Assembly (NCBI GenBank): GCA_963700285.1
Contig: CAVOXA010000001.1
Coordinates: forward strand, 800,001-864,000
Direction of reading: 5' to 3'
DNA from: an uncultured Chloroflexia bacterium
Lineage (GTDB): Bacteria; Chloroflexota; Anaerolineae; JAAYZQ01
Length of the DNA stretch: 64,000 nucleotides
The notes beneath the pieces were generated by a model that saw only the letters and a list, made by a program, of their open reading frames with translations, searched no databases and was not told where the DNA came from. Position numbers and translations under genes: made by a program. Each line of letters opens with the position of its first letter. Position 1 is the stretch's first letter. Of this stretch, positions 1-64,000 are shown in pieces.

Positions 1-541
1 GGTGTCGTGGAGACCCTACTGGAACGGCTGCACCTGACGGAGGCGGTCTATCGAGCCGGTGGAACATCCGACCTTCCAGCCAGGTCGTACGGCTTGCCTG
101 GTTGTCGGTGATGTAGAGATCGGGGTTTTGGGAGAGCTGCACCCTGCCGTGCGCGATGCCTTTGGCCTGCCGGACTGGCGCGTGGCTGCTGCTGAGCTGG
201 ACCTGGAGGCATTGTTGGCCCAGGCACCCACCACTTGGCTGGTCGAGCCGATTTCGGCCTATCCTGCTGTGCTTCAAGACCTGGCTGTTGTGGTGGATGA
301 TAAAGTGCCGGCTGCAGAGGTCCAGGATCTCATCACCAAGACCGGAGGCTTCTTGCTCAAGGACGTGCGGCTGTTTGACGTTTATCGAGGGGATCCCGTG
401 CCGGCAGGGAAAAAGAGCCTGGCCTATGCGCTCACCTTTCAGGCGCCCGACAAGACGCTGCGCGATGCGGTTGTGGCCAAACAGGTGAAGCATATCGCCG
501 ACCGGTTGAGGCAGGAGTTGGGGGCCGAGCTGCGCGGATAG
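1..541 (+). CDS. pheT: Phenylalanyl-tRNA synthetase beta subunit, C-terminal part (truncated at window edge)
   Basis: GELHPAV, AAELDLE, ISAYPAVLQDLAVVV and FDVYRG..GKKSLAYALTFQAPDKTL..LGAELRG match the FDX-ACB anticodon-binding domain of PheT. Confidence 0.95.
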
Positions 542-567
542 CTGTTCCTGGCCTTCACTGACTGGAA

Positions 568-610
568 ACAGGCGCCCACGACGCGAGCGGTCGTGGGTGC
601 TTGTCTTGTA
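568..610 (+). terminator. Probable intrinsic terminator hairpin after pheT
   Basis: ACAGGCGCCCACGAC pairs with GTCGTGGGTGCTTGT (G-U wobbles); only a weak T-rich tail follows. Confidence 0.5.
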
Positions 611-848
611 CCATTGCCCCCAGCCCTAGCCTGAAACTCGAGTGACAGGGCACATGTCCCCTAACAGAATGGGTGGTGCGGAATGGGCGAGACGGGCAGC
701 TTGTCTGCTGGAAACGACGTGCCTTGTGTGCCTCTGCTGGACGCCGTGTATGTCGCGGCCTGAACGAGAACCTCAAGACCATATGTAGGCCCGGGACGAC
801 CATCGTTCTGATCATGAAGGCGAACAGCGCGTATCAGATCGCCACACT

Positions 849-876
849 TTGCATACCGGACCATCGATGGTATAAT
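849..876 (+). promoter_or_regulatory. Sigma70-type promoter
   Basis: TTGCAT-N16-TATAAT with extended -10 TG, about 70 nt upstream of ATG 948. Confidence 0.6.
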
Positions 877-947
877 GGAATGCACACGATCTCGCACAGA
901 GGCGTTGACGACAGCCTCCCAGATTGGCGCAAGTGGACAGGCGATTT

Positions 948-3359
948 ATGCCAGACATCATCAACCCCTACATACCGGGCCAGCCCGTAGATGATCCAGA
1001 CCTCTTTTTCGGGCGTCGAGACTTGTTCATCTGGATCCGGGAGCACCTGATCAAAGGACGGCGTGTCTTTGGTATTTCTGGCGCCCATCGCATCGGCAAG
1101 ACGTCGCTGATCCGGCAGCTGCCAGTCCACCTGCCGGATGAGTTTCTGACGGTGGGGGTCAGGTTTTCCGAAAAAGAAGCTTCCCGGCTGGACTGGCTGC
1201 TTTGGCAAGTGGCGGATGCCATCGCCACACAGGCGGTTGGACAGCTCCCGGCAGAATACAGTCGGCCTGACTGGGCTGACTTTGAGGGACATCCAGACCG
1301 GTTGCTGACAAAATTCTGGCCGCGGGTGCGGACAGCTTTGGGGGACCGGTGTCTGGTGCTCATGATTGACGATCTGGATTCCCTGGCCCGGGAACAGTCC
1401 AACCTCCTGGACCCCTTTCTTTCTGTGATGGCGAACTGGCGCGAGCAGGACGAGGGATTGGCGCTGGTCATGACCACCGCGCCAACCTGGCAGGAGACGC
1501 TGTCGCGCAAGCATCCCCGGTTGTTTGGAGGCTCTCTCACGTCCGTGTTGGGTACATTGTCCAGTGAGGATGCATCCCGCCTGATCACCTGGCCGGTGGA
1601 TGGCGTGCTCACCTACGACTATGGCGTTCCGAGACGGATGGTCGAGACCACCTCCGGCCAGCCGTACTACTTGCAACTGCTCTGTTTCGAGGTGTTTAAT
1701 CGCTGTGCAACAGCCGGGTGGGTCAACCAGCGGGATCTAGATTTCGTAGTCGAAGAGCTTGTCAGCCGGGATATTCCCGAGTTTCGTCAGGTCTGGGACG
1801 AGTCCTCCCCGCAGGAGCAGGCTGTCCTGGCTGTCCTGGCCTCTCTCCGTGGGGCACGGGGCATCGCCACCGAGCAGGAGGTTGGCAAGGCTCTATCCAA
1901 GCTTGGGACACGCGTGGATTCCGCCCAGATCACCCTCGCAATGGAGAGCCTGGCGGCTCGGGACATCTTGGAACGTCTTGGCGCTTTGAGCTACCGCTTC
2001 CGCGTGGCACTGCTTCGCGATTGGTTGGGCGAGCGGATCGATCTTCAGGAGGTCGTGCGCGACACGCGCTGGCGTGCATCACAGCGCGACAGGTCTCTGG
2101 GTGATCGGCCTGTGCAGATGCTGCACGTCGGAAAGGAACAGAAGCAGGGGCCAGCCGTGCCCAGCCAGGAAACCGAGAGTGTTGCGGTCAAGGCTTCTCC
2201 CGATGCCGCCAAAGATGAAGGGCAGGATCCTGTCAGGAGTCGTCGCTGGCTATGGCTCATCTTGGCTGCGGCCTTGATTCTGGTATTGGTGATCCTGGGC
2301 CGCATGCTATCTTCCCCAATACCTACTGAGCCACTGTCCGCGGTGGTTTCTCTTGTCTCGCCGACGACGCGTCTGACGGTGCCAATCGCAACTCGAACCC
2401 TAGTACCAGAGGCGGCTGCCGGGTCACCCAGCACTGTGGCGCCGAGCGATGTGCCGCTGCTTGAACCGACGCCGACGCCCGCACCAACGCAGCCCCCGGC
2501 GCCCACTCTGTCGCCAACGCCTACACCTCCAAGGGTAGTTGCTCGATCTGTGCCATCCATCGCCTACCAGTCGCGAAGGCCGCAGGATGGGCGCTGGTTT
2601 GTCTATATCATGGATAGCAATGGGGGCAATCGAACCCTGGTCAGCGAAGGGCAGGACGGTTTTTTGTCTGCGCCTTCCTGGTCGCCCGATGGCTCCCGGT
2701 TTGCCCTGGTCTCCGACGCCGACGGTGCATCGGACATCTGGGTGATAGGCATTGACGGCAGTGATCCGGTCAACCTGACGCAGCATGAGGCCAAGGACCA
2801 CTCGCCAGCGTGGTCGCCAGATGGGGAATGGATCGCCTTTGCGTCGGTTCGGGATTCACCGTACTGGGAACTGTACGTGATGCGGGTCGACGGATCGGAT
2901 CTACAGAGGCTAACTTGGTGGGAGGATGCTTCGGATCTGTGGCCCACCTGGTCTCCTGATGGAACCCGTCTGGCCTTTGCCTCCAAACGGGATGGCAACT
3001 GGGAGATCTATAGCATGGACCGCGACGGTTCCAATCTGATACGGCTGACCCACCATCCCGACGATGATACAAACCCCGCTTGGTCTCCGGATGGCAGCCG
3101 CATCGCCTTCGAGAGTACCCGGGAAGGGTATGCCGAGATCTATGTCGTGCCGGTCGGTGGCGGCGCGCCGGTCAACGTGAGTCAGCTATCCTGGGCCACC
3201 GACCTGGGTCCATCCTGGTCACCTGACGGTGGGCGTATGGTCTTCTACTCGGATCGCGATGGGGATTGGGACATCTATGTCATGGCTTCCGATGGTTCTG
3301 ACGTGGTCAAGCTCACTGGAGATACCAGCAATGATCAAGTTCCTGCCTGGCGGCCCTGA
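948..3359 (+). CDS. AAA/STAND-like ATPase + single TM + Pro/Thr linker + TolB-like (PD40) beta-propeller
   Basis: NPYIPGQPV..FFGR, Walker A GAHRIGKTS, Walker B LVLMIDDLD, GQPYYLQLLC; TM WLWLILAAALILVLVILG; PTPTPAPT linker; repeated P(A/S/T)WSPDG motifs. Confidence 0.85.
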   Translation: MPDIINPYIPGQPVDDPDLFFGRRDLFIWIREHLIKGRRVFGISGAHRIGKTSLIRQLPVHLPDEFLTVGVRFSEKEASRLDWLLWQVADAIATQAVGQLPAEYSRPDWADFEGHPDRLLTKFWPRVRTALGDRCLVLMIDDLDSLAREQSNLLDPFLSVMANWREQDEGLALVMTTAPTWQETLSRKHPRLFGGSLTSVLGTLSSEDASRLITWPVDGVLTYDYGVPRRMVETTSGQPYYLQLLCFEVFNRCATAGWVNQRDLDFVVEELVSRDIPEFRQVWDESSPQEQAVLAVLASLRGARGIATEQEVGKALSKLGTRVDSAQITLAMESLAARDILERLGALSYRFRVALLRDWLGERIDLQEVVRDTRWRASQRDRSLGDRPVQMLHVGKEQKQGPAVPSQETESVAVKASPDAAKDEGQDPVRSRRWLWLILAAALILVLVILGRMLSSPIPTEPLSAVVSLVSPTTRLTVPIATRTLVPEAAAGSPSTVAPSDVPLLEPTPTPAPTQPPAPTLSPTPTPPRVVARSVPSIAYQSRRPQDGRWFVYIMDSNGGNRTLVSEGQDGFLSAPSWSPDGSRFALVSDADGASDIWVIGIDGSDPVNLTQHEAKDHSPAWSPDGEWIAFASVRDSPYWELYVMRVDGSDLQRLTWWEDASDLWPTWSPDGTRLAFASKRDGNWEIYSMDRDGSNLIRLTHHPDDDTNPAWSPDGSRIAFESTREGYAEIYVVPVGGGAPVNVSQLSWATDLGPSWSPDGGRMVFYSDRDGDWDIYVMASDGSDVVKLTGDTSNDQVPAWRP

Positions 3360-3434
3360 GGTTGATCAAGACCGTGGGGCAAATGACCAATGACAGGTGG
3401 CCGGGTTCGTGGGTGATTCGTCTCTCGGCGCTTG

Positions 3435-4391
3435 TCATGGGTCTGGGTCCTCGGTAGTATCCTGGCACCAGCCGTTTTCCAGCCCAGCAGCATGATAGGC
3501 ATCCAGAGCGGATTCGTACTCTTCCGAAGTGATCTTGCGGCCAAGGACAGAGTCCCCAACCGCCCGGTGAGCCGGGAAGTACTGGTCCATGAGGCTGATA
3601 TGAACGCTGGGTGAGAGGCTTTCTGCAACCCAGCGAAGCACATCATCTGTGCCTGCTTGCCCGGAGGGTAGAACCAGATGGCGGATGATCATCCCGCGCT
3701 GGGCCAGCCCCATCTCATCCAACACCAGCTCTGCCCCCACCTGGCGATATATCTCTTGCAACGCTGCACGATTGTATTCGATGTAATCCGAGAACCCGGA
3801 GAGCTTCTTGGCTATGTGGTTGTTGGCATATTTGGCATCGGGCAGCCAGATATCGACAATGTTCTCCAGTAGATGCAATACCTCGGACCGTTCGTAGCCG
3901 CTGGTGTTATAGACCAAGGGCAGTCGCAATCCACCTTCGATAGCGGCCGGCAGAGCAGCCATCATCTGAGGCATAAAGTGGGTGGGGGTCACAAAGTTGA
4001 TATTGTGTGCCCCTTTGCGCTGCAGTTCCAGCATGATCTCGGCCAGCCGCTCAATGCTCACACGATCGCCGTAGCCGAGCTGGCTGATGGGATAGTTTTG
4101 GCAGAATTGGCATCGCCCGGTGCATCCAGAGAAAAAGATGGTACCTGAACCGTGCGTACCGCTGATAGGTGGTTCTTCCCACGCGTGCAGATTCCAGCTT
4201 GAGAGTTTCGCTTGGTCGTCCATACGGCATACTCCCCGTTCACCGTCTAGGCGGTCTACGCCACAGAGGTGAGGACAGAGCAGGCATGGAGACAGAAAGC
4301 TCCAAGCTGCCTCAATGCGTTGGGCCAGCTCCCCGCTATGATAAAGCGCCAGATAACCAGGTTCAATCACAATTCGGCCAGAAGCCTCCAT
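3435..4391 (-). CDS. PflX-like radical SAM protein (pyruvate formate-lyase activating enzyme family); start uncertain
   Basis: CLLCPHLCGVDR, WEEPPISGTHGSGTIFFSGCTGRCQFCQN (CxxxCxxC), GAHNINFVTPTH, IIRHLVLP. Confidence 0.85.
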   Translation of the reverse strand: MEASGRIVIEPGYLALYHSGELAQRIEAAWSFLSPCLLCPHLCGVDRLDGERGVCRMDDQAKLSSWNLHAWEEPPISGTHGSGTIFFSGCTGRCQFCQNYPISQLGYGDRVSIERLAEIMLELQRKGAHNINFVTPTHFMPQMMAALPAAIEGGLRLPLVYNTSGYERSEVLHLLENIVDIWLPDAKYANNHIAKKLSGFSDYIEYNRAALQEIYRQVGAELVLDEMGLAQRGMIIRHLVLPSGQAGTDDVLRWVAESLSPSVHISLMDQYFPAHRAVGDSVLGRKITSEEYESALDAYHAAGLENGWCQDTTEDPDP

Positions 4392-4699
4392 CCACAAGTT
4401 CACAGACCTCAGGCTCTGTCTGCTGACGATCCTCGTTCTGCGCTCGGGCAGAACGTGGAAAGCCATTATAGGGCTGACCGTCGAAGGTGTCAACTGAACT
4501 TGATCTACCCACCCAGCCCTCCGGGTTCGCACAAGTGTAGCCATAGCCTATGACTTTTGTATTGAGGGCGGTTCACCCAGGCCAACACGCCAATGGCCGT
4601 ACTTGGCTACGGAGAATACCCCCCGAGATTGGGGTCCACAGGAATGAACCGCGCATCTCTGGCTAAATGCACCTGGCAAAGCTTGGGGCAGATGTGTCA

Positions 4700-4728
4700 T
4701 TGACCGATGTTTGGAACTGTGCTATCAT
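4700..4728 (+). promoter_or_regulatory. Sigma70-type promoter upstream of the ECF gene
   Basis: TTGACC-N17-TATCAT with extended -10 TG; it overlaps ATG 4707, so that ATG is unlikely to be the real start. Confidence 0.5.
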
Positions 4729-4919
4729 GTGGCGACTATCCTCTGGCGCGGGCCATGTTTTTCGGTGCTTCTAGGATGTTTTTGGGGACAGCGGGTTGGT
4801 ACGAAGGGGGCTCTCTGGCAAGCGCCACCAGGGGAGATAGAGCGCGGCCCGGCCTGAAGCAAAAACGAGAATGCTTGCTTCAGGAGCCGTATCCTTTCGG
4901 AGAGCTAACCGGTATAACA

Positions 4920-5582
4920 GTGGATGTCGATGATGCTCTGAGTGTACCTGAGGTGTCGGTATCTCAGGAACCGCATAGCAAAGTGGGTCACTTTGAGCTA
5001 GCCAAGCGCAAGGATAGGCAGGTCTCGTCTGGAGTTCGCCAGGGGGAAGGCCGTCTGGTCAACCAGGCTAGGCGGGGTGACAATCGGGCGTTCAGCGAGC
5101 TATATCGACGCCATGTTGACATGATCTATCGCTATGCCTATGCTAGGGTAAGGGATGCGACGATAGCTGAGGACCTGACGGCTCAGGTTTTTCTCAAGGC
5201 CTTTGAGGGTTTGCCGAACTATGAACCCCGGGGGGCGCCATTTTCGGCCTGGTTGTATCGCATAGCCCATGCCAGAATCGTTGATTACTGGCGCCAACAG
5301 CAGCGCCGCCAAGAGGTGGGCTTGCTAGAGAGTTTGCCGGCAACAGATCCTCAGCCCGAGGATATCGTTCTCGCCAAATCAGAGTGGAAAGCCGCCGTCG
5401 ATTTGCTGGCTCAATTGACAGACGATCAGCGCGATGTGATCATACTGCGGTTCATCGAGGAAATGAGTTTGGCAGAGGTAGCTGAAACACTGGACAAGAC
5501 GGTCGGTGCGGTTAAAGCGTTGCAGCATCGCGCTCTGGCATCGCTGGCGCGCATACAGAGAGCACAGGTTTCTGCTCTGTGA
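4920..5582 (+). CDS. ECF-subfamily RNA polymerase sigma factor (start uncertain: GTG 4920, 4953 or 4983)
   Basis: Region 2 AFSELYRRH..AEDLTAQVFLKAF..FSAWLYRIA; region 4 LTDDQRDVIILRF..SLAEVAETLDKTVGAVKALQHRAL; stop overlaps the next start (GTGA). Confidence 0.93.
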   Translation: MDVDDALSVPEVSVSQEPHSKVGHFELAKRKDRQVSSGVRQGEGRLVNQARRGDNRAFSELYRRHVDMIYRYAYARVRDATIAEDLTAQVFLKAFEGLPNYEPRGAPFSAWLYRIAHARIVDYWRQQQRRQEVGLLESLPATDPQPEDIVLAKSEWKAAVDLLAQLTDDQRDVIILRFIEEMSLAEVAETLDKTVGAVKALQHRALASLARIQRAQVSAL

Positions 5583-8500
5583 CCGAGATGGCTGAGGATT
5601 TCACCTCGATCCTGGAACAATGCCTGGGTCAGATCGGTGCTGGCAAGTCGACGATCTGGAACTGCCTGGCCCGGTATCCAGAACTGGCTGGTGAACTGGA
5701 ACCCCTGCTGCTAGCGGCCGAACAGATGTGGCTAGTTCCCAAACCTGTATTGTCCTCCGAGGCCAGGGCCAGGATCGATGTACAGGTGTTTAGTGTAGCC
5801 GGTGCCAGCGAGCAACGCCGGCCCGCCGTAGGCCAGCCCCCAAGCGCTGGCCGAAAGAGGGGCTGGACATCCGTCTGGCGGTGGGCTGCCACGGGACTGG
5901 CTTTCCTCGCCGTCTTTTTTCTGTCATTTACGTTCGTCGCGGATGCCGTAGGCAAGACCCTGCCAGGTTCTCCCCTTCACCCTGTCAAACTGGCTGCAGA
6001 GAATACTCGTCTGTGGCTGGCTCCCTCCCAGAACAAGCCGAAACTGCAACTGGAGTTTGCTAGGCGCCGTTTGGAGGAGGTGACAGCGCTAACCGAGCTT
6101 GGGGATGTGGATGCCTCGATCGTGAATGCTATGACCGAGGAGACAGAAGCTGCTCTCATGGGTCTTGCGTCACTGCCTCCGGATGCGGCCGTGCCGCTTA
6201 TGGGTGACATGGTGGCATTGATTTCTGACCAGGATCAGACCTTGTCCCGCATGATTGAGGGTTCGCCGGCCGGATTGCGGGATCAAGTCGCAACAGCGTT
6301 GGAGTTGAATGCGGCGCAAGCGGCTCGTTCACGCTCACTGGTTGGTTCGTTACCCATGCCACCTTCTATCGCCGTGCTCGCGACGGCCAACCTGGACAGT
6401 GTACCTGAGCCAGAAGGAGAGGTGGAGTATACGGTTTCGGTGACCAATGATGGAGCGGAGCGAGTCACGGTAATATCCCTGTTGAGTGACATCCGTGGAG
6501 ACCTTGATGGCCAGGGCACCTGCTCTTTGCCCCCGGAAGGCATCTTGCTGAGCCCTGACGAATCATATGTCTGTACCTTTGGCGCCGTCGTCGCAGGCAA
6601 CGCCGATCAAGCGCAAACTGATACGGTGACAGCGGTGGTCATGGACGATGAGGGCTTTGAGGCCAGGGTATCCACAAGCGCCACGGTGCTGGTCGGCGAT
6701 GTGGCGCCTACGATTGGGATTTACAGGACCGCGAACCCCGACAGCCTGCCTGAGCCTGGGGGCGTCGTTCAATTCAAGGTGCGGGTGACCAACGTTGGGC
6801 TTGAAACTGTCATCCTAACCGGTCTCGAGGACGGCGAGCGCGGTGATCTGAACGGTTGGGGTACTTGTTCGCTGCCCCCGGAGGGAATCACGATCAACCC
6901 TGGTGGGGCCTACGAGTGTACCTTCAGCGCCAAGGTTTCCGGCAACGCTGCTACGAAAAAACCCAATATCGTGACCGCCATAGCGGCCGATGATGAGGGC
7001 AACACAGTCCAGTCTTCGGCAAGCGCTGTGGTGTCTTTCACTGACGTACTTCCGGTGGTTGCCGTGAGCAAGGCGGTGCTCCCCAGCAGTGTGCCAGAGC
7101 CCGGGGGTACGGCGCAGTTTACTGTGCGGGTGACCAATGTGGGAGTCGAGGATGTCCGCCTTGATGCGCTGGTGGATGACGTTCATGGAGATCTGCATGG
7201 GAGGGGAACCTGTTCCCTGGCACCTGGTGAGGTGGTCATCACTCCTGCGGAAACCTACGAGTGCTCATTTGCTGCGATGGTGGCCGGCAACGCTGGGGAA
7301 AGCAAGATGGCTGTAGTCACAGCCATTGTATCCGACGATGAGGGAAACAGAACCGGCGCTTCCGATAGCGCAAGTGTGACTATCGCTGATGCTCTTCCGG
7401 AGATAGATGTCAGCAGAACGGCAGAACCGGCCCGAGTGCCTGAACCAGGGGGCAAGGTAGAGTTCACGGTACGCGTTGTCAATCGGGGGCCTGAAAGCCT
7501 CGAACTTGTATCATTGGTAGATGATGCGCTCGGTGATCTGAACGGGAAGGGAACCTGTTCTGTGCTGCCCGGTGAGACGATTATTGAGCCTGGTGGGTTC
7601 TACCAGTGCAGCTTTGTCTCCCACGTTTCTGGGAATGCAGATGACGCGTGGACTGATGTAGTGAGTGCCGTAGCTTTGGACGATGAGAGCAACTGGGCGA
7701 AGGCTGCGGGCAGCGTTACAGTGGTTGTCACCGATGTGGCACCCCTGATCAGCGTGCGAAAGACGGCGAGGCCCAGCAGTGTGCCCGAGCCCGGGGGAGC
7801 GGTGGAATTTACCGTGAGTGTGACCAATCAAGGCGTGGAGGATGTCAGTCTCCTTTCGCTCCTGGATGACAACCACGGTGACCTGCATGGGCTAGGTACT
7901 TGTTCCCTGCGGCCGGACGAGATGAGAGTCAGCCCCGGTGATACCTACACGTGCCGCTTCAGTACTGTGGTCTCTGGCAAGCCAGCGGAGAGCTGGACCG
8001 ATACTGTCACGGCTGTCGCATCGGATGACGAGGGGAACAGGGCAAGGGCAGCTGCTGCTACGAGGGTGACCATCAGAGACGTGCTGCCGGCGATAGCTGT
8101 CAGAAAGACGGCAATGCCAAATCGTGTGCCTGAACCAGGAGGCAGTGTCAAGTTCACGGTACGCGTTACCAACAATGGGGCTGAGCAAGTCGTCCTGGAT
8201 GCGCTGGTAGATGATGCTCATGGCAACCTGAGTGGCCAGGGCACCTGTTCGGTGCCGCCTAGTAAGGTTATGATCGATCCTGGCACCGCCTACGATTGTT
8301 CCTATTCTGTTGTTGTTTCTGGCAATGCTGGGGATGTGGAGACGAGCGCGGTGACCGCTGCGGTGTCGGATGATGAGGGCAATAGGGCCAAGGCTGTGGG
8401 CAGTACTGCGGTGGCCACAATCGACGTCCCACCGCAGATTGACGTGAACCTGGTGGCAAAGCCGGACACGGCACCCGAGTCGGGGGGGAAGATTCAGCTT

Positions 8501-10366
8501 AGGGTGCGCGTCACCAACGAGAGCTTTGAGGCAATCCATATCAAGTCTTTGATGGCCGCATCTCGCGGTGATCTGAATGGGCGGGGTAGTTGTTCTGTGC
8601 CTGAGGGGGGGATCCTATTAGGTCCCCAGCGCTCGGATGGCCCAGGTGAGTCCTACGAATGCACCTTCAGTGCAACGGTGGCTGGCAATGCGGCAGAGAT
8701 CCTTACCGAGACGATGTACGTTGTGGCTGTGGACGACGAAGGAAACGAGGTCAAGGCTGGAGCCAGTGATACTGTGACCCTCACTGATGTGCTGCCGGCG
8801 ATCAGGGCCAGTCAGACGGTCGAACCCGGCAGTGTGCCGGAGCCTGGGGGCAAGGTGACGTTCTCCCTGGTTGTGAGCAATGAAGGAACTGAAGAGATTA
8901 CTCTAGATGCGCTGGTGGGCGATGTCCTCGGCGATTTAAACGGACAGGGTACCTGTTCTGTGCCGCGAACAGGGGTAGCGATTCGGCCGGGACGATCCTA
9001 CACCTGTGAGGTTCAGGCTAGCGTCTCGGGAAATGCTAGAGAGAGCAAGGCCAGCACGGTGACGGCGGTCGCCTCGGACAATGAGGGCAACGAGGCCCAA
9101 GCTTTGACAGACGCCACGGTGACCTTCACCGATGTATTGCCATCGCTCCTTGTGAGCAAGGTGGCGGAGCAAAGCAGCGTGCCGGAGCCAGGCGGAGGTA
9201 TAGCTTTCACGGTGCGCATCAGCAACGCGGGAGCTGAGGCCTTTACCCTCAATTCCGTGGTAGATGACCTACATGGTGACTTGAATGGGCAGGGTACCTG
9301 CTTTGTGCCCCAAGAGGGGATATCGCTCCAGGGCGGCGAGTCCTATGTCTGTAGCTTCCAGTCCGAAATCTGGGGCAACGCTGGGGTGACCGAGACCGGT
9401 ACTGTGACAGCCGTGGCCTCGGATGATGAGGGCAACAAGGTGAGTATTTCGGACAGTGCTACGGTGGCGATCTCGGATGTGCTGCCGGCGGTTGGAGCGA
9501 GCATAACGGCGAGTCCCAGCAAGCTGCCAGAGCCGGGAGGAGTTGTGCTGTACTCTGTCAGGATCGCGAACCAAGGGATCGAAGAGCTTTCCCTCGATTC
9601 GTTGGTGGACGATGTCCATGGGAATCTGCTCGGGCAGGGTACTTGTTCAGTACCACCTGAAGGCATAACACTTGGACCAGGGAGTTCCTATGAATGCAGC
9701 TTCCAGGCCGATGTCAGAGGCAACGCTGGGCAGAATAGTACCAATCTTGTTTCGGCCGTGGCCTCCGACGATGAAGGCAACGAAGGACGAGCGGCGGCGG
9801 GTGTCACTGTGGTCATCACTGATGTAGTCCCGGCGATCGGAATCGACGTGTTAGCGAGCTCCGGCAACGTGGTGGCGCCAGGTGGGGAAGTTGAGTTCTC
9901 GGTACGCGTCAGTAACCTGGGCGCTGAGGCTGTGACTCTGGCCAGAATGGTCGATGACGTCTATGGGGACATGAATGGCCTGGGCTCATGCTCCCTTGTA
10001 GCAGGAGAAACGACGATTGGCCCTGGCGGATCGTACGAGTGCACATTTGCCGCTGAGGTTTCTGGAAATGTTGGGGACAGTGTGGTCCACACCGTGACGA
10101 TTGTAGCTTTCGATGATGAGGGCAATGACGTTGCGGCCGCTGCCGACGTGACTGTCACCATCATCGACAATCCCGAGTCCTCAGCTGCCGTCATCTGCCA
10201 ACCAGGCGCCGGTGCGGATGTGGCATGCCCGAACTGGGCGCCGTTGGCGCCGGTGGCTGCCAAGAATAACAGTCTGCTCGCGCCAGTACACCCTTGGCTC
10301 CGGGGCATTCGCATCTCCGGTTCTGTCGATCATCCTGGCACCCCACTTGTAGGAATTCCCACCTAG
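5579..10366 (+). CDS. Putative anti-sigma factor: cytoplasmic N-domain, TM, DUF5667-like helical domain, 11 extracellular Ig-like repeats
   Basis: Coupled to ECF; N-terminal LEQCL..CLARYPELAGELEPLL; TM ATGLAFLAVFFLSFTFVA; LPGSPLHPVK..ARRRLEE motif; 11 repeats of about 115 aa with VPEPGG..VTNxG..GDLNGxGTCS..YxC..GNA..DDEGN. Confidence 0.8.
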   Translation: MTEMAEDFTSILEQCLGQIGAGKSTIWNCLARYPELAGELEPLLLAAEQMWLVPKPVLSSEARARIDVQVFSVAGASEQRRPAVGQPPSAGRKRGWTSVWRWAATGLAFLAVFFLSFTFVADAVGKTLPGSPLHPVKLAAENTRLWLAPSQNKPKLQLEFARRRLEEVTALTELGDVDASIVNAMTEETEAALMGLASLPPDAAVPLMGDMVALISDQDQTLSRMIEGSPAGLRDQVATALELNAAQAARSRSLVGSLPMPPSIAVLATANLDSVPEPEGEVEYTVSVTNDGAERVTVISLLSDIRGDLDGQGTCSLPPEGILLSPDESYVCTFGAVVAGNADQAQTDTVTAVVMDDEGFEARVSTSATVLVGDVAPTIGIYRTANPDSLPEPGGVVQFKVRVTNVGLETVILTGLEDGERGDLNGWGTCSLPPEGITINPGGAYECTFSAKVSGNAATKKPNIVTAIAADDEGNTVQSSASAVVSFTDVLPVVAVSKAVLPSSVPEPGGTAQFTVRVTNVGVEDVRLDALVDDVHGDLHGRGTCSLAPGEVVITPAETYECSFAAMVAGNAGESKMAVVTAIVSDDEGNRTGASDSASVTIADALPEIDVSRTAEPARVPEPGGKVEFTVRVVNRGPESLELVSLVDDALGDLNGKGTCSVLPGETIIEPGGFYQCSFVSHVSGNADDAWTDVVSAVALDDESNWAKAAGSVTVVVTDVAPLISVRKTARPSSVPEPGGAVEFTVSVTNQGVEDVSLLSLLDDNHGDLHGLGTCSLRPDEMRVSPGDTYTCRFSTVVSGKPAESWTDTVTAVASDDEGNRARAAAATRVTIRDVLPAIAVRKTAMPNRVPEPGGSVKFTVRVTNNGAEQVVLDALVDDAHGNLSGQGTCSVPPSKVMIDPGTAYDCSYSVVVSGNAGDVETSAVTAAVSDDEGNRAKAVGSTAVATIDVPPQIDVNLVAKPDTAPESGGKIQLRVRVTNESFEAIHIKSLMAASRGDLNGRGSCSVPEGGILLGPQRSDGPGESYECTFSATVAGNAAEILTETMYVVAVDDEGNEVKAGASDTVTLTDVLPAIRASQTVEPGSVPEPGGKVTFSLVVSNEGTEEITLDALVGDVLGDLNGQGTCSVPRTGVAIRPGRSYTCEVQASVSGNARESKASTVTAVASDNEGNEAQALTDATVTFTDVLPSLLVSKVAEQSSVPEPGGGIAFTVRISNAGAEAFTLNSVVDDLHGDLNGQGTCFVPQEGISLQGGESYVCSFQSEIWGNAGVTETGTVTAVASDDEGNKVSISDSATVAISDVLPAVGASITASPSKLPEPGGVVLYSVRIANQGIEELSLDSLVDDVHGNLLGQGTCSVPPEGITLGPGSSYECSFQADVRGNAGQNSTNLVSAVASDDEGNEGRAAAGVTVVITDVVPAIGIDVLASSGNVVAPGGEVEFSVRVSNLGAEAVTLARMVDDVYGDMNGLGSCSLVAGETTIGPGGSYECTFAAEVSGNVGDSVVHTVTIVAFDDEGNDVAAAADVTVTIIDNPESSAAVICQPGAGADVACPNWAPLAPVAAKNNSLLAPVHPWLRGIRISGSVDHPGTPLVGIPT
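6362..10172 (+). repeat. 11 tandem ~345-bp Ig-like domain repeats
   Basis: Counted by the recurring PEPGG, GxGTCS, YxC and DDEGN motifs; diverged at DNA level. Confidence 0.9.
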
Positions 10367-10548
10367 GACAGACTGGACTGTTTGGGGATTGCGATCCCAC
10401 GGTGCCGGATGCATGCGTGGGGTGCGTTGCCGATGTTTTTCCGAGAGGGATTGGGCGGGGCGGTGAAGCGGGTGGTCCAGCAAAGAGAACGTTTCGATCT
10501 ATGCCATCTATTAGGTTTTCTTAGGCTGGGAAAAGGAGGGGCAACTGA

Positions 10549-12072
10549 ATGTCTATTCGCGACTATGTTGAGATCCTGTTGCGACGCAAGTGGATAATCA
10601 TTATCACCTTCGCATTGGTGATTGCTATCACAATCGTGGCTACTCTGCTAACGGAACCGATGTACCGCGCGTCCACCATGATGCGAGTGCTGTCGGTCAG
10701 TGGGGGCTCGTCGGGTGACTGGATCGCGTACGACACCAAACAGGTTGAGCGATTGATGAGTACCTATGCCGAGTTTGCCACCAGCCGGCCCGTGTTGCAG
10801 GAACTCAGTCAAAGACTTGAGTTGGAGGAATGGCCTCAGATTTCTGTGGAGATTCTCAACAACACCGAGTTGATGCAAATCACTGCCGAAGCGAGAGATC
10901 CGGTAGTAGCCAGGGACACTGCCAATGCTCTGGCGGAGGTCATGATTGCACAAAGCAGGGAGTTGTATACCGGTGGTGGCAAGACAGCCCAAGAGATACT
11001 TGTCGAACAGTTGGAACAGGTCAAGGGCGAGCTGGATGGAGTTTGGACTGAGTATGAGGCCCTGATCGCCCAATCTCCTGAAGCAGCGGATCAGATTGCA
11101 GCCGCCAGTCGGGCGATCGAGTTGAAGGAAGGTACGTATGCTACGCTGCTCGATCAATATGAGAGAAATCGTGTCCGAGAGGCTGTGCTGGCCAACACGC
11201 TGTCGATCATTGAACCAGCGATAGCACCCCGCAATCCAGCCAAGCCACGCAGTGAGCTGAATATTGCCCTGGGTTTGGTCATAGGCCTTGGCGGAGGTCT
11301 GGCCTTGGCTTTCTTGATAGAGAGCCTGGATACCACGCTCTATTCTGTAGAGCAGATCAAGAGGTCCACCTCATTGGCCATTCTGGGTAAGGTGCCTGCC
11401 GTGGGTCGGCAGGCTCAGAATTCACTCTTCAACGGGTCTTCTCCGCAAGGAGAGGCATTCCGTCGTCTGCGTACCAACTTGCTTACACTCGACTACGATT
11501 CCCCTCTTCGGTCCTTGTTGATCACGAGTGCGGAACCGAAAGAGGGCAAGTCGACGATAGTGTCCAATCTGGCCTTCGCCGTAGCTCAGTCAGGACGTCA
11601 GGTCGTCACGGTGGATGCTCACTTGCGACTACCAACGCTCCACAAGGTATTCGGTCTGTCCAATAGGGTTGGTCTGAGCAGCGTGCTTGAAGACAAGGCC
11701 TCGCTGGAGGATGCGATGCAGGAGACCGGAATCGCGGGCGTCCACGTGTTGACGAGTGGCCCTCTGCCGCCCAACCCCGCCGAGCTGCTAAGTTCTCCAC
11801 AGATGACGGCACTCATCGAGCGATTGACCGGACAGTATGACATGCTCTTGCTGGATACACCCTCTATCCTGGCGGTTACCGATGCAGCAGCGCTGGCCAG
11901 AAGCGCGGACGGCGTCCTGTTGATCGTGGAGCGGGCACGGGCACGCCAGGAAAGCGTGCGCGCGGCGACTCAACAGTTGGCAGACGTCAGGGCCAACCCG
12001 ATTGGCATCGTCGTGAATCGCTCGCAGCCGGACAGTGCCTACGACTACTACAGCCGGGTACCGACAGGTTGA
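10549..12072 (+). CDS. wzc: Polysaccharide co-polymerase / tyrosine autokinase (Wzc/CapB-like)
   Basis: Wzz-like N-terminal TM, coiled region, second TM, GEAFRRLRTNL, Walker A EPKEGKST, Walker B LLLDTP, Tyr tail AYDYYSR. Confidence 0.9.
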   Translation: MSIRDYVEILLRRKWIIIITFALVIAITIVATLLTEPMYRASTMMRVLSVSGGSSGDWIAYDTKQVERLMSTYAEFATSRPVLQELSQRLELEEWPQISVEILNNTELMQITAEARDPVVARDTANALAEVMIAQSRELYTGGGKTAQEILVEQLEQVKGELDGVWTEYEALIAQSPEAADQIAAASRAIELKEGTYATLLDQYERNRVREAVLANTLSIIEPAIAPRNPAKPRSELNIALGLVIGLGGGLALAFLIESLDTTLYSVEQIKRSTSLAILGKVPAVGRQAQNSLFNGSSPQGEAFRRLRTNLLTLDYDSPLRSLLITSAEPKEGKSTIVSNLAFAVAQSGRQVVTVDAHLRLPTLHKVFGLSNRVGLSSVLEDKASLEDAMQETGIAGVHVLTSGPLPPNPAELLSSPQMTALIERLTGQYDMLLLDTPSILAVTDAAALARSADGVLLIVERARARQESVRAATQQLADVRANPIGIVVNRSQPDSAYDYYSRVPTG

Positions 12073-12160
12073 AGGGATCGTGGCTGTCAGCTACGACTGT
12101 CAGCCGCTTGCAGAGAATCGAGATTGGTGATTACACTCATTGGGATGCGGCGTTGAGACC

Positions 12161-13000
12161 ATGCTAGTGGATTTTGCGATAATTGGGGCACAGAAGTGTG
12201 GCACGACCAGCTTGGCCGCCCAACTGGCGGAGCACCCAGGCATCTGTTTCTGTGAGATCAAGGAACCTGGATACTTTCACAGGGTAGAGGATTGGCAGTC
12301 TGGTCTTGAAGCCTATCATCGGCTGTACGCGCCAGAAGCAGGCCAAATCTGCGGTGAAGCATCTACTATGTATACATTTCTTCCCGAGTGGCAGGGAACC
12401 CATTCCAGACTCTTTGCGTATAACCCAAACCTGAAGTTGATATATGTCATGCGGCAGCCCGTCGAGCGAGTCATATCCAACTACTCGCACGACCTGGTAA
12501 GAGGTTTTGTCAAAGCCCCGCCAGAGACAGCAGTTTTTGAGGATCCCACCTACATCAATCGCAGCCGGTACACTGTTCAGATGCGGCCTTACCTGGAGCT
12601 CTTCCCGCGAGAGAACATCCTACTGTTGGTCTTCGAAGAGTATGTCGCCAATCAACCCCAGACACTGCAGCAGATTGCTGCCTTTCTTGGTATCTCATCA
12701 GGTGCCTTTACCGATACGGGTTCAATGGACAAGCACAAGTCGGTTGGCCAGACCTATCTCAAGAACTCTGCGATACGGGCATTGGTCAGGTCCAGGGCTT
12801 TCCAGGCAGTACGACCGCGTCTGTCGGCATCCATCCGGCGGCCGATTCGGCGCCGCCTGGCGAATGAACTGTACGAAAAGCCACGCTTCTCACCGTCACT
12901 TAGGCAAGTGATCTGGCGTTTTGTAGAAGACGATGTTCATGGAGTGGAGGAGCTTCTAGGACGGCGCCTCGATGTGTGGCGCCTCGGGGAGACCGGATGA
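12161..13000 (+). CDS. PAPS-dependent sulfotransferase (heparan sulfate O-sulfotransferase-like)
   Basis: 5'-PSB motif IIGAQKCGTTSL, KEPGYF, GEASTMY, 3'-PB motif MRQPVERVISNY. Confidence 0.9.
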   Translation: MLVDFAIIGAQKCGTTSLAAQLAEHPGICFCEIKEPGYFHRVEDWQSGLEAYHRLYAPEAGQICGEASTMYTFLPEWQGTHSRLFAYNPNLKLIYVMRQPVERVISNYSHDLVRGFVKAPPETAVFEDPTYINRSRYTVQMRPYLELFPRENILLLVFEEYVANQPQTLQQIAAFLGISSGAFTDTGSMDKHKSVGQTYLKNSAIRALVRSRAFQAVRPRLSASIRRPIRRRLANELYEKPRFSPSLRQVIWRFVEDDVHGVEELLGRRLDVWRLGETG

Positions 13001-14358
13001 AGCAGCTAGCCTATCCCAGAAGGGTCTTGAGTTTCCGCTTCGAGCAATCGCGCCTGAGCTCGGCCCGTGTCCTTCCGCTCATTGACTTTATGCTCATTGT
13101 TGCCTTTCTGCTGGATCTCTTTACCTCCTATCTCACTTGGAAGGGTTACTTGCCCGAGGTTGTGACTTCGATTTCCCAGCTCTTGGTGGCCGCAGCGGTT
13201 GCGTTCGCGTATACGCGGATGATGATGCTCAACCGCATCCCTGCTGGTGTGTGGGCGCTTCTGGGAGTCTCAGCCATCGGATTCACCGTAGCGCTCTTTC
13301 GGGGGCAGGGCCTCGTTGCGACGCTTTGGGGCTGGTGGAACCTGTTCAAATACCCGATGCTGGGGATTTATGCCTATCTTCGTCTGCGCTGGCCAGACGA
13401 TTTCGCACAAACGCTGACGAGAGTCTGCTTTGGAATAGTGGCATTTGAGACGGTCTTTCAGATCTTCCAATATGTAACAGGCGAGCCCATCGGGGACAAC
13501 TTGGCTGGGACATTCGGTTGGCACGGCGTTAACCATATCCTCTTTCTTACCTGTCTTGCCTTGAGCCTGGCCCTGGGCCTTTGGGTGGCTGAAGGACGGT
13601 GGCGGCCACTGTTGGCAATCTTGGTCCTGGGTGCCGTGGCAAATGTGTTGGCCGAAAATAAGATCTTTCCAGTTGCTGCCCTGGCCATGTCTGCGATTGC
13701 CATCGCTATGTACGTCCTCCGGCGCGGTCAACTATCAAGGCTGCTACTATTCGGCGTTTTGGTAGTGGCCGGTCTCTGGTTATACTCAGCCGGATACAAC
13801 AGTTTCGTGCCGGGCGCCGATAGAGAGCCCCTTGAGAGGCTCTTTGTGGAGGAAGATGCCCGCGAGAACTATTTGAATAAGGTGAAGCGATCAGAGACGG
13901 CGGAGCAACAAACCTACAATCTTGGTCGAAATGTGGCCGTGGAGTATGCTCTGAGTACCCTAAGTGGGGACGCCGTGCTCATGGGGTTTGGTTTCGGCTT
14001 GGGAGCTCGGAGCCAGAGTGGCACGCTGGGTGTGTCAGGTGCCGCGCTCGAGCAGGACAGTTTTGATCGGGGCAGCCAGCTTGTGGCGATTTTGCAGGAG
14101 ATGGGCCTCTTTGGTCTGGTCATGGTTACGGGCTTCACAATGTGGGTGTCGGTCAGGCTGTGGCTCGATGCCAGGCGCAACCCAGAGTCGCCGGCAACCA
14201 GCTTGCGATACGGCCTGCTTTTCTTCTCGCTATGCTGGCCAGTTTGGCTGTGGTACAAGAACCCATTGGGGGCTGATGTGGCCATGATGCTCTACTGGGT
14301 TGGGCTGGGCTATGTACTGAGTGAGCCTCACCTGGAACACCTGAGCGATCGACTGTAG
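12997..14358 (+). CDS. Wzy-like polysaccharide polymerase / O-antigen ligase-type membrane protein
   Basis: About 10-12 TM segments with a large loop and FGFGLG..ILQEMGLFGL; position in the locus. Confidence 0.65.
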   Translation: MKQLAYPRRVLSFRFEQSRLSSARVLPLIDFMLIVAFLLDLFTSYLTWKGYLPEVVTSISQLLVAAAVAFAYTRMMMLNRIPAGVWALLGVSAIGFTVALFRGQGLVATLWGWWNLFKYPMLGIYAYLRLRWPDDFAQTLTRVCFGIVAFETVFQIFQYVTGEPIGDNLAGTFGWHGVNHILFLTCLALSLALGLWVAEGRWRPLLAILVLGAVANVLAENKIFPVAALAMSAIAIAMYVLRRGQLSRLLLFGVLVVAGLWLYSAGYNSFVPGADREPLERLFVEEDARENYLNKVKRSETAEQQTYNLGRNVAVEYALSTLSGDAVLMGFGFGLGARSQSGTLGVSGAALEQDSFDRGSQLVAILQEMGLFGLVMVTGFTMWVSVRLWLDARRNPESPATSLRYGLLFFSLCWPVWLWYKNPLGADVAMMLYWVGLGYVLSEPHLEHLSDRL

Positions 14359-15579
14359 TTGGTTCAGGTTGGTCGGAGTGGTAGATTGAGCGATGCTGTG
14401 AGGGATAGAGGGCTACCATCTGTTTTGTGGGTATCGGCCAGGCCCATGGCCTCTGCCCTGGATTCTGCAACCTGGCTGGAGACGACCCGTGAGCTGCGTC
14501 AGCAGGGCTGGCCCATCACGCTGGTCGGTGAAGGCCCTGCTGGCGAGCACTGTATTCAGGGCGTCACAGTGCATTGCCTGCCAAAGTCCCGGGCGTATGG
14601 CTTGGGCTATTGCCTCTTTCACTTGAGGCTATGGCGATTCTTGTTCCAGCAGAGGGCCAATTACGATGCCGTTCTCTTCCATCAGAAGTCGGCGCCATGG
14701 GTTCTACCTCTTCGCTTGGTGCGGAGGCTTGGGGCTTGGAGGCGCCCGCTGTTGACAATGGATACACGGGATGTTGTAGCGGCAGGCACAAGCCTGAGAA
14801 ACCGGCTGCGCCGGCTCTACTTCCGCTGCGCACATTGGCTTGCCAATCAATGGGCAGATGGTCAGATGGCGATCACTCCGCGCATGGCCCAGCTAGTGGG
14901 CATCCCATCCGCCCAACTGTGGGGTACTTGGCCATCAGGCGTCGACCTGGAGCGATTTCGGCCCGCCCAGGCTGGACGGCAGTGGCCTGGCCCGGGGCGT
15001 TCGATCCATTTGATGTACATTGGCAAGTTTGTGCGAGATCGCAACCTCACGCTTTTGTGCCGGGCTGTCGAGCGCGCAAACCTGGAGGGCATGGCCTTTG
15101 CTCTGTCTCTTATCGGCGATGGACCTGAGCGGCAAGCTCTGGACGAGGCAGCGAGGAGTGCTGAGGGAGCCATTCACGTTGGATCGCCGGTGCCCCATGA
15201 CCGGGTCCCTCAACTGTTGAAGCAGGTTCACGTTGGAGTGACATCGCTACCATCGTCAATCGATAGAAAGTTTGAGGCGTCCAGCCCGATCAAGCTGTTT
15301 GAGTACATGGCTGCTGGGCTGCCAGTGATGGCTACGGACAATGCCTGCCATACAGATGTGGTTGGTGAGGGTACCTATGCGTTTTGGGTCCGGGAAGCCA
15401 GCGAGGAAGGAATGCTGGCGACTCTCCGTCTGGTGGCTCGGTCCCAGAAGAGCCTGGGTGACAAAGGTGCCGAAGCGGCTGCTGCTGCCCAGGCATGGAC
15501 GTGGGAGGAAGCTGGCAGGAAACTTGGACTGGCTCTGGAGCGCGGGCTACTGGGGCCTGCCGGTCGGCCGCCCGCATAG
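14359..15579 (+). CDS. Glycosyltransferase family 4
   Basis: WPSGVDLERF, LIGDGPER, SSPIKLFEYMAAGLPV. Confidence 0.9.
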   Translation: MVQVGRSGRLSDAVRDRGLPSVLWVSARPMASALDSATWLETTRELRQQGWPITLVGEGPAGEHCIQGVTVHCLPKSRAYGLGYCLFHLRLWRFLFQQRANYDAVLFHQKSAPWVLPLRLVRRLGAWRRPLLTMDTRDVVAAGTSLRNRLRRLYFRCAHWLANQWADGQMAITPRMAQLVGIPSAQLWGTWPSGVDLERFRPAQAGRQWPGPGRSIHLMYIGKFVRDRNLTLLCRAVERANLEGMAFALSLIGDGPERQALDEAARSAEGAIHVGSPVPHDRVPQLLKQVHVGVTSLPSSIDRKFEASSPIKLFEYMAAGLPVMATDNACHTDVVGEGTYAFWVREASEEGMLATLRLVARSQKSLGDKGAEAAAAAQAWTWEEAGRKLGLALERGLLGPAGRPPA

Positions 15580-15623
15580 TCATGTTTGGGTCCAGCAGAA
15601 GCGCTTTTATCCCGAGGGTAGGT

Positions 15624-16757
15624 ATGGAAGTCGAAACGAAGCCTCTAAAAGTTCTCATTGTAAGTCGGTCCTTCGAGTTTCGAGGTGGGGTCGCGAACTA
15701 TGTGCAGGCGCTGGTGGAGCATACAGACACTGATCGCGTCTCATTCACGCACGTAGCTGTGTCAAAGGCTGAAGTCTCAAGTTCAGGGTGGCGCCGCCCC
15801 TTTGAATACCTGGACAGCATTGTGCGCTTTGGCAGGGCGGTTCTCGACGTACGTCCCGATGTGGTTCATCTGAACCCTTCGCTGAATAGTCGCTCCCTGC
15901 CCTTGCATGTCTGTCTGCTCCTTGTGGCCAAGGCGTTTGGGCAGTCCGTGTATTTGTTCTTCCATGGCTGGGACGACCGCGTAGCTCTGGCCATGATGAA
16001 CGGTACGTGGATGGGTCGCTTGTTGAGAGGCGTGCTGCGCAAGGCGGACTATTGTTCTGTGCTATCGGAGCAGTTTCGGAATCAGTTGATCCAGGCTGGC
16101 TGGGATCCCTCTCGTGTGCAGGTTCTACCGTTGATGATAGATGTTGCTGCCTATCAGCGACGTGCAGAGCGAGGGGAGACAGAATCGGACGGGAATGAGT
16201 CATTTCACGTGCTCTTCCTTTCCCGTTTGGCGCCTGACAAGGGTGTCTGGGAGTTGATGGATGCGGTTGAATGGCTCAAGGGAGCCTACCCCGATGCTCC
16301 GCTTTACTTTACATGTGCAGGCGATGGCTCGGAGTATGAGGGCCTCAAGGACTATGTACAGGCCAAGGGATTGGCTGACATGGTACATCTTCCAGGCTAT
16401 TTGCGTGGCGAGCAAAAACATACTGCCTACCGTAGCGCCGACCTATTCGCGTTCCCTTCTTTTCATGCTGAGGGCTTTCCCATCGCGGTCATTGAATCGC
16501 TGGCCGCGGGATTGCCAGTTGTCTATACACCAGTTGGCGCCCTGGCCGAGATCCTTGGGCCGGAAAATGGGACCCGAATCGAGTTGGCCGACGTATCAGG
16601 CGAAATCCTTGGGGAAGAGATCTGGAACTTGTATCGAGATCCGGATCGCCGCCGGTCCATGGGAGCGTTCAACCAGCAGCTTGCACAGCGGTTTGATGTT
16701 CGCCTCGTGTGCGCAGACACGGTTGATCTGTATCGGCGAGTGGCGTCCAGGAAATGA
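15624..16757 (+). CDS. Glycosyltransferase family 4
   Basis: GGVANY, LFLSRLAPDKG, FPSFHAEGFPIAVIESLAAGLPVV. Confidence 0.9.
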   Translation: MEVETKPLKVLIVSRSFEFRGGVANYVQALVEHTDTDRVSFTHVAVSKAEVSSSGWRRPFEYLDSIVRFGRAVLDVRPDVVHLNPSLNSRSLPLHVCLLLVAKAFGQSVYLFFHGWDDRVALAMMNGTWMGRLLRGVLRKADYCSVLSEQFRNQLIQAGWDPSRVQVLPLMIDVAAYQRRAERGETESDGNESFHVLFLSRLAPDKGVWELMDAVEWLKGAYPDAPLYFTCAGDGSEYEGLKDYVQAKGLADMVHLPGYLRGEQKHTAYRSADLFAFPSFHAEGFPIAVIESLAAGLPVVYTPVGALAEILGPENGTRIELADVSGEILGEEIWNLYRDPDRRRSMGAFNQQLAQRFDVRLVCADTVDLYRRVASRK

Positions 16758-17728
16758 AGCCTGTAATCAGTGACTCAGCAACACAACATAGAACAGTTGT
16801 GGACGGCCATTTGGCGCGTACACCGGCACAGCGCAAACCGTTGGTGGTCTATATCATGGGCGACGGGCGCAGTGGGAGTACCGTGACCAGTGTTGTGCTG
16901 GGCAATCATCCGTGCATCTCGAGCAATGGCGAGCTGCACAAGTTCGCCAGATACTGGGGTCATCCAAAGAGGGACAACGACAAGGAGAAAGACCTACGCT
17001 TCTGGAAAGAGGTACGAGATTATTTCCAGTCAGAGGGACTGTCTACGGACTACAAACATCTGGAAGACTTGCAGGGCAAGATTGAGAACTATGGCAGCTT
17101 TTGGAGATTGCTGTTCCATCGCGTTCCGGTAGACATCTGTTCCGAGTACTGTACGCACGTAAGGGGCTTGTTCAGAGCCATTAGCGCGGTAAGCAAAAGG
17201 GACATCATTGTGGACGAGTCCAAGAGGCCGACTCGCGGTTATGCACTTCTCCGTTGCCCAGATCTGGATGTACGTATCATTCACCTGGTACGCGATCCGC
17301 GGGGTGTGGTATGGTCGCAGAAAAAGCGTTCGGTCGAACACATGTACAAGTCTCCTCTCACCGCTGGGTTGCACTATTCTACCAAGAACTTGATGTCGCT
17401 CCTCGTTCATCTGAGGGCTCCCCGTGGGAGAGTCATGCGGGTCCGATATGAGGATTTCGTGAGAGAGCCTGCAGTAGAATTGACCAGAATCGGCAAGTTC
17501 CTGGATCTGTCGATGGTCCCGGTCATCGAGAGAATAGAGGCCGGCGAGCCTTTGCAGGTTCCGGTCCTTTTGGATGGAAACCGAATTCGGTGTGAGAAAG
17601 AGATCACACTGCGGTTTGATGATTCTTGGCGCAGACGACAGAGCTTGGGGGAGCGTCTTACAGCGATTCTGTCCACCCTGCCTTTCTTTCTTCGGTTTGG
17701 CTATTGGAATTACCCGTACGATTCATAG
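16754..17728 (+). CDS. Sulfotransferase
   Basis: YIMGDGRSGSTV, IVDESK, HLVRDPRGVVWS, VRYEDFVREP. Confidence 0.88.
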   Translation: MKPVISDSATQHRTVVDGHLARTPAQRKPLVVYIMGDGRSGSTVTSVVLGNHPCISSNGELHKFARYWGHPKRDNDKEKDLRFWKEVRDYFQSEGLSTDYKHLEDLQGKIENYGSFWRLLFHRVPVDICSEYCTHVRGLFRAISAVSKRDIIVDESKRPTRGYALLRCPDLDVRIIHLVRDPRGVVWSQKKRSVEHMYKSPLTAGLHYSTKNLMSLLVHLRAPRGRVMRVRYEDFVREPAVELTRIGKFLDLSMVPVIERIEAGEPLQVPVLLDGNRIRCEKEITLRFDDSWRRRQSLGERLTAILSTLPFFLRFGYWNYPYDS

Positions 17729-17786
17729 GCAGCATTGCGGATGGCAGAGCGGGTAGTACTTGAACTTTTGCGAATGATGGATCTGG

Positions 17787-18959
17787 ATGGTACCTACTGA
17801 CGAGAGCCTACGAAATGCAATAGTGCGCCTGGACGAATGGGTTCAAGCCGCGGGCTATGGAGCCTACGATCCTTTTGATGGACTGAACTCGTGGATCCGT
17901 CCGCTCATGCTCAATAGGCTGAGCCGTCAGGCCTTGCAGCAGGGTGTGAAGCGTTCTCCTGTGAACCTGCGGCCCGTGCTTGGCATCCGGCCAGCGATCA
18001 GTTCGAAAGGCATGGGGTATTTTGCTCGAGGATATCTAAAGCTCTATGCGTTGACGGGTGAAGCGGAGTGGGCTACCAAGGCGCGCCATTGCTTGGATTG
18101 GCTCAGGGCTCATCCCAATCCTGCTTACGCGGGACTTGCCTGGGGCAATCACTTTGACTATCAGTCCAGGGTGTTCTACCTTGCTAAAGGTGAGCCTACC
18201 GTTGTGTGGACAGCCCATATCGCCTTCGCTTTCTTGGATGCCTGGGAGCTTTTTGGAGAGGATAGGGATCTTGAAGCGGCGCAGGGTGTGTGCCGGTTCA
18301 TCCTGAGCGAACTCGAGCGTCGTCCTGAGGGTGGTGGAGTATGTATCAGCTATGTACCTGGCAGCTACCACGCTGTTCACAATGCGAATATGCTGGCGGC
18401 GGCGGCCTTGGCCAGAACATATGCGCACACGAACCTGGATGAGCTTAGGCAGACAGCCTTGGACGCAGTGGCCTATACGGTGCCTGCGCAACGGGATGAC
18501 GGATCCTGGTGGTATGGTGAGGCGGAGAATCTGAGATGGGTGGACAATTTCCATACAGGCTATGTACTGGACTGCTTGTGGTGGTACATGGTCTCTACGG
18601 GGGACCAGCAGTGGCGGCCGGCATTTGACTATGGCGCTCGCTTTTTCATAGAAAGCTTTTTCCTGGAAGATGGCACGCCCAAGTACTACCCCGACCAGAC
18701 CTATCCAGTTGATATTCAGTGCGCGGCACAAGCGATTGAAACCTTGGCTCTACTGGCCAGGCATTGGGATCTTTCGTGTCGGGTGCTAGCGGAGCAAGTG
18801 GCGGCGTGGACCGTTGCCAACATGCAAGACGTGGATGGCCACTTTTACTTCCAGCGTGGACGTAGGTGGGTGAACAAAACGCCAATGCTCCATTGGGGCC
18901 AGGCAACGATGTTCCATGCCCTGGCTTGTCTACTTGAGGTGGAGAGCGATGAGGATTAG
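17787..18959 (+). CDS. Conserved polysaccharide-locus protein, probable (alpha/alpha)-barrel
   Basis: YDPFDGLNS, WGNHFDYQSR, VHNANML, WYGE..WVDNFHTGY, PVDIQCAAQAI, HWGQATM; Trp/Tyr-rich helical hairpin pattern. Confidence 0.6.
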   Translation: MVPTDESLRNAIVRLDEWVQAAGYGAYDPFDGLNSWIRPLMLNRLSRQALQQGVKRSPVNLRPVLGIRPAISSKGMGYFARGYLKLYALTGEAEWATKARHCLDWLRAHPNPAYAGLAWGNHFDYQSRVFYLAKGEPTVVWTAHIAFAFLDAWELFGEDRDLEAAQGVCRFILSELERRPEGGGVCISYVPGSYHAVHNANMLAAAALARTYAHTNLDELRQTALDAVAYTVPAQRDDGSWWYGEAENLRWVDNFHTGYVLDCLWWYMVSTGDQQWRPAFDYGARFFIESFFLEDGTPKYYPDQTYPVDIQCAAQAIETLALLARHWDLSCRVLAEQVAAWTVANMQDVDGHFYFQRGRRWVNKTPMLHWGQATMFHALACLLEVESDED

Positions 18960-20265
18960 TGTTCTTGGTTTAGGCTATGTGGGCTGTGTATCGGTTGCCT
19001 GCATGGCTGCAGACGGACACCAAGTAGTCGGCGTTGACATCAATCCGGTCAAGGTGGATATCATCAATCGGGGTTGCAGCCCCATCGTCGAGCGTGACCT
19101 GGACGAACTGCTCGAAGAGGGAGTATCTCAAGGCCGGCTTCGGGCCACGGTGGACGCAACGGAAGCTGTGCAGCAGAGCGATCTCAGCCTTATCTGCGTG
19201 GGAACCCCCGGTGACTCTAACGGGCGGCTTGACCTGCAGTATGTCGAACGGGTCTCGGCAGATGTAGGGCGCGCCTTGCAGAGCAAGGCCAGGCATCACG
19301 TGGTCGTCGTACGCAGCACGATGCTGCCGGGTAGTACAAATGACATCGTTCTGCCTATTCTAGAACGAGAGTCGGGTCGAAGGGCGGGGGAGGGTTTTGG
19401 ACTGGCCTACAATCCAGAGTTCCTGAGGGAGGGATCTGCCATCAGAGACTACTATGATCCCCCTAGGACGGTGATAGGCGAGTTCGACGAGTCCAGCGGG
19501 GATGCTTTGGCCGCCATCTATCAGAATTTGGACGCACCCTTGATCCGGACCAGTATCAAGACGGCCGAGTTGGTCAAGTATGCGGATAATGCTTTTCATG
19601 CGCTCAAGATCTCTTTCGCCAACGAAATCGGTGTGATGGCTGGGGCTGAAGGGATCGATAGCCACGAGCTAATGGATATCTTTGTCCAGGACACCAAGCT
19701 TAACCTGTCGCCGGTGTATTTGCGGCCCGGATATGCTTTCGGCGGGTCTTGCCTGCCCAAAGATCTGAGGGCCCTGAACCATCGGGCCCGGAGAAGAGAT
19801 CTGTCGACCCCGGTACTGGCATCCATCCTAGAGAGCAACGAAGGCCATAAGCGCCGTGCTTTTGCACTTGTGAAGGAGACGGGCAAGAAGCGGGTGGCCG
19901 TCCTGGGACTAAGCTTCAAGCCGAATACGGACGACTTGCGGGAGAGCCCCGCGGTCGAACTGGTGGAGAGACTGCTGGGCAAAGGATATCAGCTCAAGAT
20001 CTATGATCGGAACGTCGCCCTGGCCAGGCTTGTGGGTGCGAACAAGGAGTTCATCGAGAGAGAAATTCCCCACATCGCGTCGCTCATGGTGCCCGATGTT
20101 CAAAGCGCATTGGCTGATGCAGAGGTGGTGGTCGTGACTAGTGGCGATGCAGAGTTTCGCCAGGTGGCCGGTAGGCTGCGCCCCGACCAGATTCTTGTGG
20201 AGCTAGAGCGTGTCGTCGATGATGTGAGCGGGTTGGGGGAGAGATACCATGGCATTGCCTGGTGA
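18949..20265 (+). CDS. algD: UDP-glucose/GDP-mannose dehydrogenase family, AlgD (GDP-mannose 6-dehydrogenase)-like
   Basis: GLGYVGCVS, CVGTP, NPEFLREGSA, KYADNAFHALK, YLRPGYAFGGSCLPKD, GLSFKPNTDDLRESP, C-terminal GIAW. Confidence 0.8.
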   Translation: MRISVLGLGYVGCVSVACMAADGHQVVGVDINPVKVDIINRGCSPIVERDLDELLEEGVSQGRLRATVDATEAVQQSDLSLICVGTPGDSNGRLDLQYVERVSADVGRALQSKARHHVVVVRSTMLPGSTNDIVLPILERESGRRAGEGFGLAYNPEFLREGSAIRDYYDPPRTVIGEFDESSGDALAAIYQNLDAPLIRTSIKTAELVKYADNAFHALKISFANEIGVMAGAEGIDSHELMDIFVQDTKLNLSPVYLRPGYAFGGSCLPKDLRALNHRARRRDLSTPVLASILESNEGHKRRAFALVKETGKKRVAVLGLSFKPNTDDLRESPAVELVERLLGKGYQLKIYDRNVALARLVGANKEFIEREIPHIASLMVPDVQSALADAEVVVVTSGDAEFRQVAGRLRPDQILVELERVVDDVSGLGERYHGIAW

Positions 20266-21502
20266 GGCTGGGGCGCCAGCCGGCAAAGCGCTCATCATTG
20301 TTGAGAACAACTCGGTTCCCTTCGACCGGAGGGTCTGGCGTGAGGCCCTCGCGCTGAAGGAGGCTGGGTGGCACGTGTCCGTGATATGCCCCAAGAGCCC
20401 TCAAGATGACAGACTAGTCTTCAGTGACAGCCCAGCCGGGGACATAGAAGTACTCGAGGGCATTCACATCTATCGTTTCCCAATGCAATTTGCAGAGCGT
20501 GGGGTCATGGCCTTTCTGCGCGAGTATACAACGGCTCTGTGGGCCTCTGTCCGGCTCTCAAGCCAGGTACTTCGGGAACAGGGCTTTGATGTTCTCCAGG
20601 TCTGCAATCCGCCGGACACCTTTTTCCTCTTGGGAGCATATTACCGCTGGAAGGGAAAAGGTTTCATCTTTGATCACCACGACCTATTTCCAGAGAGCGT
20701 TGAGTACCGGTACAAAGGTGCCAGCGGGAGGCTGATGCATTGGCTGGCGGTGCTCTTTGAGCGCTGGACCTTTCGCGCTGCGAACATAGTGGTTTCAACC
20801 AACGAGTCGTACCGGCAGGTCGCCATCCAGCGTGGACACGTTAACCCAGATCACGTGTTCGTCGTGCGCAATGGGCCGGAATTGGCTTTCATCAAAGAGC
20901 CAATCTCTGATCCTTCCCTCAAGAATGGGCGCCCTTATCTGGCATGCTATCTGGGTGTCATGGGGGTGGAGGACGGATTGGAGCCAATGATGGAGGCCAT
21001 TCGCTACGTGATCGATGACTTGGGACGTACAGATATCCAGTTCGTGCTCATGGGTGATGGCAGGCAGCGCTACTATGCCCTGGACCGCGTCACCGAATGG
21101 AATCTGGAGGAGCAAGTGCTGCTGCCGGGTCGCGTTCCCGACGGTGAAGTACAGCGCTATCTTTCTACAGCCGACGTGTGCCTGTCACCGGATCCCTATA
21201 CGCCGCTCAACAACCTCTCGACCATGAACAAGATCATGGAATACATGGCTTTTGGCAAGCCGGTGGTGTCTTTTGATTTGAAAGAAGCGCGGGTTTCGGC
21301 CGATGAAGCGGCTGTCTATGTCCGCTGCGGAGATGAGCACGGATTTGGCGACGCCATTGTGCAACTGCTGGATGATCCGCAACGCCGCGAACATATGGGG
21401 CACTTTGGGCGCCAGCGGGTTCTGACCCAACTTGCCTGGGATCACCAGAAAGAGAAGCTTTGCGCAGCCTACGAGGCGGCTCTGGAGCCCGCAGATTCGT
21501 AG
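20249..21502 (+). CDS. Glycosyltransferase family 4 (WbuB-like)
   Basis: VENNSVPFDRRVWREA, CNPPD, FDHHDLFPE, STMNKIMEYMAFGKPVVSFD. Confidence 0.9.
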   Translation: MALPGEAGAPAGKALIIVENNSVPFDRRVWREALALKEAGWHVSVICPKSPQDDRLVFSDSPAGDIEVLEGIHIYRFPMQFAERGVMAFLREYTTALWASVRLSSQVLREQGFDVLQVCNPPDTFFLLGAYYRWKGKGFIFDHHDLFPESVEYRYKGASGRLMHWLAVLFERWTFRAANIVVSTNESYRQVAIQRGHVNPDHVFVVRNGPELAFIKEPISDPSLKNGRPYLACYLGVMGVEDGLEPMMEAIRYVIDDLGRTDIQFVLMGDGRQRYYALDRVTEWNLEEQVLLPGRVPDGEVQRYLSTADVCLSPDPYTPLNNLSTMNKIMEYMAFGKPVVSFDLKEARVSADEAAVYVRCGDEHGFGDAIVQLLDDPQRREHMGHFGRQRVLTQLAWDHQKEKLCAAYEAALEPADS

Positions 21503-21523
21503 CAGAGCCCCATGTAGCCGGAG

Positions 21524-22165
21524 ATGGCTTGGCAGGCCACACAGGAGCAAAGGGTGAAAGATTTCTTTGTGCATCCGAGCGCCCTAGTTGAGTCTGAGGA
21601 TATTGGTCCTGGTACCAAGATCTGGGCGTTCGCGCACGTTCTCAAAGGAGCCAGGATTGGTCGCGACTGCAATGTGGGCGATCATTGTTTTATTGAGAAC
21701 AACGTTCGTATCGGGGACCAGGTTGTGGTAAAGAATGGTGTTTCCGTCTGGTCGGGGGTCACGCTAGAGGACTATGTTTTCGTCGGTCCCAATGCGGTCT
21801 TTACCAATGACCTGTATCCCCGAGCCAAGGTATACCACGCAGAGGACGTGGAGACGCTGGTCTGCAGAGGGGCCACCCTTGGCGCCAATGCTACGCTTCG
21901 TTGTGGCATTAGGGTGGGACGTTGGGCCATGATTGGAGCGGGTAGTGTCGTGGTTCACGACGTGCCCGACTTTGCCCTGGTCTATGGGGTACCGGCACGA
22001 CAACAGGGATGGGCATGCGCCTGCGGTGAGCGCCTAGAGTTCCCGGTGAAGGGAAGCAGTCGTGCAACCTGCCGGTGTGGTCGTTCCTTTTCGCTTTCGA
22101 ACGGGCGAGTACGTGAGGATGCGCCCATACGCCCTCCTTCAGAAGATACCAAACGTATGGAGTGA
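21524..22165 (+). CDS. Hexapeptide-repeat N-acetyltransferase (WbpD/WxcM-like) with C-terminal Cys cluster
   Basis: IGPGTKIWAFAHV, VFVGPNAVFTND, IGAGSVV, GVPAR..GWACACG..CRCG. Confidence 0.88.
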   Translation: MAWQATQEQRVKDFFVHPSALVESEDIGPGTKIWAFAHVLKGARIGRDCNVGDHCFIENNVRIGDQVVVKNGVSVWSGVTLEDYVFVGPNAVFTNDLYPRAKVYHAEDVETLVCRGATLGANATLRCGIRVGRWAMIGAGSVVVHDVPDFALVYGVPARQQGWACACGERLEFPVKGSSRATCRCGRSFSLSNGRVREDAPIRPPSEDTKRME

Positions 22166-22171
22166 GAAACT

Positions 22172-23341
22172 ATGGATGTCCCATTTGTAGACTTGCGAGC
22201 GCAACACGATGAAGTGCGTCCCGAAATTGACGCGGTGGTCAAGGAGGTCATAGACAACTCGACCTTCATAGGTGGCGAGAGGGTCGCCTCCTTCGAACGG
22301 AACTATGCTGCGTTCTGCGGCACGCGCCATGCCCTGGCTTGTGCCAGTGGTACGGATGCGCTTAGACTCGCTCTGATGGCGGCTGGCGTTGGGCCAGGAG
22401 AAGAAGTCATCACACCGCCAAATACCTTCATTGCCACAGTGGAGGCCATGACGATGGTAGGGGCCCATCCGGTCTTTGTGGACATCGATGGCCCAACCTA
22501 CAATCTGTCACCTGATCGACTGGCGGATTTTCTAGATGACAATTGCCGATTAGGGCGGTCTGGCCATCTGATCAATGGCCAGACCGGCCGCCGCATCGTG
22601 GCTGTCATGCCTGTCCATCTCTACGGACTCCCGGCAGACATGGCTCCGATCCTAGACATGGCCCGGGAACGTAACCTTCGCGTCATCGAGGATGCTTGCC
22701 AGGCGCATGGGGCTACCTACGAACTGGATGGCGCTGAAGAAAGGGCCGGATCGCTCGGCGAGGTGGCGGCGTTCAGTTTCTACGCTAGCAAGAACCTCGG
22801 GGCAATGGGTGAGGCAGGGGCTGCAACCACCAACGATGATCGGATCGATCGCAATATGCGCGTGTGGCACGACCATGGTCAGAGCCAGCGTTACATCCAC
22901 GTCTCGCCGGACGGCTGGAACGGACGGTTGGATACCTTACAGTGCGCTATTTTGGATGTAAAGCTGAAAAAGCTTGACGAATGGAATGAGCGGCGCCGTC
23001 AAGCAGCGCAATGGTACCGCGAACGCTTGGCTGGGGAAGAGCGGGTTGTGCTACCTATCGAACCTGCTGGCAGCAAGCACGTGTACCACCTCTTTGTTGT
23101 GCGACTGCCCGATCGAGAAAGGGCTCGCGAAAGGCTCTTGGAGAACGGTGTTGGTGTTGGTTTGCATTACCCGATTCCCTTACACCTGCAGGTTGCCTAT
23201 CGGGATCTAGGCTGGAACTCGGGAGACTTGCCGGAATCAGAATCAGCGGCCGAGTCGATACTCTCCCTGCCCATGTTCCCACATATCACAGAGGAGCAAG
23301 TAGACTTTACGTGCAGCGTGCTCAAGAGTGTGCTGGATTAG
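22172..23341 (+). CDS. DegT/DnrJ/EryC1/StrS sugar aminotransferase (WbpE-like)
   Basis: SGTDAL, PVHLYG, IEDACQAHGA, FSFYASKNLGAMGEAG, HVYHLFVV. Confidence 0.92.
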   Translation: MDVPFVDLRAQHDEVRPEIDAVVKEVIDNSTFIGGERVASFERNYAAFCGTRHALACASGTDALRLALMAAGVGPGEEVITPPNTFIATVEAMTMVGAHPVFVDIDGPTYNLSPDRLADFLDDNCRLGRSGHLINGQTGRRIVAVMPVHLYGLPADMAPILDMARERNLRVIEDACQAHGATYELDGAEERAGSLGEVAAFSFYASKNLGAMGEAGAATTNDDRIDRNMRVWHDHGQSQRYIHVSPDGWNGRLDTLQCAILDVKLKKLDEWNERRRQAAQWYRERLAGEERVVLPIEPAGSKHVYHLFVVRLPDRERARERLLENGVGVGLHYPIPLHLQVAYRDLGWNSGDLPESESAAESILSLPMFPHITEEQVDFTCSVLKSVLD

Positions 23342-23388
23342 CCAGGGGACGGGGTTCGTGCTCTACGCTCGATGGGCAACCCTGGTCA

Positions 23389-24225
23389 ATGAACGACGTC
23401 ATGATTGAGCCAAAGAGGTGCTTTGTCAAAGACACCAATGCCGATGGTACGTCCATGTGGCAGCAGGTCGACTCGGCCCTGCAGCGAGGGGACCAGGTTT
23501 GGTTGCGGTCGCCCATGCTGAGTCCGGTAGCCGACGCCATTGGCGAGGACTGTGACGGGCAGCGGTGGCTGGTGATAGATCCGAAGGGCAGAATGCCTGT
23601 CGCCCTGATCCGGATGCGAGATATCCTGCTGAGCGGTTTGGCTCTGGTCTGTCTCTCGCCTCTGCTGCTTGTGATAGCGCTCTTGATCAAGGTCAGCTCA
23701 AAGGGACCTGTGTTCTTTGCTACAACCGTTGTCGGGAAGAAGCGGCACGCCTTCACCTGGCACAAACTGCGCTCGATGCGCGTTATTCCCGAGTCGGTTG
23801 ACGTAGAGCGGCGCCGCACACGATTCCAGGAGTATGTGGAAGGCAAGAGTATGGCAGGCTCTGAAGGGGCACCCACGAAGGTGGTCGAGAAGGGCAGGAT
23901 TACTCCAGTAGGCAGCTTTGTCCGGAAATACAGCATTGATGAACTGCCTCAACTGTGGAACGTGCTTTGCGGTGAAATGTCGCTTGTGGGTCCGCGACCC
24001 TGCCTGCCCTATGAGGCAGAGTTCTACACGGGTTGGCGAGGACGACGTTTTAACGTGAGGCCTGGCTTGTCTGGTGTGTGGCAGGTCTATGGTCGGGGGC
24101 GCGTCGGTTTTGAAGAGGCTGCGGCCATGGACGTATACTATACCTATCGCCGTTCGCTTGGCTTTGATCTGTATCTGATCTACAAGACGTTGGGGGTCGT
24201 ATTTACTGGCAGAGGAGCGTTATGA
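23389..24225 (+). CDS. Small priming polyprenyl-phosphate glycosylphosphotransferase (bacterial sugar transferase)
   Basis: KLRSM, RITPVGSFVRKYSIDELPQLWNVLCGEMSLVGPRP, PGLSGVWQV. Confidence 0.9.
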   Translation: MNDVMIEPKRCFVKDTNADGTSMWQQVDSALQRGDQVWLRSPMLSPVADAIGEDCDGQRWLVIDPKGRMPVALIRMRDILLSGLALVCLSPLLLVIALLIKVSSKGPVFFATTVVGKKRHAFTWHKLRSMRVIPESVDVERRRTRFQEYVEGKSMAGSEGAPTKVVEKGRITPVGSFVRKYSIDELPQLWNVLCGEMSLVGPRPCLPYEAEFYTGWRGRRFNVRPGLSGVWQVYGRGRVGFEEAAAMDVYYTYRRSLGFDLYLIYKTLGVVFTGRGAL

Positions 24226-25244
24226 AAGAGAGTCAGACGGGCGTGGCAATTGTAGGAGCCGGATACTGGGGGCCAAATCTCATTCGAAACTTTGGCCGTC
24301 TGTCCGACTGCCAGGTGTTGTGGGTCTGTGACCAGAAGCCGGGCCGTAGGCAGTACGTGCAGGAGAGATTTCCAAAAATCCCTGTCACAGAAGATGTTGG
24401 GGCCGTTCTCTCAGATCCCAGGGTGGACGCGGTCGTGATCGCCACTCCCGTCTCCACGCACCATGCTGTGGCCATGGCAGCCTTGCAGGCAGGCAAGCAC
24501 GTGATGATTGAGAAACCGCTGACGGACACTTCAGACCGTGCCCAAGAGCTCGTCGATACCGCACGACAGGCCGGTAAGGTTCTAGCCGTCGACCATCTCT
24601 TCGTCTACAATCCGGCCATTGCCAGAATGGTGGAACTCGTGAATGCAGGTGAGGTCGATCGCCTCTGCTACGCCGAGTCCAGCCGGGTGAACCTGGGGCC
24701 GCCGGCATCTGAGGTCGATGTGATCTGGGATCTGGCGACGCACGATCTGTCGATTACCTATGCCCTTTGGGGGCGTCTTCCCATCGAGTTGACTGCCTAC
24801 GGGCGGCGATTCTTGCATCCCACGCTGATCGACGTCGCCTTCCTGCACCTGCGCTTTGAAGACGATTCGTTGGCCGTCCACCACGTTAGCTGGTTGTCGC
24901 CCGAGAAGGTGCGGCGCTACTTTTTGGTGGGAACATGTGGTTCTTTTGTTTTCGATGATACTCTTGCCGAGGGAAAACTCCGGCAGATAGACCAGGGCGA
25001 GGACAGCCGCATCGGACTCGAGGATGATGAGGTCAAAGACCTTTTTTACCGGCCCGGTGTTGTGCGATACCCTGACTTGGAGCCAGTGGAGCCACTGGCA
25101 GCTAGCTGCGGCGACTTTATACGATGCATTCGTACGGAGCAAACCCCTCGCGCCGATGGTCGTGCCGGACTGGCAGTTGTGCGCATGCTGGAGGCTGCCG
25201 AGCGCTCCATCGCCGAGGGTTCGCAGCCGGTGCGATTGGAATAG
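24222..25244 (+). CDS. Gfo/Idh/MocA oxidoreductase (WbpB-like)
   Basis: GAGYWGPNL, IATP, GKHVMIEKP, WDLATHD, VSWLSPEK. Confidence 0.88.
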   Translation: MKESQTGVAIVGAGYWGPNLIRNFGRLSDCQVLWVCDQKPGRRQYVQERFPKIPVTEDVGAVLSDPRVDAVVIATPVSTHHAVAMAALQAGKHVMIEKPLTDTSDRAQELVDTARQAGKVLAVDHLFVYNPAIARMVELVNAGEVDRLCYAESSRVNLGPPASEVDVIWDLATHDLSITYALWGRLPIELTAYGRRFLHPTLIDVAFLHLRFEDDSLAVHHVSWLSPEKVRRYFLVGTCGSFVFDDTLAEGKLRQIDQGEDSRIGLEDDEVKDLFYRPGVVRYPDLEPVEPLAASCGDFIRCIRTEQTPRADGRAGLAVVRMLEAAERSIAEGSQPVRLE

Positions 25245-25253
25245 GGGGTTTCA

Positions 25254-26414
25254 TTGCGAGTTCTTGTGACCGGGGGAGCCGGTTTCATCGGCTCCCATAC
25301 CGTAGACCTGTTGCTTCAGCATGGGTATCAAGTCCGCATCCTGGACAGCCTGACTCCTCCTGTGCACGAGGATGGGCAGGTGCCCGACTACCTCCCCGTG
25401 AACGATATGGAGTTCATGCGTGCTGACGTGCGCGACAAGAGTTCCTGGGAGACCGCTCTGCCTGGTGTCGATGCCGTGATTCACCTGGCGGCGTATCAGG
25501 ACTACTTGCCGGACTTTGGAAAGTTCTTCCACGTCAATACGGTAGGCACGGCTTTGCTGTACGAGGTTGCTGTGGAAAAGCAGCTGCCACTGCGCAAGGT
25601 CGTGGTGGCTTCTTCCCAAGCGACCTACGGGGAGGCCAAGTATCTGCGCGCTGATGGTTCCGTGATCTATCCTGAACTACGTCCAGAGGCCCAGCTAAAG
25701 CGTGGCTTGTGGGAACCCTTGGATCCAGAGACGGCCGAGCCCCTGACCCCCGCCTGGACCGATGAGGCGCGCGTGATGCCACACAATCAGTACTCGATGT
25801 CCAAGTTCACTCAGGAAATGGTCGCTCTGAACTTGGGACAGCGCTATGGCATCCCATCGGTGGCCATGCGCTACTCGATCGTGCAGGGCCCCCGGCAATC
25901 GTTCCGAAATGCCTATTCTGGCGTGTTGCGCATCTTTGCCCAACGGCTGCTCAACGGTCGGGCCCCGGTCTGCTACGAGGATGGACAGCAATTGCGGGAC
26001 TATGTCTCTGTCCACGACGTTGCCAGGGCAAACTTGCTGGTGTTGGAGGATGAGCGCGCGGACTACCAAGCCTTCAACGTAGGTGGAGATCGCAAGGTCA
26101 GCGTATTGGCCTACGCTCAGCTTGTCGCGGGACAAGCTGGTTTGGACATCCAGCCCGAAATCCCTGGACTCTACCGCTTTGGTGACACCCGTCATGTCTT
26201 CTCTGATGTGAGCAAGCTGGGCGCTCTGGGTTGGCGACCTACGGTCTCGTTGGCAGAGATCGTGGATGGGTATATCACTTGGGCGCAGGCGCAGCCGGGA
26301 TTCCGTGACTACTATGCCAAGGCCGAGGTACAGATGGAGGCCATGGGTACCCTGCGTCGTGCAGAGAAAATGGAAAATCCAGTACGATCTCGTAGCGTCG
26401 CGGCGGATTCGTAG
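25254..26414 (+). CDS. NAD-dependent epimerase/dehydratase
   Basis: VTGGAGFIGSH, YSMSK (YxxxK), EDGQQLRDYVSVHD. Confidence 0.9.
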   Translation: MRVLVTGGAGFIGSHTVDLLLQHGYQVRILDSLTPPVHEDGQVPDYLPVNDMEFMRADVRDKSSWETALPGVDAVIHLAAYQDYLPDFGKFFHVNTVGTALLYEVAVEKQLPLRKVVVASSQATYGEAKYLRADGSVIYPELRPEAQLKRGLWEPLDPETAEPLTPAWTDEARVMPHNQYSMSKFTQEMVALNLGQRYGIPSVAMRYSIVQGPRQSFRNAYSGVLRIFAQRLLNGRAPVCYEDGQQLRDYVSVHDVARANLLVLEDERADYQAFNVGGDRKVSVLAYAQLVAGQAGLDIQPEIPGLYRFGDTRHVFSDVSKLGALGWRPTVSLAEIVDGYITWAQAQPGFRDYYAKAEVQMEAMGTLRRAEKMENPVRSRSVAADS

Positions 26415-26428
26415 AGAGACGGGAAACG

Positions 26429-27463
26429 ATGTTACTAGCAAGGGCTCCGGTACGGATTAGTCTTGCAGGCGGGGGTACTGACTTGCCTGCATACTATGAG
26501 AATTGTGGTGGCTGTGTGGTAAATACTACGATTGACAAGTATTTCTATACGTTCCTTAATGTCAATCAGGATGAGGATATCCAGATCACTTCCTCGGACT
26601 ATCGGACCTTCTTCCGCCACGATGGACAGGGGCCGCCACTCTGGGATGGCGCTCTCAGTCTGCCGCGGGCCATTCTGAACCACTTTGATATTTCCAAAGG
26701 GGTTTCCATGTTCCTCGCTTCGGAGATTCCTCCTGGGACTGGCCTGGGGTCTTCGAGCACAGTGGCCGTATCGGTCATCAAGGCGGTCGCGGTTGCCTGT
26801 GGACTTCATCTCTCACAGCAGGACATCGCCGAACTCGCCTGCTTCATCGAGATTGGTAAGCTAGGTATGCCCATTGGAAAGCAGGACCAGTACGCGGCTG
26901 CTTTTGGCGGGCTGAACTTTATCACATTCTCTTCGGAGGGCGTCAACGTGGAACCTCTGCGCATTGAACCCCAAGCCCGGCGTCACTTGGAGCAACACCT
27001 CATGCTCTTCTACACCGGCGCCGCCCGCGACTCCGCTAGCATCCTGGGGGAACAGTCAGAGGCTAGCTCTAGGAAGGATCCCGATGTGACTTCTGCTCTG
27101 GATGCCGTGAAAGGTATGGCCTATGAGGTCAAGGAGTGCTTGGAGCGGGGAAAGGTCGATCGCCTTGGCGGGTTCTTGCACGAGAACTGGATGCATAAGA
27201 AGCACTTTGCCTCGGGTGTGACCAATCCGGTCATCGACGAGTGCTACGAAGCCGCGCGGGCTGCCGGAGCGATGGGGGGCAAGATCACGGGGGCGGGCGG
27301 CGGGGGTTTTCTGATGCTCTACTGCCAACCAGTTCATCAAGTAGCCGTCACAGTAGCCCTGGAGTCCAGGGGGCTGAAGGGCATGGACTTTCATCTCGAG
27401 CGAGGTGGTGCCAGAGTATTGCTGAATGCAGCTCTGCAGCTACCGTATGAACGGAGACGGTAG
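26429..27463 (+). CDS. hddA: GHMP kinase, D-glycero-alpha-D-manno-heptose-7-phosphate kinase-like
   Basis: APVRISLAGGGTDLP, IPPGTGLGSSS, GKQDQYAAAFGG, GGKITGAGGGG. Confidence 0.8.
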   Translation: MLLARAPVRISLAGGGTDLPAYYENCGGCVVNTTIDKYFYTFLNVNQDEDIQITSSDYRTFFRHDGQGPPLWDGALSLPRAILNHFDISKGVSMFLASEIPPGTGLGSSSTVAVSVIKAVAVACGLHLSQQDIAELACFIEIGKLGMPIGKQDQYAAAFGGLNFITFSSEGVNVEPLRIEPQARRHLEQHLMLFYTGAARDSASILGEQSEASSRKDPDVTSALDAVKGMAYEVKECLERGKVDRLGGFLHENWMHKKHFASGVTNPVIDECYEAARAAGAMGGKITGAGGGGFLMLYCQPVHQVAVTVALESRGLKGMDFHLERGGARVLLNAALQLPYERRR

Positions 27464-27466
27464 CCA

Positions 27467-29047
27467 ATGAAGAAACGAGAGCGCACCATCGTTGTCTGGT
27501 CATTGGTAGTCCTCGACACCCTCGCTGTAGTCATAGCCTTGGTGTTGGCCTATTACCTGCGGTTTGGCCTGGACCAGCCACACAAGTTCGACGCGTATGT
27601 GCGCATGACCCTCCTTGCGGTACCAGTGTTCCTGGCCATTTTTGCCTACTCCCGGCTCTATGACACTCACCTGCTTTTCGGGGGTCCCCAGGAGTACGCA
27701 AACGTGGTAAAGGCTTGTACGTTTGGCGTCATCGCCCTGACCATGTTGAGTTTCTGGGAGAGCGGGGGCTTGATGTCACGAGCCTGGCTGCTGATAGCTT
27801 GGATCCTTTCGTTCCTTGTGGTTGGTACAGGGCGTTTCATCTTTCGACGTGTCATCTTTTTCCTGCGTCGCCAAGATCTCTTTGTCAGTCGCGCCCTCGT
27901 GGTCGGTGCCAACGAGCAGGCCAAGATCATCGTTCGTCAGCTTCACGCTTCCGAGGAACGGGGTGTTCGGGTGGTTGGCTTCTTGGACGACTACTTGCCG
28001 CCAGGTACGGCGGTGATGGACGGACTAGAGGTGCTTGGGTCTCCCACCGAGCTGGATCGTGTGTCAAAAGAATATGGTGCCGGGGGAGCTATTGTCATGC
28101 CAGATGCGTTGGCCTGGGAGAGTTTTCAGGAGATCATCCGAGAGGCAGCTTCTCAGCGCAGTGGCTTGGAGATCAAACTGTCACCCGGGTTCTACGAGAT
28201 CTTGACCACGGGAGTGAAGGTAGACCCCACTACCTACGTCCCATTGCTCACGGTGCAACGAGTTCGTATCACCGGGTTGGACGCACTATTCAAGAACCTG
28301 CTGGACTTTGGGTTGGGCTTTGTGCTCCTTGTGCTCTTTTCTCCGGTGATGGCAGCAATCTCGCTGGCTCTCTGGCTTCGCGGACGGCCCGGTCCCGGGC
28401 AAGGTACACAAAGCTCACCTATATTGGATCGGCATCAAGTACTGGGACTGGGTGGGCGAACATTCTATACGCTCAAATTTCATACGGGTCTGCTGGGGAG
28501 CATCCGCCGCAGCCTGGTCGATCCGCTGCCGGTAGATCTGTTGGACAATGGCCGTGTCACGCGATTGGGGGCGTTCCTATTCCGAACTGGATTGGACAAG
28601 CTGCCACAGCTGTTCAATGTGCTGCGAGGCCAGATGAGTTTGGTTGGCCCTCGAACCGTCTCGGACAGAGACAGGGGCCCGTATGGACCATGGCTGCACA
28701 GTATGCTGACGGTCAAGCCAGGAATGACTGGCCCGTGGGCTGTGCGCAGCGTGCCAACGTTGGGGGATGAGATCCGGTTGACGTTGTACTATATTCGGAA
28801 CTGGACAATTTGGGTCGATCTGCAGATCATTCTCAGAACAGCCTCCCGCGTTCTATACTGGCAACGACGCAGGCGAGCGGGAAAAAGTACGACCTCAGCG
28901 ATCGGCCCCAGTGATGAGGAATCACCAATCACTTCACATGTAGAGTCGACCTCCTATGCCATCGAGGCGATGGTTCCCAATCCTGCGACGGGCCCGAATA
29001 CCTATTCCTTAGAGAACTCAGCCATGCAATCCGAGGAGGAGGATTGA
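27467..29047 (+). CDS. WcaJ-like large priming glycosylphosphotransferase with atypical catalytic motif
   Basis: 4 N-terminal TMs, Rossmann-like VVGA..VVGFLDD domain, C-terminal GLDKLPQLFNVLRGQMSLVGPR. Confidence 0.85.
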   Translation: MKKRERTIVVWSLVVLDTLAVVIALVLAYYLRFGLDQPHKFDAYVRMTLLAVPVFLAIFAYSRLYDTHLLFGGPQEYANVVKACTFGVIALTMLSFWESGGLMSRAWLLIAWILSFLVVGTGRFIFRRVIFFLRRQDLFVSRALVVGANEQAKIIVRQLHASEERGVRVVGFLDDYLPPGTAVMDGLEVLGSPTELDRVSKEYGAGGAIVMPDALAWESFQEIIREAASQRSGLEIKLSPGFYEILTTGVKVDPTTYVPLLTVQRVRITGLDALFKNLLDFGLGFVLLVLFSPVMAAISLALWLRGRPGPGQGTQSSPILDRHQVLGLGGRTFYTLKFHTGLLGSIRRSLVDPLPVDLLDNGRVTRLGAFLFRTGLDKLPQLFNVLRGQMSLVGPRTVSDRDRGPYGPWLHSMLTVKPGMTGPWAVRSVPTLGDEIRLTLYYIRNWTIWVDLQIILRTASRVLYWQRRRRAGKSTTSAIGPSDEESPITSHVESTSYAIEAMVPNPATGPNTYSLENSAMQSEEED

Positions 29048-29661
29048 CTCACCAAGACTGCGATATTAGACAGGATGAGTGCGAGATGGATGCAGTTGGG
29101 GGATATTTGACGGAACTCGCCGACATGGTTCGCGAGATGCCACAGGATCGGATCTGGGATGTGATCCACGTACTCATGGATGCCTGGCGGAAGGGCAGCC
29201 GGGTATTCTTGTTGGGCAATGGGGGCAGCGCGGCAACAGCTTCTCATATGGCAAACGACCTAAACAAGTACACGATCGTGCCCGGTCAGCCCCGCTTCAA
29301 GGTACTTGCTCTTTCGGACAATGTCCCCTTGATGACGGCTTGGGGCAACGACACATCGTACGAAAACATCTTTGTGGAACAAATGCTCAATTTTTGGGAG
29401 CCCGGCGATGTGGCCATTGGAATCTCGGGTAGTGGGAACTCCCCGAACGTCTTGAAGGCCATGCAAGCCGCCCGCGATCTTGGAGGCATTGCCATCGGCT
29501 TCACCGGCCGGGATGGCGGTAAGCTGAAAAGCGTCGTAGATCTATGCATCCACGTACCAAGTGATAGAATCGTTCAGCAAGAAGATGGCCATATGATTCT
29601 GGACCACCTTATAGCTACTACGCTTCGCCAGCTCATCGAAGAAGAGGCTGGTGAAAAGTGA
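29044..29661 (+). CDS. gmhA: Phosphoheptose isomerase (SIS domain)
   Basis: GNGGSAATASH, TAWGND, ISGSGNSPNV, FTGRDGGKL, QQEDGH. Confidence 0.85.
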   Translation: MTHQDCDIRQDECEMDAVGGYLTELADMVREMPQDRIWDVIHVLMDAWRKGSRVFLLGNGGSAATASHMANDLNKYTIVPGQPRFKVLALSDNVPLMTAWGNDTSYENIFVEQMLNFWEPGDVAIGISGSGNSPNVLKAMQAARDLGGIAIGFTGRDGGKLKSVVDLCIHVPSDRIVQQEDGHMILDHLIATTLRQLIEEEAGEK

Positions 29662-29816
29662 TCTCGGTTTGAAGGCGATGAGATTGCCGGATGTGCTATT
29701 GGGTGTGCCCTTTGGCCGGATGACCTGCGGGCCCCAGTCTGGGTACAAGGCCAGCGGGTGCTCTCCAATCAGAAACTGCCATGGCTTGCTGTCTGCCAAA
29801 GGATCGTGGAGGACAT

Positions 29817-30692
29817 ATGAGTAGCAATAGACCTCGCGTCAGCATCGGGCTACCTGTATACAATGGGGCGGCATACCTGACAGAGACGCTTGACTCGTTG
29901 CTGAGCCAGACGTGGACTGATTTTGAACTCATTGTCTCGGACAACGCCTCGACAGATACCACCGAAGACATCTGCCGTTCATATGCTGCCCGAGACGCTC
30001 GCATCCGCTATCTCCGAAACCGGGAGAACCTTGGCGCAGCCGCCAACTACAATCGAGTGTTTCATCTATCATCTGGTGAGTACTTCAAGTGGGCGGCAGC
30101 TGATGACCTTTGCGCGCCGGAATTCCTCGAACGTTGCGTCGAGGTACTGGACCGGGTGTCTTCCGTGGTTCTGTGCTACCCACGGGCGCAGGCGATTGAT
30201 GAGAAGGGTAGCATCATTAGGGACTACCCGAGCAAGCCTAACGCAGATTCTGCTAAACCCCAAGAACGCTTCTTCGAGTTTGTGTGTGTGCCCCATCCTT
30301 GTGTTGCAGTATTCGGCTTGGTACGCGCCAGTGCGCTCAGGAGAACGCAGCTCATCGGCAATTTCGCCTCGGCGGATAGGCCTCTGCTTGGTGAGTTGAG
30401 TCTCCTGGGCCGCTTCTACGAGTTGTCAGAGTTCCTGTTCTTTTACAGGAACCACCCTCAGCAATCTTGGCGAGCATATCCTACTCGCCAGGCAGTGCAA
30501 GCCTGGTACGATCCAGCCAGGGCAACGAAGGTGACTTTGCCTCACTGGCGCCTTCTTCGGGAACATCTTGGCTCGATCAGGCGGGCGCCGTTGGATCGGA
30601 GTGAGCGTATTTCATGCTATCTATGCATGGCCTGGTGGGTGCGAAAGCGCTGGAAACGTCTCGCCAGGAATTTGATTCTCCAGGATTTGTGA
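29817..30692 (+). CDS. Glycosyltransferase family 2
   Basis: VSIGLPVYNG, SDNASTD, YFKWAAADD; GGAGG RBS. Confidence 0.92.
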   Translation: MSSNRPRVSIGLPVYNGAAYLTETLDSLLSQTWTDFELIVSDNASTDTTEDICRSYAARDARIRYLRNRENLGAAANYNRVFHLSSGEYFKWAAADDLCAPEFLERCVEVLDRVSSVVLCYPRAQAIDEKGSIIRDYPSKPNADSAKPQERFFEFVCVPHPCVAVFGLVRASALRRTQLIGNFASADRPLLGELSLLGRFYELSEFLFFYRNHPQQSWRAYPTRQAVQAWYDPARATKVTLPHWRLLREHLGSIRRAPLDRSERISCYLCMAWWVRKRWKRLARNLILQDL

Positions 30693-30734
30693 TAGACCGG
30701 AGGTAGCTGTTCAATCGCGGATGGGGAGGGGATA

Positions 30735-31928
30735 ATGCACGTGGTGCTCCTGCATTTCTATTCGCATACACCGACTCCGGCCTATCAGCAGATAGCCTCT
30801 GCGTTGCGCATTCGAGGGCACACTGTCTGGGTAGGGGCTAGGGACAAGAAGGGTGACCTTGTGTGGCAGGATGGAGAGAGCGCGTTCTCGGTCACCAGTG
30901 GTCCAGCACGTCCGCCTGGATGGCTGGTGGAGATCCCATTGCTGGGATCGATAGTGGAACGATTGGTATTTCTAGGTTTCATGCTGCGGGTACGCGGTTT
31001 CCTTCGGGATTGCCTTCCGGAGATTGTTCAGGTGAATCACGCATCGGTTCGCTGGCTGGGTTTTCTGCCTCTGTTTATGCCAAAGCAGACGCACTTTGTC
31101 CTTGATTTTCGCCAGGTTGGCCAACGTGCGGCAGAGGATCCGGTTGGAAGGTTCAAAGGGTGGCTCACGGACTGGTGGCGCCGGATCTGCTCGCGGTTTA
31201 TCTATGATGCTGCCTGCTTCTTGCATCCGGCTGGCGCGAGAAGGATACTGGGAACATCCTGGCCAAAGTGGGGAGTCGTTGTCCCTCTTGGTGTGAGCCA
31301 GGGCTTTCTTGCTCTTGACTATGCGGAATCAGGGCGCCAAGAAGCCGAGGGTTCAATCAAGTTTCTCTACATCGGCACGCTGAGCCGGGTACGGCATCTG
31401 GAACAGATCCTGTATGCTGCGCGACAGGTTCTGACTGCGACCGATGACTTTCGTGTCGATTTTGTTGGCGCCGACAGCGCCCAGGGTTTCTATCAGAGCC
31501 TGATCAGCGAGCTGGGATTGGACTCCGTAGTAAGGGTAGAGAAGCCAGTACCGTACCAGGATATACCAGAAGTGATCGCGGGCTACGATGTGGCCCTGGC
31601 CTACGTACCAGAGCGGCCGGCGCATTGGCTGTATCAACCGACCATGAAGGTGCTGGAATACCGTGCAGTAGGAGTGCCCATCATAGCAAGCGATAATGAG
31701 CCGAATCGCGATGTCGTTGTGGATGGCCAGAATGGCCTGATTGTACAGAACACGCCCGAGAGTCTGGCCGAGGGGATTCGTCGTCTGGTTCTCGACCCTG
31801 TTTTTCTGGCGAGTTGTACAGAAAATGCGCGGCAGATGCGCCAAGGTGCGACATGGGACAATGTGGCCATGATGTATGAGCAAGACGTCTACCAGGCACT
31901 GATCAACCAGCCAGAGCGCACAGGCTGA
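30735..31928 (+). CDS. Glycosyltransferase family 4
   Basis: LYIGTLSRVR, KVLEYRAVGVPIIASD, DGQNG. Confidence 0.85.
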   Translation: MHVVLLHFYSHTPTPAYQQIASALRIRGHTVWVGARDKKGDLVWQDGESAFSVTSGPARPPGWLVEIPLLGSIVERLVFLGFMLRVRGFLRDCLPEIVQVNHASVRWLGFLPLFMPKQTHFVLDFRQVGQRAAEDPVGRFKGWLTDWWRRICSRFIYDAACFLHPAGARRILGTSWPKWGVVVPLGVSQGFLALDYAESGRQEAEGSIKFLYIGTLSRVRHLEQILYAARQVLTATDDFRVDFVGADSAQGFYQSLISELGLDSVVRVEKPVPYQDIPEVIAGYDVALAYVPERPAHWLYQPTMKVLEYRAVGVPIIASDNEPNRDVVVDGQNGLIVQNTPESLAEGIRRLVLDPVFLASCTENARQMRQGATWDNVAMMYEQDVYQALINQPERTG

Positions 31929-31941
31929 CCAGGGGGGCTCA

Positions 31942-32823
31942 TTGAGTGGAAATGAAGTGGACATAAGTCGACCGATATTTATTATTGGTTCGGGTCGGTC
32001 CGGGACCACAATCTTGTACCGCCTGATGGCTGTACATCCAGAAGTCTGTTGGTTCTCCAACCTCACGGATCGGTATCCAAGCCACCCGAAACTGGCCGTG
32101 TTTCATAGATTTCTGGACGCTCCCATTGTTGGCAGCTGGATGAGACAACGACTCATCGAACGAAAAACGCCTTCGCTCCGACCCAGCGAGGCAGGTACCA
32201 TATACCATCTATACTGCGGATTTGATAGCTCGCGTAGGATGACCGCAGACGATCTGACGCCGGAAGTAGAGGGCAAATTCAAGGGTGTCATCGAGGAGCA
32301 CTTGCGCGCTACTGGCAAGCCTCGCTTCATGAGCAAGCAAACAGCTAATTCGCAGAGGATCGGGGTCATTGATAGGATGTTCCCTGATGCCTACTATGTA
32401 CATATTATCAGGGATGGAAGGGCCGTGGCAAATTCGTTGCTGCGGGTGGACTGGTGGGGTGAAACAGATATCTGGTGGTTGGATGGCAAGCCTGAAAAAT
32501 GGGCAGCCATGGGAGGGGATCCGATTGAACTGTGCGCTCTGCAATGGCAGCGAGATGTCCAGGAGATCTTGGATCACAAACACTTGTTTGACGAACGGTA
32601 TCTTGAGATCAGGTACGAGGACCTGGTTGAGGATCCCAGAAGTGTTGTCGATGACGTCATTCGTTTTGCTGGCTTGGGCCAGTCGACGATGCTCATGGAT
32701 ACTCTGCCTGAGACCCTTCCAAACATGAACTACAAGTGGGAGGAACAGTTGGGTGGATCTCAGAAAGCGATTCTAGAGAAGAGCATCGGAGAGTCACTGG
32801 CGGCGCTGGGGTATCCGACCTGA
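31942..32823 (+). CDS. Sulfotransferase
   Basis: PIFIIGSGRSGTT, FPDAYYVHIIRDGRAVANS, IRYEDLVEDP, C-terminal LAALGY. Confidence 0.9.
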   Translation: MSGNEVDISRPIFIIGSGRSGTTILYRLMAVHPEVCWFSNLTDRYPSHPKLAVFHRFLDAPIVGSWMRQRLIERKTPSLRPSEAGTIYHLYCGFDSSRRMTADDLTPEVEGKFKGVIEEHLRATGKPRFMSKQTANSQRIGVIDRMFPDAYYVHIIRDGRAVANSLLRVDWWGETDIWWLDGKPEKWAAMGGDPIELCALQWQRDVQEILDHKHLFDERYLEIRYEDLVEDPRSVVDDVIRFAGLGQSTMLMDTLPETLPNMNYKWEEQLGGSQKAILEKSIGESLAALGYPT

Positions 32824-32860
32824 TGCTGAGGTTGTGCCGATTTTCCGACGCTGGCTGACT

Positions 32861-32888
32861 TTGACAAAGATGGCAATCCGGCTATAAT
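32861..32888 (+). promoter_or_regulatory. Consensus sigma70 promoter inside the polysaccharide locus
   Basis: TTGACA-N16-TATAAT in the intergenic gap before wzx. Confidence 0.75.
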
Positions 32889-33020
32889 GGCGGCCTAGAC
32901 TCGCCACCCTAGCTAGGAGCCCAAGCACATCGAAATCTGGTTAAACGCTGGTGTACTGTCTGCTATGCCAAACGCACACCAGAAAGCACGGGGCAAGTCC
33001 TTGTGCCTCAGGCGAACTGA

Positions 33021-34523
33021 ATGGGAATGAAGAGCCTCAAGAAGCAAACCGCAAAAGGCACCATGTGGATGTCTCTGGCGTATTTTTCTGCCCGGCCCCT
33101 CAGGACGCTAGCCCTGATCTTTTTGGCGCGCCTGCTGGACCCACAGGATTTTGGGTTGGTTGCACTGGCCATGATCCTGATCACAGGGACAGATCTCTTT
33201 TCCGGCCTGGGTATGGAAAACGCGTTGATCCATAGCAACGAGGACCTGCGCAAGGTTGGCTTCCAGGCGTTCGCCGTGACGGGGCTGTTTAGCATGTTCG
33301 TATTCTTGATCGTGTTCACGCAGGCGCCTCTCTTTGCTGGCCTGTTGGGAGATCCCGAGGTGATGCCGATCATCCGCTGGCTTTCCCTGCTGATCATTAC
33401 AGAGTCCCTCTCTTTGGTGCCTAATGCATTGCTGCGAAAGAAGATGATGTTCCGGCAGGTGAGCACGGCCAAGCTCATTTCAGTATTCGTCTACAACGGT
33501 TCAGCAGTTCTCCTTGCTTTTCTGGGCTTTGGACTGTGGAGCCTGGTATACGCCGAGTTGATCCGGTCTGTGATAAATGCGGTTGTCGTCTCGATCTTTT
33601 GCCCGAGCTGGGGCTGGCTCAGGCCCAGGTTGCCAGATTGGAACATACTGAGCAAATTGCTCAGATACGGGATCCCGAGCACGGGAAGTGGGTTCCTGAC
33701 CTATCTCAATACCAACTGGGACGATTGGCTTGTGGGCAGAGTGTTGGGGACAACGCTTCTGGGTTTTTATTCCAAGGCATACAATGTGTCCAACAAGGGG
33801 ATCGTAGGCTTTAACAGGGGAGTGATCAGCGGCGTCTTTTTTCCCTCTTTTGCCAAGATACAAGATGACAGGGAGCGCCTGTCCCGGGCGTATGTCAAGG
33901 GCCTGTGTATGGTGGCACTGGTCATGACCCCGATGTCACTGGGTCTCTTTGTCCTTGCCCCCGAGGCGGTGCCAATTCTCTTGGGGGACAAGTGGCTTCC
34001 CATGACGGCTACGCTGCAGATCTTTGCTCTCATGGCTTTCGCCAGGCCCCTGGCCGGCTCGACGTCCCCGCTGTTCCTGGCGACCGGGCGTCCCGATCTG
34101 AACCTGCGTGTCAGTTTGGTGCTCCTGGGGCTCATGGTGCCCCTGGTGTTCTTGCTGCTTGGCCGGGGCATCGAGGGTGTGGCAGTGGCCGTTGTGGCCT
34201 CCTTTGCGCTGGCTTTTCTCTACAGCGTGTTTGAAGTGAACAGGTTGCTGCCAGGAACCGCGCCCAAAATGGCGCTGGCCATCCTGCCGGCGGTAGTCGC
34301 TGGCATCATCATGGTGGTAGGTGTTCAGTTGTCCAAGGCCCCGCTTGCTCAACTGATGGGTGGTAAGCACAATCTTGCTACACTGATAGCGATGGCTGTG
34401 ATTGGTGCCCTGGTGTATCTTCTCACGACCTTCTTGATGCAGCGCGCGCTGATTCTGGAGGCCTTGTCAGTGGCGCTGTCTGTGTTTAAGGGCCGGAATC
34501 GAATAGCCTTTAATAAATCGTAA
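33021..34523 (+). CDS. wzx: Wzx/WzxC-type polysaccharide flippase
   Basis: LARLLDPQDFGLVA, GFGLWSLV, LGFYSKAY, LGDKW; 12-14 TMs. Confidence 0.9.
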   Translation: MGMKSLKKQTAKGTMWMSLAYFSARPLRTLALIFLARLLDPQDFGLVALAMILITGTDLFSGLGMENALIHSNEDLRKVGFQAFAVTGLFSMFVFLIVFTQAPLFAGLLGDPEVMPIIRWLSLLIITESLSLVPNALLRKKMMFRQVSTAKLISVFVYNGSAVLLAFLGFGLWSLVYAELIRSVINAVVVSIFCPSWGWLRPRLPDWNILSKLLRYGIPSTGSGFLTYLNTNWDDWLVGRVLGTTLLGFYSKAYNVSNKGIVGFNRGVISGVFFPSFAKIQDDRERLSRAYVKGLCMVALVMTPMSLGLFVLAPEAVPILLGDKWLPMTATLQIFALMAFARPLAGSTSPLFLATGRPDLNLRVSLVLLGLMVPLVFLLLGRGIEGVAVAVVASFALAFLYSVFEVNRLLPGTAPKMALAILPAVVAGIIMVVGVQLSKAPLAQLMGGKHNLATLIAMAVIGALVYLLTTFLMQRALILEALSVALSVFKGRNRIAFNKS

Positions 34524-34539
34524 CTGGGAGGTAGCACAA

Positions 34540-36447
34540 ATGAAAGGGAATGCTGGTTTTCGTAGCTTGATGGTGGTACTGGCATTTGTACTGCTGATTC
34601 AGGTGCCGGCGGCGTGGGCCATCGGCGACGCGGAAGACTCTAGACAGCCGCGGGTGAGTGCGTCTCCAGACGCCCCTATCATCGAGGTTTGGTACGGCGA
34701 TACCCAGAATTTTGGTGTGCTGGGTGACCCACAGCAGCAGATTAACATCCTGGGGAACGTCATCAGCGCCACTTCGATCGAGTACTCTCTGAATGGTCAG
34801 GCTCCCGTCGAGCTGAGCATCGGTACAGGCGGCACTGTCGATCCACCTCCGCCGGTGGGTGCCTTGCATGCAGAGGATCTGGCCGTTGCTGGCAACAAGC
34901 GTCTGATCAACAAGGGTGACTTTAACATCGAGATCTTTACCAGCCAGCTCCTTGCGGGCGCGAACACAGTCGAGATCACGGCCTACGGCAGCGGCCAGAC
35001 CACAAAGACGGTCACGGTCAACTACTCTAAGGGCAACACGTGGCCGCTGCCCTATACCCTCGACTGGAACAACTTTGACGACCTTGAGGAAGCGCTGCAA
35101 GGCGGCAAGGTGCAGGTCGTGGATGGTGAGTGGTATCTGTATGAGGAAGGCGGGCAGAAATGGCTCAGGCCCGAGGAGGGGAAAACCGGGTACGACAGGG
35201 CGGTGGCCATCGGAGACATCAAGTGGAAGAACTTTGATGTGCTGGTCCCCATCCATCTCAAGCAGTTCCCTGTGGATGGTCAAGGAAACATTGGCCTGAT
35301 GGTCCGCTGGCAGGGTCACACCGAGGCCAAGTCGGGCGAGCAGCCGTTCACCGGTTGGTGGGAGTCAGGCGTTTTTGCTATCTACAGGCACAGGACCCCG
35401 GAGCCTACGGTTCCTCCTGAGCCTGAGGACTGTGGCTCCAGGTTAGAGATGTTCTACGGTCACTTTAGCAGGCTGGAGGATCTGGATTGTGATCCCAGTA
35501 TCAAACGAAAGGAGCCCTACTACTTTCGGCTGCGGGTTCAGACTACGGACACGGCTCCCTATGGCTTCTATAGCATGAAGGTGTGGAAGTCCAGCGACTC
35601 GGAGCCCTCAGACTGGGTCTTTGAGGTGGCGGACGAGATGCCCGACGTGCTCGACACAGGGTCTTTCCTGCTGGTTGCACACGAGGCGGACGCCATGTTC
35701 GGCAAGGTTGAGGTCACACCGCTCGTGGACTTGGAGGTCTCGACCGTTGGACCGGGCAAGGTAGAGGTCTCCCCCGAGCTCAACGGCCCGTCGGATGCCT
35801 ACCTTCTGGGGGACACGGTCGAGCTGACTGCCACCCCCAACGACCCGGCCAACTATGCCTTTGCTGGTTGGAGCGGTGACTTGACCGGTGCTCAGAATCC
35901 TGCTACCCTGACCCTTGACAAAGCCGAAGTCCAGGTCACCGCCACCTTTGCGCCCAAGAGGACGCTGGTCGTCGGCGTTGACCCGGCCGCCGCCGGGCAG
36001 GTGGAACTGGATCCACCGGGAGGTGTATACGGGAACGGAACTGTTGTCACCCTGACGCCCAAGCCCAATGCCAACTACAGCTTTGGCCAGTGGAGCGGAC
36101 CCAATGCGAGCAACCTGGTGAACCTGGGCAACGGTTCCTGGTCGATCATGATGGATGGTGACAAGAATGTGACGGCCAACTTTATCCCGGGCTATGCTCT
36201 GGCCATTACCACAACCGGGCAGGGCATGGTCATTACGGACCCGCCAGGCGCGGGCTTCCCGCAGGGAACAGTCGTCAAGCTGACTGCCAAGCCAGACTGG
36301 GGCTGGTTCTTTGCCGGGTGGCAGGGCGACCTGTCTGGCAGGCAAAATCCCGCCTCGCTGAAGATGGATGGAAACAAGGCGATTGAGGCCGTGTTCATCG
36401 AAGCCAATCAGGCATTCTTACCCACGATCGCGCGTAGATCGCGGTAA
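34540..36447 (+). CDS. Secreted beta-rich protein with three InlB-B-like repeats and C-terminal FLPxx tail
   Basis: Sec signal ending AAWA; repeats V.LTA.P...Y.F.GWSGD..G..NP....D....V.A.F; ends AFLPTIARRSR. Confidence 0.75.
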   Translation: MKGNAGFRSLMVVLAFVLLIQVPAAWAIGDAEDSRQPRVSASPDAPIIEVWYGDTQNFGVLGDPQQQINILGNVISATSIEYSLNGQAPVELSIGTGGTVDPPPPVGALHAEDLAVAGNKRLINKGDFNIEIFTSQLLAGANTVEITAYGSGQTTKTVTVNYSKGNTWPLPYTLDWNNFDDLEEALQGGKVQVVDGEWYLYEEGGQKWLRPEEGKTGYDRAVAIGDIKWKNFDVLVPIHLKQFPVDGQGNIGLMVRWQGHTEAKSGEQPFTGWWESGVFAIYRHRTPEPTVPPEPEDCGSRLEMFYGHFSRLEDLDCDPSIKRKEPYYFRLRVQTTDTAPYGFYSMKVWKSSDSEPSDWVFEVADEMPDVLDTGSFLLVAHEADAMFGKVEVTPLVDLEVSTVGPGKVEVSPELNGPSDAYLLGDTVELTATPNDPANYAFAGWSGDLTGAQNPATLTLDKAEVQVTATFAPKRTLVVGVDPAAAGQVELDPPGGVYGNGTVVTLTPKPNANYSFGQWSGPNASNLVNLGNGSWSIMMDGDKNVTANFIPGYALAITTTGQGMVITDPPGAGFPQGTVVKLTAKPDWGWFFAGWQGDLSGRQNPASLKMDGNKAIEAVFIEANQAFLPTIARRSR

Positions 36448-36495
36448 CCTGGCTGAAGGGATCCTGCTGCTGGGGAGTAGTATGTGAATGAAGCT

Positions 36496-36566
36496 CCTGG
36501 CGGCCTGCATGTGCTGTCTGGGAAGCCTGGCATGCAGCCGCCAGGCATATGCTTGCGGCTGCACGT
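36496..36566. repeat. Overlapping inverted repeats (A-B-C, alternative hairpins)
   Basis: CCTGGCGGCCTGCATG (36496) and ATGCTTGCGGCTGCACG (36549) are each complementary to the central CATGCAGCCGCCAGGCAT (36531). Confidence 0.6.
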
Positions 36567-36687
36567 GTGAGCGCGGAGCAACTCCGGCCTCTTGCCCTTA
36601 GGCTGCGCGGCATTTCATTCGCCAGGGCTCGATAGGCCAGTTAGAGTACAAATCGGCAGTGTGCCGTCTAAACTGTGGAGGAATGAC

Positions 36688-37731
36688 ATGCGTGTTTTGC
36701 TTACAGGTCACAATGGCTACGTGGGCACCATCATGGTCCCCATGCTCGTCGGGGCTGGCCACAACGTAGTGGGGTTGGATTCCAACCTGTTCCTGGGGTC
36801 GAGCTTTGGTCCTGAATCGGAGGGACTGCAGATTGAGGAAAAGCAGATGGACATCCGGGATGTCCAAATTTCGGACCTGGAAGGCTTTGATGCCGTTATC
36901 CATCTGGCTGCCCTGTCCAATGATCCGCTCGGAAACTTGAATCCAGACCTGACCTATGAGATCAACTATAAGGCGTCGGTCCGCCTGGCAGGACTGGCCA
37001 AGGAGGCTGGGGTCCCACGCTTTCTCTTCTCTTCGTCTTGCAGCAACTATGGAGCCGGAGGGCAGGACTGGCTGGATGAGAGTTCGCCTTTCAACCCGGT
37101 GACACCCTACGGCAAGTCAAAGGTGCTGGTCGAACAAGAGGTTGGCGAGATGGCGGACGACGACTTTAGCCCCACCTACTTGCGCAGCGCCACGGCTTAT
37201 GGTGTTTCGCCGCGCCTGCGCTTCGATCTGGTGCTGAATAACCTCGTCGCCTGGGCCTACACGACCGGTCTGGTTCTTATGAAGAGTGATGGCACCCCGT
37301 GGCGGCCCATCGTCCACGTCGAGGACATGTCGCTTGCCTTCCTGGCGGCTCTGCACGCACCCCGCGAGGTGGTGCACAACGAAGCATTCAATGTCGGTAG
37401 GCCTGAGGAGAACTATCAGATTCGGGAGCTGGCCGAGATCGTCGTCGCGACAGTGCCTGGCAGCCACATCGAGTATGCTGAGGGGGCTGGGCCGGACTTG
37501 AGGTGCTATCGCGTGGATAGCAGCAAGATCGCGCGGCTGTTGCCCGAGTACAAGCCAACTTGGGATGCCCGTAAAGGGGCGCAGGAGCTGTACGATGCCT
37601 ACCAAAAAGTCGGGCTCCAGGCGGACGAGTTTGAGGGCCCCCGCTACCGGCGTATCCATCATCTCAAGGAACTGATGAGCATGGACCGCGTGGACGACAA
37701 TCTTCGTTGGACATCGGACCAAGCTGCGTAG
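36688..37731 (+). CDS. NAD-dependent epimerase/dehydratase (extended SDR)
   Basis: [44 protein letters not shown]; GGAGG RBS. Confidence 0.9.
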
Positions 37732-37753
37732 CTTGCTGGGAGACATAGAGACA

Positions 37754-39007
37754 ATGAGCATTGAGAACGACAACGTCTACATTGAGATCAAAGCCTGCCG
37801 TGCTTGCGGATACCCTGGGCTGGAATCCGTACTGTCCATGGGCAAGACCCCACTGGCTGATGCGTTGCTGACGGAGGATCAGCTCGAATCGCCTGAGCAT
37901 ATCGTCCCTTTGACCTGGGTGTTCTGCCCAAACTGCGCTCTGATCCAGATCACCGAGACCGTAAAGCCCGAAATCCTCTTTGGCAGGGACTATCCTTATT
38001 TCTCCTCTGTTTCCAAGTCGCTGGTCCAGCACTTCCGAGATAGTGCAGAGGAACTGATCGAATTGAGGGGGCTCACGACGGATAGCATGGTCATCGAGGC
38101 GGCGAGCAACGATGGCTACATGCTGCGGAACTTTGTGGAGAGAGGGATTCCGGTCCTGGGGATCGATCCGGCCGAGGGGCCGGCGCGAGCCGCGCAGGAA
38201 GCGGGTATCTCGACGCTTCACACCTTCTTTGGCAAGGACCTGGCTCTGAAGTTGCGGGACGAGGAGGGCCTGCAGGCCAACCTGTTCCTGGCCAACAACG
38301 TCTTGGCTCACGTGGCTGACCTGAATGGCTTTGTGGAAGGCATCAGCATCATGCTCAAGGACACGGGCATGGCCGTGATGGAGGCCCACTATGTCTGCGA
38401 TCTGGTCGATCACCACGAATTCGATACGGTCTATCACCAGCACCTATGCTACTATTCGGCGACCTCCGTGGACAATCTGCTTCGGCAGCATGGCTTATAC
38501 CTGAACGAAGTGAGGCGCATCCCCACCTACGGTGGGTCGCTGCGGCTATTTGTGGAAAAGCGCGAGAACGTGGGATCGTCCGTCCGGGCGCTGCTGGAGG
38601 AAGAGGCGGCCAAGGGAGCAGATGGTCTTGGCTACTATCGGGACTTTGCCAACGAGGTAGGCGAGATCAAGCGCGAGTTGATGGATATCCTCTGGGATCT
38701 GAAGCGAGCGGGAAAGAGCATCGTAGGCTATGGAGCTGCGGCCAAGGCGGCGACCCTGCTGGCCTACTGCGGCATCGACAGGGCTCTGTTGGACTATGTT
38801 GCTGACCTGAACACCTTCAAGCATGGCCGCTACATGGGCGGCAATCATTTGCCCATCGTCCCGCCTGGACGGCTGCTGGAGGACATGCCGGACTATGTCC
38901 TACTCCTGGCCTGGAACTTTGCCGAGGAGATCATGCGCCAGCAAGCAGAGTACCGCGAGCGGGGAGGCAGGTTCGTCGTGCCCGTACCTGAGGTAGAGGT
39001 CGTCTAG
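37754..39007 (+). CDS. NDP-hexose C-methyltransferase (Zn-binding N-terminus, C-methyltransferase C-terminus)
   Basis: [58 protein letters not shown]. Confidence 0.88.
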
Positions 39008-39076
39008 CACTTTTTGCTGCCGTCACTCTCTGGCGAGCAACGACCTACCGCCAGGATACAAGGAGAACCATACGCC

Positions 39077-39931
39077 GTGGCAGACGTTGTACGCAACGCG
39101 CTGAGGCCGCTAAGGCCTGTGTTGAGGCCAACTTATGAACGCCTGCGGGAGCTGTATGACTACAGCGGCTTTAGGGTCATCCAGCGATCACCCTATGGCA
39201 ACATCTACCATTGCTGCACGCAAAAGACCGCAAGCCAGTGGTTTAGGAGGGTCTTTTGCGACCCGGTCGTTTTTCGCTACACAGGCCTGAGGCCCTTCCG
39301 GTATAGGCAGTTGGGCTTGAAAGAAGCCCAGTTTGACCAAGCCCTGCCGCCACGTACCATCGACATCCACCTCTACGTCGACTATGCGACCTACGACGCC
39401 ATCGCCAAGCCCAAGAACTGGAAGACCTTTTTCATCCTGCGTGATCCCCGCGACATCGTGGTCTCCTGGTACTTTTCGGCCAAGTTCTCGCACAAACCGG
39501 TCTATCCCATCCCCGAATTGAGGCGGAACCTGGACCAGCTCGACATGCAGGGGGGCATGAAGTACCTCATCGACGCCTGGGACGGCTTTGGCCTGTTTGA
39601 CGCCCAGAGGTCGTGGATGACGCAAGGTCAGGAAGACGAGCACGTCAAGGTCTTTCTTTACGAGAACTTTGCGGCGGACAACCGGCTCTTTCTGCGAGAC
39701 CTTCTGGATTATCTGGACATAACGATGCCAGAGGATGAGTTCGAGGCGCTTTATGAACGTCACAAGTTCTCCCAACTCGCCAAGGGCCGCGAGCAAGGCG
39801 AAGAGAACACCCAGTCCCACTTTCGTAAGGGTGTATCGGGTGACTGGAAGATCCACTTTGACGAGACGGTGACGGCCTACTTTCGGGAGGTCACCGGCGA
39901 TCTGCTGGAGGTCCTGGGCTACCAGGAGTAG
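39077..39931 (+). CDS. Sulfotransferase domain protein
   Basis: HCCTQKTASQW, LRDPRDIVVSWYFS, HFRKGVSGDWK (RKG..GDWK motif), LEVLGY. Confidence 0.88.
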   Translation: MADVVRNALRPLRPVLRPTYERLRELYDYSGFRVIQRSPYGNIYHCCTQKTASQWFRRVFCDPVVFRYTGLRPFRYRQLGLKEAQFDQALPPRTIDIHLYVDYATYDAIAKPKNWKTFFILRDPRDIVVSWYFSAKFSHKPVYPIPELRRNLDQLDMQGGMKYLIDAWDGFGLFDAQRSWMTQGQEDEHVKVFLYENFAADNRLFLRDLLDYLDITMPEDEFEALYERHKFSQLAKGREQGEENTQSHFRKGVSGDWKIHFDETVTAYFREVTGDLLEVLGYQE

Positions 39932-39987
39932 GGTTCGTGGCGGCCAGGGCCGGAGGCCCAGTGGCCTGAAGGGGGCGGATCCGGACT

Positions 39988-41169
39988 ATGCCGGAAAATC
40001 ATCCATGTCCTAGCTGCGGCAAGGCTGGGATGTCAGTCTTTTATAGCGTGGAAAATGCGCCGGTGCACAGCGTGCTGCTCCTGTCGACGAGAGAGGAGGC
40101 GGTGGGCTATCCCTCGGGGGAGATCGCGCTGGCGTTGTGCCCGGCGTGCGGGTTTATCTCCAATGTAGCTTTTGATCCAACCCTGCAGGAATACTCTGCC
40201 AAATACGAGGCGACACAGAGTTGTTCGCCAACGTTCAATGTCTTTCACCGAAATCTAGCCCTGCACCTGATAGACCGCTTTGATCTACACGATAAGGACG
40301 TCATCGAAATCGGCTGCGGACAGGGAGAGTTTCTCACCTTGCTGTGCGAGCTGGGCGGCAATCGTGGGGTCGGCTTCGACCCGGCCTATGATGGCCGGCG
40401 CCCTCACAGCGAGGCAGAGGACCGTCTTACCTTCGTAGCGGACTTTTACTCGGAGCAGCACGCGCACCATCATGCAGACGTGTTGGTCTGCAAGATGACG
40501 CTGGAGCACATCCTGGACACGTCGCGCTTTGTCAGTACGGTACGTCGTTCAGTGGGTGATCGTTTCGAGACCGTGGTCTTTTTCCAGGTGCCGGACGTGA
40601 TGCGCATCCTGCGTGAGCAGGCGTTCTGGGATATCTACTACGAGCACTGCTCCTACTTTAGCGCTGGCTCACTGGCTCGCCTGTTTCGGCGCTGTGGTTT
40701 TGACGTGGTCGATCTCTGGAAGGAATATGACGACCAATACCTGATGATCGAAGCGGTGCCTGGTCGTGGTCCGCTGGGACAGCCCCTTTCCCAGGAAGAG
40801 GATGTGACTGAGGTGGCCCGCGATGTTTCTTTCTTTGCGGAGCACTGCCAGCGCAAGTTTGATTTCTGGAAGCGAGAGTTGCAACAGATCCGGCAGGACG
40901 GGCGGCGGGTGGTTTTTTGGGGCGGCGGCTCGAAAGCTGTCGCTTTCCTGACAACCCTGGCGATGGCCGACGAGGTCGAGTATGTCGTAGACATCAACCC
41001 GCTGAAACATGGTACCTATCTGGCTGGGACGGGCCAGGAAATCGTATCGCCGGACTTTTTGCGGGAATACCGGCCGGATGTCGTTGTGGTCATGAACCCC
41101 GTCTATACTGACGAGATCCGGGCAGATTTGGAGGGAATGGGGTTGGCGCCAACACTGGTGCCAGCCTGA
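39988..41169 (+). CDS. NDP-hexose C-methyltransferase-like SAM methyltransferase
   Basis: CPSCG..CPACG, EIGCGQG, WDIYYEHCSYF, WGGGSK, VDINPLKHG. Confidence 0.85.
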   Translation: MPENHPCPSCGKAGMSVFYSVENAPVHSVLLLSTREEAVGYPSGEIALALCPACGFISNVAFDPTLQEYSAKYEATQSCSPTFNVFHRNLALHLIDRFDLHDKDVIEIGCGQGEFLTLLCELGGNRGVGFDPAYDGRRPHSEAEDRLTFVADFYSEQHAHHHADVLVCKMTLEHILDTSRFVSTVRRSVGDRFETVVFFQVPDVMRILREQAFWDIYYEHCSYFSAGSLARLFRRCGFDVVDLWKEYDDQYLMIEAVPGRGPLGQPLSQEEDVTEVARDVSFFAEHCQRKFDFWKRELQQIRQDGRRVVFWGGGSKAVAFLTTLAMADEVEYVVDINPLKHGTYLAGTGQEIVSPDFLREYRPDVVVVMNPVYTDEIRADLEGMGLAPTLVPA

Positions 41170-41256
41170 AAGCAGTGGAGCCAGTGGGCAAGGCCACGAG
41201 TATGCACGCACTCGGCGAGGTGAATCTCTTTCCTCGGTCGTTGGAGTACAACCGGT

Positions 41257-43815
41257 TTGACTAGGTCCCAGGTCTGCTTCCTGGCTGTAGTTCTTTCGGG
41301 CGCCCTGATCTTCGGGTGCACGCCAGCGGCGGCAGCCAATGGCAGGGCGTACTATGTCGCCGTAGGTGGCAGTGATGCCAACCCGGGCTCGCTGAAGGAA
41401 CCCTGGAGGACGATTGCCAAGGCCAACCAGGAATTGAAGGCCGGCGACACGGTCTACATCCGGGCCGGGACGTACGACGAGTATATACAGCCGGCCAACT
41501 CGGGCACGCCAGGGAACAAGATTACCTTTACCCGTTACCAGGACGAAGAAGTAATTCTCCGGGGCCAGCCAGGCACGGCACGGCTGGTAGCCCTGCACAA
41601 CCAAAGCTACATCGTCGTGGATGGTTTGACCCTGAGCTATGGCCATCCACCCCCTGAAGGCGACAAGCGGTGGCCGTGGGTGTACATCGGTGAGGATGCT
41701 CACCACAACGTGATCCGGAATTGCACCATCTTTCGGGCGGGCGACCCCCTGTCGCTGTTCCAACGAGGGTACCTGGAGTTCGGCATTGTGCTAAACGGTA
41801 CGAGCCACAATGTCTTGGAAGGCAACACCATCGCTGGTGTGAATCAGGGCATCCACCTCAAGAATGCCCCAACTTTCAACTCGATCCTGAATAACACCAT
41901 AACTGGTACCGGGCAAAGCTCCATTGTTGTCGGCTCGAGCAAGGGTGCCATGCAAGGCAATCTAATCGAGGGCAATATCCTGGAGCGAAGCGCCGTCGAG
42001 GATGGGATCCAGTTCATGGAAGATACGGACCTTCCACATGGGCCCGGGCGCAAGGTAGACATCTCCAACCTGGGCACCATCATCCGCGGGAACATCATCC
42101 GCTATCATAACGAGAATGCGATTGACCTCAAAGGCACAGCGCACGTTGTCATTGAGGGCAACCTCATCTACGGCATTGTGGGCAGTAGCAACGGGCCTCG
42201 CCTGGGCTGGAACCGCAATGCGCATGGCAGCATCACCCGGGGCAGCAATACCAGTACCCGTGACGTGATCATCCGAAGAAATGTCATCTATGACAGCGCG
42301 CCGGGGATCCGCGCCCACCAGGGCTACAAGATCTATCACAATACCTTGGTGGCCAACAATCGTGACTACACCGGATCGAATAGCGACTGGACGGCTGAGG
42401 GTCGGCCCGCTTTCTCAGGCATCCGCCAAAAAGAGCCCGAGGATGGGGATATCGCCATTCAGAACAACATCATCGTTGGACACAACACGGTGGAGGTGGC
42501 GCTGTGGCCCCGGCACGACCGGTCTGAGCCCACCACCATTGATGGCAACCTCTATCACAACAGCAACGGTGTGTTCTTTGGTTTCGTCAAGCCCTCCGGT
42601 GACTGGGAACCGCTCACGTTCAGCATGTGGCGGCGCCTTCTCCGTGGCTATGAATCGGTCGCCGGCAACGAGTGGTACAGCCTGGTTGCGGATCCCAGAT
42701 TTGTAAACGCACCTGGAAGACCGGTCGGCGGGCATGAGCAGTTTGATTTCCGCCTCCAGGACGGCTCCCCTGCCATAGACAGGGGGAGGCCGCTGACCTG
42801 GACGGATGGCAAGGGTTCCGGCAACAAGATCAAGCTCGACGACGCCGGCTACTTTATGGATGGCTACGGTGTGGTTGAGGGCGATCTGATCCAGGTTGGG
42901 CACAGCCGCCCGGTGAGGGTTAAGGCTATTGACTACCAGCGAGATCTTGTTGCGATAGACCGCAGCCTGTCGTGGCAAGATGGCGAGCCGGTAAGCCTGG
43001 CCTACAATGGCTCAGCGCCTGACATCGGAGCCTTTGAGTGTGAGGGTGAGTGTGCCCCTGCCGTCTCGCCACCGTGGCCCAGCCAGCGGGTGTCCGAGGG
43101 GTTACAGGCCCTCTACTCCTTTGATGATGGCGAGGGTCCCCTGGTTCGCGATGTCTCTGGAGTGGGCAGCCCTCTTCATCTGAAAATTGAGGATCCCGCA
43201 GCGGTACAATGGACCGACAGCTCGATAGTAGTGCGGGGGCCCACGCTGATCTCATCTATCGACGCGGCAACCAAGATCACCGAGGCCTGCCACGCCTCCA
43301 ATGAACTCACGGTTGAGGCCTGGATCAAACCCGAGGACAGCGAATCAAGCGGTCCAGCCGGCATTGTGGCCCTGGCCCCGGATGGAGAACACCGCAACTT
43401 TGCCGTGACGCTGGGAATGTCAGGCCGTGAGTCAAGGGACTTGTATGGCATCGGGTTGCGCACCACAGAGGAGACGGAGGGCGGAGGACCCGATCTATCT
43501 TCGCTCCCTGGTGTGGTTCGGGAGGCGCCGACCCACGTGGTTTTGACCCGGGATGCGTCGGGCTTCGCCAGGCTGTACATCAACAACGAACTCCACGCCC
43601 AGGAGACTGTCGGTGGGAACTTTTCCAACTGGGATCGCGGCTACCCCCTGGTGTTAGGCAATGGGCCATCGGGTGATCGTCCCTGGCTGGGTAGCCTCTA
43701 CCTGGTGGCTGTCTATTGCCGGGCCCTTGACGGTCACGAGGTGTGGCAGAATTATGCTTTTGGCCTGAAGGATATCTTTACCTCTGGCCAGTTCTTGCCT
43801 GCCGTGCTCAAGTAG
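41257..43815 (+). CDS. Secreted right-handed beta-helix (pectate-lyase-like) protein with C-terminal LamG-like domain and FLPxx tail
   Basis: Signal peptide; YYVAVGGSDANPGS..PWRTI..GDTVYIRAGTY; Asn-ladder repeats; DFRLQDGSPAIDRG..APDIGAFE; LamG-like ELTVEAWIKP..LVLGN..WLG; ends QFLPAVLK. Confidence 0.8.
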   Translation: MTRSQVCFLAVVLSGALIFGCTPAAAANGRAYYVAVGGSDANPGSLKEPWRTIAKANQELKAGDTVYIRAGTYDEYIQPANSGTPGNKITFTRYQDEEVILRGQPGTARLVALHNQSYIVVDGLTLSYGHPPPEGDKRWPWVYIGEDAHHNVIRNCTIFRAGDPLSLFQRGYLEFGIVLNGTSHNVLEGNTIAGVNQGIHLKNAPTFNSILNNTITGTGQSSIVVGSSKGAMQGNLIEGNILERSAVEDGIQFMEDTDLPHGPGRKVDISNLGTIIRGNIIRYHNENAIDLKGTAHVVIEGNLIYGIVGSSNGPRLGWNRNAHGSITRGSNTSTRDVIIRRNVIYDSAPGIRAHQGYKIYHNTLVANNRDYTGSNSDWTAEGRPAFSGIRQKEPEDGDIAIQNNIIVGHNTVEVALWPRHDRSEPTTIDGNLYHNSNGVFFGFVKPSGDWEPLTFSMWRRLLRGYESVAGNEWYSLVADPRFVNAPGRPVGGHEQFDFRLQDGSPAIDRGRPLTWTDGKGSGNKIKLDDAGYFMDGYGVVEGDLIQVGHSRPVRVKAIDYQRDLVAIDRSLSWQDGEPVSLAYNGSAPDIGAFECEGECAPAVSPPWPSQRVSEGLQALYSFDDGEGPLVRDVSGVGSPLHLKIEDPAAVQWTDSSIVVRGPTLISSIDAATKITEACHASNELTVEAWIKPEDSESSGPAGIVALAPDGEHRNFAVTLGMSGRESRDLYGIGLRTTEETEGGGPDLSSLPGVVREAPTHVVLTRDASGFARLYINNELHAQETVGGNFSNWDRGYPLVLGNGPSGDRPWLGSLYLVAVYCRALDGHEVWQNYAFGLKDIFTSGQFLPAVLK

Positions 43816-43856
43816 CTGTCGACAGCCCAACTATCGTTGTGACGAGGAGATTGGAG

Positions 43857-44705
43857 ATGGATTCGCCCCAAAGCCGAAGCCCATCACAGAGGCCCAGAAA
43901 GGGCTGGTGGAGAAGACTTCGACACACTGCTCGGACTTGGTCGAACAGATTCCCGCGCTTGGGACGGATGTCCACGCGGATATGGCGAACTGCCAAGTAC
44001 CCATTCCTGAGATACAAGGGAAAGCTGTCTGCCTATTGGGGTAGGCGGACGGGTACCTATGTCCATGGAATCGACGTCGATAGGGTTTTCTACGTGCCAT
44101 CCCAGAGTATCGAATACTGCTCCTTGCGGGGGTTCAATATACGCCACTTCAAAGGGCGTGTGGTGCCAGGTGACTGGGACAAACTGGAGAAAAGGTTTGA
44201 GGATCTGGATGTGTACGTTGCCTTCAGACAGGTGTTCCTGGAAGGGCTAGACTGGCCAGATACGGTGTACTATCAACGCAATATCGAGTTCATCAAGGCA
44301 GGCTACATCCGGTGGGGCTGTAAGAACAAAAGCGAGTTTGACCAAAGGTGCAAAGAACTTGAATTGCTGTTTCGTGCGATCCAGCAGGACGGCTACAAGT
44401 CCCAGCGCGAACTCGTCTCCTCTCACAAAGATCTCAGTCCCCCGGTGGTTGACAATGAAGTGATTGTCAGCATTGGCCGTCATGGCGACCTTCTCTTTAG
44501 TGATGGCGCCCATAGACTGGCCATTGCCAAGCTTCTGGGCATTGAGAGCATCCCCGTCGTGGTCGCAGTGCGACACCCGGAATGGGTAGAGCACAGACAG
44601 GACTTGATCCGACGTGTGGGAGGTACGGACGCAGCGGTTCACCAACCGCTCACTCATCCCGATCTCGGGGACATGGCGGAGTTTCGTGCGGGTGAAAGAC
44701 AGTGA
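43857..44705 (+). CDS. ParB/sulfiredoxin-like domain protein
   Basis: LFRAIQQDGY..VIVSIGRHGDLLFSDGAHRLAIAKLLG..IPVVV (DGxHR motif); no HTH seen. Confidence 0.6.
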   Translation: MDSPQSRSPSQRPRKGWWRRLRHTARTWSNRFPRLGRMSTRIWRTAKYPFLRYKGKLSAYWGRRTGTYVHGIDVDRVFYVPSQSIEYCSLRGFNIRHFKGRVVPGDWDKLEKRFEDLDVYVAFRQVFLEGLDWPDTVYYQRNIEFIKAGYIRWGCKNKSEFDQRCKELELLFRAIQQDGYKSQRELVSSHKDLSPPVVDNEVIVSIGRHGDLLFSDGAHRLAIAKLLGIESIPVVVAVRHPEWVEHRQDLIRRVGGTDAAVHQPLTHPDLGDMAEFRAGERQ

Positions 44706-44725
44706 CGTTGTGTAGGTGACGTGTA

Positions 44726-45922
44726 ATGACAAGTACCAACAAAGCTCCAGTTGATCGATGTCCGCTGTGTGGGTTCGCGGACATTGAACGCTTTATTTCG
44801 ATCCTCCAGGTGCCGGTCTACTGCAACATTCTCTGGGCCACGCGCCAGGCAGCCCTGGATGCGACCAGGGGAGATATCGAACTGGGGTTTTGCAGAAACT
44901 GTGGATATGTGTACAATATGGCTTTTGAGCCAGATTTGATGGCCTATACCCAAGCCTACGAGAACTCGTTGCATTTCTCGCCGCGTTTTCAGGCCTATGC
45001 CGAAGGTCTCGCCAGGCGCTTGATCGAGCGCCACAGCCTGCACGACAAGGACATCATCGAACTGGGCTCCGGTCGGGGGGATTTTCTGAGGTTGCTGTGT
45101 GAGCTGGGAGGGAATCGCGGCCTCGGTTTTGATCCCAGCTATGTGCCCGAGCCGCATCATGACGAGGCCACGACCCGGGTTAGGTTCATCCAGGACTACT
45201 ATTCCAAAGACTATTCGAGTTACCAGGCGGATCTGATCATCTGCCGGCATGTATTGGAGCATATCCCGGATCCGGTCGGCTTTTTGGGAATCGTGCGCAG
45301 GGCCATTGGCCAGCGGTTGGACACGGTCGTCGTTTTCGAAGTCCCCAATATGGAGATTACGCTGCAGGAGCTTGCCATCTGGGATATCATATACGAACAT
45401 TGCTCCTATTTTGTTAGCCACTCGTTAGGCCATGCCTTTGCGCAGAGCGGGTTTCGGCTCACCAAGGTAGCTGAGGCGTTTGCCGGACAGTTCCTGGTGA
45501 TCGAGGCGCTGCCTGCGCCTGGGCCAGGGACCTTTGCCGGCGAACAAGGGGACGGACTGGCCCAGTTGGGCGAGAGCGTAGTCGCCTTTGGCCAGAGGTA
45601 CCGAAACAAGGTGCAGAGTTGGGCCAATACCCTGGCAGAGTTGGCGGCTGCGGGCAAGAAGGCGGTCATCTGGGGTGCTGGCTCAAAGGGTGTCACCTTT
45701 CTGAATGTACTGGACACCGGAGACACCATCGAGGGGGTAGTGGACATCAATCCCCGCAAGCACGGCATGTACGTTGCTGGAACGGGGCAGCAGATCGTAT
45801 CGCCGGATGCGTTGCGCCATGATCCACCTGACGCTGTGATCATCATGAACGCAGTCTATGAACAAGAGATCGGCCGGACCATTGAGGAGCTGGGTCTGCG
45901 AACGCAGTTGATGTGCGCGTGA
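44726..45922 (+). CDS. NDP-hexose C-methyltransferase-like SAM methyltransferase (paralog of 39988)
   Basis: CPLCG..CRNCG, ELGSGRG, WDIIYEHCSYF, WGAGSKG, VDINPRKHG. Confidence 0.85.
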   Translation: MTSTNKAPVDRCPLCGFADIERFISILQVPVYCNILWATRQAALDATRGDIELGFCRNCGYVYNMAFEPDLMAYTQAYENSLHFSPRFQAYAEGLARRLIERHSLHDKDIIELGSGRGDFLRLLCELGGNRGLGFDPSYVPEPHHDEATTRVRFIQDYYSKDYSSYQADLIICRHVLEHIPDPVGFLGIVRRAIGQRLDTVVVFEVPNMEITLQELAIWDIIYEHCSYFVSHSLGHAFAQSGFRLTKVAEAFAGQFLVIEALPAPGPGTFAGEQGDGLAQLGESVVAFGQRYRNKVQSWANTLAELAAAGKKAVIWGAGSKGVTFLNVLDTGDTIEGVVDINPRKHGMYVAGTGQQIVSPDALRHDPPDAVIIMNAVYEQEIGRTIEELGLRTQLMCA

Positions 45923-46010
45923 GCTAGTACAATCGTTGTCCAGGGAGTGCCGATAAGAAAGATCGGCAGGCGCGCAGCAACCTACTGGATAGGGAGATTG
46001 ATGAGATACC

Positions 46011-47522
46011 ATGACAAAGACACTGATGTTTGGCATTGATGGCGGGACATGGACGGTCATCCAGCCCATGATAGACAGGGGTGAGCTTCCAAACCTGGCC
46101 AAGTTGTGCGCCAACGGAGCTACGGGCAAGTTGCGCTCGATGCATCCGGCCGCGTCCCCCATGTTGTGGACGACCATTGCCACGGGCAAGCGTCCAGAAA
46201 AGCACGGGGTCCAGCTTTTTGGGGACACCTCCAAGACCGTGCGCTGCAAGCGAATTTGGAATATCTATGAGGAGATGGGCAATCCCGTGGGATTGTGTGG
46301 TTATCTCATGACCTGGCCCCCGGACATCACCAACGGCTTCATGATACCCGACTTGTTTGCCCTGGGACCTGATACGCAACCCCCTGAACTCAAGTTTCTG
46401 CAAGAGTTCACCCTGTCCCAGCGGCGTACCCGTGGCGCGGCTACCCATAGCCCGGGATACTACCTCCAGCTCGCCAGGCAGATGAGCCAGCATGGGGTTT
46501 CTTCCTCAACCCTGACGTCGGCTCTGGGCTTTATGGCTCGCAAGACCCTGACCAGGATGCCCCCCAGGGAGCGCTTCTGGCGCAAGGGTCTGGTACAGCC
46601 CCGGATCTATGCCGACGTATTCACCCACCTTTATCAAGAGTACAGGCCGGTATATGCGGGGTTCCATTTTCACCTTACCGATACGTTGTCTCACAAGTAC
46701 TGGCAGTACCTCTTCCCTGAAGAGTTCGAGGATGTTCCCGAGGATGCGGTGGCCCGGTACGGGTCGGTTATCCCCAGTGCCTACCAGTTGGCGGACGAGA
46801 TCTTGGGCCGCGTCCTGGACTTAATCGACGAGGATACGACCGTCATTGTCCTCTCGGACCATGGCTTCGGACCCATGGATCCCGATCCTATCCCGATTCT
46901 GAACATCAAACTAGTCATGAAAGAAGTAGAAATCCCTGACTATATCGTGCCCATGCGTATCGGGCGCAGGTGGTATCTCACCGCCAAGGATCGCCAGGAC
47001 AAGGGTGTGCCGAAGCTTGTGATCGAACGACTGTCAGCCGCGTACATCAAAGAGACTGGGGCTCCCCTGTTTGGCGTCACCGAGTTTCCGGGCTACATCA
47101 GGCTCCGACTGCCGCGCTATCAGGTGGACCTCAGCGGGACAGGTGTCTTTCCCGACATTGGGTCTTACCTACTGAGCGATCTCCTGAAATACGATACCGA
47201 GAAGGTCAACTCCGGCGCTCATCACGACGATGGAATCGTGATCGTGCATGGGAAGAGCGTCAAGGCGGGCGCAGTCATCGAGGGGATGGGGCTGCTCGAC
47301 GTGGTGCCCACACTGCTGGCACTCGATGGGCTGCCTGTCGCCAGGGACATGGATGGCCAGGTCAAGACCGAGGCCATAGATGATCACTTCCTCCGGACCC
47401 ATCCTGTGAAATACATCGACTCTTATGAGGATGACGAGAAGCCGATGGATGAAGAAGAAGAGATGACGGCGGAGGAACGGGAAAAGGTGATGGGGCGCCT
47501 GGAAGCGCTTGGCTATCTATAA
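46011..47522 (+). CDS. Alkaline phosphatase superfamily (nucleotide pyrophosphatase/phosphodiesterase-like) protein
   Basis: FGIDGGTW, SPMLWTTIATGK.PEKHG, TDTLSH, VLSDHGF, SGAH, DVVPT, ends RLEALGYL. Confidence 0.85.
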   Translation: MTKTLMFGIDGGTWTVIQPMIDRGELPNLAKLCANGATGKLRSMHPAASPMLWTTIATGKRPEKHGVQLFGDTSKTVRCKRIWNIYEEMGNPVGLCGYLMTWPPDITNGFMIPDLFALGPDTQPPELKFLQEFTLSQRRTRGAATHSPGYYLQLARQMSQHGVSSSTLTSALGFMARKTLTRMPPRERFWRKGLVQPRIYADVFTHLYQEYRPVYAGFHFHLTDTLSHKYWQYLFPEEFEDVPEDAVARYGSVIPSAYQLADEILGRVLDLIDEDTTVIVLSDHGFGPMDPDPIPILNIKLVMKEVEIPDYIVPMRIGRRWYLTAKDRQDKGVPKLVIERLSAAYIKETGAPLFGVTEFPGYIRLRLPRYQVDLSGTGVFPDIGSYLLSDLLKYDTEKVNSGAHHDDGIVIVHGKSVKAGAVIEGMGLLDVVPTLLALDGLPVARDMDGQVKTEAIDDHFLRTHPVKYIDSYEDDEKPMDEEEEMTAEEREKVMGRLEALGYL

Positions 47523-47587
47523 GACGGGATGACCAGTCCCTGCCGTAACGGATTACACGCCAGCGGGCCATTAGATTGGGGGAAAGC

Positions 47588-48361
47588 ATGAAGGTAGCAA
47601 TACTTGCCGGTGGATATGGGTCGCGCCTCGCAGAAGAGACTGAGGTAAAACCGAAACCGATGGTCGAGATCGGTGGCCAGCCGATCCTGTGGCACATCAT
47701 GATGCACTATGCGCACTATGGCTTCAAAGAGTTTGCGATCGCGCTTGGTTACAAAGGGGTGGCGATCAAAAGGTACATGGTCGACTATTGCTCGCTCAAC
47801 AGCAATCTTACCGTAGACATGAAGACGGGCGCGGTTCACACCCACGGCTGCCACAGTGAGGACTGGCTGGTAGATCTGGTGGATACTGGCCTGTCAACCA
47901 TGACCGGTGGGCGCATTAAGCGGTTGGCTCCCTACTTGGGCGATGAGACCTTTATGCTCACCTGGGGTGATGGTGTCTCTGATGTGAACCTGCACGATCT
48001 GTTGGCCTTCCACCGTTCTCACGGCAAGCTGGCAACCCTAACGGCCGTTCGGCCCCCGGCACGATACGGCTACATGAACTTTGATGGAGATCGGGTTGTC
48101 GAGTTTACCGAGAAGCCGCAGATCGGAGAGGGCTGGATCAACGGGGCCTTCTTTGTACTTGAGCCGGAGGTTTTTGACTATATTGAGGGCGATAGCACGG
48201 TGTGGGAGAGGGAGCCCCTGGAGAATCTGACTCGAGATGGACAGTTGATGGCCTACCGCCATACATCCTTCTGGCAGTGCATGGATACCCTGCGCGAAAA
48301 ACATATTCTGGAGTCATTCTGGCAGGGTGGGAATGCTCCCTGGAAGGTGTGGGAAGGCTGA
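47588..48361 (+). CDS. rfbF: Glucose-1-phosphate cytidylyltransferase
   Basis: ILAGGYGSRLAEET..KPKPMVEIG, VDTG..TMTGGRIKR, WINGAFFV, FWQCMDTLR, APWKVW. Confidence 0.93.
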   Translation: MKVAILAGGYGSRLAEETEVKPKPMVEIGGQPILWHIMMHYAHYGFKEFAIALGYKGVAIKRYMVDYCSLNSNLTVDMKTGAVHTHGCHSEDWLVDLVDTGLSTMTGGRIKRLAPYLGDETFMLTWGDGVSDVNLHDLLAFHRSHGKLATLTAVRPPARYGYMNFDGDRVVEFTEKPQIGEGWINGAFFVLEPEVFDYIEGDSTVWEREPLENLTRDGQLMAYRHTSFWQCMDTLREKHILESFWQGGNAPWKVWEG

Positions 48362-48377
48362 GACAGTGGCTGCGACT

Positions 48378-49784
48378 ATGAAGGTGTTCGGGAAACGTTA
48401 CGCTTTCTCGCTCTCCGCCTTGCTTATCCTGGCTCTGTTTGTCCATGGAGGTCTGCTACTCTATGATCTGGCTCATCCAGAGGCATTCGTGCATGTGGAC
48501 CACGGCGAGCGTAGGCTACGCTTTATTCAAGGGCTGATGGCAAGTACCGGCTCAAGTGAGGAACTGACGGATTTCGCGACGAACCACTGGATCATTGGAG
48601 ATTATGGACTCCAGGCCATTCTATATGGACTTGTGGGACACTATGGTCTGATCGTCTTCCAGGTCTTCCTCACTCTGCTCTCCATCGCCTGTTTGTTCAA
48701 GCTAGCACTGCTTCTGACCGGTTCGCAGGGAACTGCCCTGCTGGCGGCCTCTGTCTTTGCATTCCTGCCACATACTTTGGTTCACCCCCACCTCCTCGCC
48801 TCTGAAGCGTTCTTTGTGCCTTTGGTCGTGTTCTCCTTTTACTTCATGGGCAGATGTTTGGTGGAAAGGCCGGGCCTTTACTATCTCCTACTGTCCGGAC
48901 TCATGATTGGGCTGGCGACGCTGGTGAGGCCAGTCACTGTGATATGGCCCGCTGTTGCCTGTGTCGTGGCCGTCATCACGTTTCGGTCCAGGTTGCAGAT
49001 CAGAAACTGGCTCGGTTACCTGTCAGTGGCCTACTTACCCTTGCTCCTATGGATGCTGCTGATGCTGTCTGCCACGGGCGAGTTCAGCATGGGGAAGGGT
49101 TCGGCCAGCCTTGGCAGCAACCTCTATACCACCGTCGAGTTCGTATCAGAGACCCTACCCCCGGCGGACCGGGCACGCATCCAAGAGATCTATCTAACCT
49201 ACGGGCCCAGGGATGGCGGGGAAAAGATGGGAGTCAGCCAGTACCTTCGCTTCGTGACCGAGTACCCGCTAGGCTATGCAGAGCATCAGGGAAGGGCGGC
49301 CATGATGTTCTTTGCCAAGTCTGGAATCAACAAGATAACCAAGAGCTACTTGCAGCTCTTCCCCGAAGCACTGATTGAGATTGACGATAATGAGACGCGA
49401 CAGTCGTGGCGTGAGCGGTTGGAGCGCGAAGGCACCCTGGATACCTTTGCCTACTACTATCAGCGGTACAACGTCCTGGTCCTACTAGCCGCCATCGGTG
49501 GCGCGCTGTTTGCCGTGGTGATGGTGCTTGCGATCTATGGGTCAGTCCTGCTGGGCATTGGTTACTCTCGCCATGAGGGTACGCTCGGTGAACGGTGTCT
49601 GCAGGCCCAGGTGCTCCTGTTCCCCTGGTATGTCCTGGCCGCATCCATGACCTCACAGAGATTGCAGTCCAGACACCGTGCTCCGGCCGAGTTTGCCATC
49701 TGCCTGCTGTTCAGCGTCGCAGCCAGCCACCTGTACGCCTCCTGGAAGAGGCGCAGGGCTAGCAGGCTCCTCCCAACAGCCTGA
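48378..49784 (+). CDS. GT-C fold membrane glycosyltransferase (ArnT/PMT-like)
   Basis: Multiple TMs, LASEAFF, GLATLVRP, C-terminal SRHRAP. Confidence 0.65.
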   Translation: MKVFGKRYAFSLSALLILALFVHGGLLLYDLAHPEAFVHVDHGERRLRFIQGLMASTGSSEELTDFATNHWIIGDYGLQAILYGLVGHYGLIVFQVFLTLLSIACLFKLALLLTGSQGTALLAASVFAFLPHTLVHPHLLASEAFFVPLVVFSFYFMGRCLVERPGLYYLLLSGLMIGLATLVRPVTVIWPAVACVVAVITFRSRLQIRNWLGYLSVAYLPLLLWMLLMLSATGEFSMGKGSASLGSNLYTTVEFVSETLPPADRARIQEIYLTYGPRDGGEKMGVSQYLRFVTEYPLGYAEHQGRAAMMFFAKSGINKITKSYLQLFPEALIEIDDNETRQSWRERLEREGTLDTFAYYYQRYNVLVLLAAIGGALFAVVMVLAIYGSVLLGIGYSRHEGTLGERCLQAQVLLFPWYVLAASMTSQRLQSRHRAPAEFAICLLFSVAASHLYASWKRRRASRLLPTA

Positions 49785-50034
49785 TCACCCCAACGAACCT
49801 CTGTCCTACTGCCGTCCCCCAAATCTGCACAAGCGCCGGCCTTGTGCCTGTCGCTACCAAGAAACCGTAACCCCATCATGCTTGGCTGCGAGGAACCTGC
49901 GCCATTCTGAGTGATGCATGGCGCGGGCGCCACGCTATGTGGTAGAAACTCGCGTCTCCTACCCGTTAACGACAATTTGGCCATGTTTTATCAGATATCA
50001 CTCAATTTTAACTTTGAACTACACGCTTTGATAT

Positions 50035-50063
50035 TTGACAAGGTATCTTGTTCATAGTATAAT
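50035..50063 (+). promoter_or_regulatory. Perfect consensus sigma70 promoter with AT-rich upstream region
   Basis: TTGACA-N17-TATAAT preceded by an AT-rich tract (about 49985-50034). Confidence 0.8.
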
Positions 50064-50170
50064 GATTTCAGTTGGATGGGTACGAACAAGGTGTAGCTGG
50101 CTGGCAGCGCCGGTGTCCTGCACGAGTGCACGCCAGGAAGGCTGGTGTCTCTGCCGAACACGGAGCTCAT

Positions 50171-53100
50171 ATGGCAAAGACGGTATTGTGGCGAGAAGAA
50201 TTCAAGGGCCGTGTTGTCGTCGGCGAGAATGCAAATCGCATTCTCCTCGTGACGTCTTTCGTATCTGAGAGCCCACCCCCACCCGTACTACCGGACCCCA
50301 TTCTGAAGTACGATTTTTCTGACAACGTCGGCCCGACGGTAGCGGACAGTGGCCAGGGTGACCCATATAGTCTAACTGTCAGCGATCCCCAGAAAGTGGA
50401 CTGGGGCGTGAACTGTCTCAAGCTCAGTCCCCAGGTCAGCCTGTCTGGTGGATCTCAGCGCCAGCAAGTTGATGGAAGCCCTTCGGGCCAGTAACGAGGT
50501 GACCGTCCTGGTTTGGGGCATTCCTGACAACAGCTCGCAGGCATTGGGCAGGATCCTGTCCCTGGGCGGGGATATTAATACACATAACCTCCTGTTTGCG
50601 CAGAACGCTGGCTGGTTACGTGTCAGGTGCAGAACATCTAACACGCCGGACGATGGCTCACCCAGCCTGGACAGCTCTGCAAACACAATCACGCCCTCTC
50701 TCTTGCAAATGGTGTACACCCGCGCGTCCGATGGGACAGAGGCCATCTATATCAACGGCAAGGTAGAAAGTGCAGATAGCACGCGCCCCGGCGACTTTAC
50801 TAACTGGGGCAACTATTCCCTCGTTCTTGGGAATGAGATCACTGGTGACCGTGGCTGGTCCGGTGTCCTGGTCGATGTAAGGCTGTATGCCGAGGCATTG
50901 TCTGTCCAGGCCATCCTGGAGCTATACAAGTCAGGGCCTGGAGCATACCGACTGCCTGACGATCAGGGCACTGTGCCCGAGGCCCTGTTCTCTGCATCGC
51001 CTACGACGCCTCTTGTGGGCGAGACGGTCCAGTTCAAGGACGAGTCCACCGGATCGCCGACCTCCTGGCTCTGGACCTTTGGGGAGGGAGAGGGTACCAG
51101 TACTGAGAAGAACCCGAGCCACATCTACAATAGGGCAGGAGAGTACACGGTAACCCTGACGGTCTCCAATGCCAATGGATCCTCTTCGGCTACCAAGACG
51201 GCCTACATCAAGGTGAGAACAGAGGTACTCCAAGCCCTGTTCTCTGCATCGCCTACGACGCCTCTTGTGGGCGAGACGGTCCAGTTTAAGGACGAGTCTA
51301 TCGGATCGCCCACCTCCTGGCTCTGGACCTTTGGGGAGGGAGAGGGTACCAGTACCGAGAAGAACCCGAGCCACGTCTACAATAGGGCTGGAGAGTACAC
51401 GGTAACCCTGACGGTCTCCAATGCCAATGGATCCTCTTCGGCAACCAAGACGGCCTACATCAAGGTGAGAACAGAGGTACTCCAAGCCCTGTTCTCTGCA
51501 TCGCCTACGACGCCTCTTGTGGGCGAGACGGTCCAGTTTAAGGACGAGTCTATCGGATCGCCCACCTCCTGGCTCTGGACCTTTGGGGAGGGAGAGGGTA
51601 CCAGTACTGAGAAGAACCCGAGCCACGTCTACAATAGGGCAGGAGAGTACACGGTAACCCTGACGGTCTCCAATATCTATGGATCCTCTTCGGCAACCAA
51701 GACGGCCTACATCAAGGTAAGAGCAGAGGTGCTCGAGGCCCAGTTCTCTGCGTCGCCTACGACGCCTCTTGTGGGCGAGACGGTCCAGTTCAAGGACGAG
51801 TCTATCGGATCGCCCACTTCCTGGCTCTGGACCTTTGGGGAGGGAGAGGGTACCAGTACCGAGAAGAACCCGAGCCACATCTACAGTAGGGTAGGAGAGT
51901 ACACGGTAACCCTGACAGTCTCCAATGCCAATGGATCCTCTTCGGCAACCAAGACGGCCTACATCAAGGTAAGAACAGAGGTGCTCGAGGCCCAGTTCTC
52001 TGCGTCGCCTACGACGCCTCTTGTGGGCGAGACGGTCCAGTTCAAGGACGAGTCTATCGGATCGCCCACTTCCTGGCTCTGGACCTTTGGGGAGGGAGAG
52101 GGTACCAGTACCGAGAAGAACCCGAGCCACATCTACAATAGGGCAGGAGAGTACACGGTAACCCTGACGGTCTCCAATGCCAATGGATCCTCTTTGGCAA
52201 CCAAGACGGCCTACATCAAGGTAAGAGAAGAGGAATTGACCCTAGTAGCACAGTTCCGCATGTCCAGGGATAGTGGCTATGTGCCGCTCGACGTAGACTT
52301 TTACGATGAGAGCCAGGGCAACCCTGTTCGCTGGGAATGGTCATTTGGGGATGGTGCGAACAGCAGCTTGCAGAATCCCTCGCACCAATACAAAACCGCC
52401 GGAGGCTACACGGTTACCCTGGTGGTTCATGATGCGACTGGCAATACGGACAACACCTTCCAGACAATAACGGCTTGGGAGGAAAAGGAACCTCCGCCAC
52501 GGCCAGAAGGTGAGGATGGCGTGACGGTTGTTGATCTGCCATTCCCGCGTGCCGCCACAGCAACTTATACGCCGACCCGGTATGTCGACGATGCCCGGGG
52601 CAATGATAGCAACGACGGGCGCGGCCCGGGCGGGGGCGCCTGGAAGACCCTCGGTAAGGCAGGGTCATCCGCGAGCGCTGGCGACGTGGTGCTGGTTGCG
52701 GCTGGCACCTACACCTCCCCGCTAAGAATAACTGGCAATGGCACAGCGAGCAATCCCATTGTCTTCCTCGGCGATGGCGACCATGGTGAAGTGGTCATCA
52801 AGCCCAGCAGCCAGACACCAGGCATCGTGGCTGAAAACAGAAAGTGGGTATTGGTCGAGAACTTTTACGTGGACTGGAACGCTGGCTACGATGAGACCAT
52901 GATAGATGTCCAGGGGGCAGAGCACTGCACGTTCCGTAGAATCACCGCCACCAATGGCAAGAACGCCCGACAGGCACATGAGAGCCAGAGCAACAACGCC
53001 CGCGGCATGAATGCCTATTCCACGCAGAACTGCTGGTTCGACCAGGTGGTTATCGCCGGATCCAAGATTGGGGCCAGCTTCGGCAAGGCAGGCGGCTACA

Positions 53101-54362
53101 ACTATATCAGCTACTGCGTCTTTAAGGATTGCGGCAAGCACAACATGACCTTTAACGATGCGGAAACGGCGGGTTGCACGAACTATGAGCATCCCAACCA
53201 CCCGTACAACACCCTTTTCTATCGCTGCTGGTTCGACCGGGTATGGACGGGCGACAATATCCAGCACGTCTCGCCCGGCTGTTTCAACCCAAACTGGCAG
53301 AACAAGTGGGCCTTCCGAAACATCATCTACAAACAATGTGTGTTCAGCAACTCAGCAGAGAACGCGCTAGACCTGAAGGACAGCCGCAATATCTATCTTG
53401 ACCAGTGCATGTTCTATGCAGGCGTCGGTTCGGACGGGTGGCAGAACCCCTTTGACGAACACGCGCCGACCGTGAACGTAGGTGCAGAGTCCAACGGGGA
53501 GATGTGGACTATCCGCAAGAGTATCTTCTGGGATTGCTCCCCTGGGCCAACCTCCTACTGGCAGGGGTATGTCGCCGCCCACAATACAATGATACACTGT
53601 AACCGCAACCAAAAAGGTCCCGGCAACGATACGATGGTTACTGGGCGGGCGGTGGGTTACTACGGTTTCCGGCATAATAAGGCGGGACGGGACCAGATGA
53701 TTGTCAACAACCTCATCTTTGACCAACTGGGCGCCGAGGGAAGCTGGAGCGCCGCGACGGACGCTAACTGTCGCATTGACGGCAACGCCTACGGTGAGAA
53801 CAGGGGCGGCGATGGCCTCAAATGGGCAAAGGTCAAAAGCTCTTCCAACAGTTGGGACGGCACCAACAGCTTTAGCAACTGGCAAAGCTGGCTGGCTGGC
53901 CTGGGGGTTAAAGGCGCGGATGCAAACGGTATGGCCGACATCTCGCCGCCATTCAAGAATGTGCCTGCCTATCCAGACTGGGAAACGGATGGCAACCATC
54001 TAGAAGGGAACTATGACTTCAGGCCCAAGGAATCCAGCGAAGTGGTCGGTGCTGCTGCCACCATGGCCGTGACCACCAACTCTGGCGGCAGGACCGATGA
54101 GGTCATCGAGGTCGACAACGCTTACCCGTTCTGTGATGGCTTTGGGATGATGGTCCCCGACTATGTCAGGATTGCCGGTAAGGAAAGGGCAGAGATTGTC
54201 AGCGTGAGCTACTCGCAGAGGCGAATCACCATCAAGAACCCGGGCATCACCTGGAGCCAGGGCGACCGGGTCGATTTCGACTATGACGACGAGCACGGCG
54301 GGCCAACCATCGGTGCACTGCAACCGGGGGACGAGAAATGGTGGGAGACTGTGGCCCTCTAA
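50171..54362 (+). CDS. Large extracellular-type protein: leader - LamG-like - 6 PKD - beta-helix; +1 frameshift near 50447
   Basis: GGAG RBS and ATG 50171; the first ~92 codons align with the 54473 protein and continue in the next frame (DLSASKLMEAL); PKD motifs WLWTFG..GEYTVTLTVSN; beta-helix with SAENALDLK similar to the 41257 protein. Confidence 0.75.
50982..52227 (+). repeat. Five near-identical 252-bp tandem repeats encoding PKD domains (sixth divergent PKD follows)
   Basis: Units start at 50982, 51234, 51486, 51738 and 51990 with only scattered substitutions. Confidence 0.95.
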
Positions 54363-54472
54363 TATGCAAGCAAAAGAATCTGGGACGCGATCAGGTTGGG
54401 ACATAACACGCTGGTGCGCTGGCCTGCAGGATAAGCCTGCTGGCGCGGCAGGAACGCGAAGGAGTGAGAACC

Positions 54473-55273
54473 ATGGCTGAGACCATACTATGGCAGCATG
54501 AATGCCCGGGTCAAATTGCGACTGAGCTCATCGATGGCATCATTCATGTGGTGTGCTACGCAGACGATGAGCCGCCACCACCGCCACCCGGTCGAGTGAC
54601 AGAGGGACTGCAGCTACTGTATACCTTTGACGAGGGTGGGGGTACCGTCATCCGGGATCGGTCTGGCGTTGGGGTTCCACAGGACCTTCTGTTGGAGAAC
54701 GAAAACGCTGTGGCCTGGGTCCCCGACGGTGGCCTGGTCGTCAACAGGCCGACCATCATCTCGTCTGCAGATCCCGCGACCAAGATCTCGAACGCGGCCA
54801 TGGTCAGCAACGAGATCAGCCTCGAAGCCTGGGTCAAGCCAGCCAACATCACGCAAGATGGGCCAGCGAGGATCATCAGCCTGTCAGAAGACTTTAACCA
54901 CCGAAATTTCCAGCTAGCCCAGACGGCAGAGATCTATGACGTACGCCTCCGTACCACGGAAACCACCGAGAATGGCCGGCCTTCGTTGTCCACACCGTTC
55001 GGCTCTCTCACCGCCGATCTGACCCACATAGTCTATACTCGGGCAGCCTCAGGCATGGCGCGTATCTATGTTGGCGGCGAGTCTGTCGTAGGTAGGGTCG
55101 TGCCAGGCACTTTTGCCAATTGGGACCAGGGCTATCGCCTTGCGTTGGCGGACGAGTTGGTAGGGAGCCGTACCTGGCTGGGTGGGTATCACCTGATCGC
55201 GGCGTACAGCCGGGCGCTGAGCGCCGACGAGATCGCCCAAAACTTTAGAGTAGGGCCTAGACTGACCGCCTAA
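54473..55273 (+). CDS. Stand-alone LamG-like jellyroll protein with N-terminal leader and poly-Pro linker
   Basis: GGAG RBS; RVTEGLQLLYTFDEG, EISLEAWVKP, VRLRTT, NWDQGYRLALADE..WLG; paralogous to the LamG domains at ~43081 and ~50300. Confidence 0.8.
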   Translation: MAETILWQHECPGQIATELIDGIIHVVCYADDEPPPPPPGRVTEGLQLLYTFDEGGGTVIRDRSGVGVPQDLLLENENAVAWVPDGGLVVNRPTIISSADPATKISNAAMVSNEISLEAWVKPANITQDGPARIISLSEDFNHRNFQLAQTAEIYDVRLRTTETTENGRPSLSTPFGSLTADLTHIVYTRAASGMARIYVGGESVVGRVVPGTFANWDQGYRLALADELVGSRTWLGGYHLIAAYSRALSADEIAQNFRVGPRLTA

Positions 55274-55367
55274 CCGCAGCGCAAGGATTCGCGAACCGGT
55301 CCGTCTGGAGCCAGGCCGCTGATTCGGACTGGGCGACAACCAATCTGGTCATTCTGGGTCCATCCCA

Positions 55368-55401
55368 AGCAGCCCCCCTGTGCTTTGACAGGGGGGCTGC
55401 T
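55368..55401 (+). terminator. 14-bp perfect hairpin closing the locus
   Basis: AGCAGCCCCCCTGT-gctttg-ACAGGGGGGCTGCT; no strong U-tract. Confidence 0.65.
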
Positions 55402-55481
55402 GTCTGTCGGATTCTCTTGCCACGCCAAGCATGGCATTGGAGACTTGTCTCCTTGTCTCCCCTTTCGGTAGCCCGAGCAGC

Positions 55482-55510
55482 TTGAATTGAAACCAACTCT
55501 GTGTTATCAT
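55482..55510 (+). promoter_or_regulatory. Sigma70-type promoter
   Basis: TTGAAT-N17-TATCAT with extended -10 TG. Confidence 0.55.
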
Positions 55511-55541
55511 AGGGACCATCAATTCACAGAGAGGTCAGCAC

Positions 55542-56696
55542 GTGGGTGAATGGAAAAGCAACGCTCAAGTCGCTATCATCGGTGGTGGCATCATGGGGGC
55601 CAGCGCGGCCTATCACCTGGCCAGACGGGGTTGTACGGACGTGGTCGTTCTGGAGAAGGACTTGTTGGCGCAGGCGTCCACTGGTTTAAGCGCGGGTGGC
55701 TTCCGCCAGCAATTTTCGCATCCGTCCAACATACGCCTGTCACAGGAAGCGGTCCGCGTCTTTGAACGCTTTGAGGAAGACTTTGGCGTAGACATGGATT
55801 TCCGGCAGGTAGGCTATCTGTTCCTGGCTCAGAGCGATGGTGTCTGGCAGGAATTTCTGGACAACGCGGAACTCCAGCGTCAGCACAATGTCCCGGTCGA
55901 GGTGCTGTCGCCCGATGAGATCAAGTATCGCTGGCCGTATCTGGAAGTGGATGATCTGTGTGGGGGTACTTTTTGTGCAGAAGATGGCTACGCCGATCCC
56001 TACATGGCGGCCATGGGTTTTGCCAACACTGCTCGGCGATTGGGAGTGCGCATTGAAGAGCAGACACGGGTCACAGCCATCCAGGTGGACGCTGGCCGGG
56101 TACGCGGCGTCGAGACCACACGCGGACCAATCTCGACGGAGACTGTCGTAGACGTGGCTGGCCCTTGGGGGGGACAAGTGGCCCAGATGGCAGGATTTGA
56201 CCTGCCGGTCAAACCCTACCGCCGGCAGGTCTTTGTGACACAGGCATTTGAGGCCATCCCCAAGCCGGTACCCATGATCCTTGACATTGAACCGGCCTTC
56301 TACTTCAGGGGCGAGGGGCCGGGCATCCTGATGGGCATGAGCGACCCCGACGAGCCTTCAAGTTTCAACCTCAACGTGGACTATTCGTTCCTGGAGCGTG
56401 TGATCGACAAGGCTATCCTTCGGGCGCCCATCCTGGAGGAAGCCGAGATCCTGCGAGGCTGGGGCGGGTTGTACGCTGTCACCCCCGATGACAACCCGAT
56501 CATCGGCGCACTGCCGGGCATCGAGGGGCTGTTCTGTGCCATCGGCTTCTCTGGCCACGGCTTCCAGCAGGCGCCCACGGTGGGCCGCATTCTGAGTGAG
56601 CTGATATTGGACGGCGAAACTGATTTTGACTTGAGCCCATTTGTTCACGACCGATTTGGCAGGGTCACCGGCAAGGCAGAGACGCGCGTGGTCTAG
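55542..56696 (+). CDS. FAD-dependent oxidoreductase, DAO / sarcosine oxidase beta family
   Basis: IIGGGIMGASAAYHLA, STGLSAGG, GLYAVTPDDNPIIG, GFSGHGFQQAP. Confidence 0.9.
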   Translation: MGEWKSNAQVAIIGGGIMGASAAYHLARRGCTDVVVLEKDLLAQASTGLSAGGFRQQFSHPSNIRLSQEAVRVFERFEEDFGVDMDFRQVGYLFLAQSDGVWQEFLDNAELQRQHNVPVEVLSPDEIKYRWPYLEVDDLCGGTFCAEDGYADPYMAAMGFANTARRLGVRIEEQTRVTAIQVDAGRVRGVETTRGPISTETVVDVAGPWGGQVAQMAGFDLPVKPYRRQVFVTQAFEAIPKPVPMILDIEPAFYFRGEGPGILMGMSDPDEPSSFNLNVDYSFLERVIDKAILRAPILEEAEILRGWGGLYAVTPDDNPIIGALPGIEGLFCAIGFSGHGFQQAPTVGRILSELILDGETDFDLSPFVHDRFGRVTGKAETRVV

Positions 56697-56843
56697 GATC
56701 GTTGTTGGTGCGCTGTGGCTCACTGGCCTGTCCTCGGGGCCGGATCCGCCCCAGGGACGGGGGCTCGAGCGAGTTCCGTACCGAATACCACTTTGGACCG
56801 TCAGGCTTTTTCGTATTTCCAGGGAGATTGGGGGCAAAAGACA

Positions 56844-57833
56844 ATGATGCGAATCCTCTCGGGCGCCGATGTGCGACAGGCTGTGACAATGGCCGAGGCC
56901 ATACAGGCTGTCAAGGGTGCTTACGTGCAGCTATCTGCGGGGCAGGCGGTGGTACCCCTGCGAACGCCGGTCCCCGTAGAAAGGCGGGAAGGTGTGACGC
57001 TGTTCATGCCGGCCTACCTGTCCGCCAGCGATGCCCTGGGGGCCAAGATCGTGTCGGTCTTTCCCGGGAACCTGGCGCGAGGCCTGCCCCTAATTCACGC
57101 AGTGGTGGTGGTGGTGGATGCGGAAACGGGACGGCCAATCGCGCTCATGGATGGTACCTATATCACGGCCCTGCGTACTGGCGCGGCTTCGGGTGTGTCT
57201 ACTGACTTGCTGGCCAGGTCTGATGCCCGGGTTGTGGCTGTTTTCGGTGCGGGGGCCCAGGCGCGCACTCAACTGGAGGCGGTCTGCACCGTGCGACCCA
57301 TCGAGAAGGCCTGGGTCTATGACACGATGCCGGACAGGGCTGTGGCCTATTCCCGGGAGATGCGGGCACGCGGCCGGCCAATTCCCACCGATATCGTGGT
57401 GGCTGACTCACCGGCCGACGCACTGCGCGAGGCGGACGTGGTCTGCACGGCGACCACCTCCTCCACACCCGTGTTTGATGACGCGGATTTGAAGCCCGGC
57501 GTCCACGTGAGTGGGGTCGGCGCCTACACCCACGAGATGCAAGAGATCCCGGCTGAGACGGTCGTCCGCGCCAAGGTGGTTGTGGACTCCCGGGTGGCCA
57601 GCCTGGCCGAAGCGGGGGACCTGATCATACCGCTGGCAGAGGGGCTGATCACCGAGGCCAGCATCCACGGCGAGATCGGCGAGGTAGCAGCAGGAAAGAT
57701 CCCGGGCCGCGAGTCAGACACAGAGGTCACTTTCTTCAAGTCAGTGGGACTGGCGGTCCAGGATGTGGCGGTTGCTGAGTTGATCCTGCAGCGCGCGGTG
57801 GACCTGGGTCTTGGCGTCGAAGTGGCGTTGTGA
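56844..57833 (+). CDS. Ornithine cyclodeaminase / mu-crystallin family protein
   Basis: LFMPAY, KIVSVFPGN, ITALRTGAASG, GAGAQA, FKSVGLAVQD. Confidence 0.9.
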   Translation: MMRILSGADVRQAVTMAEAIQAVKGAYVQLSAGQAVVPLRTPVPVERREGVTLFMPAYLSASDALGAKIVSVFPGNLARGLPLIHAVVVVVDAETGRPIALMDGTYITALRTGAASGVSTDLLARSDARVVAVFGAGAQARTQLEAVCTVRPIEKAWVYDTMPDRAVAYSREMRARGRPIPTDIVVADSPADALREADVVCTATTSSTPVFDDADLKPGVHVSGVGAYTHEMQEIPAETVVRAKVVVDSRVASLAEAGDLIIPLAEGLITEASIHGEIGEVAAGKIPGRESDTEVTFFKSVGLAVQDVAVAELILQRAVDLGLGVEVAL

Positions 57834-57873
57834 TCCAGAGGAGCTGAGCATACGCATGGGCAGGATCAGCGGG

Positions 57874-58950
57874 TCATGGTCCCAGCGCCTCGTCCAACAG
57901 CTCCCAGAGGTCGAGCACGTCAACGAACGTATCCAACTCGTTGGCGAGTCGGCCGGCACCGCGTAGCAGTGTAGGCTGGCAGGTGGGGCAAGCTGTCACG
58001 ATGGTGTCGACCCCCACTGCCGCGGCGTCGCGGATGCGGTTCTTGGATACCTCGACGGCCAGATCGCGATCCACATCCAGTACCCCTCCGCCACCGCCGC
58101 AGCAGGTGGAAAAGATGCCGTGGTGCTCCATCTCTACAAGCTCGAGCCCCAGGGCTTCCAGGATCTGGCGCGGCTCCTGGACAATACCCAACATCCTGCC
58201 CAGGTGGCAAGGGTCGTGGTAGGTTACCCGTTTGTTGAGGGGCTTCAGGTCCATCTCCTGGATCTTTTCCGCCACTGCCACTAGTGCGTTTTTGACCTTC
58301 AGTCCGTACTTGTCACGCAGCGTGGCCGTGCAAGTGGGACACACTGTCAGGATCTCTTCCTCCAGATGCGTTCCGTATACCTGCCGGAATCGAGCCTGGG
58401 CGAGTTTGAACTCGTCCTCAAAGCCAATAGCCCCCACGATGTAGCTGCAGCACACTTCGTCGGACACCAGCGGGTCGATGCCCACTTTTTCCAGAACCGA
58501 TACAATCTTTTTGACCTCGTGGGGTTTGCTCTGGTAGGCGCAGCCCAGGTAGAGGGGTGTGGTTCCTATGCGGCGGAACGGTGTGGGCCGTGCGAAAAGC
58601 GTTCCCTCGTCCAAGATCTTGGCTGATGTCCGTTCGTGCCTGGGTGATGCGTAACCGGCTTGCCTTAGCTCCTGGCGGACTGAACCAAAGATTTCCATGT
58701 TGTTGAGCGCGCAGCGGGCCTCGCAGTAGCCGCACATGAGGCACTCGTCCATTACCTCCTGAATCTCAGCAGAGGGTTCCAAGATGCCCTCAATGAGACC
58801 GCGGGCAACCAGCATTCGGCCCCGGCTGGAATAGGTCTCCAATCGCTTCACCCGGTAGACTGGGCACTCTTCGCGGCAAAAACCGCAGCGCGTGCGGTTG
58901 CAGGTATAGATATCTTCTGTGAATTGTTTCAAGGATGGGAACTCTGCCAT
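57874..58950 (-). CDS. (Fe-S)-binding protein with CCG domains (GlcF/HdrD-like)
   Basis: CNRTRCGFCREECP, CLMCGYCEARC, YHDPCHLGR, CCGGGGG, TACPTC; own RBS GAGGA before ATG 58950. Confidence 0.85.
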   Translation of the reverse strand: MAEFPSLKQFTEDIYTCNRTRCGFCREECPVYRVKRLETYSSRGRMLVARGLIEGILEPSAEIQEVMDECLMCGYCEARCALNNMEIFGSVRQELRQAGYASPRHERTSAKILDEGTLFARPTPFRRIGTTPLYLGCAYQSKPHEVKKIVSVLEKVGIDPLVSDEVCCSYIVGAIGFEDEFKLAQARFRQVYGTHLEEEILTVCPTCTATLRDKYGLKVKNALVAVAEKIQEMDLKPLNKRVTYHDPCHLGRMLGIVQEPRQILEALGLELVEMEHHGIFSTCCGGGGGVLDVDRDLAVEVSKNRIRDAAAVGVDTIVTACPTCQPTLLRGAGRLANELDTFVDVLDLWELLDEALGP

Positions 58951-58964
58951 CAAAGTCCTCGCTT

Positions 58965-60436
58965 CTAGGGTCTCGATCCACCGCGACTCGAACTTTTTCC
59001 CAGGATTCATAATGTTCTTGGGGTCAAACAGTCCCTTTACCTCTTTCATGTATTGGTAGCTCAGCCCATGCTCGCGTTCGTTAAAGCCTCCCAATCGGTC
59101 TCCGTCGCCGATGTAGGTGCTCATGGTACCCTCCAGCTCGACTGCCTTGAGGCTCATTTCTCTCACGTACTGGTAGAACTTGTGCACCGTCTCCTCGGTC
59201 GAGTCGTCCACAAAGATGGCAAAGCTGATGCTGGGGCTGACCTTGTTCGGTGACTCGTTGTAGACCGTCATGCCCAGGATCTGCTGGTCGTACCTGGCCG
59301 CAATCTCGAGGAAGGCGTGGTACATCTCTTCCAGCCGCCCAATGGGCACGCCCACGTCGGCCGAGCCGAACTTTTTCTCGCGCTGGCTGTCGGGCCACTT
59401 TTGTTTGAAAGGGCATGAAGGCCAGCCGGTGTTTGCTGTCCCAGTAGCCCTCCACCATCTCTTGTTCGCGGACCAACTCGGCCTGGAATTCGTCCTCGAG
59501 GATGGCCCTGGCTTTCTCCAGGCCAAAGTCTACGACGTCCTCGTCGCCGGCGAAGGACAGAAACAGGATCGATTCCGCCCAGTCGGGAACCTCGGGCTCG
59601 CTTGCCGTAGTGTTCGACGGTAGGCATGGGTGTAGAAATGCAGTCGCTGGCGGCAGTTCAGGTGGGCGCTCTCCACGCTGAGACCGCTGGCCAGGGTCCG
59701 CTCCAGAGCCTGCGCCCCATCGATCAAGCGTGGGGAAAACCCAGCCCCGCACTTCTCGCGTCTTGGGCAGCGTCACCACTCGCAGTGTGGCTTCGGTAAC
59801 TACACCCAATGTCCCTTCCGAGGCCACCAACAGGTGCATCAAGTTGTAGCCGGTGGACGAGAAGGATGCCTTGCGGTGCCCAACGCGCACCGCTTCGCCA
59901 CGACCGGTAACCACAACGGCGTTGGTCAGGCAGTCCAGGATCTTGCCGTAGCGGACGCCAAAGGTCGAGTCGTTGTCGCAGCCGATGGATGCGCCGATGG
60001 TGCAGGCTCGTTTGCTCTCCGGTTGGTGGGGCAGCCACAGTCCAAAGGGAGCCAGGTACTCGTTCAGTTCCCAGATGGTGATGCCGGCCTGGACCGTGAC
60101 AGACATGTTTTCGGGATCGATCTCCAGTACCCTGTTCATGCCCTTTGTCTCGATCATGATGCCGCCTTTCCAGGCGACCACCCCTCCCCCCATACCTGTC
60201 CCTCCGGCAAAGGGTATTAGGGGTAGTTCGTACTGCAGCGCCACTTGGACGACCTGGACAATCTCCGCCGTGTCCTGTGGGATGACGACGATATCTGGCA
60301 GGTCCGTCATCTGTTTGTACCGGGGGCTCCAGTCTCGGCTGTAGGCCATGCGGTGCAGCATGCCATCCGTGGCCCGTTCTCCCAGGACTGCTTGCAGTTC
60401 TGCCAGTGCTGGTTTGACCCTGTCCTGATCCGTCAT
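58965..60436 (-). CDS. FAD-binding oxidoreductase (GlcD-like), interrupted by about 3 frameshifts (likely sequence errors)
   Basis: PDIVVIP, GGTGMGGG, VTVQAG, SEGTLGVVTE, FDPKNIMNPGK; frame changes near 59730, 59610 and 59405. Confidence 0.8.
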
Positions 60437-60461
60437 TGTCTCCTCCAGAACCTGCAGGGAA

Positions 60462-61163
60462 TCATCCACCGCACAAGAGGCGGTTGCAGGTGGGGCAATA
60501 GTGCAATCCCTCACCGCGTTCCACGGCACGGGCCGCGCCCGTCGGCACGTCGGTACCGCAGGCCTGGCAGATGCCTCGCTTGAGCAGCACGATCCCAACG
60601 CCGCCCAGGCTCTTGCGCAGATCGTCGTATAGGGCCAAATCTGCCGCTCCAAACCGGGCCCGCCTCTCGCTGATGTCCTGCTCCAATTCAGCCAATAGGG
60701 CCTCGAGTTCCGTTTTCTCAGCCCGCAGGTCTGCTTGACCCTCACGCCATGTGGTCTCGATCTGGCGGTGGCGAGCTTGGCGCTCGGCCAGTTCGGCCTC
60801 ATCATCCTCGATGGCGATCATCAGCTCTAGTTGTCGATCCTCTAGTACCGATTGGTGGCGGCGAAGCGCGGCGGCCTCCTCCTGGAGGTTGCTCAACTCC
60901 TTTGGGTTTCGAACGCGGCCACTGTAGAGACGCTCCTGGTTCTTCTCCAGCTTGGCATTGAGTCCAGAGATCTCCAGCTCCAGATCCCGCATCTGAACCC
61001 TCAGTTGATCCAGACTATGCTCGGTTTCGACAGCAGCCTGCTGCGCTCGGGCGACATCATCCGATTCGCCCAGGCCGGCCTCTACGTCCGCCAGCCGCTG
61101 GCTTTTGGCATCTCTTTCGCTGTCCACCAGTTGCATCTGGTAAAGATCTCGCACAACGCTCAT
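60462..61163 (-). CDS. Coiled-coil + C4-type zinc-ribbon protein (DUF164/CT398-like)
   Basis: LYQMQLVD, long coiled coil, NPKEL, CQACG..CPTCNRLL. Confidence 0.88.
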   Translation of the reverse strand: MSVVRDLYQMQLVDSERDAKSQRLADVEAGLGESDDVARAQQAAVETEHSLDQLRVQMRDLELEISGLNAKLEKNQERLYSGRVRNPKELSNLQEEAAALRRHQSVLEDRQLELMIAIEDDEAELAERQARHRQIETTWREGQADLRAEKTELEALLAELEQDISERRARFGAADLALYDDLRKSLGGVGIVLLKRGICQACGTDVPTGAARAVERGEGLHYCPTCNRLLCGG

Positions 61164-61446
61164 GGTTGCCTCCAGCTGACCTTGCAATTGTTACCCAAAG
61201 CTCCGGGTTCTTCCGGATCGACTAGCAAAGCTGGCAACTGGGGTCTTCGGGCAGCCGACTGTCCAGGTCGCTGTGACAGAGTCGCCAGCCACGAAAAAGG
61301 GGCCTAATGCACACCGCACTAGACCCCGGCAAATGCTTGCCAGGCGATGCAAGTCCCTGGGCGCCCCAAGGACACTGCTCTGCACGTCCGAGCCCTCGCG
61401 AAAAGGCGCCATCGCCGCATTCCGACCCTCCGATTTCACGCCAGGG

Positions 61447-61474
61447 ATTATACCACACCCTGTGCGCCAGACAA
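61447..61474 (-). promoter_or_regulatory. Sigma70-type promoter for the zinc-ribbon/oxidoreductase operon
   Basis: Minus strand TTGTCT-N16-TATAAT with extended -10 TG. Confidence 0.55.
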
Positions 61475-61492
61475 AATCGCGAAAACGGAACA

Positions 61493-62508
61493 GTCACAGG
61501 CTGGGGACATCTGCGCCGTCCAGTTTCATCGGCCGTTCCAGGCTCGGCTGATGTCTGGTTGGGGCAGCCCGAACCACTCTGATACCTGCATCTGTCGCAC
61601 AAAGGGCGCCCGCCTGTCTCGTGTCCGACGACTGCCGCGACGGTGGTCTGGGACCTCCAACAAGCGCATAAACAGCATCAAGAATCGTGCCCGGAACGGG
61701 TCGTCCCCCGATACTTGCAGCCTAAAGTGCCACACAGCGTAGCTTGATAGCTCCCGTCGTCCCTGCAAGTTATCTCAACCCAGGGCTCCTCTGTGCCACA
61801 CTGCTGGCAGCCGAGCCCCAGCAGAGCGTGCCGGAAGCTATCTCTTCCTCAGCGACCAGCCGAGCTTGGTACAAGGCCAATCCCACGCACCCCACCAGGA
61901 CCACCCTCTGCCCCTGCCACAGCAACCAACCTCCGGCGCGCCACACCGGCTGGCCGCTCAGCTCCGGCTAGCCCATTGCTGCTGCCTGCCATAGCCACAA
62001 CAGCCAGGGCCAGCCGATGATCACCACCGGTCCCCGGCACCCGCTCAGGCACCACAGCACGGCCAAGAGCAGGCTGCGGGGGACGGGCTGTACCCAACTG
62101 TGGGTCAGGTATTGCCACAAAGCTGCGCAACCGGCTCTGGAGGGAAAGGGCAGGCAGATGTCTTTTCCGGCAGACTGCCACGGTGGACACGCTTGGCTGC
62201 TGCGGAGGGCTGGTCAGCCAACCCGCCTGACTGTCGGGCATCCGACCAAACAAGGCAAGGACCAGTAGGCTGAGGACCACCAGGATGTGCAAAGATTGAA
62301 GTTGTGCAAACGACCGCTTCGTGGTATGCTGCATTTGGGCTGACTCGGAGATTCGGTACAAGGTGTTCCAGCAAATACAGTGTACCACATTCTGCGCGTT
62401 GGCCCACTCTGATTATGGGCAACCTTCAGTCCCCTTTTTCGGACCTCTGCACGACCTCATGTGCCTTTCAGCCATTTTCTCCCTATTCTCAGGTCCCCAG
62501 CGTGTGAC
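61493..62508 (-). mobile_element. Degenerate, internally deleted IS-like element (1016 bp) with 16-bp terminal inverted repeats
   Basis: GTCACAGGCTGGGGAC (61493-61508) versus the reverse complement of 62493-62508, GTCACACGCTGGGGAC (15/16); encloses a decayed ORF. Confidence 0.65.
61526..62334 (-). pseudogene. Decayed transposase-like N-terminal fragment (hydrophobic Trp-rich region, CxxC motif, HTH)
   Basis: Reassembled across frames: MQHTTKRSF..LVVLSLLVLALF..LLLAVLWCLSG..WPWLLWLWQ..MG*(TAG 61968-70)..GCQQCG..TLC..HF.LQVSGDDPF..RQMQVSEWFGLPQPDISR. Confidence 0.5.
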
Positions 62509-62687
62509 GCTTACACCTGTTTCGCGATAGTAGGCTTGCACCAACCAATGCCGCCGATCTCGAGGTGGACCGATCCTGGCTGCCGCAGGCTCGACCGCAG
62601 GTCCTGATCTTGAAAAGGCCAGGCCAGCAAGTTGGCGTTCAAGATGTAGGTATTAGAAACTCGTTGGGGTCAGTGTTCCGCGAGGAT

Positions 62688-62716
62688 TTGTCGTTTGTGG
62701 TACAGCATGCTAGAAT
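62688..62716 (+). promoter_or_regulatory. Sigma70-type promoter
   Basis: TTGTCG-N17-TAGAAT with extended -10 TG. Confidence 0.45.
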
Positions 62717-62883
62717 CGCAGCGACGTGAGATTGGGGGCGATGAGGGCGTGAGCCTACTGAGCGGTTTGCTAGCCTGTGGTCGTTCCTCAGGGTGGGATG
62801 CAGGGGATACGATGAAGACGGTGACTGGTGGAGATGGTTTGAGTGCTCAAGTGCTGCGGTGTGCTGGGTAGGGTATCCTGATC

Positions 62884-63989
62884 ATGTTGGAGCTATTGCC
62901 CAAGCTGCCGCTCTACTGGAGCTTCTATCACCTGGGTTGGCCCAGGATGCTGCCTTTCAGTGTCGTCGTCAGCGTCAGTTTTCGCTGCAACAGCAAGTGC
63001 AAAACCTGTGACGTGTGGCGCAAGCCCAACGACGATATGATCGGTCGAGGAGTGGCGCAAGGTATTTGCCAATCTGGGCCACGCTCCCTTCTACCTGACC
63101 TTCACCGGCGGCGAGCCTTTCCTGCGAGCTGACCTGCACGAAATGGTCATCGCGGGCGCGGAGCTGTGCCGGCCCGGCGTGATCACCATCCCCACCAACG
63201 GGCTGCTGACCAAGCGCATCCTCGACCGGGTGGACCAGATCTGCGCGGCCGCTCCCCATTCGCAGATCGGCATCAACCTTTCGCTGGATGGCATCGGCGA
63301 GGAGCACGACGAGATCCGCAACGTGCCGGGCAACTGGGAGCGGGCCATGGAGACCTGGCAGGGGTTGAAAGAACTCCAGGCCCGGCACAAGAACCTGGTA
63401 CTCAGCGTGCACACCGTCGTCTCCAAGTTCAACACCCACCGCATCCGTGATATCGTCGAGGGCCTGGAATTCCTGGAGCCCGATTCCTACATCACCGAGG
63501 TTGCCGAAGAGCGGGTAGAGCTGGACACGGTGGGCTGGGACATCACGCCAGCCCCCGAGGAATATGCGCCCATTGCCGACTATTTGTCGGCGCGGGCCAG
63601 GCAGCGCTGCCCACGTCGGACCCTGGTGCGGCTCCCAGAAGGCACTGGCCCGCTTCACGCAGGCCTTCCGGGCCCAGTACTACCAGCTGGCCAAGCGGAT
63701 CCTGCAGGAGCAGAGGCAGGTCATCCCCTGCCAGGCCGGCTGGGCCAGCGGACACATCGCGCCCAACGGCGACGTATGGACTTGCTGCATCCGCGCCGAG
63801 CCGGTAGGCAATCTGCGCGAGACGAACTATGACCTGCGTCCCATCTGGTACGGAACAGGTCGGCGAAATGCGCCGTCTGCGCCGGAGCATCGCCGCCGCG
63901 AGTGCGCCTGCCCCATGGCCAATGCCAGCTATGCCAACATGCTGCTCCACGCACCTACCGTGGCCCGGGTGACCAGAGATGTGCTCTGA
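62884..63989 (+). CDS. Radical SAM / SPASM-Twitch domain protein with several frameshifts (likely sequence errors)
   Basis: [54 protein letters not shown]; frame changes near 63040, 63612 and 63865. Confidence 0.8.
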
Positions 63990-64000
63990 GGCGCCTGGTC

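Follow-up and report, generated by a model that had tools for sequence, protein, structure and literature searches.

A BldN-like sigma factor and a predicted membrane anti-sigma factor with an eleven-domain extracellular rod beside a surface-glycan locus of a Chloroflexota bacterium

Little is settled about how bacteria perceive the thickness or integrity of a glycan coat on their outside, and for Chloroflexota the very nature of the outer layers is disputed (PMC7332563, PMC13319060). In a 64,000-nucleotide stretch of DNA from an uncultured Chloroflexia bacterium (hereafter the window), an ECF sigma factor gene is directly followed by a gene for a 1595-aa membrane protein and then by a large glycan locus. 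Our preferred reading, which we hold with about even confidence, is that a BldN-like sigma factor is paired with a membrane anti-sigma factor whose 11-domain tail, fixed in length and cleavable, probes the outer coat, releasing the sigma factor for the expression of surface-glycan genes.

The sigma factor and its predicted membrane partner

The sigma factor gene (4920..5582, forward strand) encodes 220 aa counted from its likely GTG start, with a 42-codon extension preceding the core. Regions 2 and 4 score above their Pfam cut-offs, no Pfam match was found for region 3, and the protein is short, as in ECF (group 4) sigma factors. BldN (TIGR02952) was the best of 99 NCBIfam families, with a score of 152.7 bits that lies below the family cut-off of 206.45, and the closest PDB match was the BldN structure 6dxo. 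A hem-gene context is a conserved trait of the BldN family, ECF121 (PMC7826278 supplement). No hem genes were found among the neighbours here, which are instead wzc and a conserved, divergent radical-SAM gene (3435..4544, reverse strand) that probably stands outside the sigma/anti-sigma system. The start of the sigma factor is likely GTG 4920 rather than ATG 4707, which is improbable because it lies inside a conserved sigma-70-type promoter-like site (4700-4728) and its frame is closed there in genome G001. The in-frame GTG is kept in three genomes (G000, G001 and G002). An N-terminal pro-extension is a trait of the BldN family. Here, the 42 codons following the GTG are open and ungapped in all three genomes, yet without codon-position bias, and the extension is thus weakly supported as coding sequence.

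The stop codon of the sigma factor and the start codon of its partner (5579..10366, forward strand) share the letters GTGA (5579-5582), as the initial annotation had described. The partner begins with a cytoplasmic N-domain of four predicted helices (aa 1-76; 5579..5806), the predicted sigma-binding part. Its only cysteines, C15 and C29, are both consensus residues of the family; it contains no histidine, and the HxxxCxxC (ZAS) motif is absent, in agreement with the earlier description of a two-cysteine, non-ZAS domain. A single transmembrane segment (aa 102-124; 5882..5950), indicated by hydropathy and structure prediction, is followed by an all-helical juxtamembrane bundle (aa 127-257; 5957..6349) in which Pfam recognizes DUF5667 at aa 127-197 (33.7 bits; cut-off 27); both elements had been correctly anticipated. 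We assume that RsbN carries DUF5667 as well.

The pairing of the two proteins is supported by their predicted complex. Sigma factor and N-domain together scored 0.71, compared to 0.01 for the best of three controls, and the mark against which such scores are read was reached by 116 of 157 solved pairs and by 2 of 215 mismatched pairs. The prediction runs shared at least 84% of contacts with a partner pLDDT of at least 82, and of the 18 positions at which BldN makes contact according to PMC6101532, 13 fall within the predicted interface. In RsbN-type anti-sigma factors, helices of the N-terminus lie on sigma region 4 and a long helix on region 2. The model thus predicts that the N-domain binds the sigma factor much as RsbN binds BldN, mostly through the same sigma surfaces, although its score may reflect prior exposure of the predictor to the solved complex of RsbN and BldN. 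A profile search of the head against the PDB returned only weak helical matches and fold searches only generic helical bundles, with RsbN in neither. A charge swap modelled on the salt bridge of RsbN Arg67 was dropped because the alignment holds no equivalent conserved residue.

In sigma family and structure, the closest known system is the Streptomyces pair BldN/RsbN (PMC6101532), which belongs to ECF121 and has a class III anti-sigma domain. The present pair shares with it an anti-sigma gene in the +1 position, a cytoplasmic N-terminus and a single transmembrane segment. It differs in its Chloroflexota host, in the sigma score and gene context given above, in an N-domain of four rather than three helices without detectable sequence similarity, and in an ectodomain of about 1470 aa compared to 272 aa in RsbN.

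The predicted extracellular rod and its family

Eleven tandem Ig-like domains of the DUF7507/CLIPPER_2 type make up aa 260-1530 (6356..10168), as determined by Pfam (169.3 bits against a cut-off of 27, with five stretches passing alone), fold and repeat alignment. The repeats span 115 aa each (121 in repeat 7) and are 39-56% identical to one another, consistent with the 11 repeats of about 115 aa in the initial annotation. The cysteine pair and acidic turn that it had noted also held: two cysteines are found in each of the 11 repeats here, and a pair in all 100 rod repeats across nine proteins, while the turn reads DDEGN in eight repeats and DDEGF, DDESN and DNEGN in the other three. In the calcium-stiffened Ig repeats of adhesins, which the initial annotation had cited, Ca2+ is bound at acidic sites between domains; the acidic turn is conserved here. 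The structure model (pLDDT 93.8) is an all-beta, Ig-like beta-sandwich, and the repeats match CLIPPER structure 9ifr (Z 8.3, rmsd 2.7, 98 aligned residues, 22% identity). In its tandem array of Ig-like sandwiches, the rod thus resembles the CLIPPER/CLIPPER_2 (DUF11/DUF7507) stalks of fibrillar adhesins, a family in which disulfides are common (PMC12617251). Unlike these stalks, it is fused to a predicted anti-sigma head and anchored by an N-terminal transmembrane segment, and it lacks the adhesive tip and surface sorting signal of a fibrillar adhesin: no Pfam domain was found C-terminal of repeat 11, nor a second transmembrane segment or sortase motif in the 65-aa tail (10169..10363), which contains two cysteines and is absent from four rods (G002, P0005, P0006, P0111). 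If extended, the rod would measure roughly 40-50 nm, as estimated from the general size of Ig domains.

CLIPPER stalks are known for isopeptide cross-links, whereas in the rods the corresponding triad is mostly lost. The triad of the family is Lys-Asp-Asn, and the fold typically uses Lys-Asn. With the triad residues located through their spacing (K, K+35, K+80) rather than from coordinates, the example in PMC12617251 being K, K+40, K+80, the triad was intact in 20 of 100 rod repeats compared to 42 of 45 repeats in ordinary surface proteins; P0007 (845 aa, 7 repeats, 3 triads), which looks like a rod fragment, was excluded from both counts. Most intact triads are K-D-D, a form found in one of the 11 repeats here (K-D-N in none), and two rods retain 6 of 11 triads. 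Some family members lack the triad, and an isopeptide bond confers protease resistance on a CLIPPER domain (PMC12617251). The loss may reflect relaxed selection, and it would leave the rod more prone to unfolding or clipping than the stalk of an adhesin.

The adhesin-stalk origin of the repeats, together with the Tad pilus genes beside the nearest relatives, would suit a contact or tension sensor, a role proposed in the initial annotation. In the manner of RsgI, the rod would be tethered to a surface or a neighbour, and a pull on it would open the juxtamembrane domain. The envelope-spanning antenna is not new as a concept, since mechanotransduction by RsgI-type proteins is already an established model (bioRxiv 2023.06.27.546760); the SEAL-domain anti-sigma factors of the SigI/RsgI systems (Bacillus, Clostridia) likewise combine a juxtamembrane domain with a long extension for which a role in spanning or probing the envelope has been proposed. 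As described there, the RsgI extension is a disordered linker, as are the tails of the short-tailed relatives of our head. The present pair involves a different sigma family, an all-helical DUF5667 bundle instead of a SEAL domain, and a folded rod without the carbohydrate-binding tip described for RsgI. This reading is weakened by the lack of both a tip adhesin (four rods stop directly after the last repeat) and a SEAL domain, as well as by the lost cross-link residues, and we consider it unlikely.

Rather improbable is a multivalent glycan array, in which the repeats would bind the cell's own polysaccharide, perhaps via cations at the acidic turn, and would keep the anti-sigma factor intact as long as they are occupied. 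The best Foldseek match of a repeat pair was RbmA, a biofilm scaffolding protein of Vibrio (E 1e-9; Z 10.0 in a wide search) that presumably binds exopolysaccharide, and the exact DDEGN-type turn occurs in 66 of 88 rod repeats but in only 9 of 45 repeats of other proteins. However, the RbmA match is generic, as 401 chains reached E<=0.001 with a TM of about 0.3 and many Ig folds tied, and a sequence search of the pair against the PDB gave no match. Moreover, acidic residues far outnumber basic ones in the rod (176 D+E versus 68 K+R) and the locus encodes sulfotransferases, so that direct glycan binding would need cation bridges.

The profile of the DUF5667-type head matches 29,503 cluster representatives (E<=0.001). 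Tails in this family are diverse: short, disordered ones prevail, and both disordered P/T/E/K-rich stretches and DUF5666 arrays occur. The head lies directly 3' of a BldN-like sigma factor in 23 of 23 pairs, a set collected on that criterion. As the initial annotation had suspected, the rod architecture is rare, being present in 3 of 23 family genomes and in nine full-length proteins, although its repeats belong to a described family. The repeat-number survey found 11 repeats in eight rods and 12 in one, the first search being able to see only proteins of 877-2792 aa; this constancy may be simple inheritance. Between deep lineages there is little orthology of repeats by position, and a quick, poorly resolved repeat tree gave no support for independent expansions to 11. 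None of nine search matches was a shorter head-plus-repeat form, the query containing little of the head. The genome that contains the window also encodes sortase-type surface proteins with the rod's repeat module. This source, along with the size of the head family and the diversity of its tails, would fit a rod that is a passive spacer while the DUF5667 head reads the signal as in short-tailed relatives, but the roughly 1270 extra residues kept at near-constant length and with every cysteine pair at only about 52% identity make this a poor prospect.

Promoter-like sites and the candidate regulon

Two promoter-like sites precede the sigma factor gene. The first, TTGACC-17-(TG)cTATCAT (4700..4728, forward strand), matches the sigma-70-type consensus at 10 of 12 positions with TG, is conserved in G001 and G002 and is seen 5' of the sigma gene also in G006, G016 and G022; judged from its sequence, it is likely the basal promoter of the sigma/anti-sigma operon. 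The second, not described in the initial annotation, is a conserved ECF-type motif, CGTATC-N16-CGGTAT (4888..4915, forward strand), found 5' of the sigma gene without any mismatch in 7 of 25 relatives and with at most one mismatch in 11 of 25. A matrix trained on ten other genomes ranked the window site first, with 17 matches compared to none in simulated DNA, and five relatives gave 21 matches compared to none for reversed controls. The motif resembles that of BldN, CGTAAC-N16-CGTTGA (PMC2375139), and is likely recognized by the BldN-like sigma factor itself, which would thus appear autoregulated with a leaderless start, unlike BldN.

The motif recurs 5' of two other glycan loci (G000 C1:1809957 and C1:1341636). 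Glycan-type genes lie within 3 kb of 3 of 15 non-self sites compared to a background of 1.9% in a post hoc test; one of the three sites is inside a gene, two are kept in G001, and the remaining 12 have no glycan-type gene nearby. The sequence evidence suggests that the regulon likely comprises surface-glycan genes; BldN, for comparison, controls a surface coat of chaplins and rodlins. Among short-tailed relatives, the nearest ones share this motif but adjoin Tad pilus genes, and the regulon would therefore concern surfaces generally.

Downstream of the anti-sigma gene, on the same strand, a Wzz/Wzc-type polysaccharide co-polymerase/autokinase gene (wzc, 10549..12072) heads a glycan locus (10549..49784, forward strand) of glycosyl-, sulfo- and methyltransferases, nucleotide-sugar enzymes and a flippase, with gaps among listed ORFs of at most 197 nt. 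The spacer (10367..10548) measures 182 nt, not the 183 bp first given, and is without a terminator-like or sigma-70 promoter-like site. A dedicated ECF promoter for wzc was rejected there, as the best match to the motif (9/12) was not conserved. The proposal that the sigma factor governs polysaccharide synthesis is thus favored by motif sites near glycan loci but not by the wzc spacer; control of wzc would be via read-through, and a reporter of the spacer would be expected to stay silent even with wzc under the control of the sigma factor. Internal promoters probably exist within the 45-kb locus. In two RNA libraries, short and nearly identical fragments were found of the genes for the sigma factor, its partner and Wzc and of the genes that follow, but no fragment crossed the spacer; owing to possible DNA carry-over, they were not counted as evidence. 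An Rfam scan of the window gave no matches. Conserved linkage to wzc, proposed as a check, was found for the rod in all four loci with DNA (P0003-P0006 and P0111 being outside the count), but these represent one ancestral locus and not independent cases. Among 11 short-tailed loci listed in full, many on short contigs, none had a wzc match and one had a GT4 match.

A proposed fixed-length probe of the outer coat

In the preferred reading of a cleavable coat probe, the housekeeping-type promoter would provide basal expression, the cytoplasmic N-domain would clamp sigma regions 2 and 4, and the rod would project across the envelope. A thin or damaged coat would lead to removal of the ectodomain, after which the transmembrane segment would be cut by a site-2 protease; the genome encodes M50 proteases and peptidoglycan transglycosylases. 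The free sigma factor would fire from CGTATC-N16-CGGTAT. It would thereby boost its own operon, with read-through into wzc, and switch on further loci for glycans and surface proteins. Once the coat is restored, newly made rods would be shielded, which would complete a negative feedback loop.

More tentatively, the anti-sigma factor may be a molecular dipstick: a captured adhesin stalk, fixed at 11-12 domains and with its cross-links shed, that measures how deep the glycan coat is and exerts feedback on coat synthesis via the BldN-like sigma factor, while DUF5667 proteins would form a large unrecognized family of RsbN-like anti-sigma factors with swappable probes governing Chloroflexota surface structures. 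As the units of its ruler can be counted and both its promoter motif and its regulon are predicted, such a regulator can be tested by adding or removing repeats. If true, this would give DUF5667 a function across its many representatives, extend RsbN-like anti-sigma factors beyond Streptomyces, to which PMC6101532 confined them, and reveal an adhesin stalk repurposed with loss of its cross-links.

Organization of the probable sigma/anti-sigma pair

The open reading frame of the ECF sigma factor ends at 5582 and shares a GTGA with the start of its 1595-aa partner (5579-10366). The domain order given in the initial annotation also held: the partner's N-domain contains two Cys and is followed by one hydrophobic segment (aa 102-124), a DUF5667 domain over the cut-off (aa 127-197) and 11 repeats, ten of 115 aa and one of 121 aa, all of which carry a Cys pair and an acidic turn. 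As proposed, a wzc gene (Wzz/Wzc-type; 10549-12072) lies directly 3' on the same strand, but the spacer (10367-10548) measures 182 nt and not 183. From this gene onward, glycan genes occupy ~39 kb of the same strand, and no intergenic gap is longer than 197 nt. Relatives carry the Chloroflexota label.

Both the top NCBIfam family (152.7 bits, under the cut-off of 206.45) and the top PDB match (6dxo) of the sigma factor are BldN, a Streptomyces ECF sigma factor. ATG 4707 was rejected as its start: a sigma-70-type site (TTGACC-17-TGcTATCAT) that is conserved in the related genomes G001 and G002 spans this codon, and in G001 the frame is closed at this point. Four nucleotides after another conserved box, CGTATC-N16-CGGTAT (4888-4915), the source genome, G001 and G002 have an in-frame GTG, and in G006, G009, G016 and G022 the sigma ATG comes 5 nt after the box. 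We infer a leaderless start at GTG 4920, giving 220 aa; this is graded likely only, since the 42 extra codons after 4920 show no codon-position bias. Further upstream, a perfect TTGACA-17-TATAAT site (4465-4493, minus strand) falls inside the longest radical-SAM ORF, so the real start of that gene is probably downstream of 4544. Positions 924-3359 (plus strand) encode a fusion of AAA ATPase, transmembrane segment, P/T linker and PD40 beta-propeller, which is kept in G001.

The N-domain is predicted to form four helices, followed by the transmembrane segment and a five-helix bundle. Structure prediction agreed with the proposed binding of sigma by the N-domain: the complex scored 0.71 compared to 0.01 for the best control. 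Of 157 solved pairs, 116 reached this mark, as did 2 of 215 mismatched pairs. The score may show likeness only, because the structure of BldN with its anti-sigma RsbN is already solved. The model runs share at least 84% of their contacts, with a partner pLDDT of at least 82. PMC6101532 names 18 BldN contact positions, of which 13 belong to the predicted interface when the numbering is mapped by the sigma-BldN match. A profile search against the PDB found no sequence link between RsbN and the N-domain. The two proteins very probably act as a sigma/anti-sigma pair.

A rare rod of adhesin-type repeats

At E<=0.001, the profile of the partner's head, the part ahead of the rod, matched 29,503 cluster representatives. 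The best 150 matches had a median length of 423 aa, and the two longer than 1000 aa were both rod forms. A head-plus-repeat query matched in 47 of 61 related genomes, and the rod was fused to the head in only 3 of 23 family genomes (2 of 16 genera). The 20 non-rod partners examined mostly have low-complexity tails rich in P/T, E or K; DUF5666 arrays occur in three non-rod partners tested. In P0028, P0050, P0080 and P0095, homologous proteins matched by the head profile in several stretches, N-domains may be repeated before DUF5667/DUF5666. The three rod sigma factors form one clade (support 95) adjoining the short-tailed pairs.

Variation in repeat number, raised in the initial annotation, was confined to 11 (eight full-length rods) or 12 (a ninth). 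The sigma-rod-wzc order held in all four loci with DNA, but these descend from one ancestral locus. Deep rod lineages are ~52% identical overall and few of their repeats pair by position, so the repeat count was conserved through divergence or reshuffling of the units, though inheritance alone could account for its constancy. The rod-bearing anti-sigma is a real, rare architecture of the BldN/RsbN-like kind. The open-access literature searched yielded no description of DUF5667, of an anti-sigma with Ig-like tandem repeats, or of CLIPPER joined to an anti-sigma.

The repeats score as DUF7507 and, below the cut-off per stretch, as DUF11. Their model is a beta-sandwich (pLDDT 93.8), and CLIPPER 9ifr is one match among many Ig folds. 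According to PMC12617251, DUF7507 is now named CLIPPER_2 and carries a Lys-Asp-Asn isopeptide triad; in a DUF11 domain, the isopeptide bond was shown to confer protease resistance. With positions assigned by spacing, 12 ordinary proteins retain an intact K-D-[N/D] in 42 of their 45 repeats (14 K-D-N and 28 K-D-D), compared to 18 of 88 repeats for eight rods and 2 of 12 for the ninth rod; these counts exclude one probable rod fragment, and no P value is attached because the rods are kin. The window rod retains 1 of 11 triads and two rods retain 6 of 11. All 100 rod repeats have retained the Cys pair. Judged by sequence, the rod repeats are adhesin-stalk domains whose cross-link residues are mostly lost.

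Two surface proteins of the source genome (C1:1229043-1231109 and C5:94095-96452) contain the same module. They have five and two CLIPPER_2-type repeats, respectively, all K-D-D, and end in PPDTG-TM; each lies beside a divergent sortase. Lys-Asp bonds in a CnaA-like fold could be tested on these proteins.

Promoter motif and candidate regulon

Of 25 relatives, 7 have an exact CGTATC-N16-CGGTAT upstream of sigma and 11 have it with at most one mismatch. The motif is similar to that of BldN, CGTAAC-N16-CGTTGA (PMC2375139), and is likely to be recognized by the sigma factor itself. The source genome encodes two further, paralogous pairs of BldN-like sigma and DUF5667-type partner; their tails are rich in P/E/T, and both pairs have a motif variant of their own: GTATCC..CGTTAG at C9:232666-234613 (plus strand) and GTAACC..CGTTAA at C1:448873-447000 (minus strand), where the partner appears split over two frames.

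A matrix built from 10 other genomes gave 17 matches in the source genome, with the window site ranked first, and none in simulated DNA; some weaker matches resemble housekeeping promoters. A stricter pattern, composed after inspecting these matches, found five sites at the right spacing compared to one across seven wrong spacings, and 21 matches compared to 0 reversed controls in five relatives. Motif sites precede an O-antigen-ligase/Wzm-Wzt locus and an amino-sugar-type acetyltransferase-oxidoreductase pair (both kept in G001), as well as a surface-protein operon (kept in G001 and G002). Of the 15 non-self sites (self site and one duplicate dropped), 3 have glycan-type genes within 3 kb, one of the 3 being intragenic; for random positions the share is 1.9% (P about 0.003 in a post hoc test). 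The 182-nt spacer before wzc contains neither a conserved motif nor a terminator-like site, and the sigma factor would therefore control wzc by read-through. Control of the glycan locus by the sigma factor is probable.

Further genes adjoin motif copies. Downstream of the second-best site is the gene for a membrane protein (L052:8534-9889, minus strand; C1:1282533-1283888) that has a Cys/His-rich N-domain, a P/T linker and a folded tip but no Pfam match; site and gene are also present in G001 and G002. An NRPS-like cluster (L055:1-13573, minus strand; C1:1328000-1341572) directly follows amino-sugar genes behind a motif site. Where the glycan locus ends, the gene for a 1304-aa LamG/PKD surface protein (50448-54362, plus strand) has a two-mismatch motif copy (50260-50288) ~160 nt upstream. 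Tad/Flp pilus genes adjoin the pair or motif in short-tailed relatives (L033, L035, L038 and L070), and a Flp-type pilin and TadE lie downstream of the motif in G016.

Possible role of the rod

Sigma would be released by proteolysis; M50 proteases are encoded in the genome. The reading we favour, with roughly even confidence, is that the rod serves as a fixed-length, cleavable coat probe within a negative feedback loop. General Ig-domain size gives an estimated rod length of 40-50 nm, and PMC7332563 describes an external layer of ~30-50 nm in other Chloroflexota, which is comparable to the rod in order of magnitude only. That the rod works as a length gauge is a tentative suggestion. It is unlikely that the rod senses tension, and slightly less likely still that it is a glycan-binding array or a passive module. 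By analogy, the rod-bearing anti-sigma may work similarly to RsgI, an anti-sigma proposed to span the envelope, but its parts are different.
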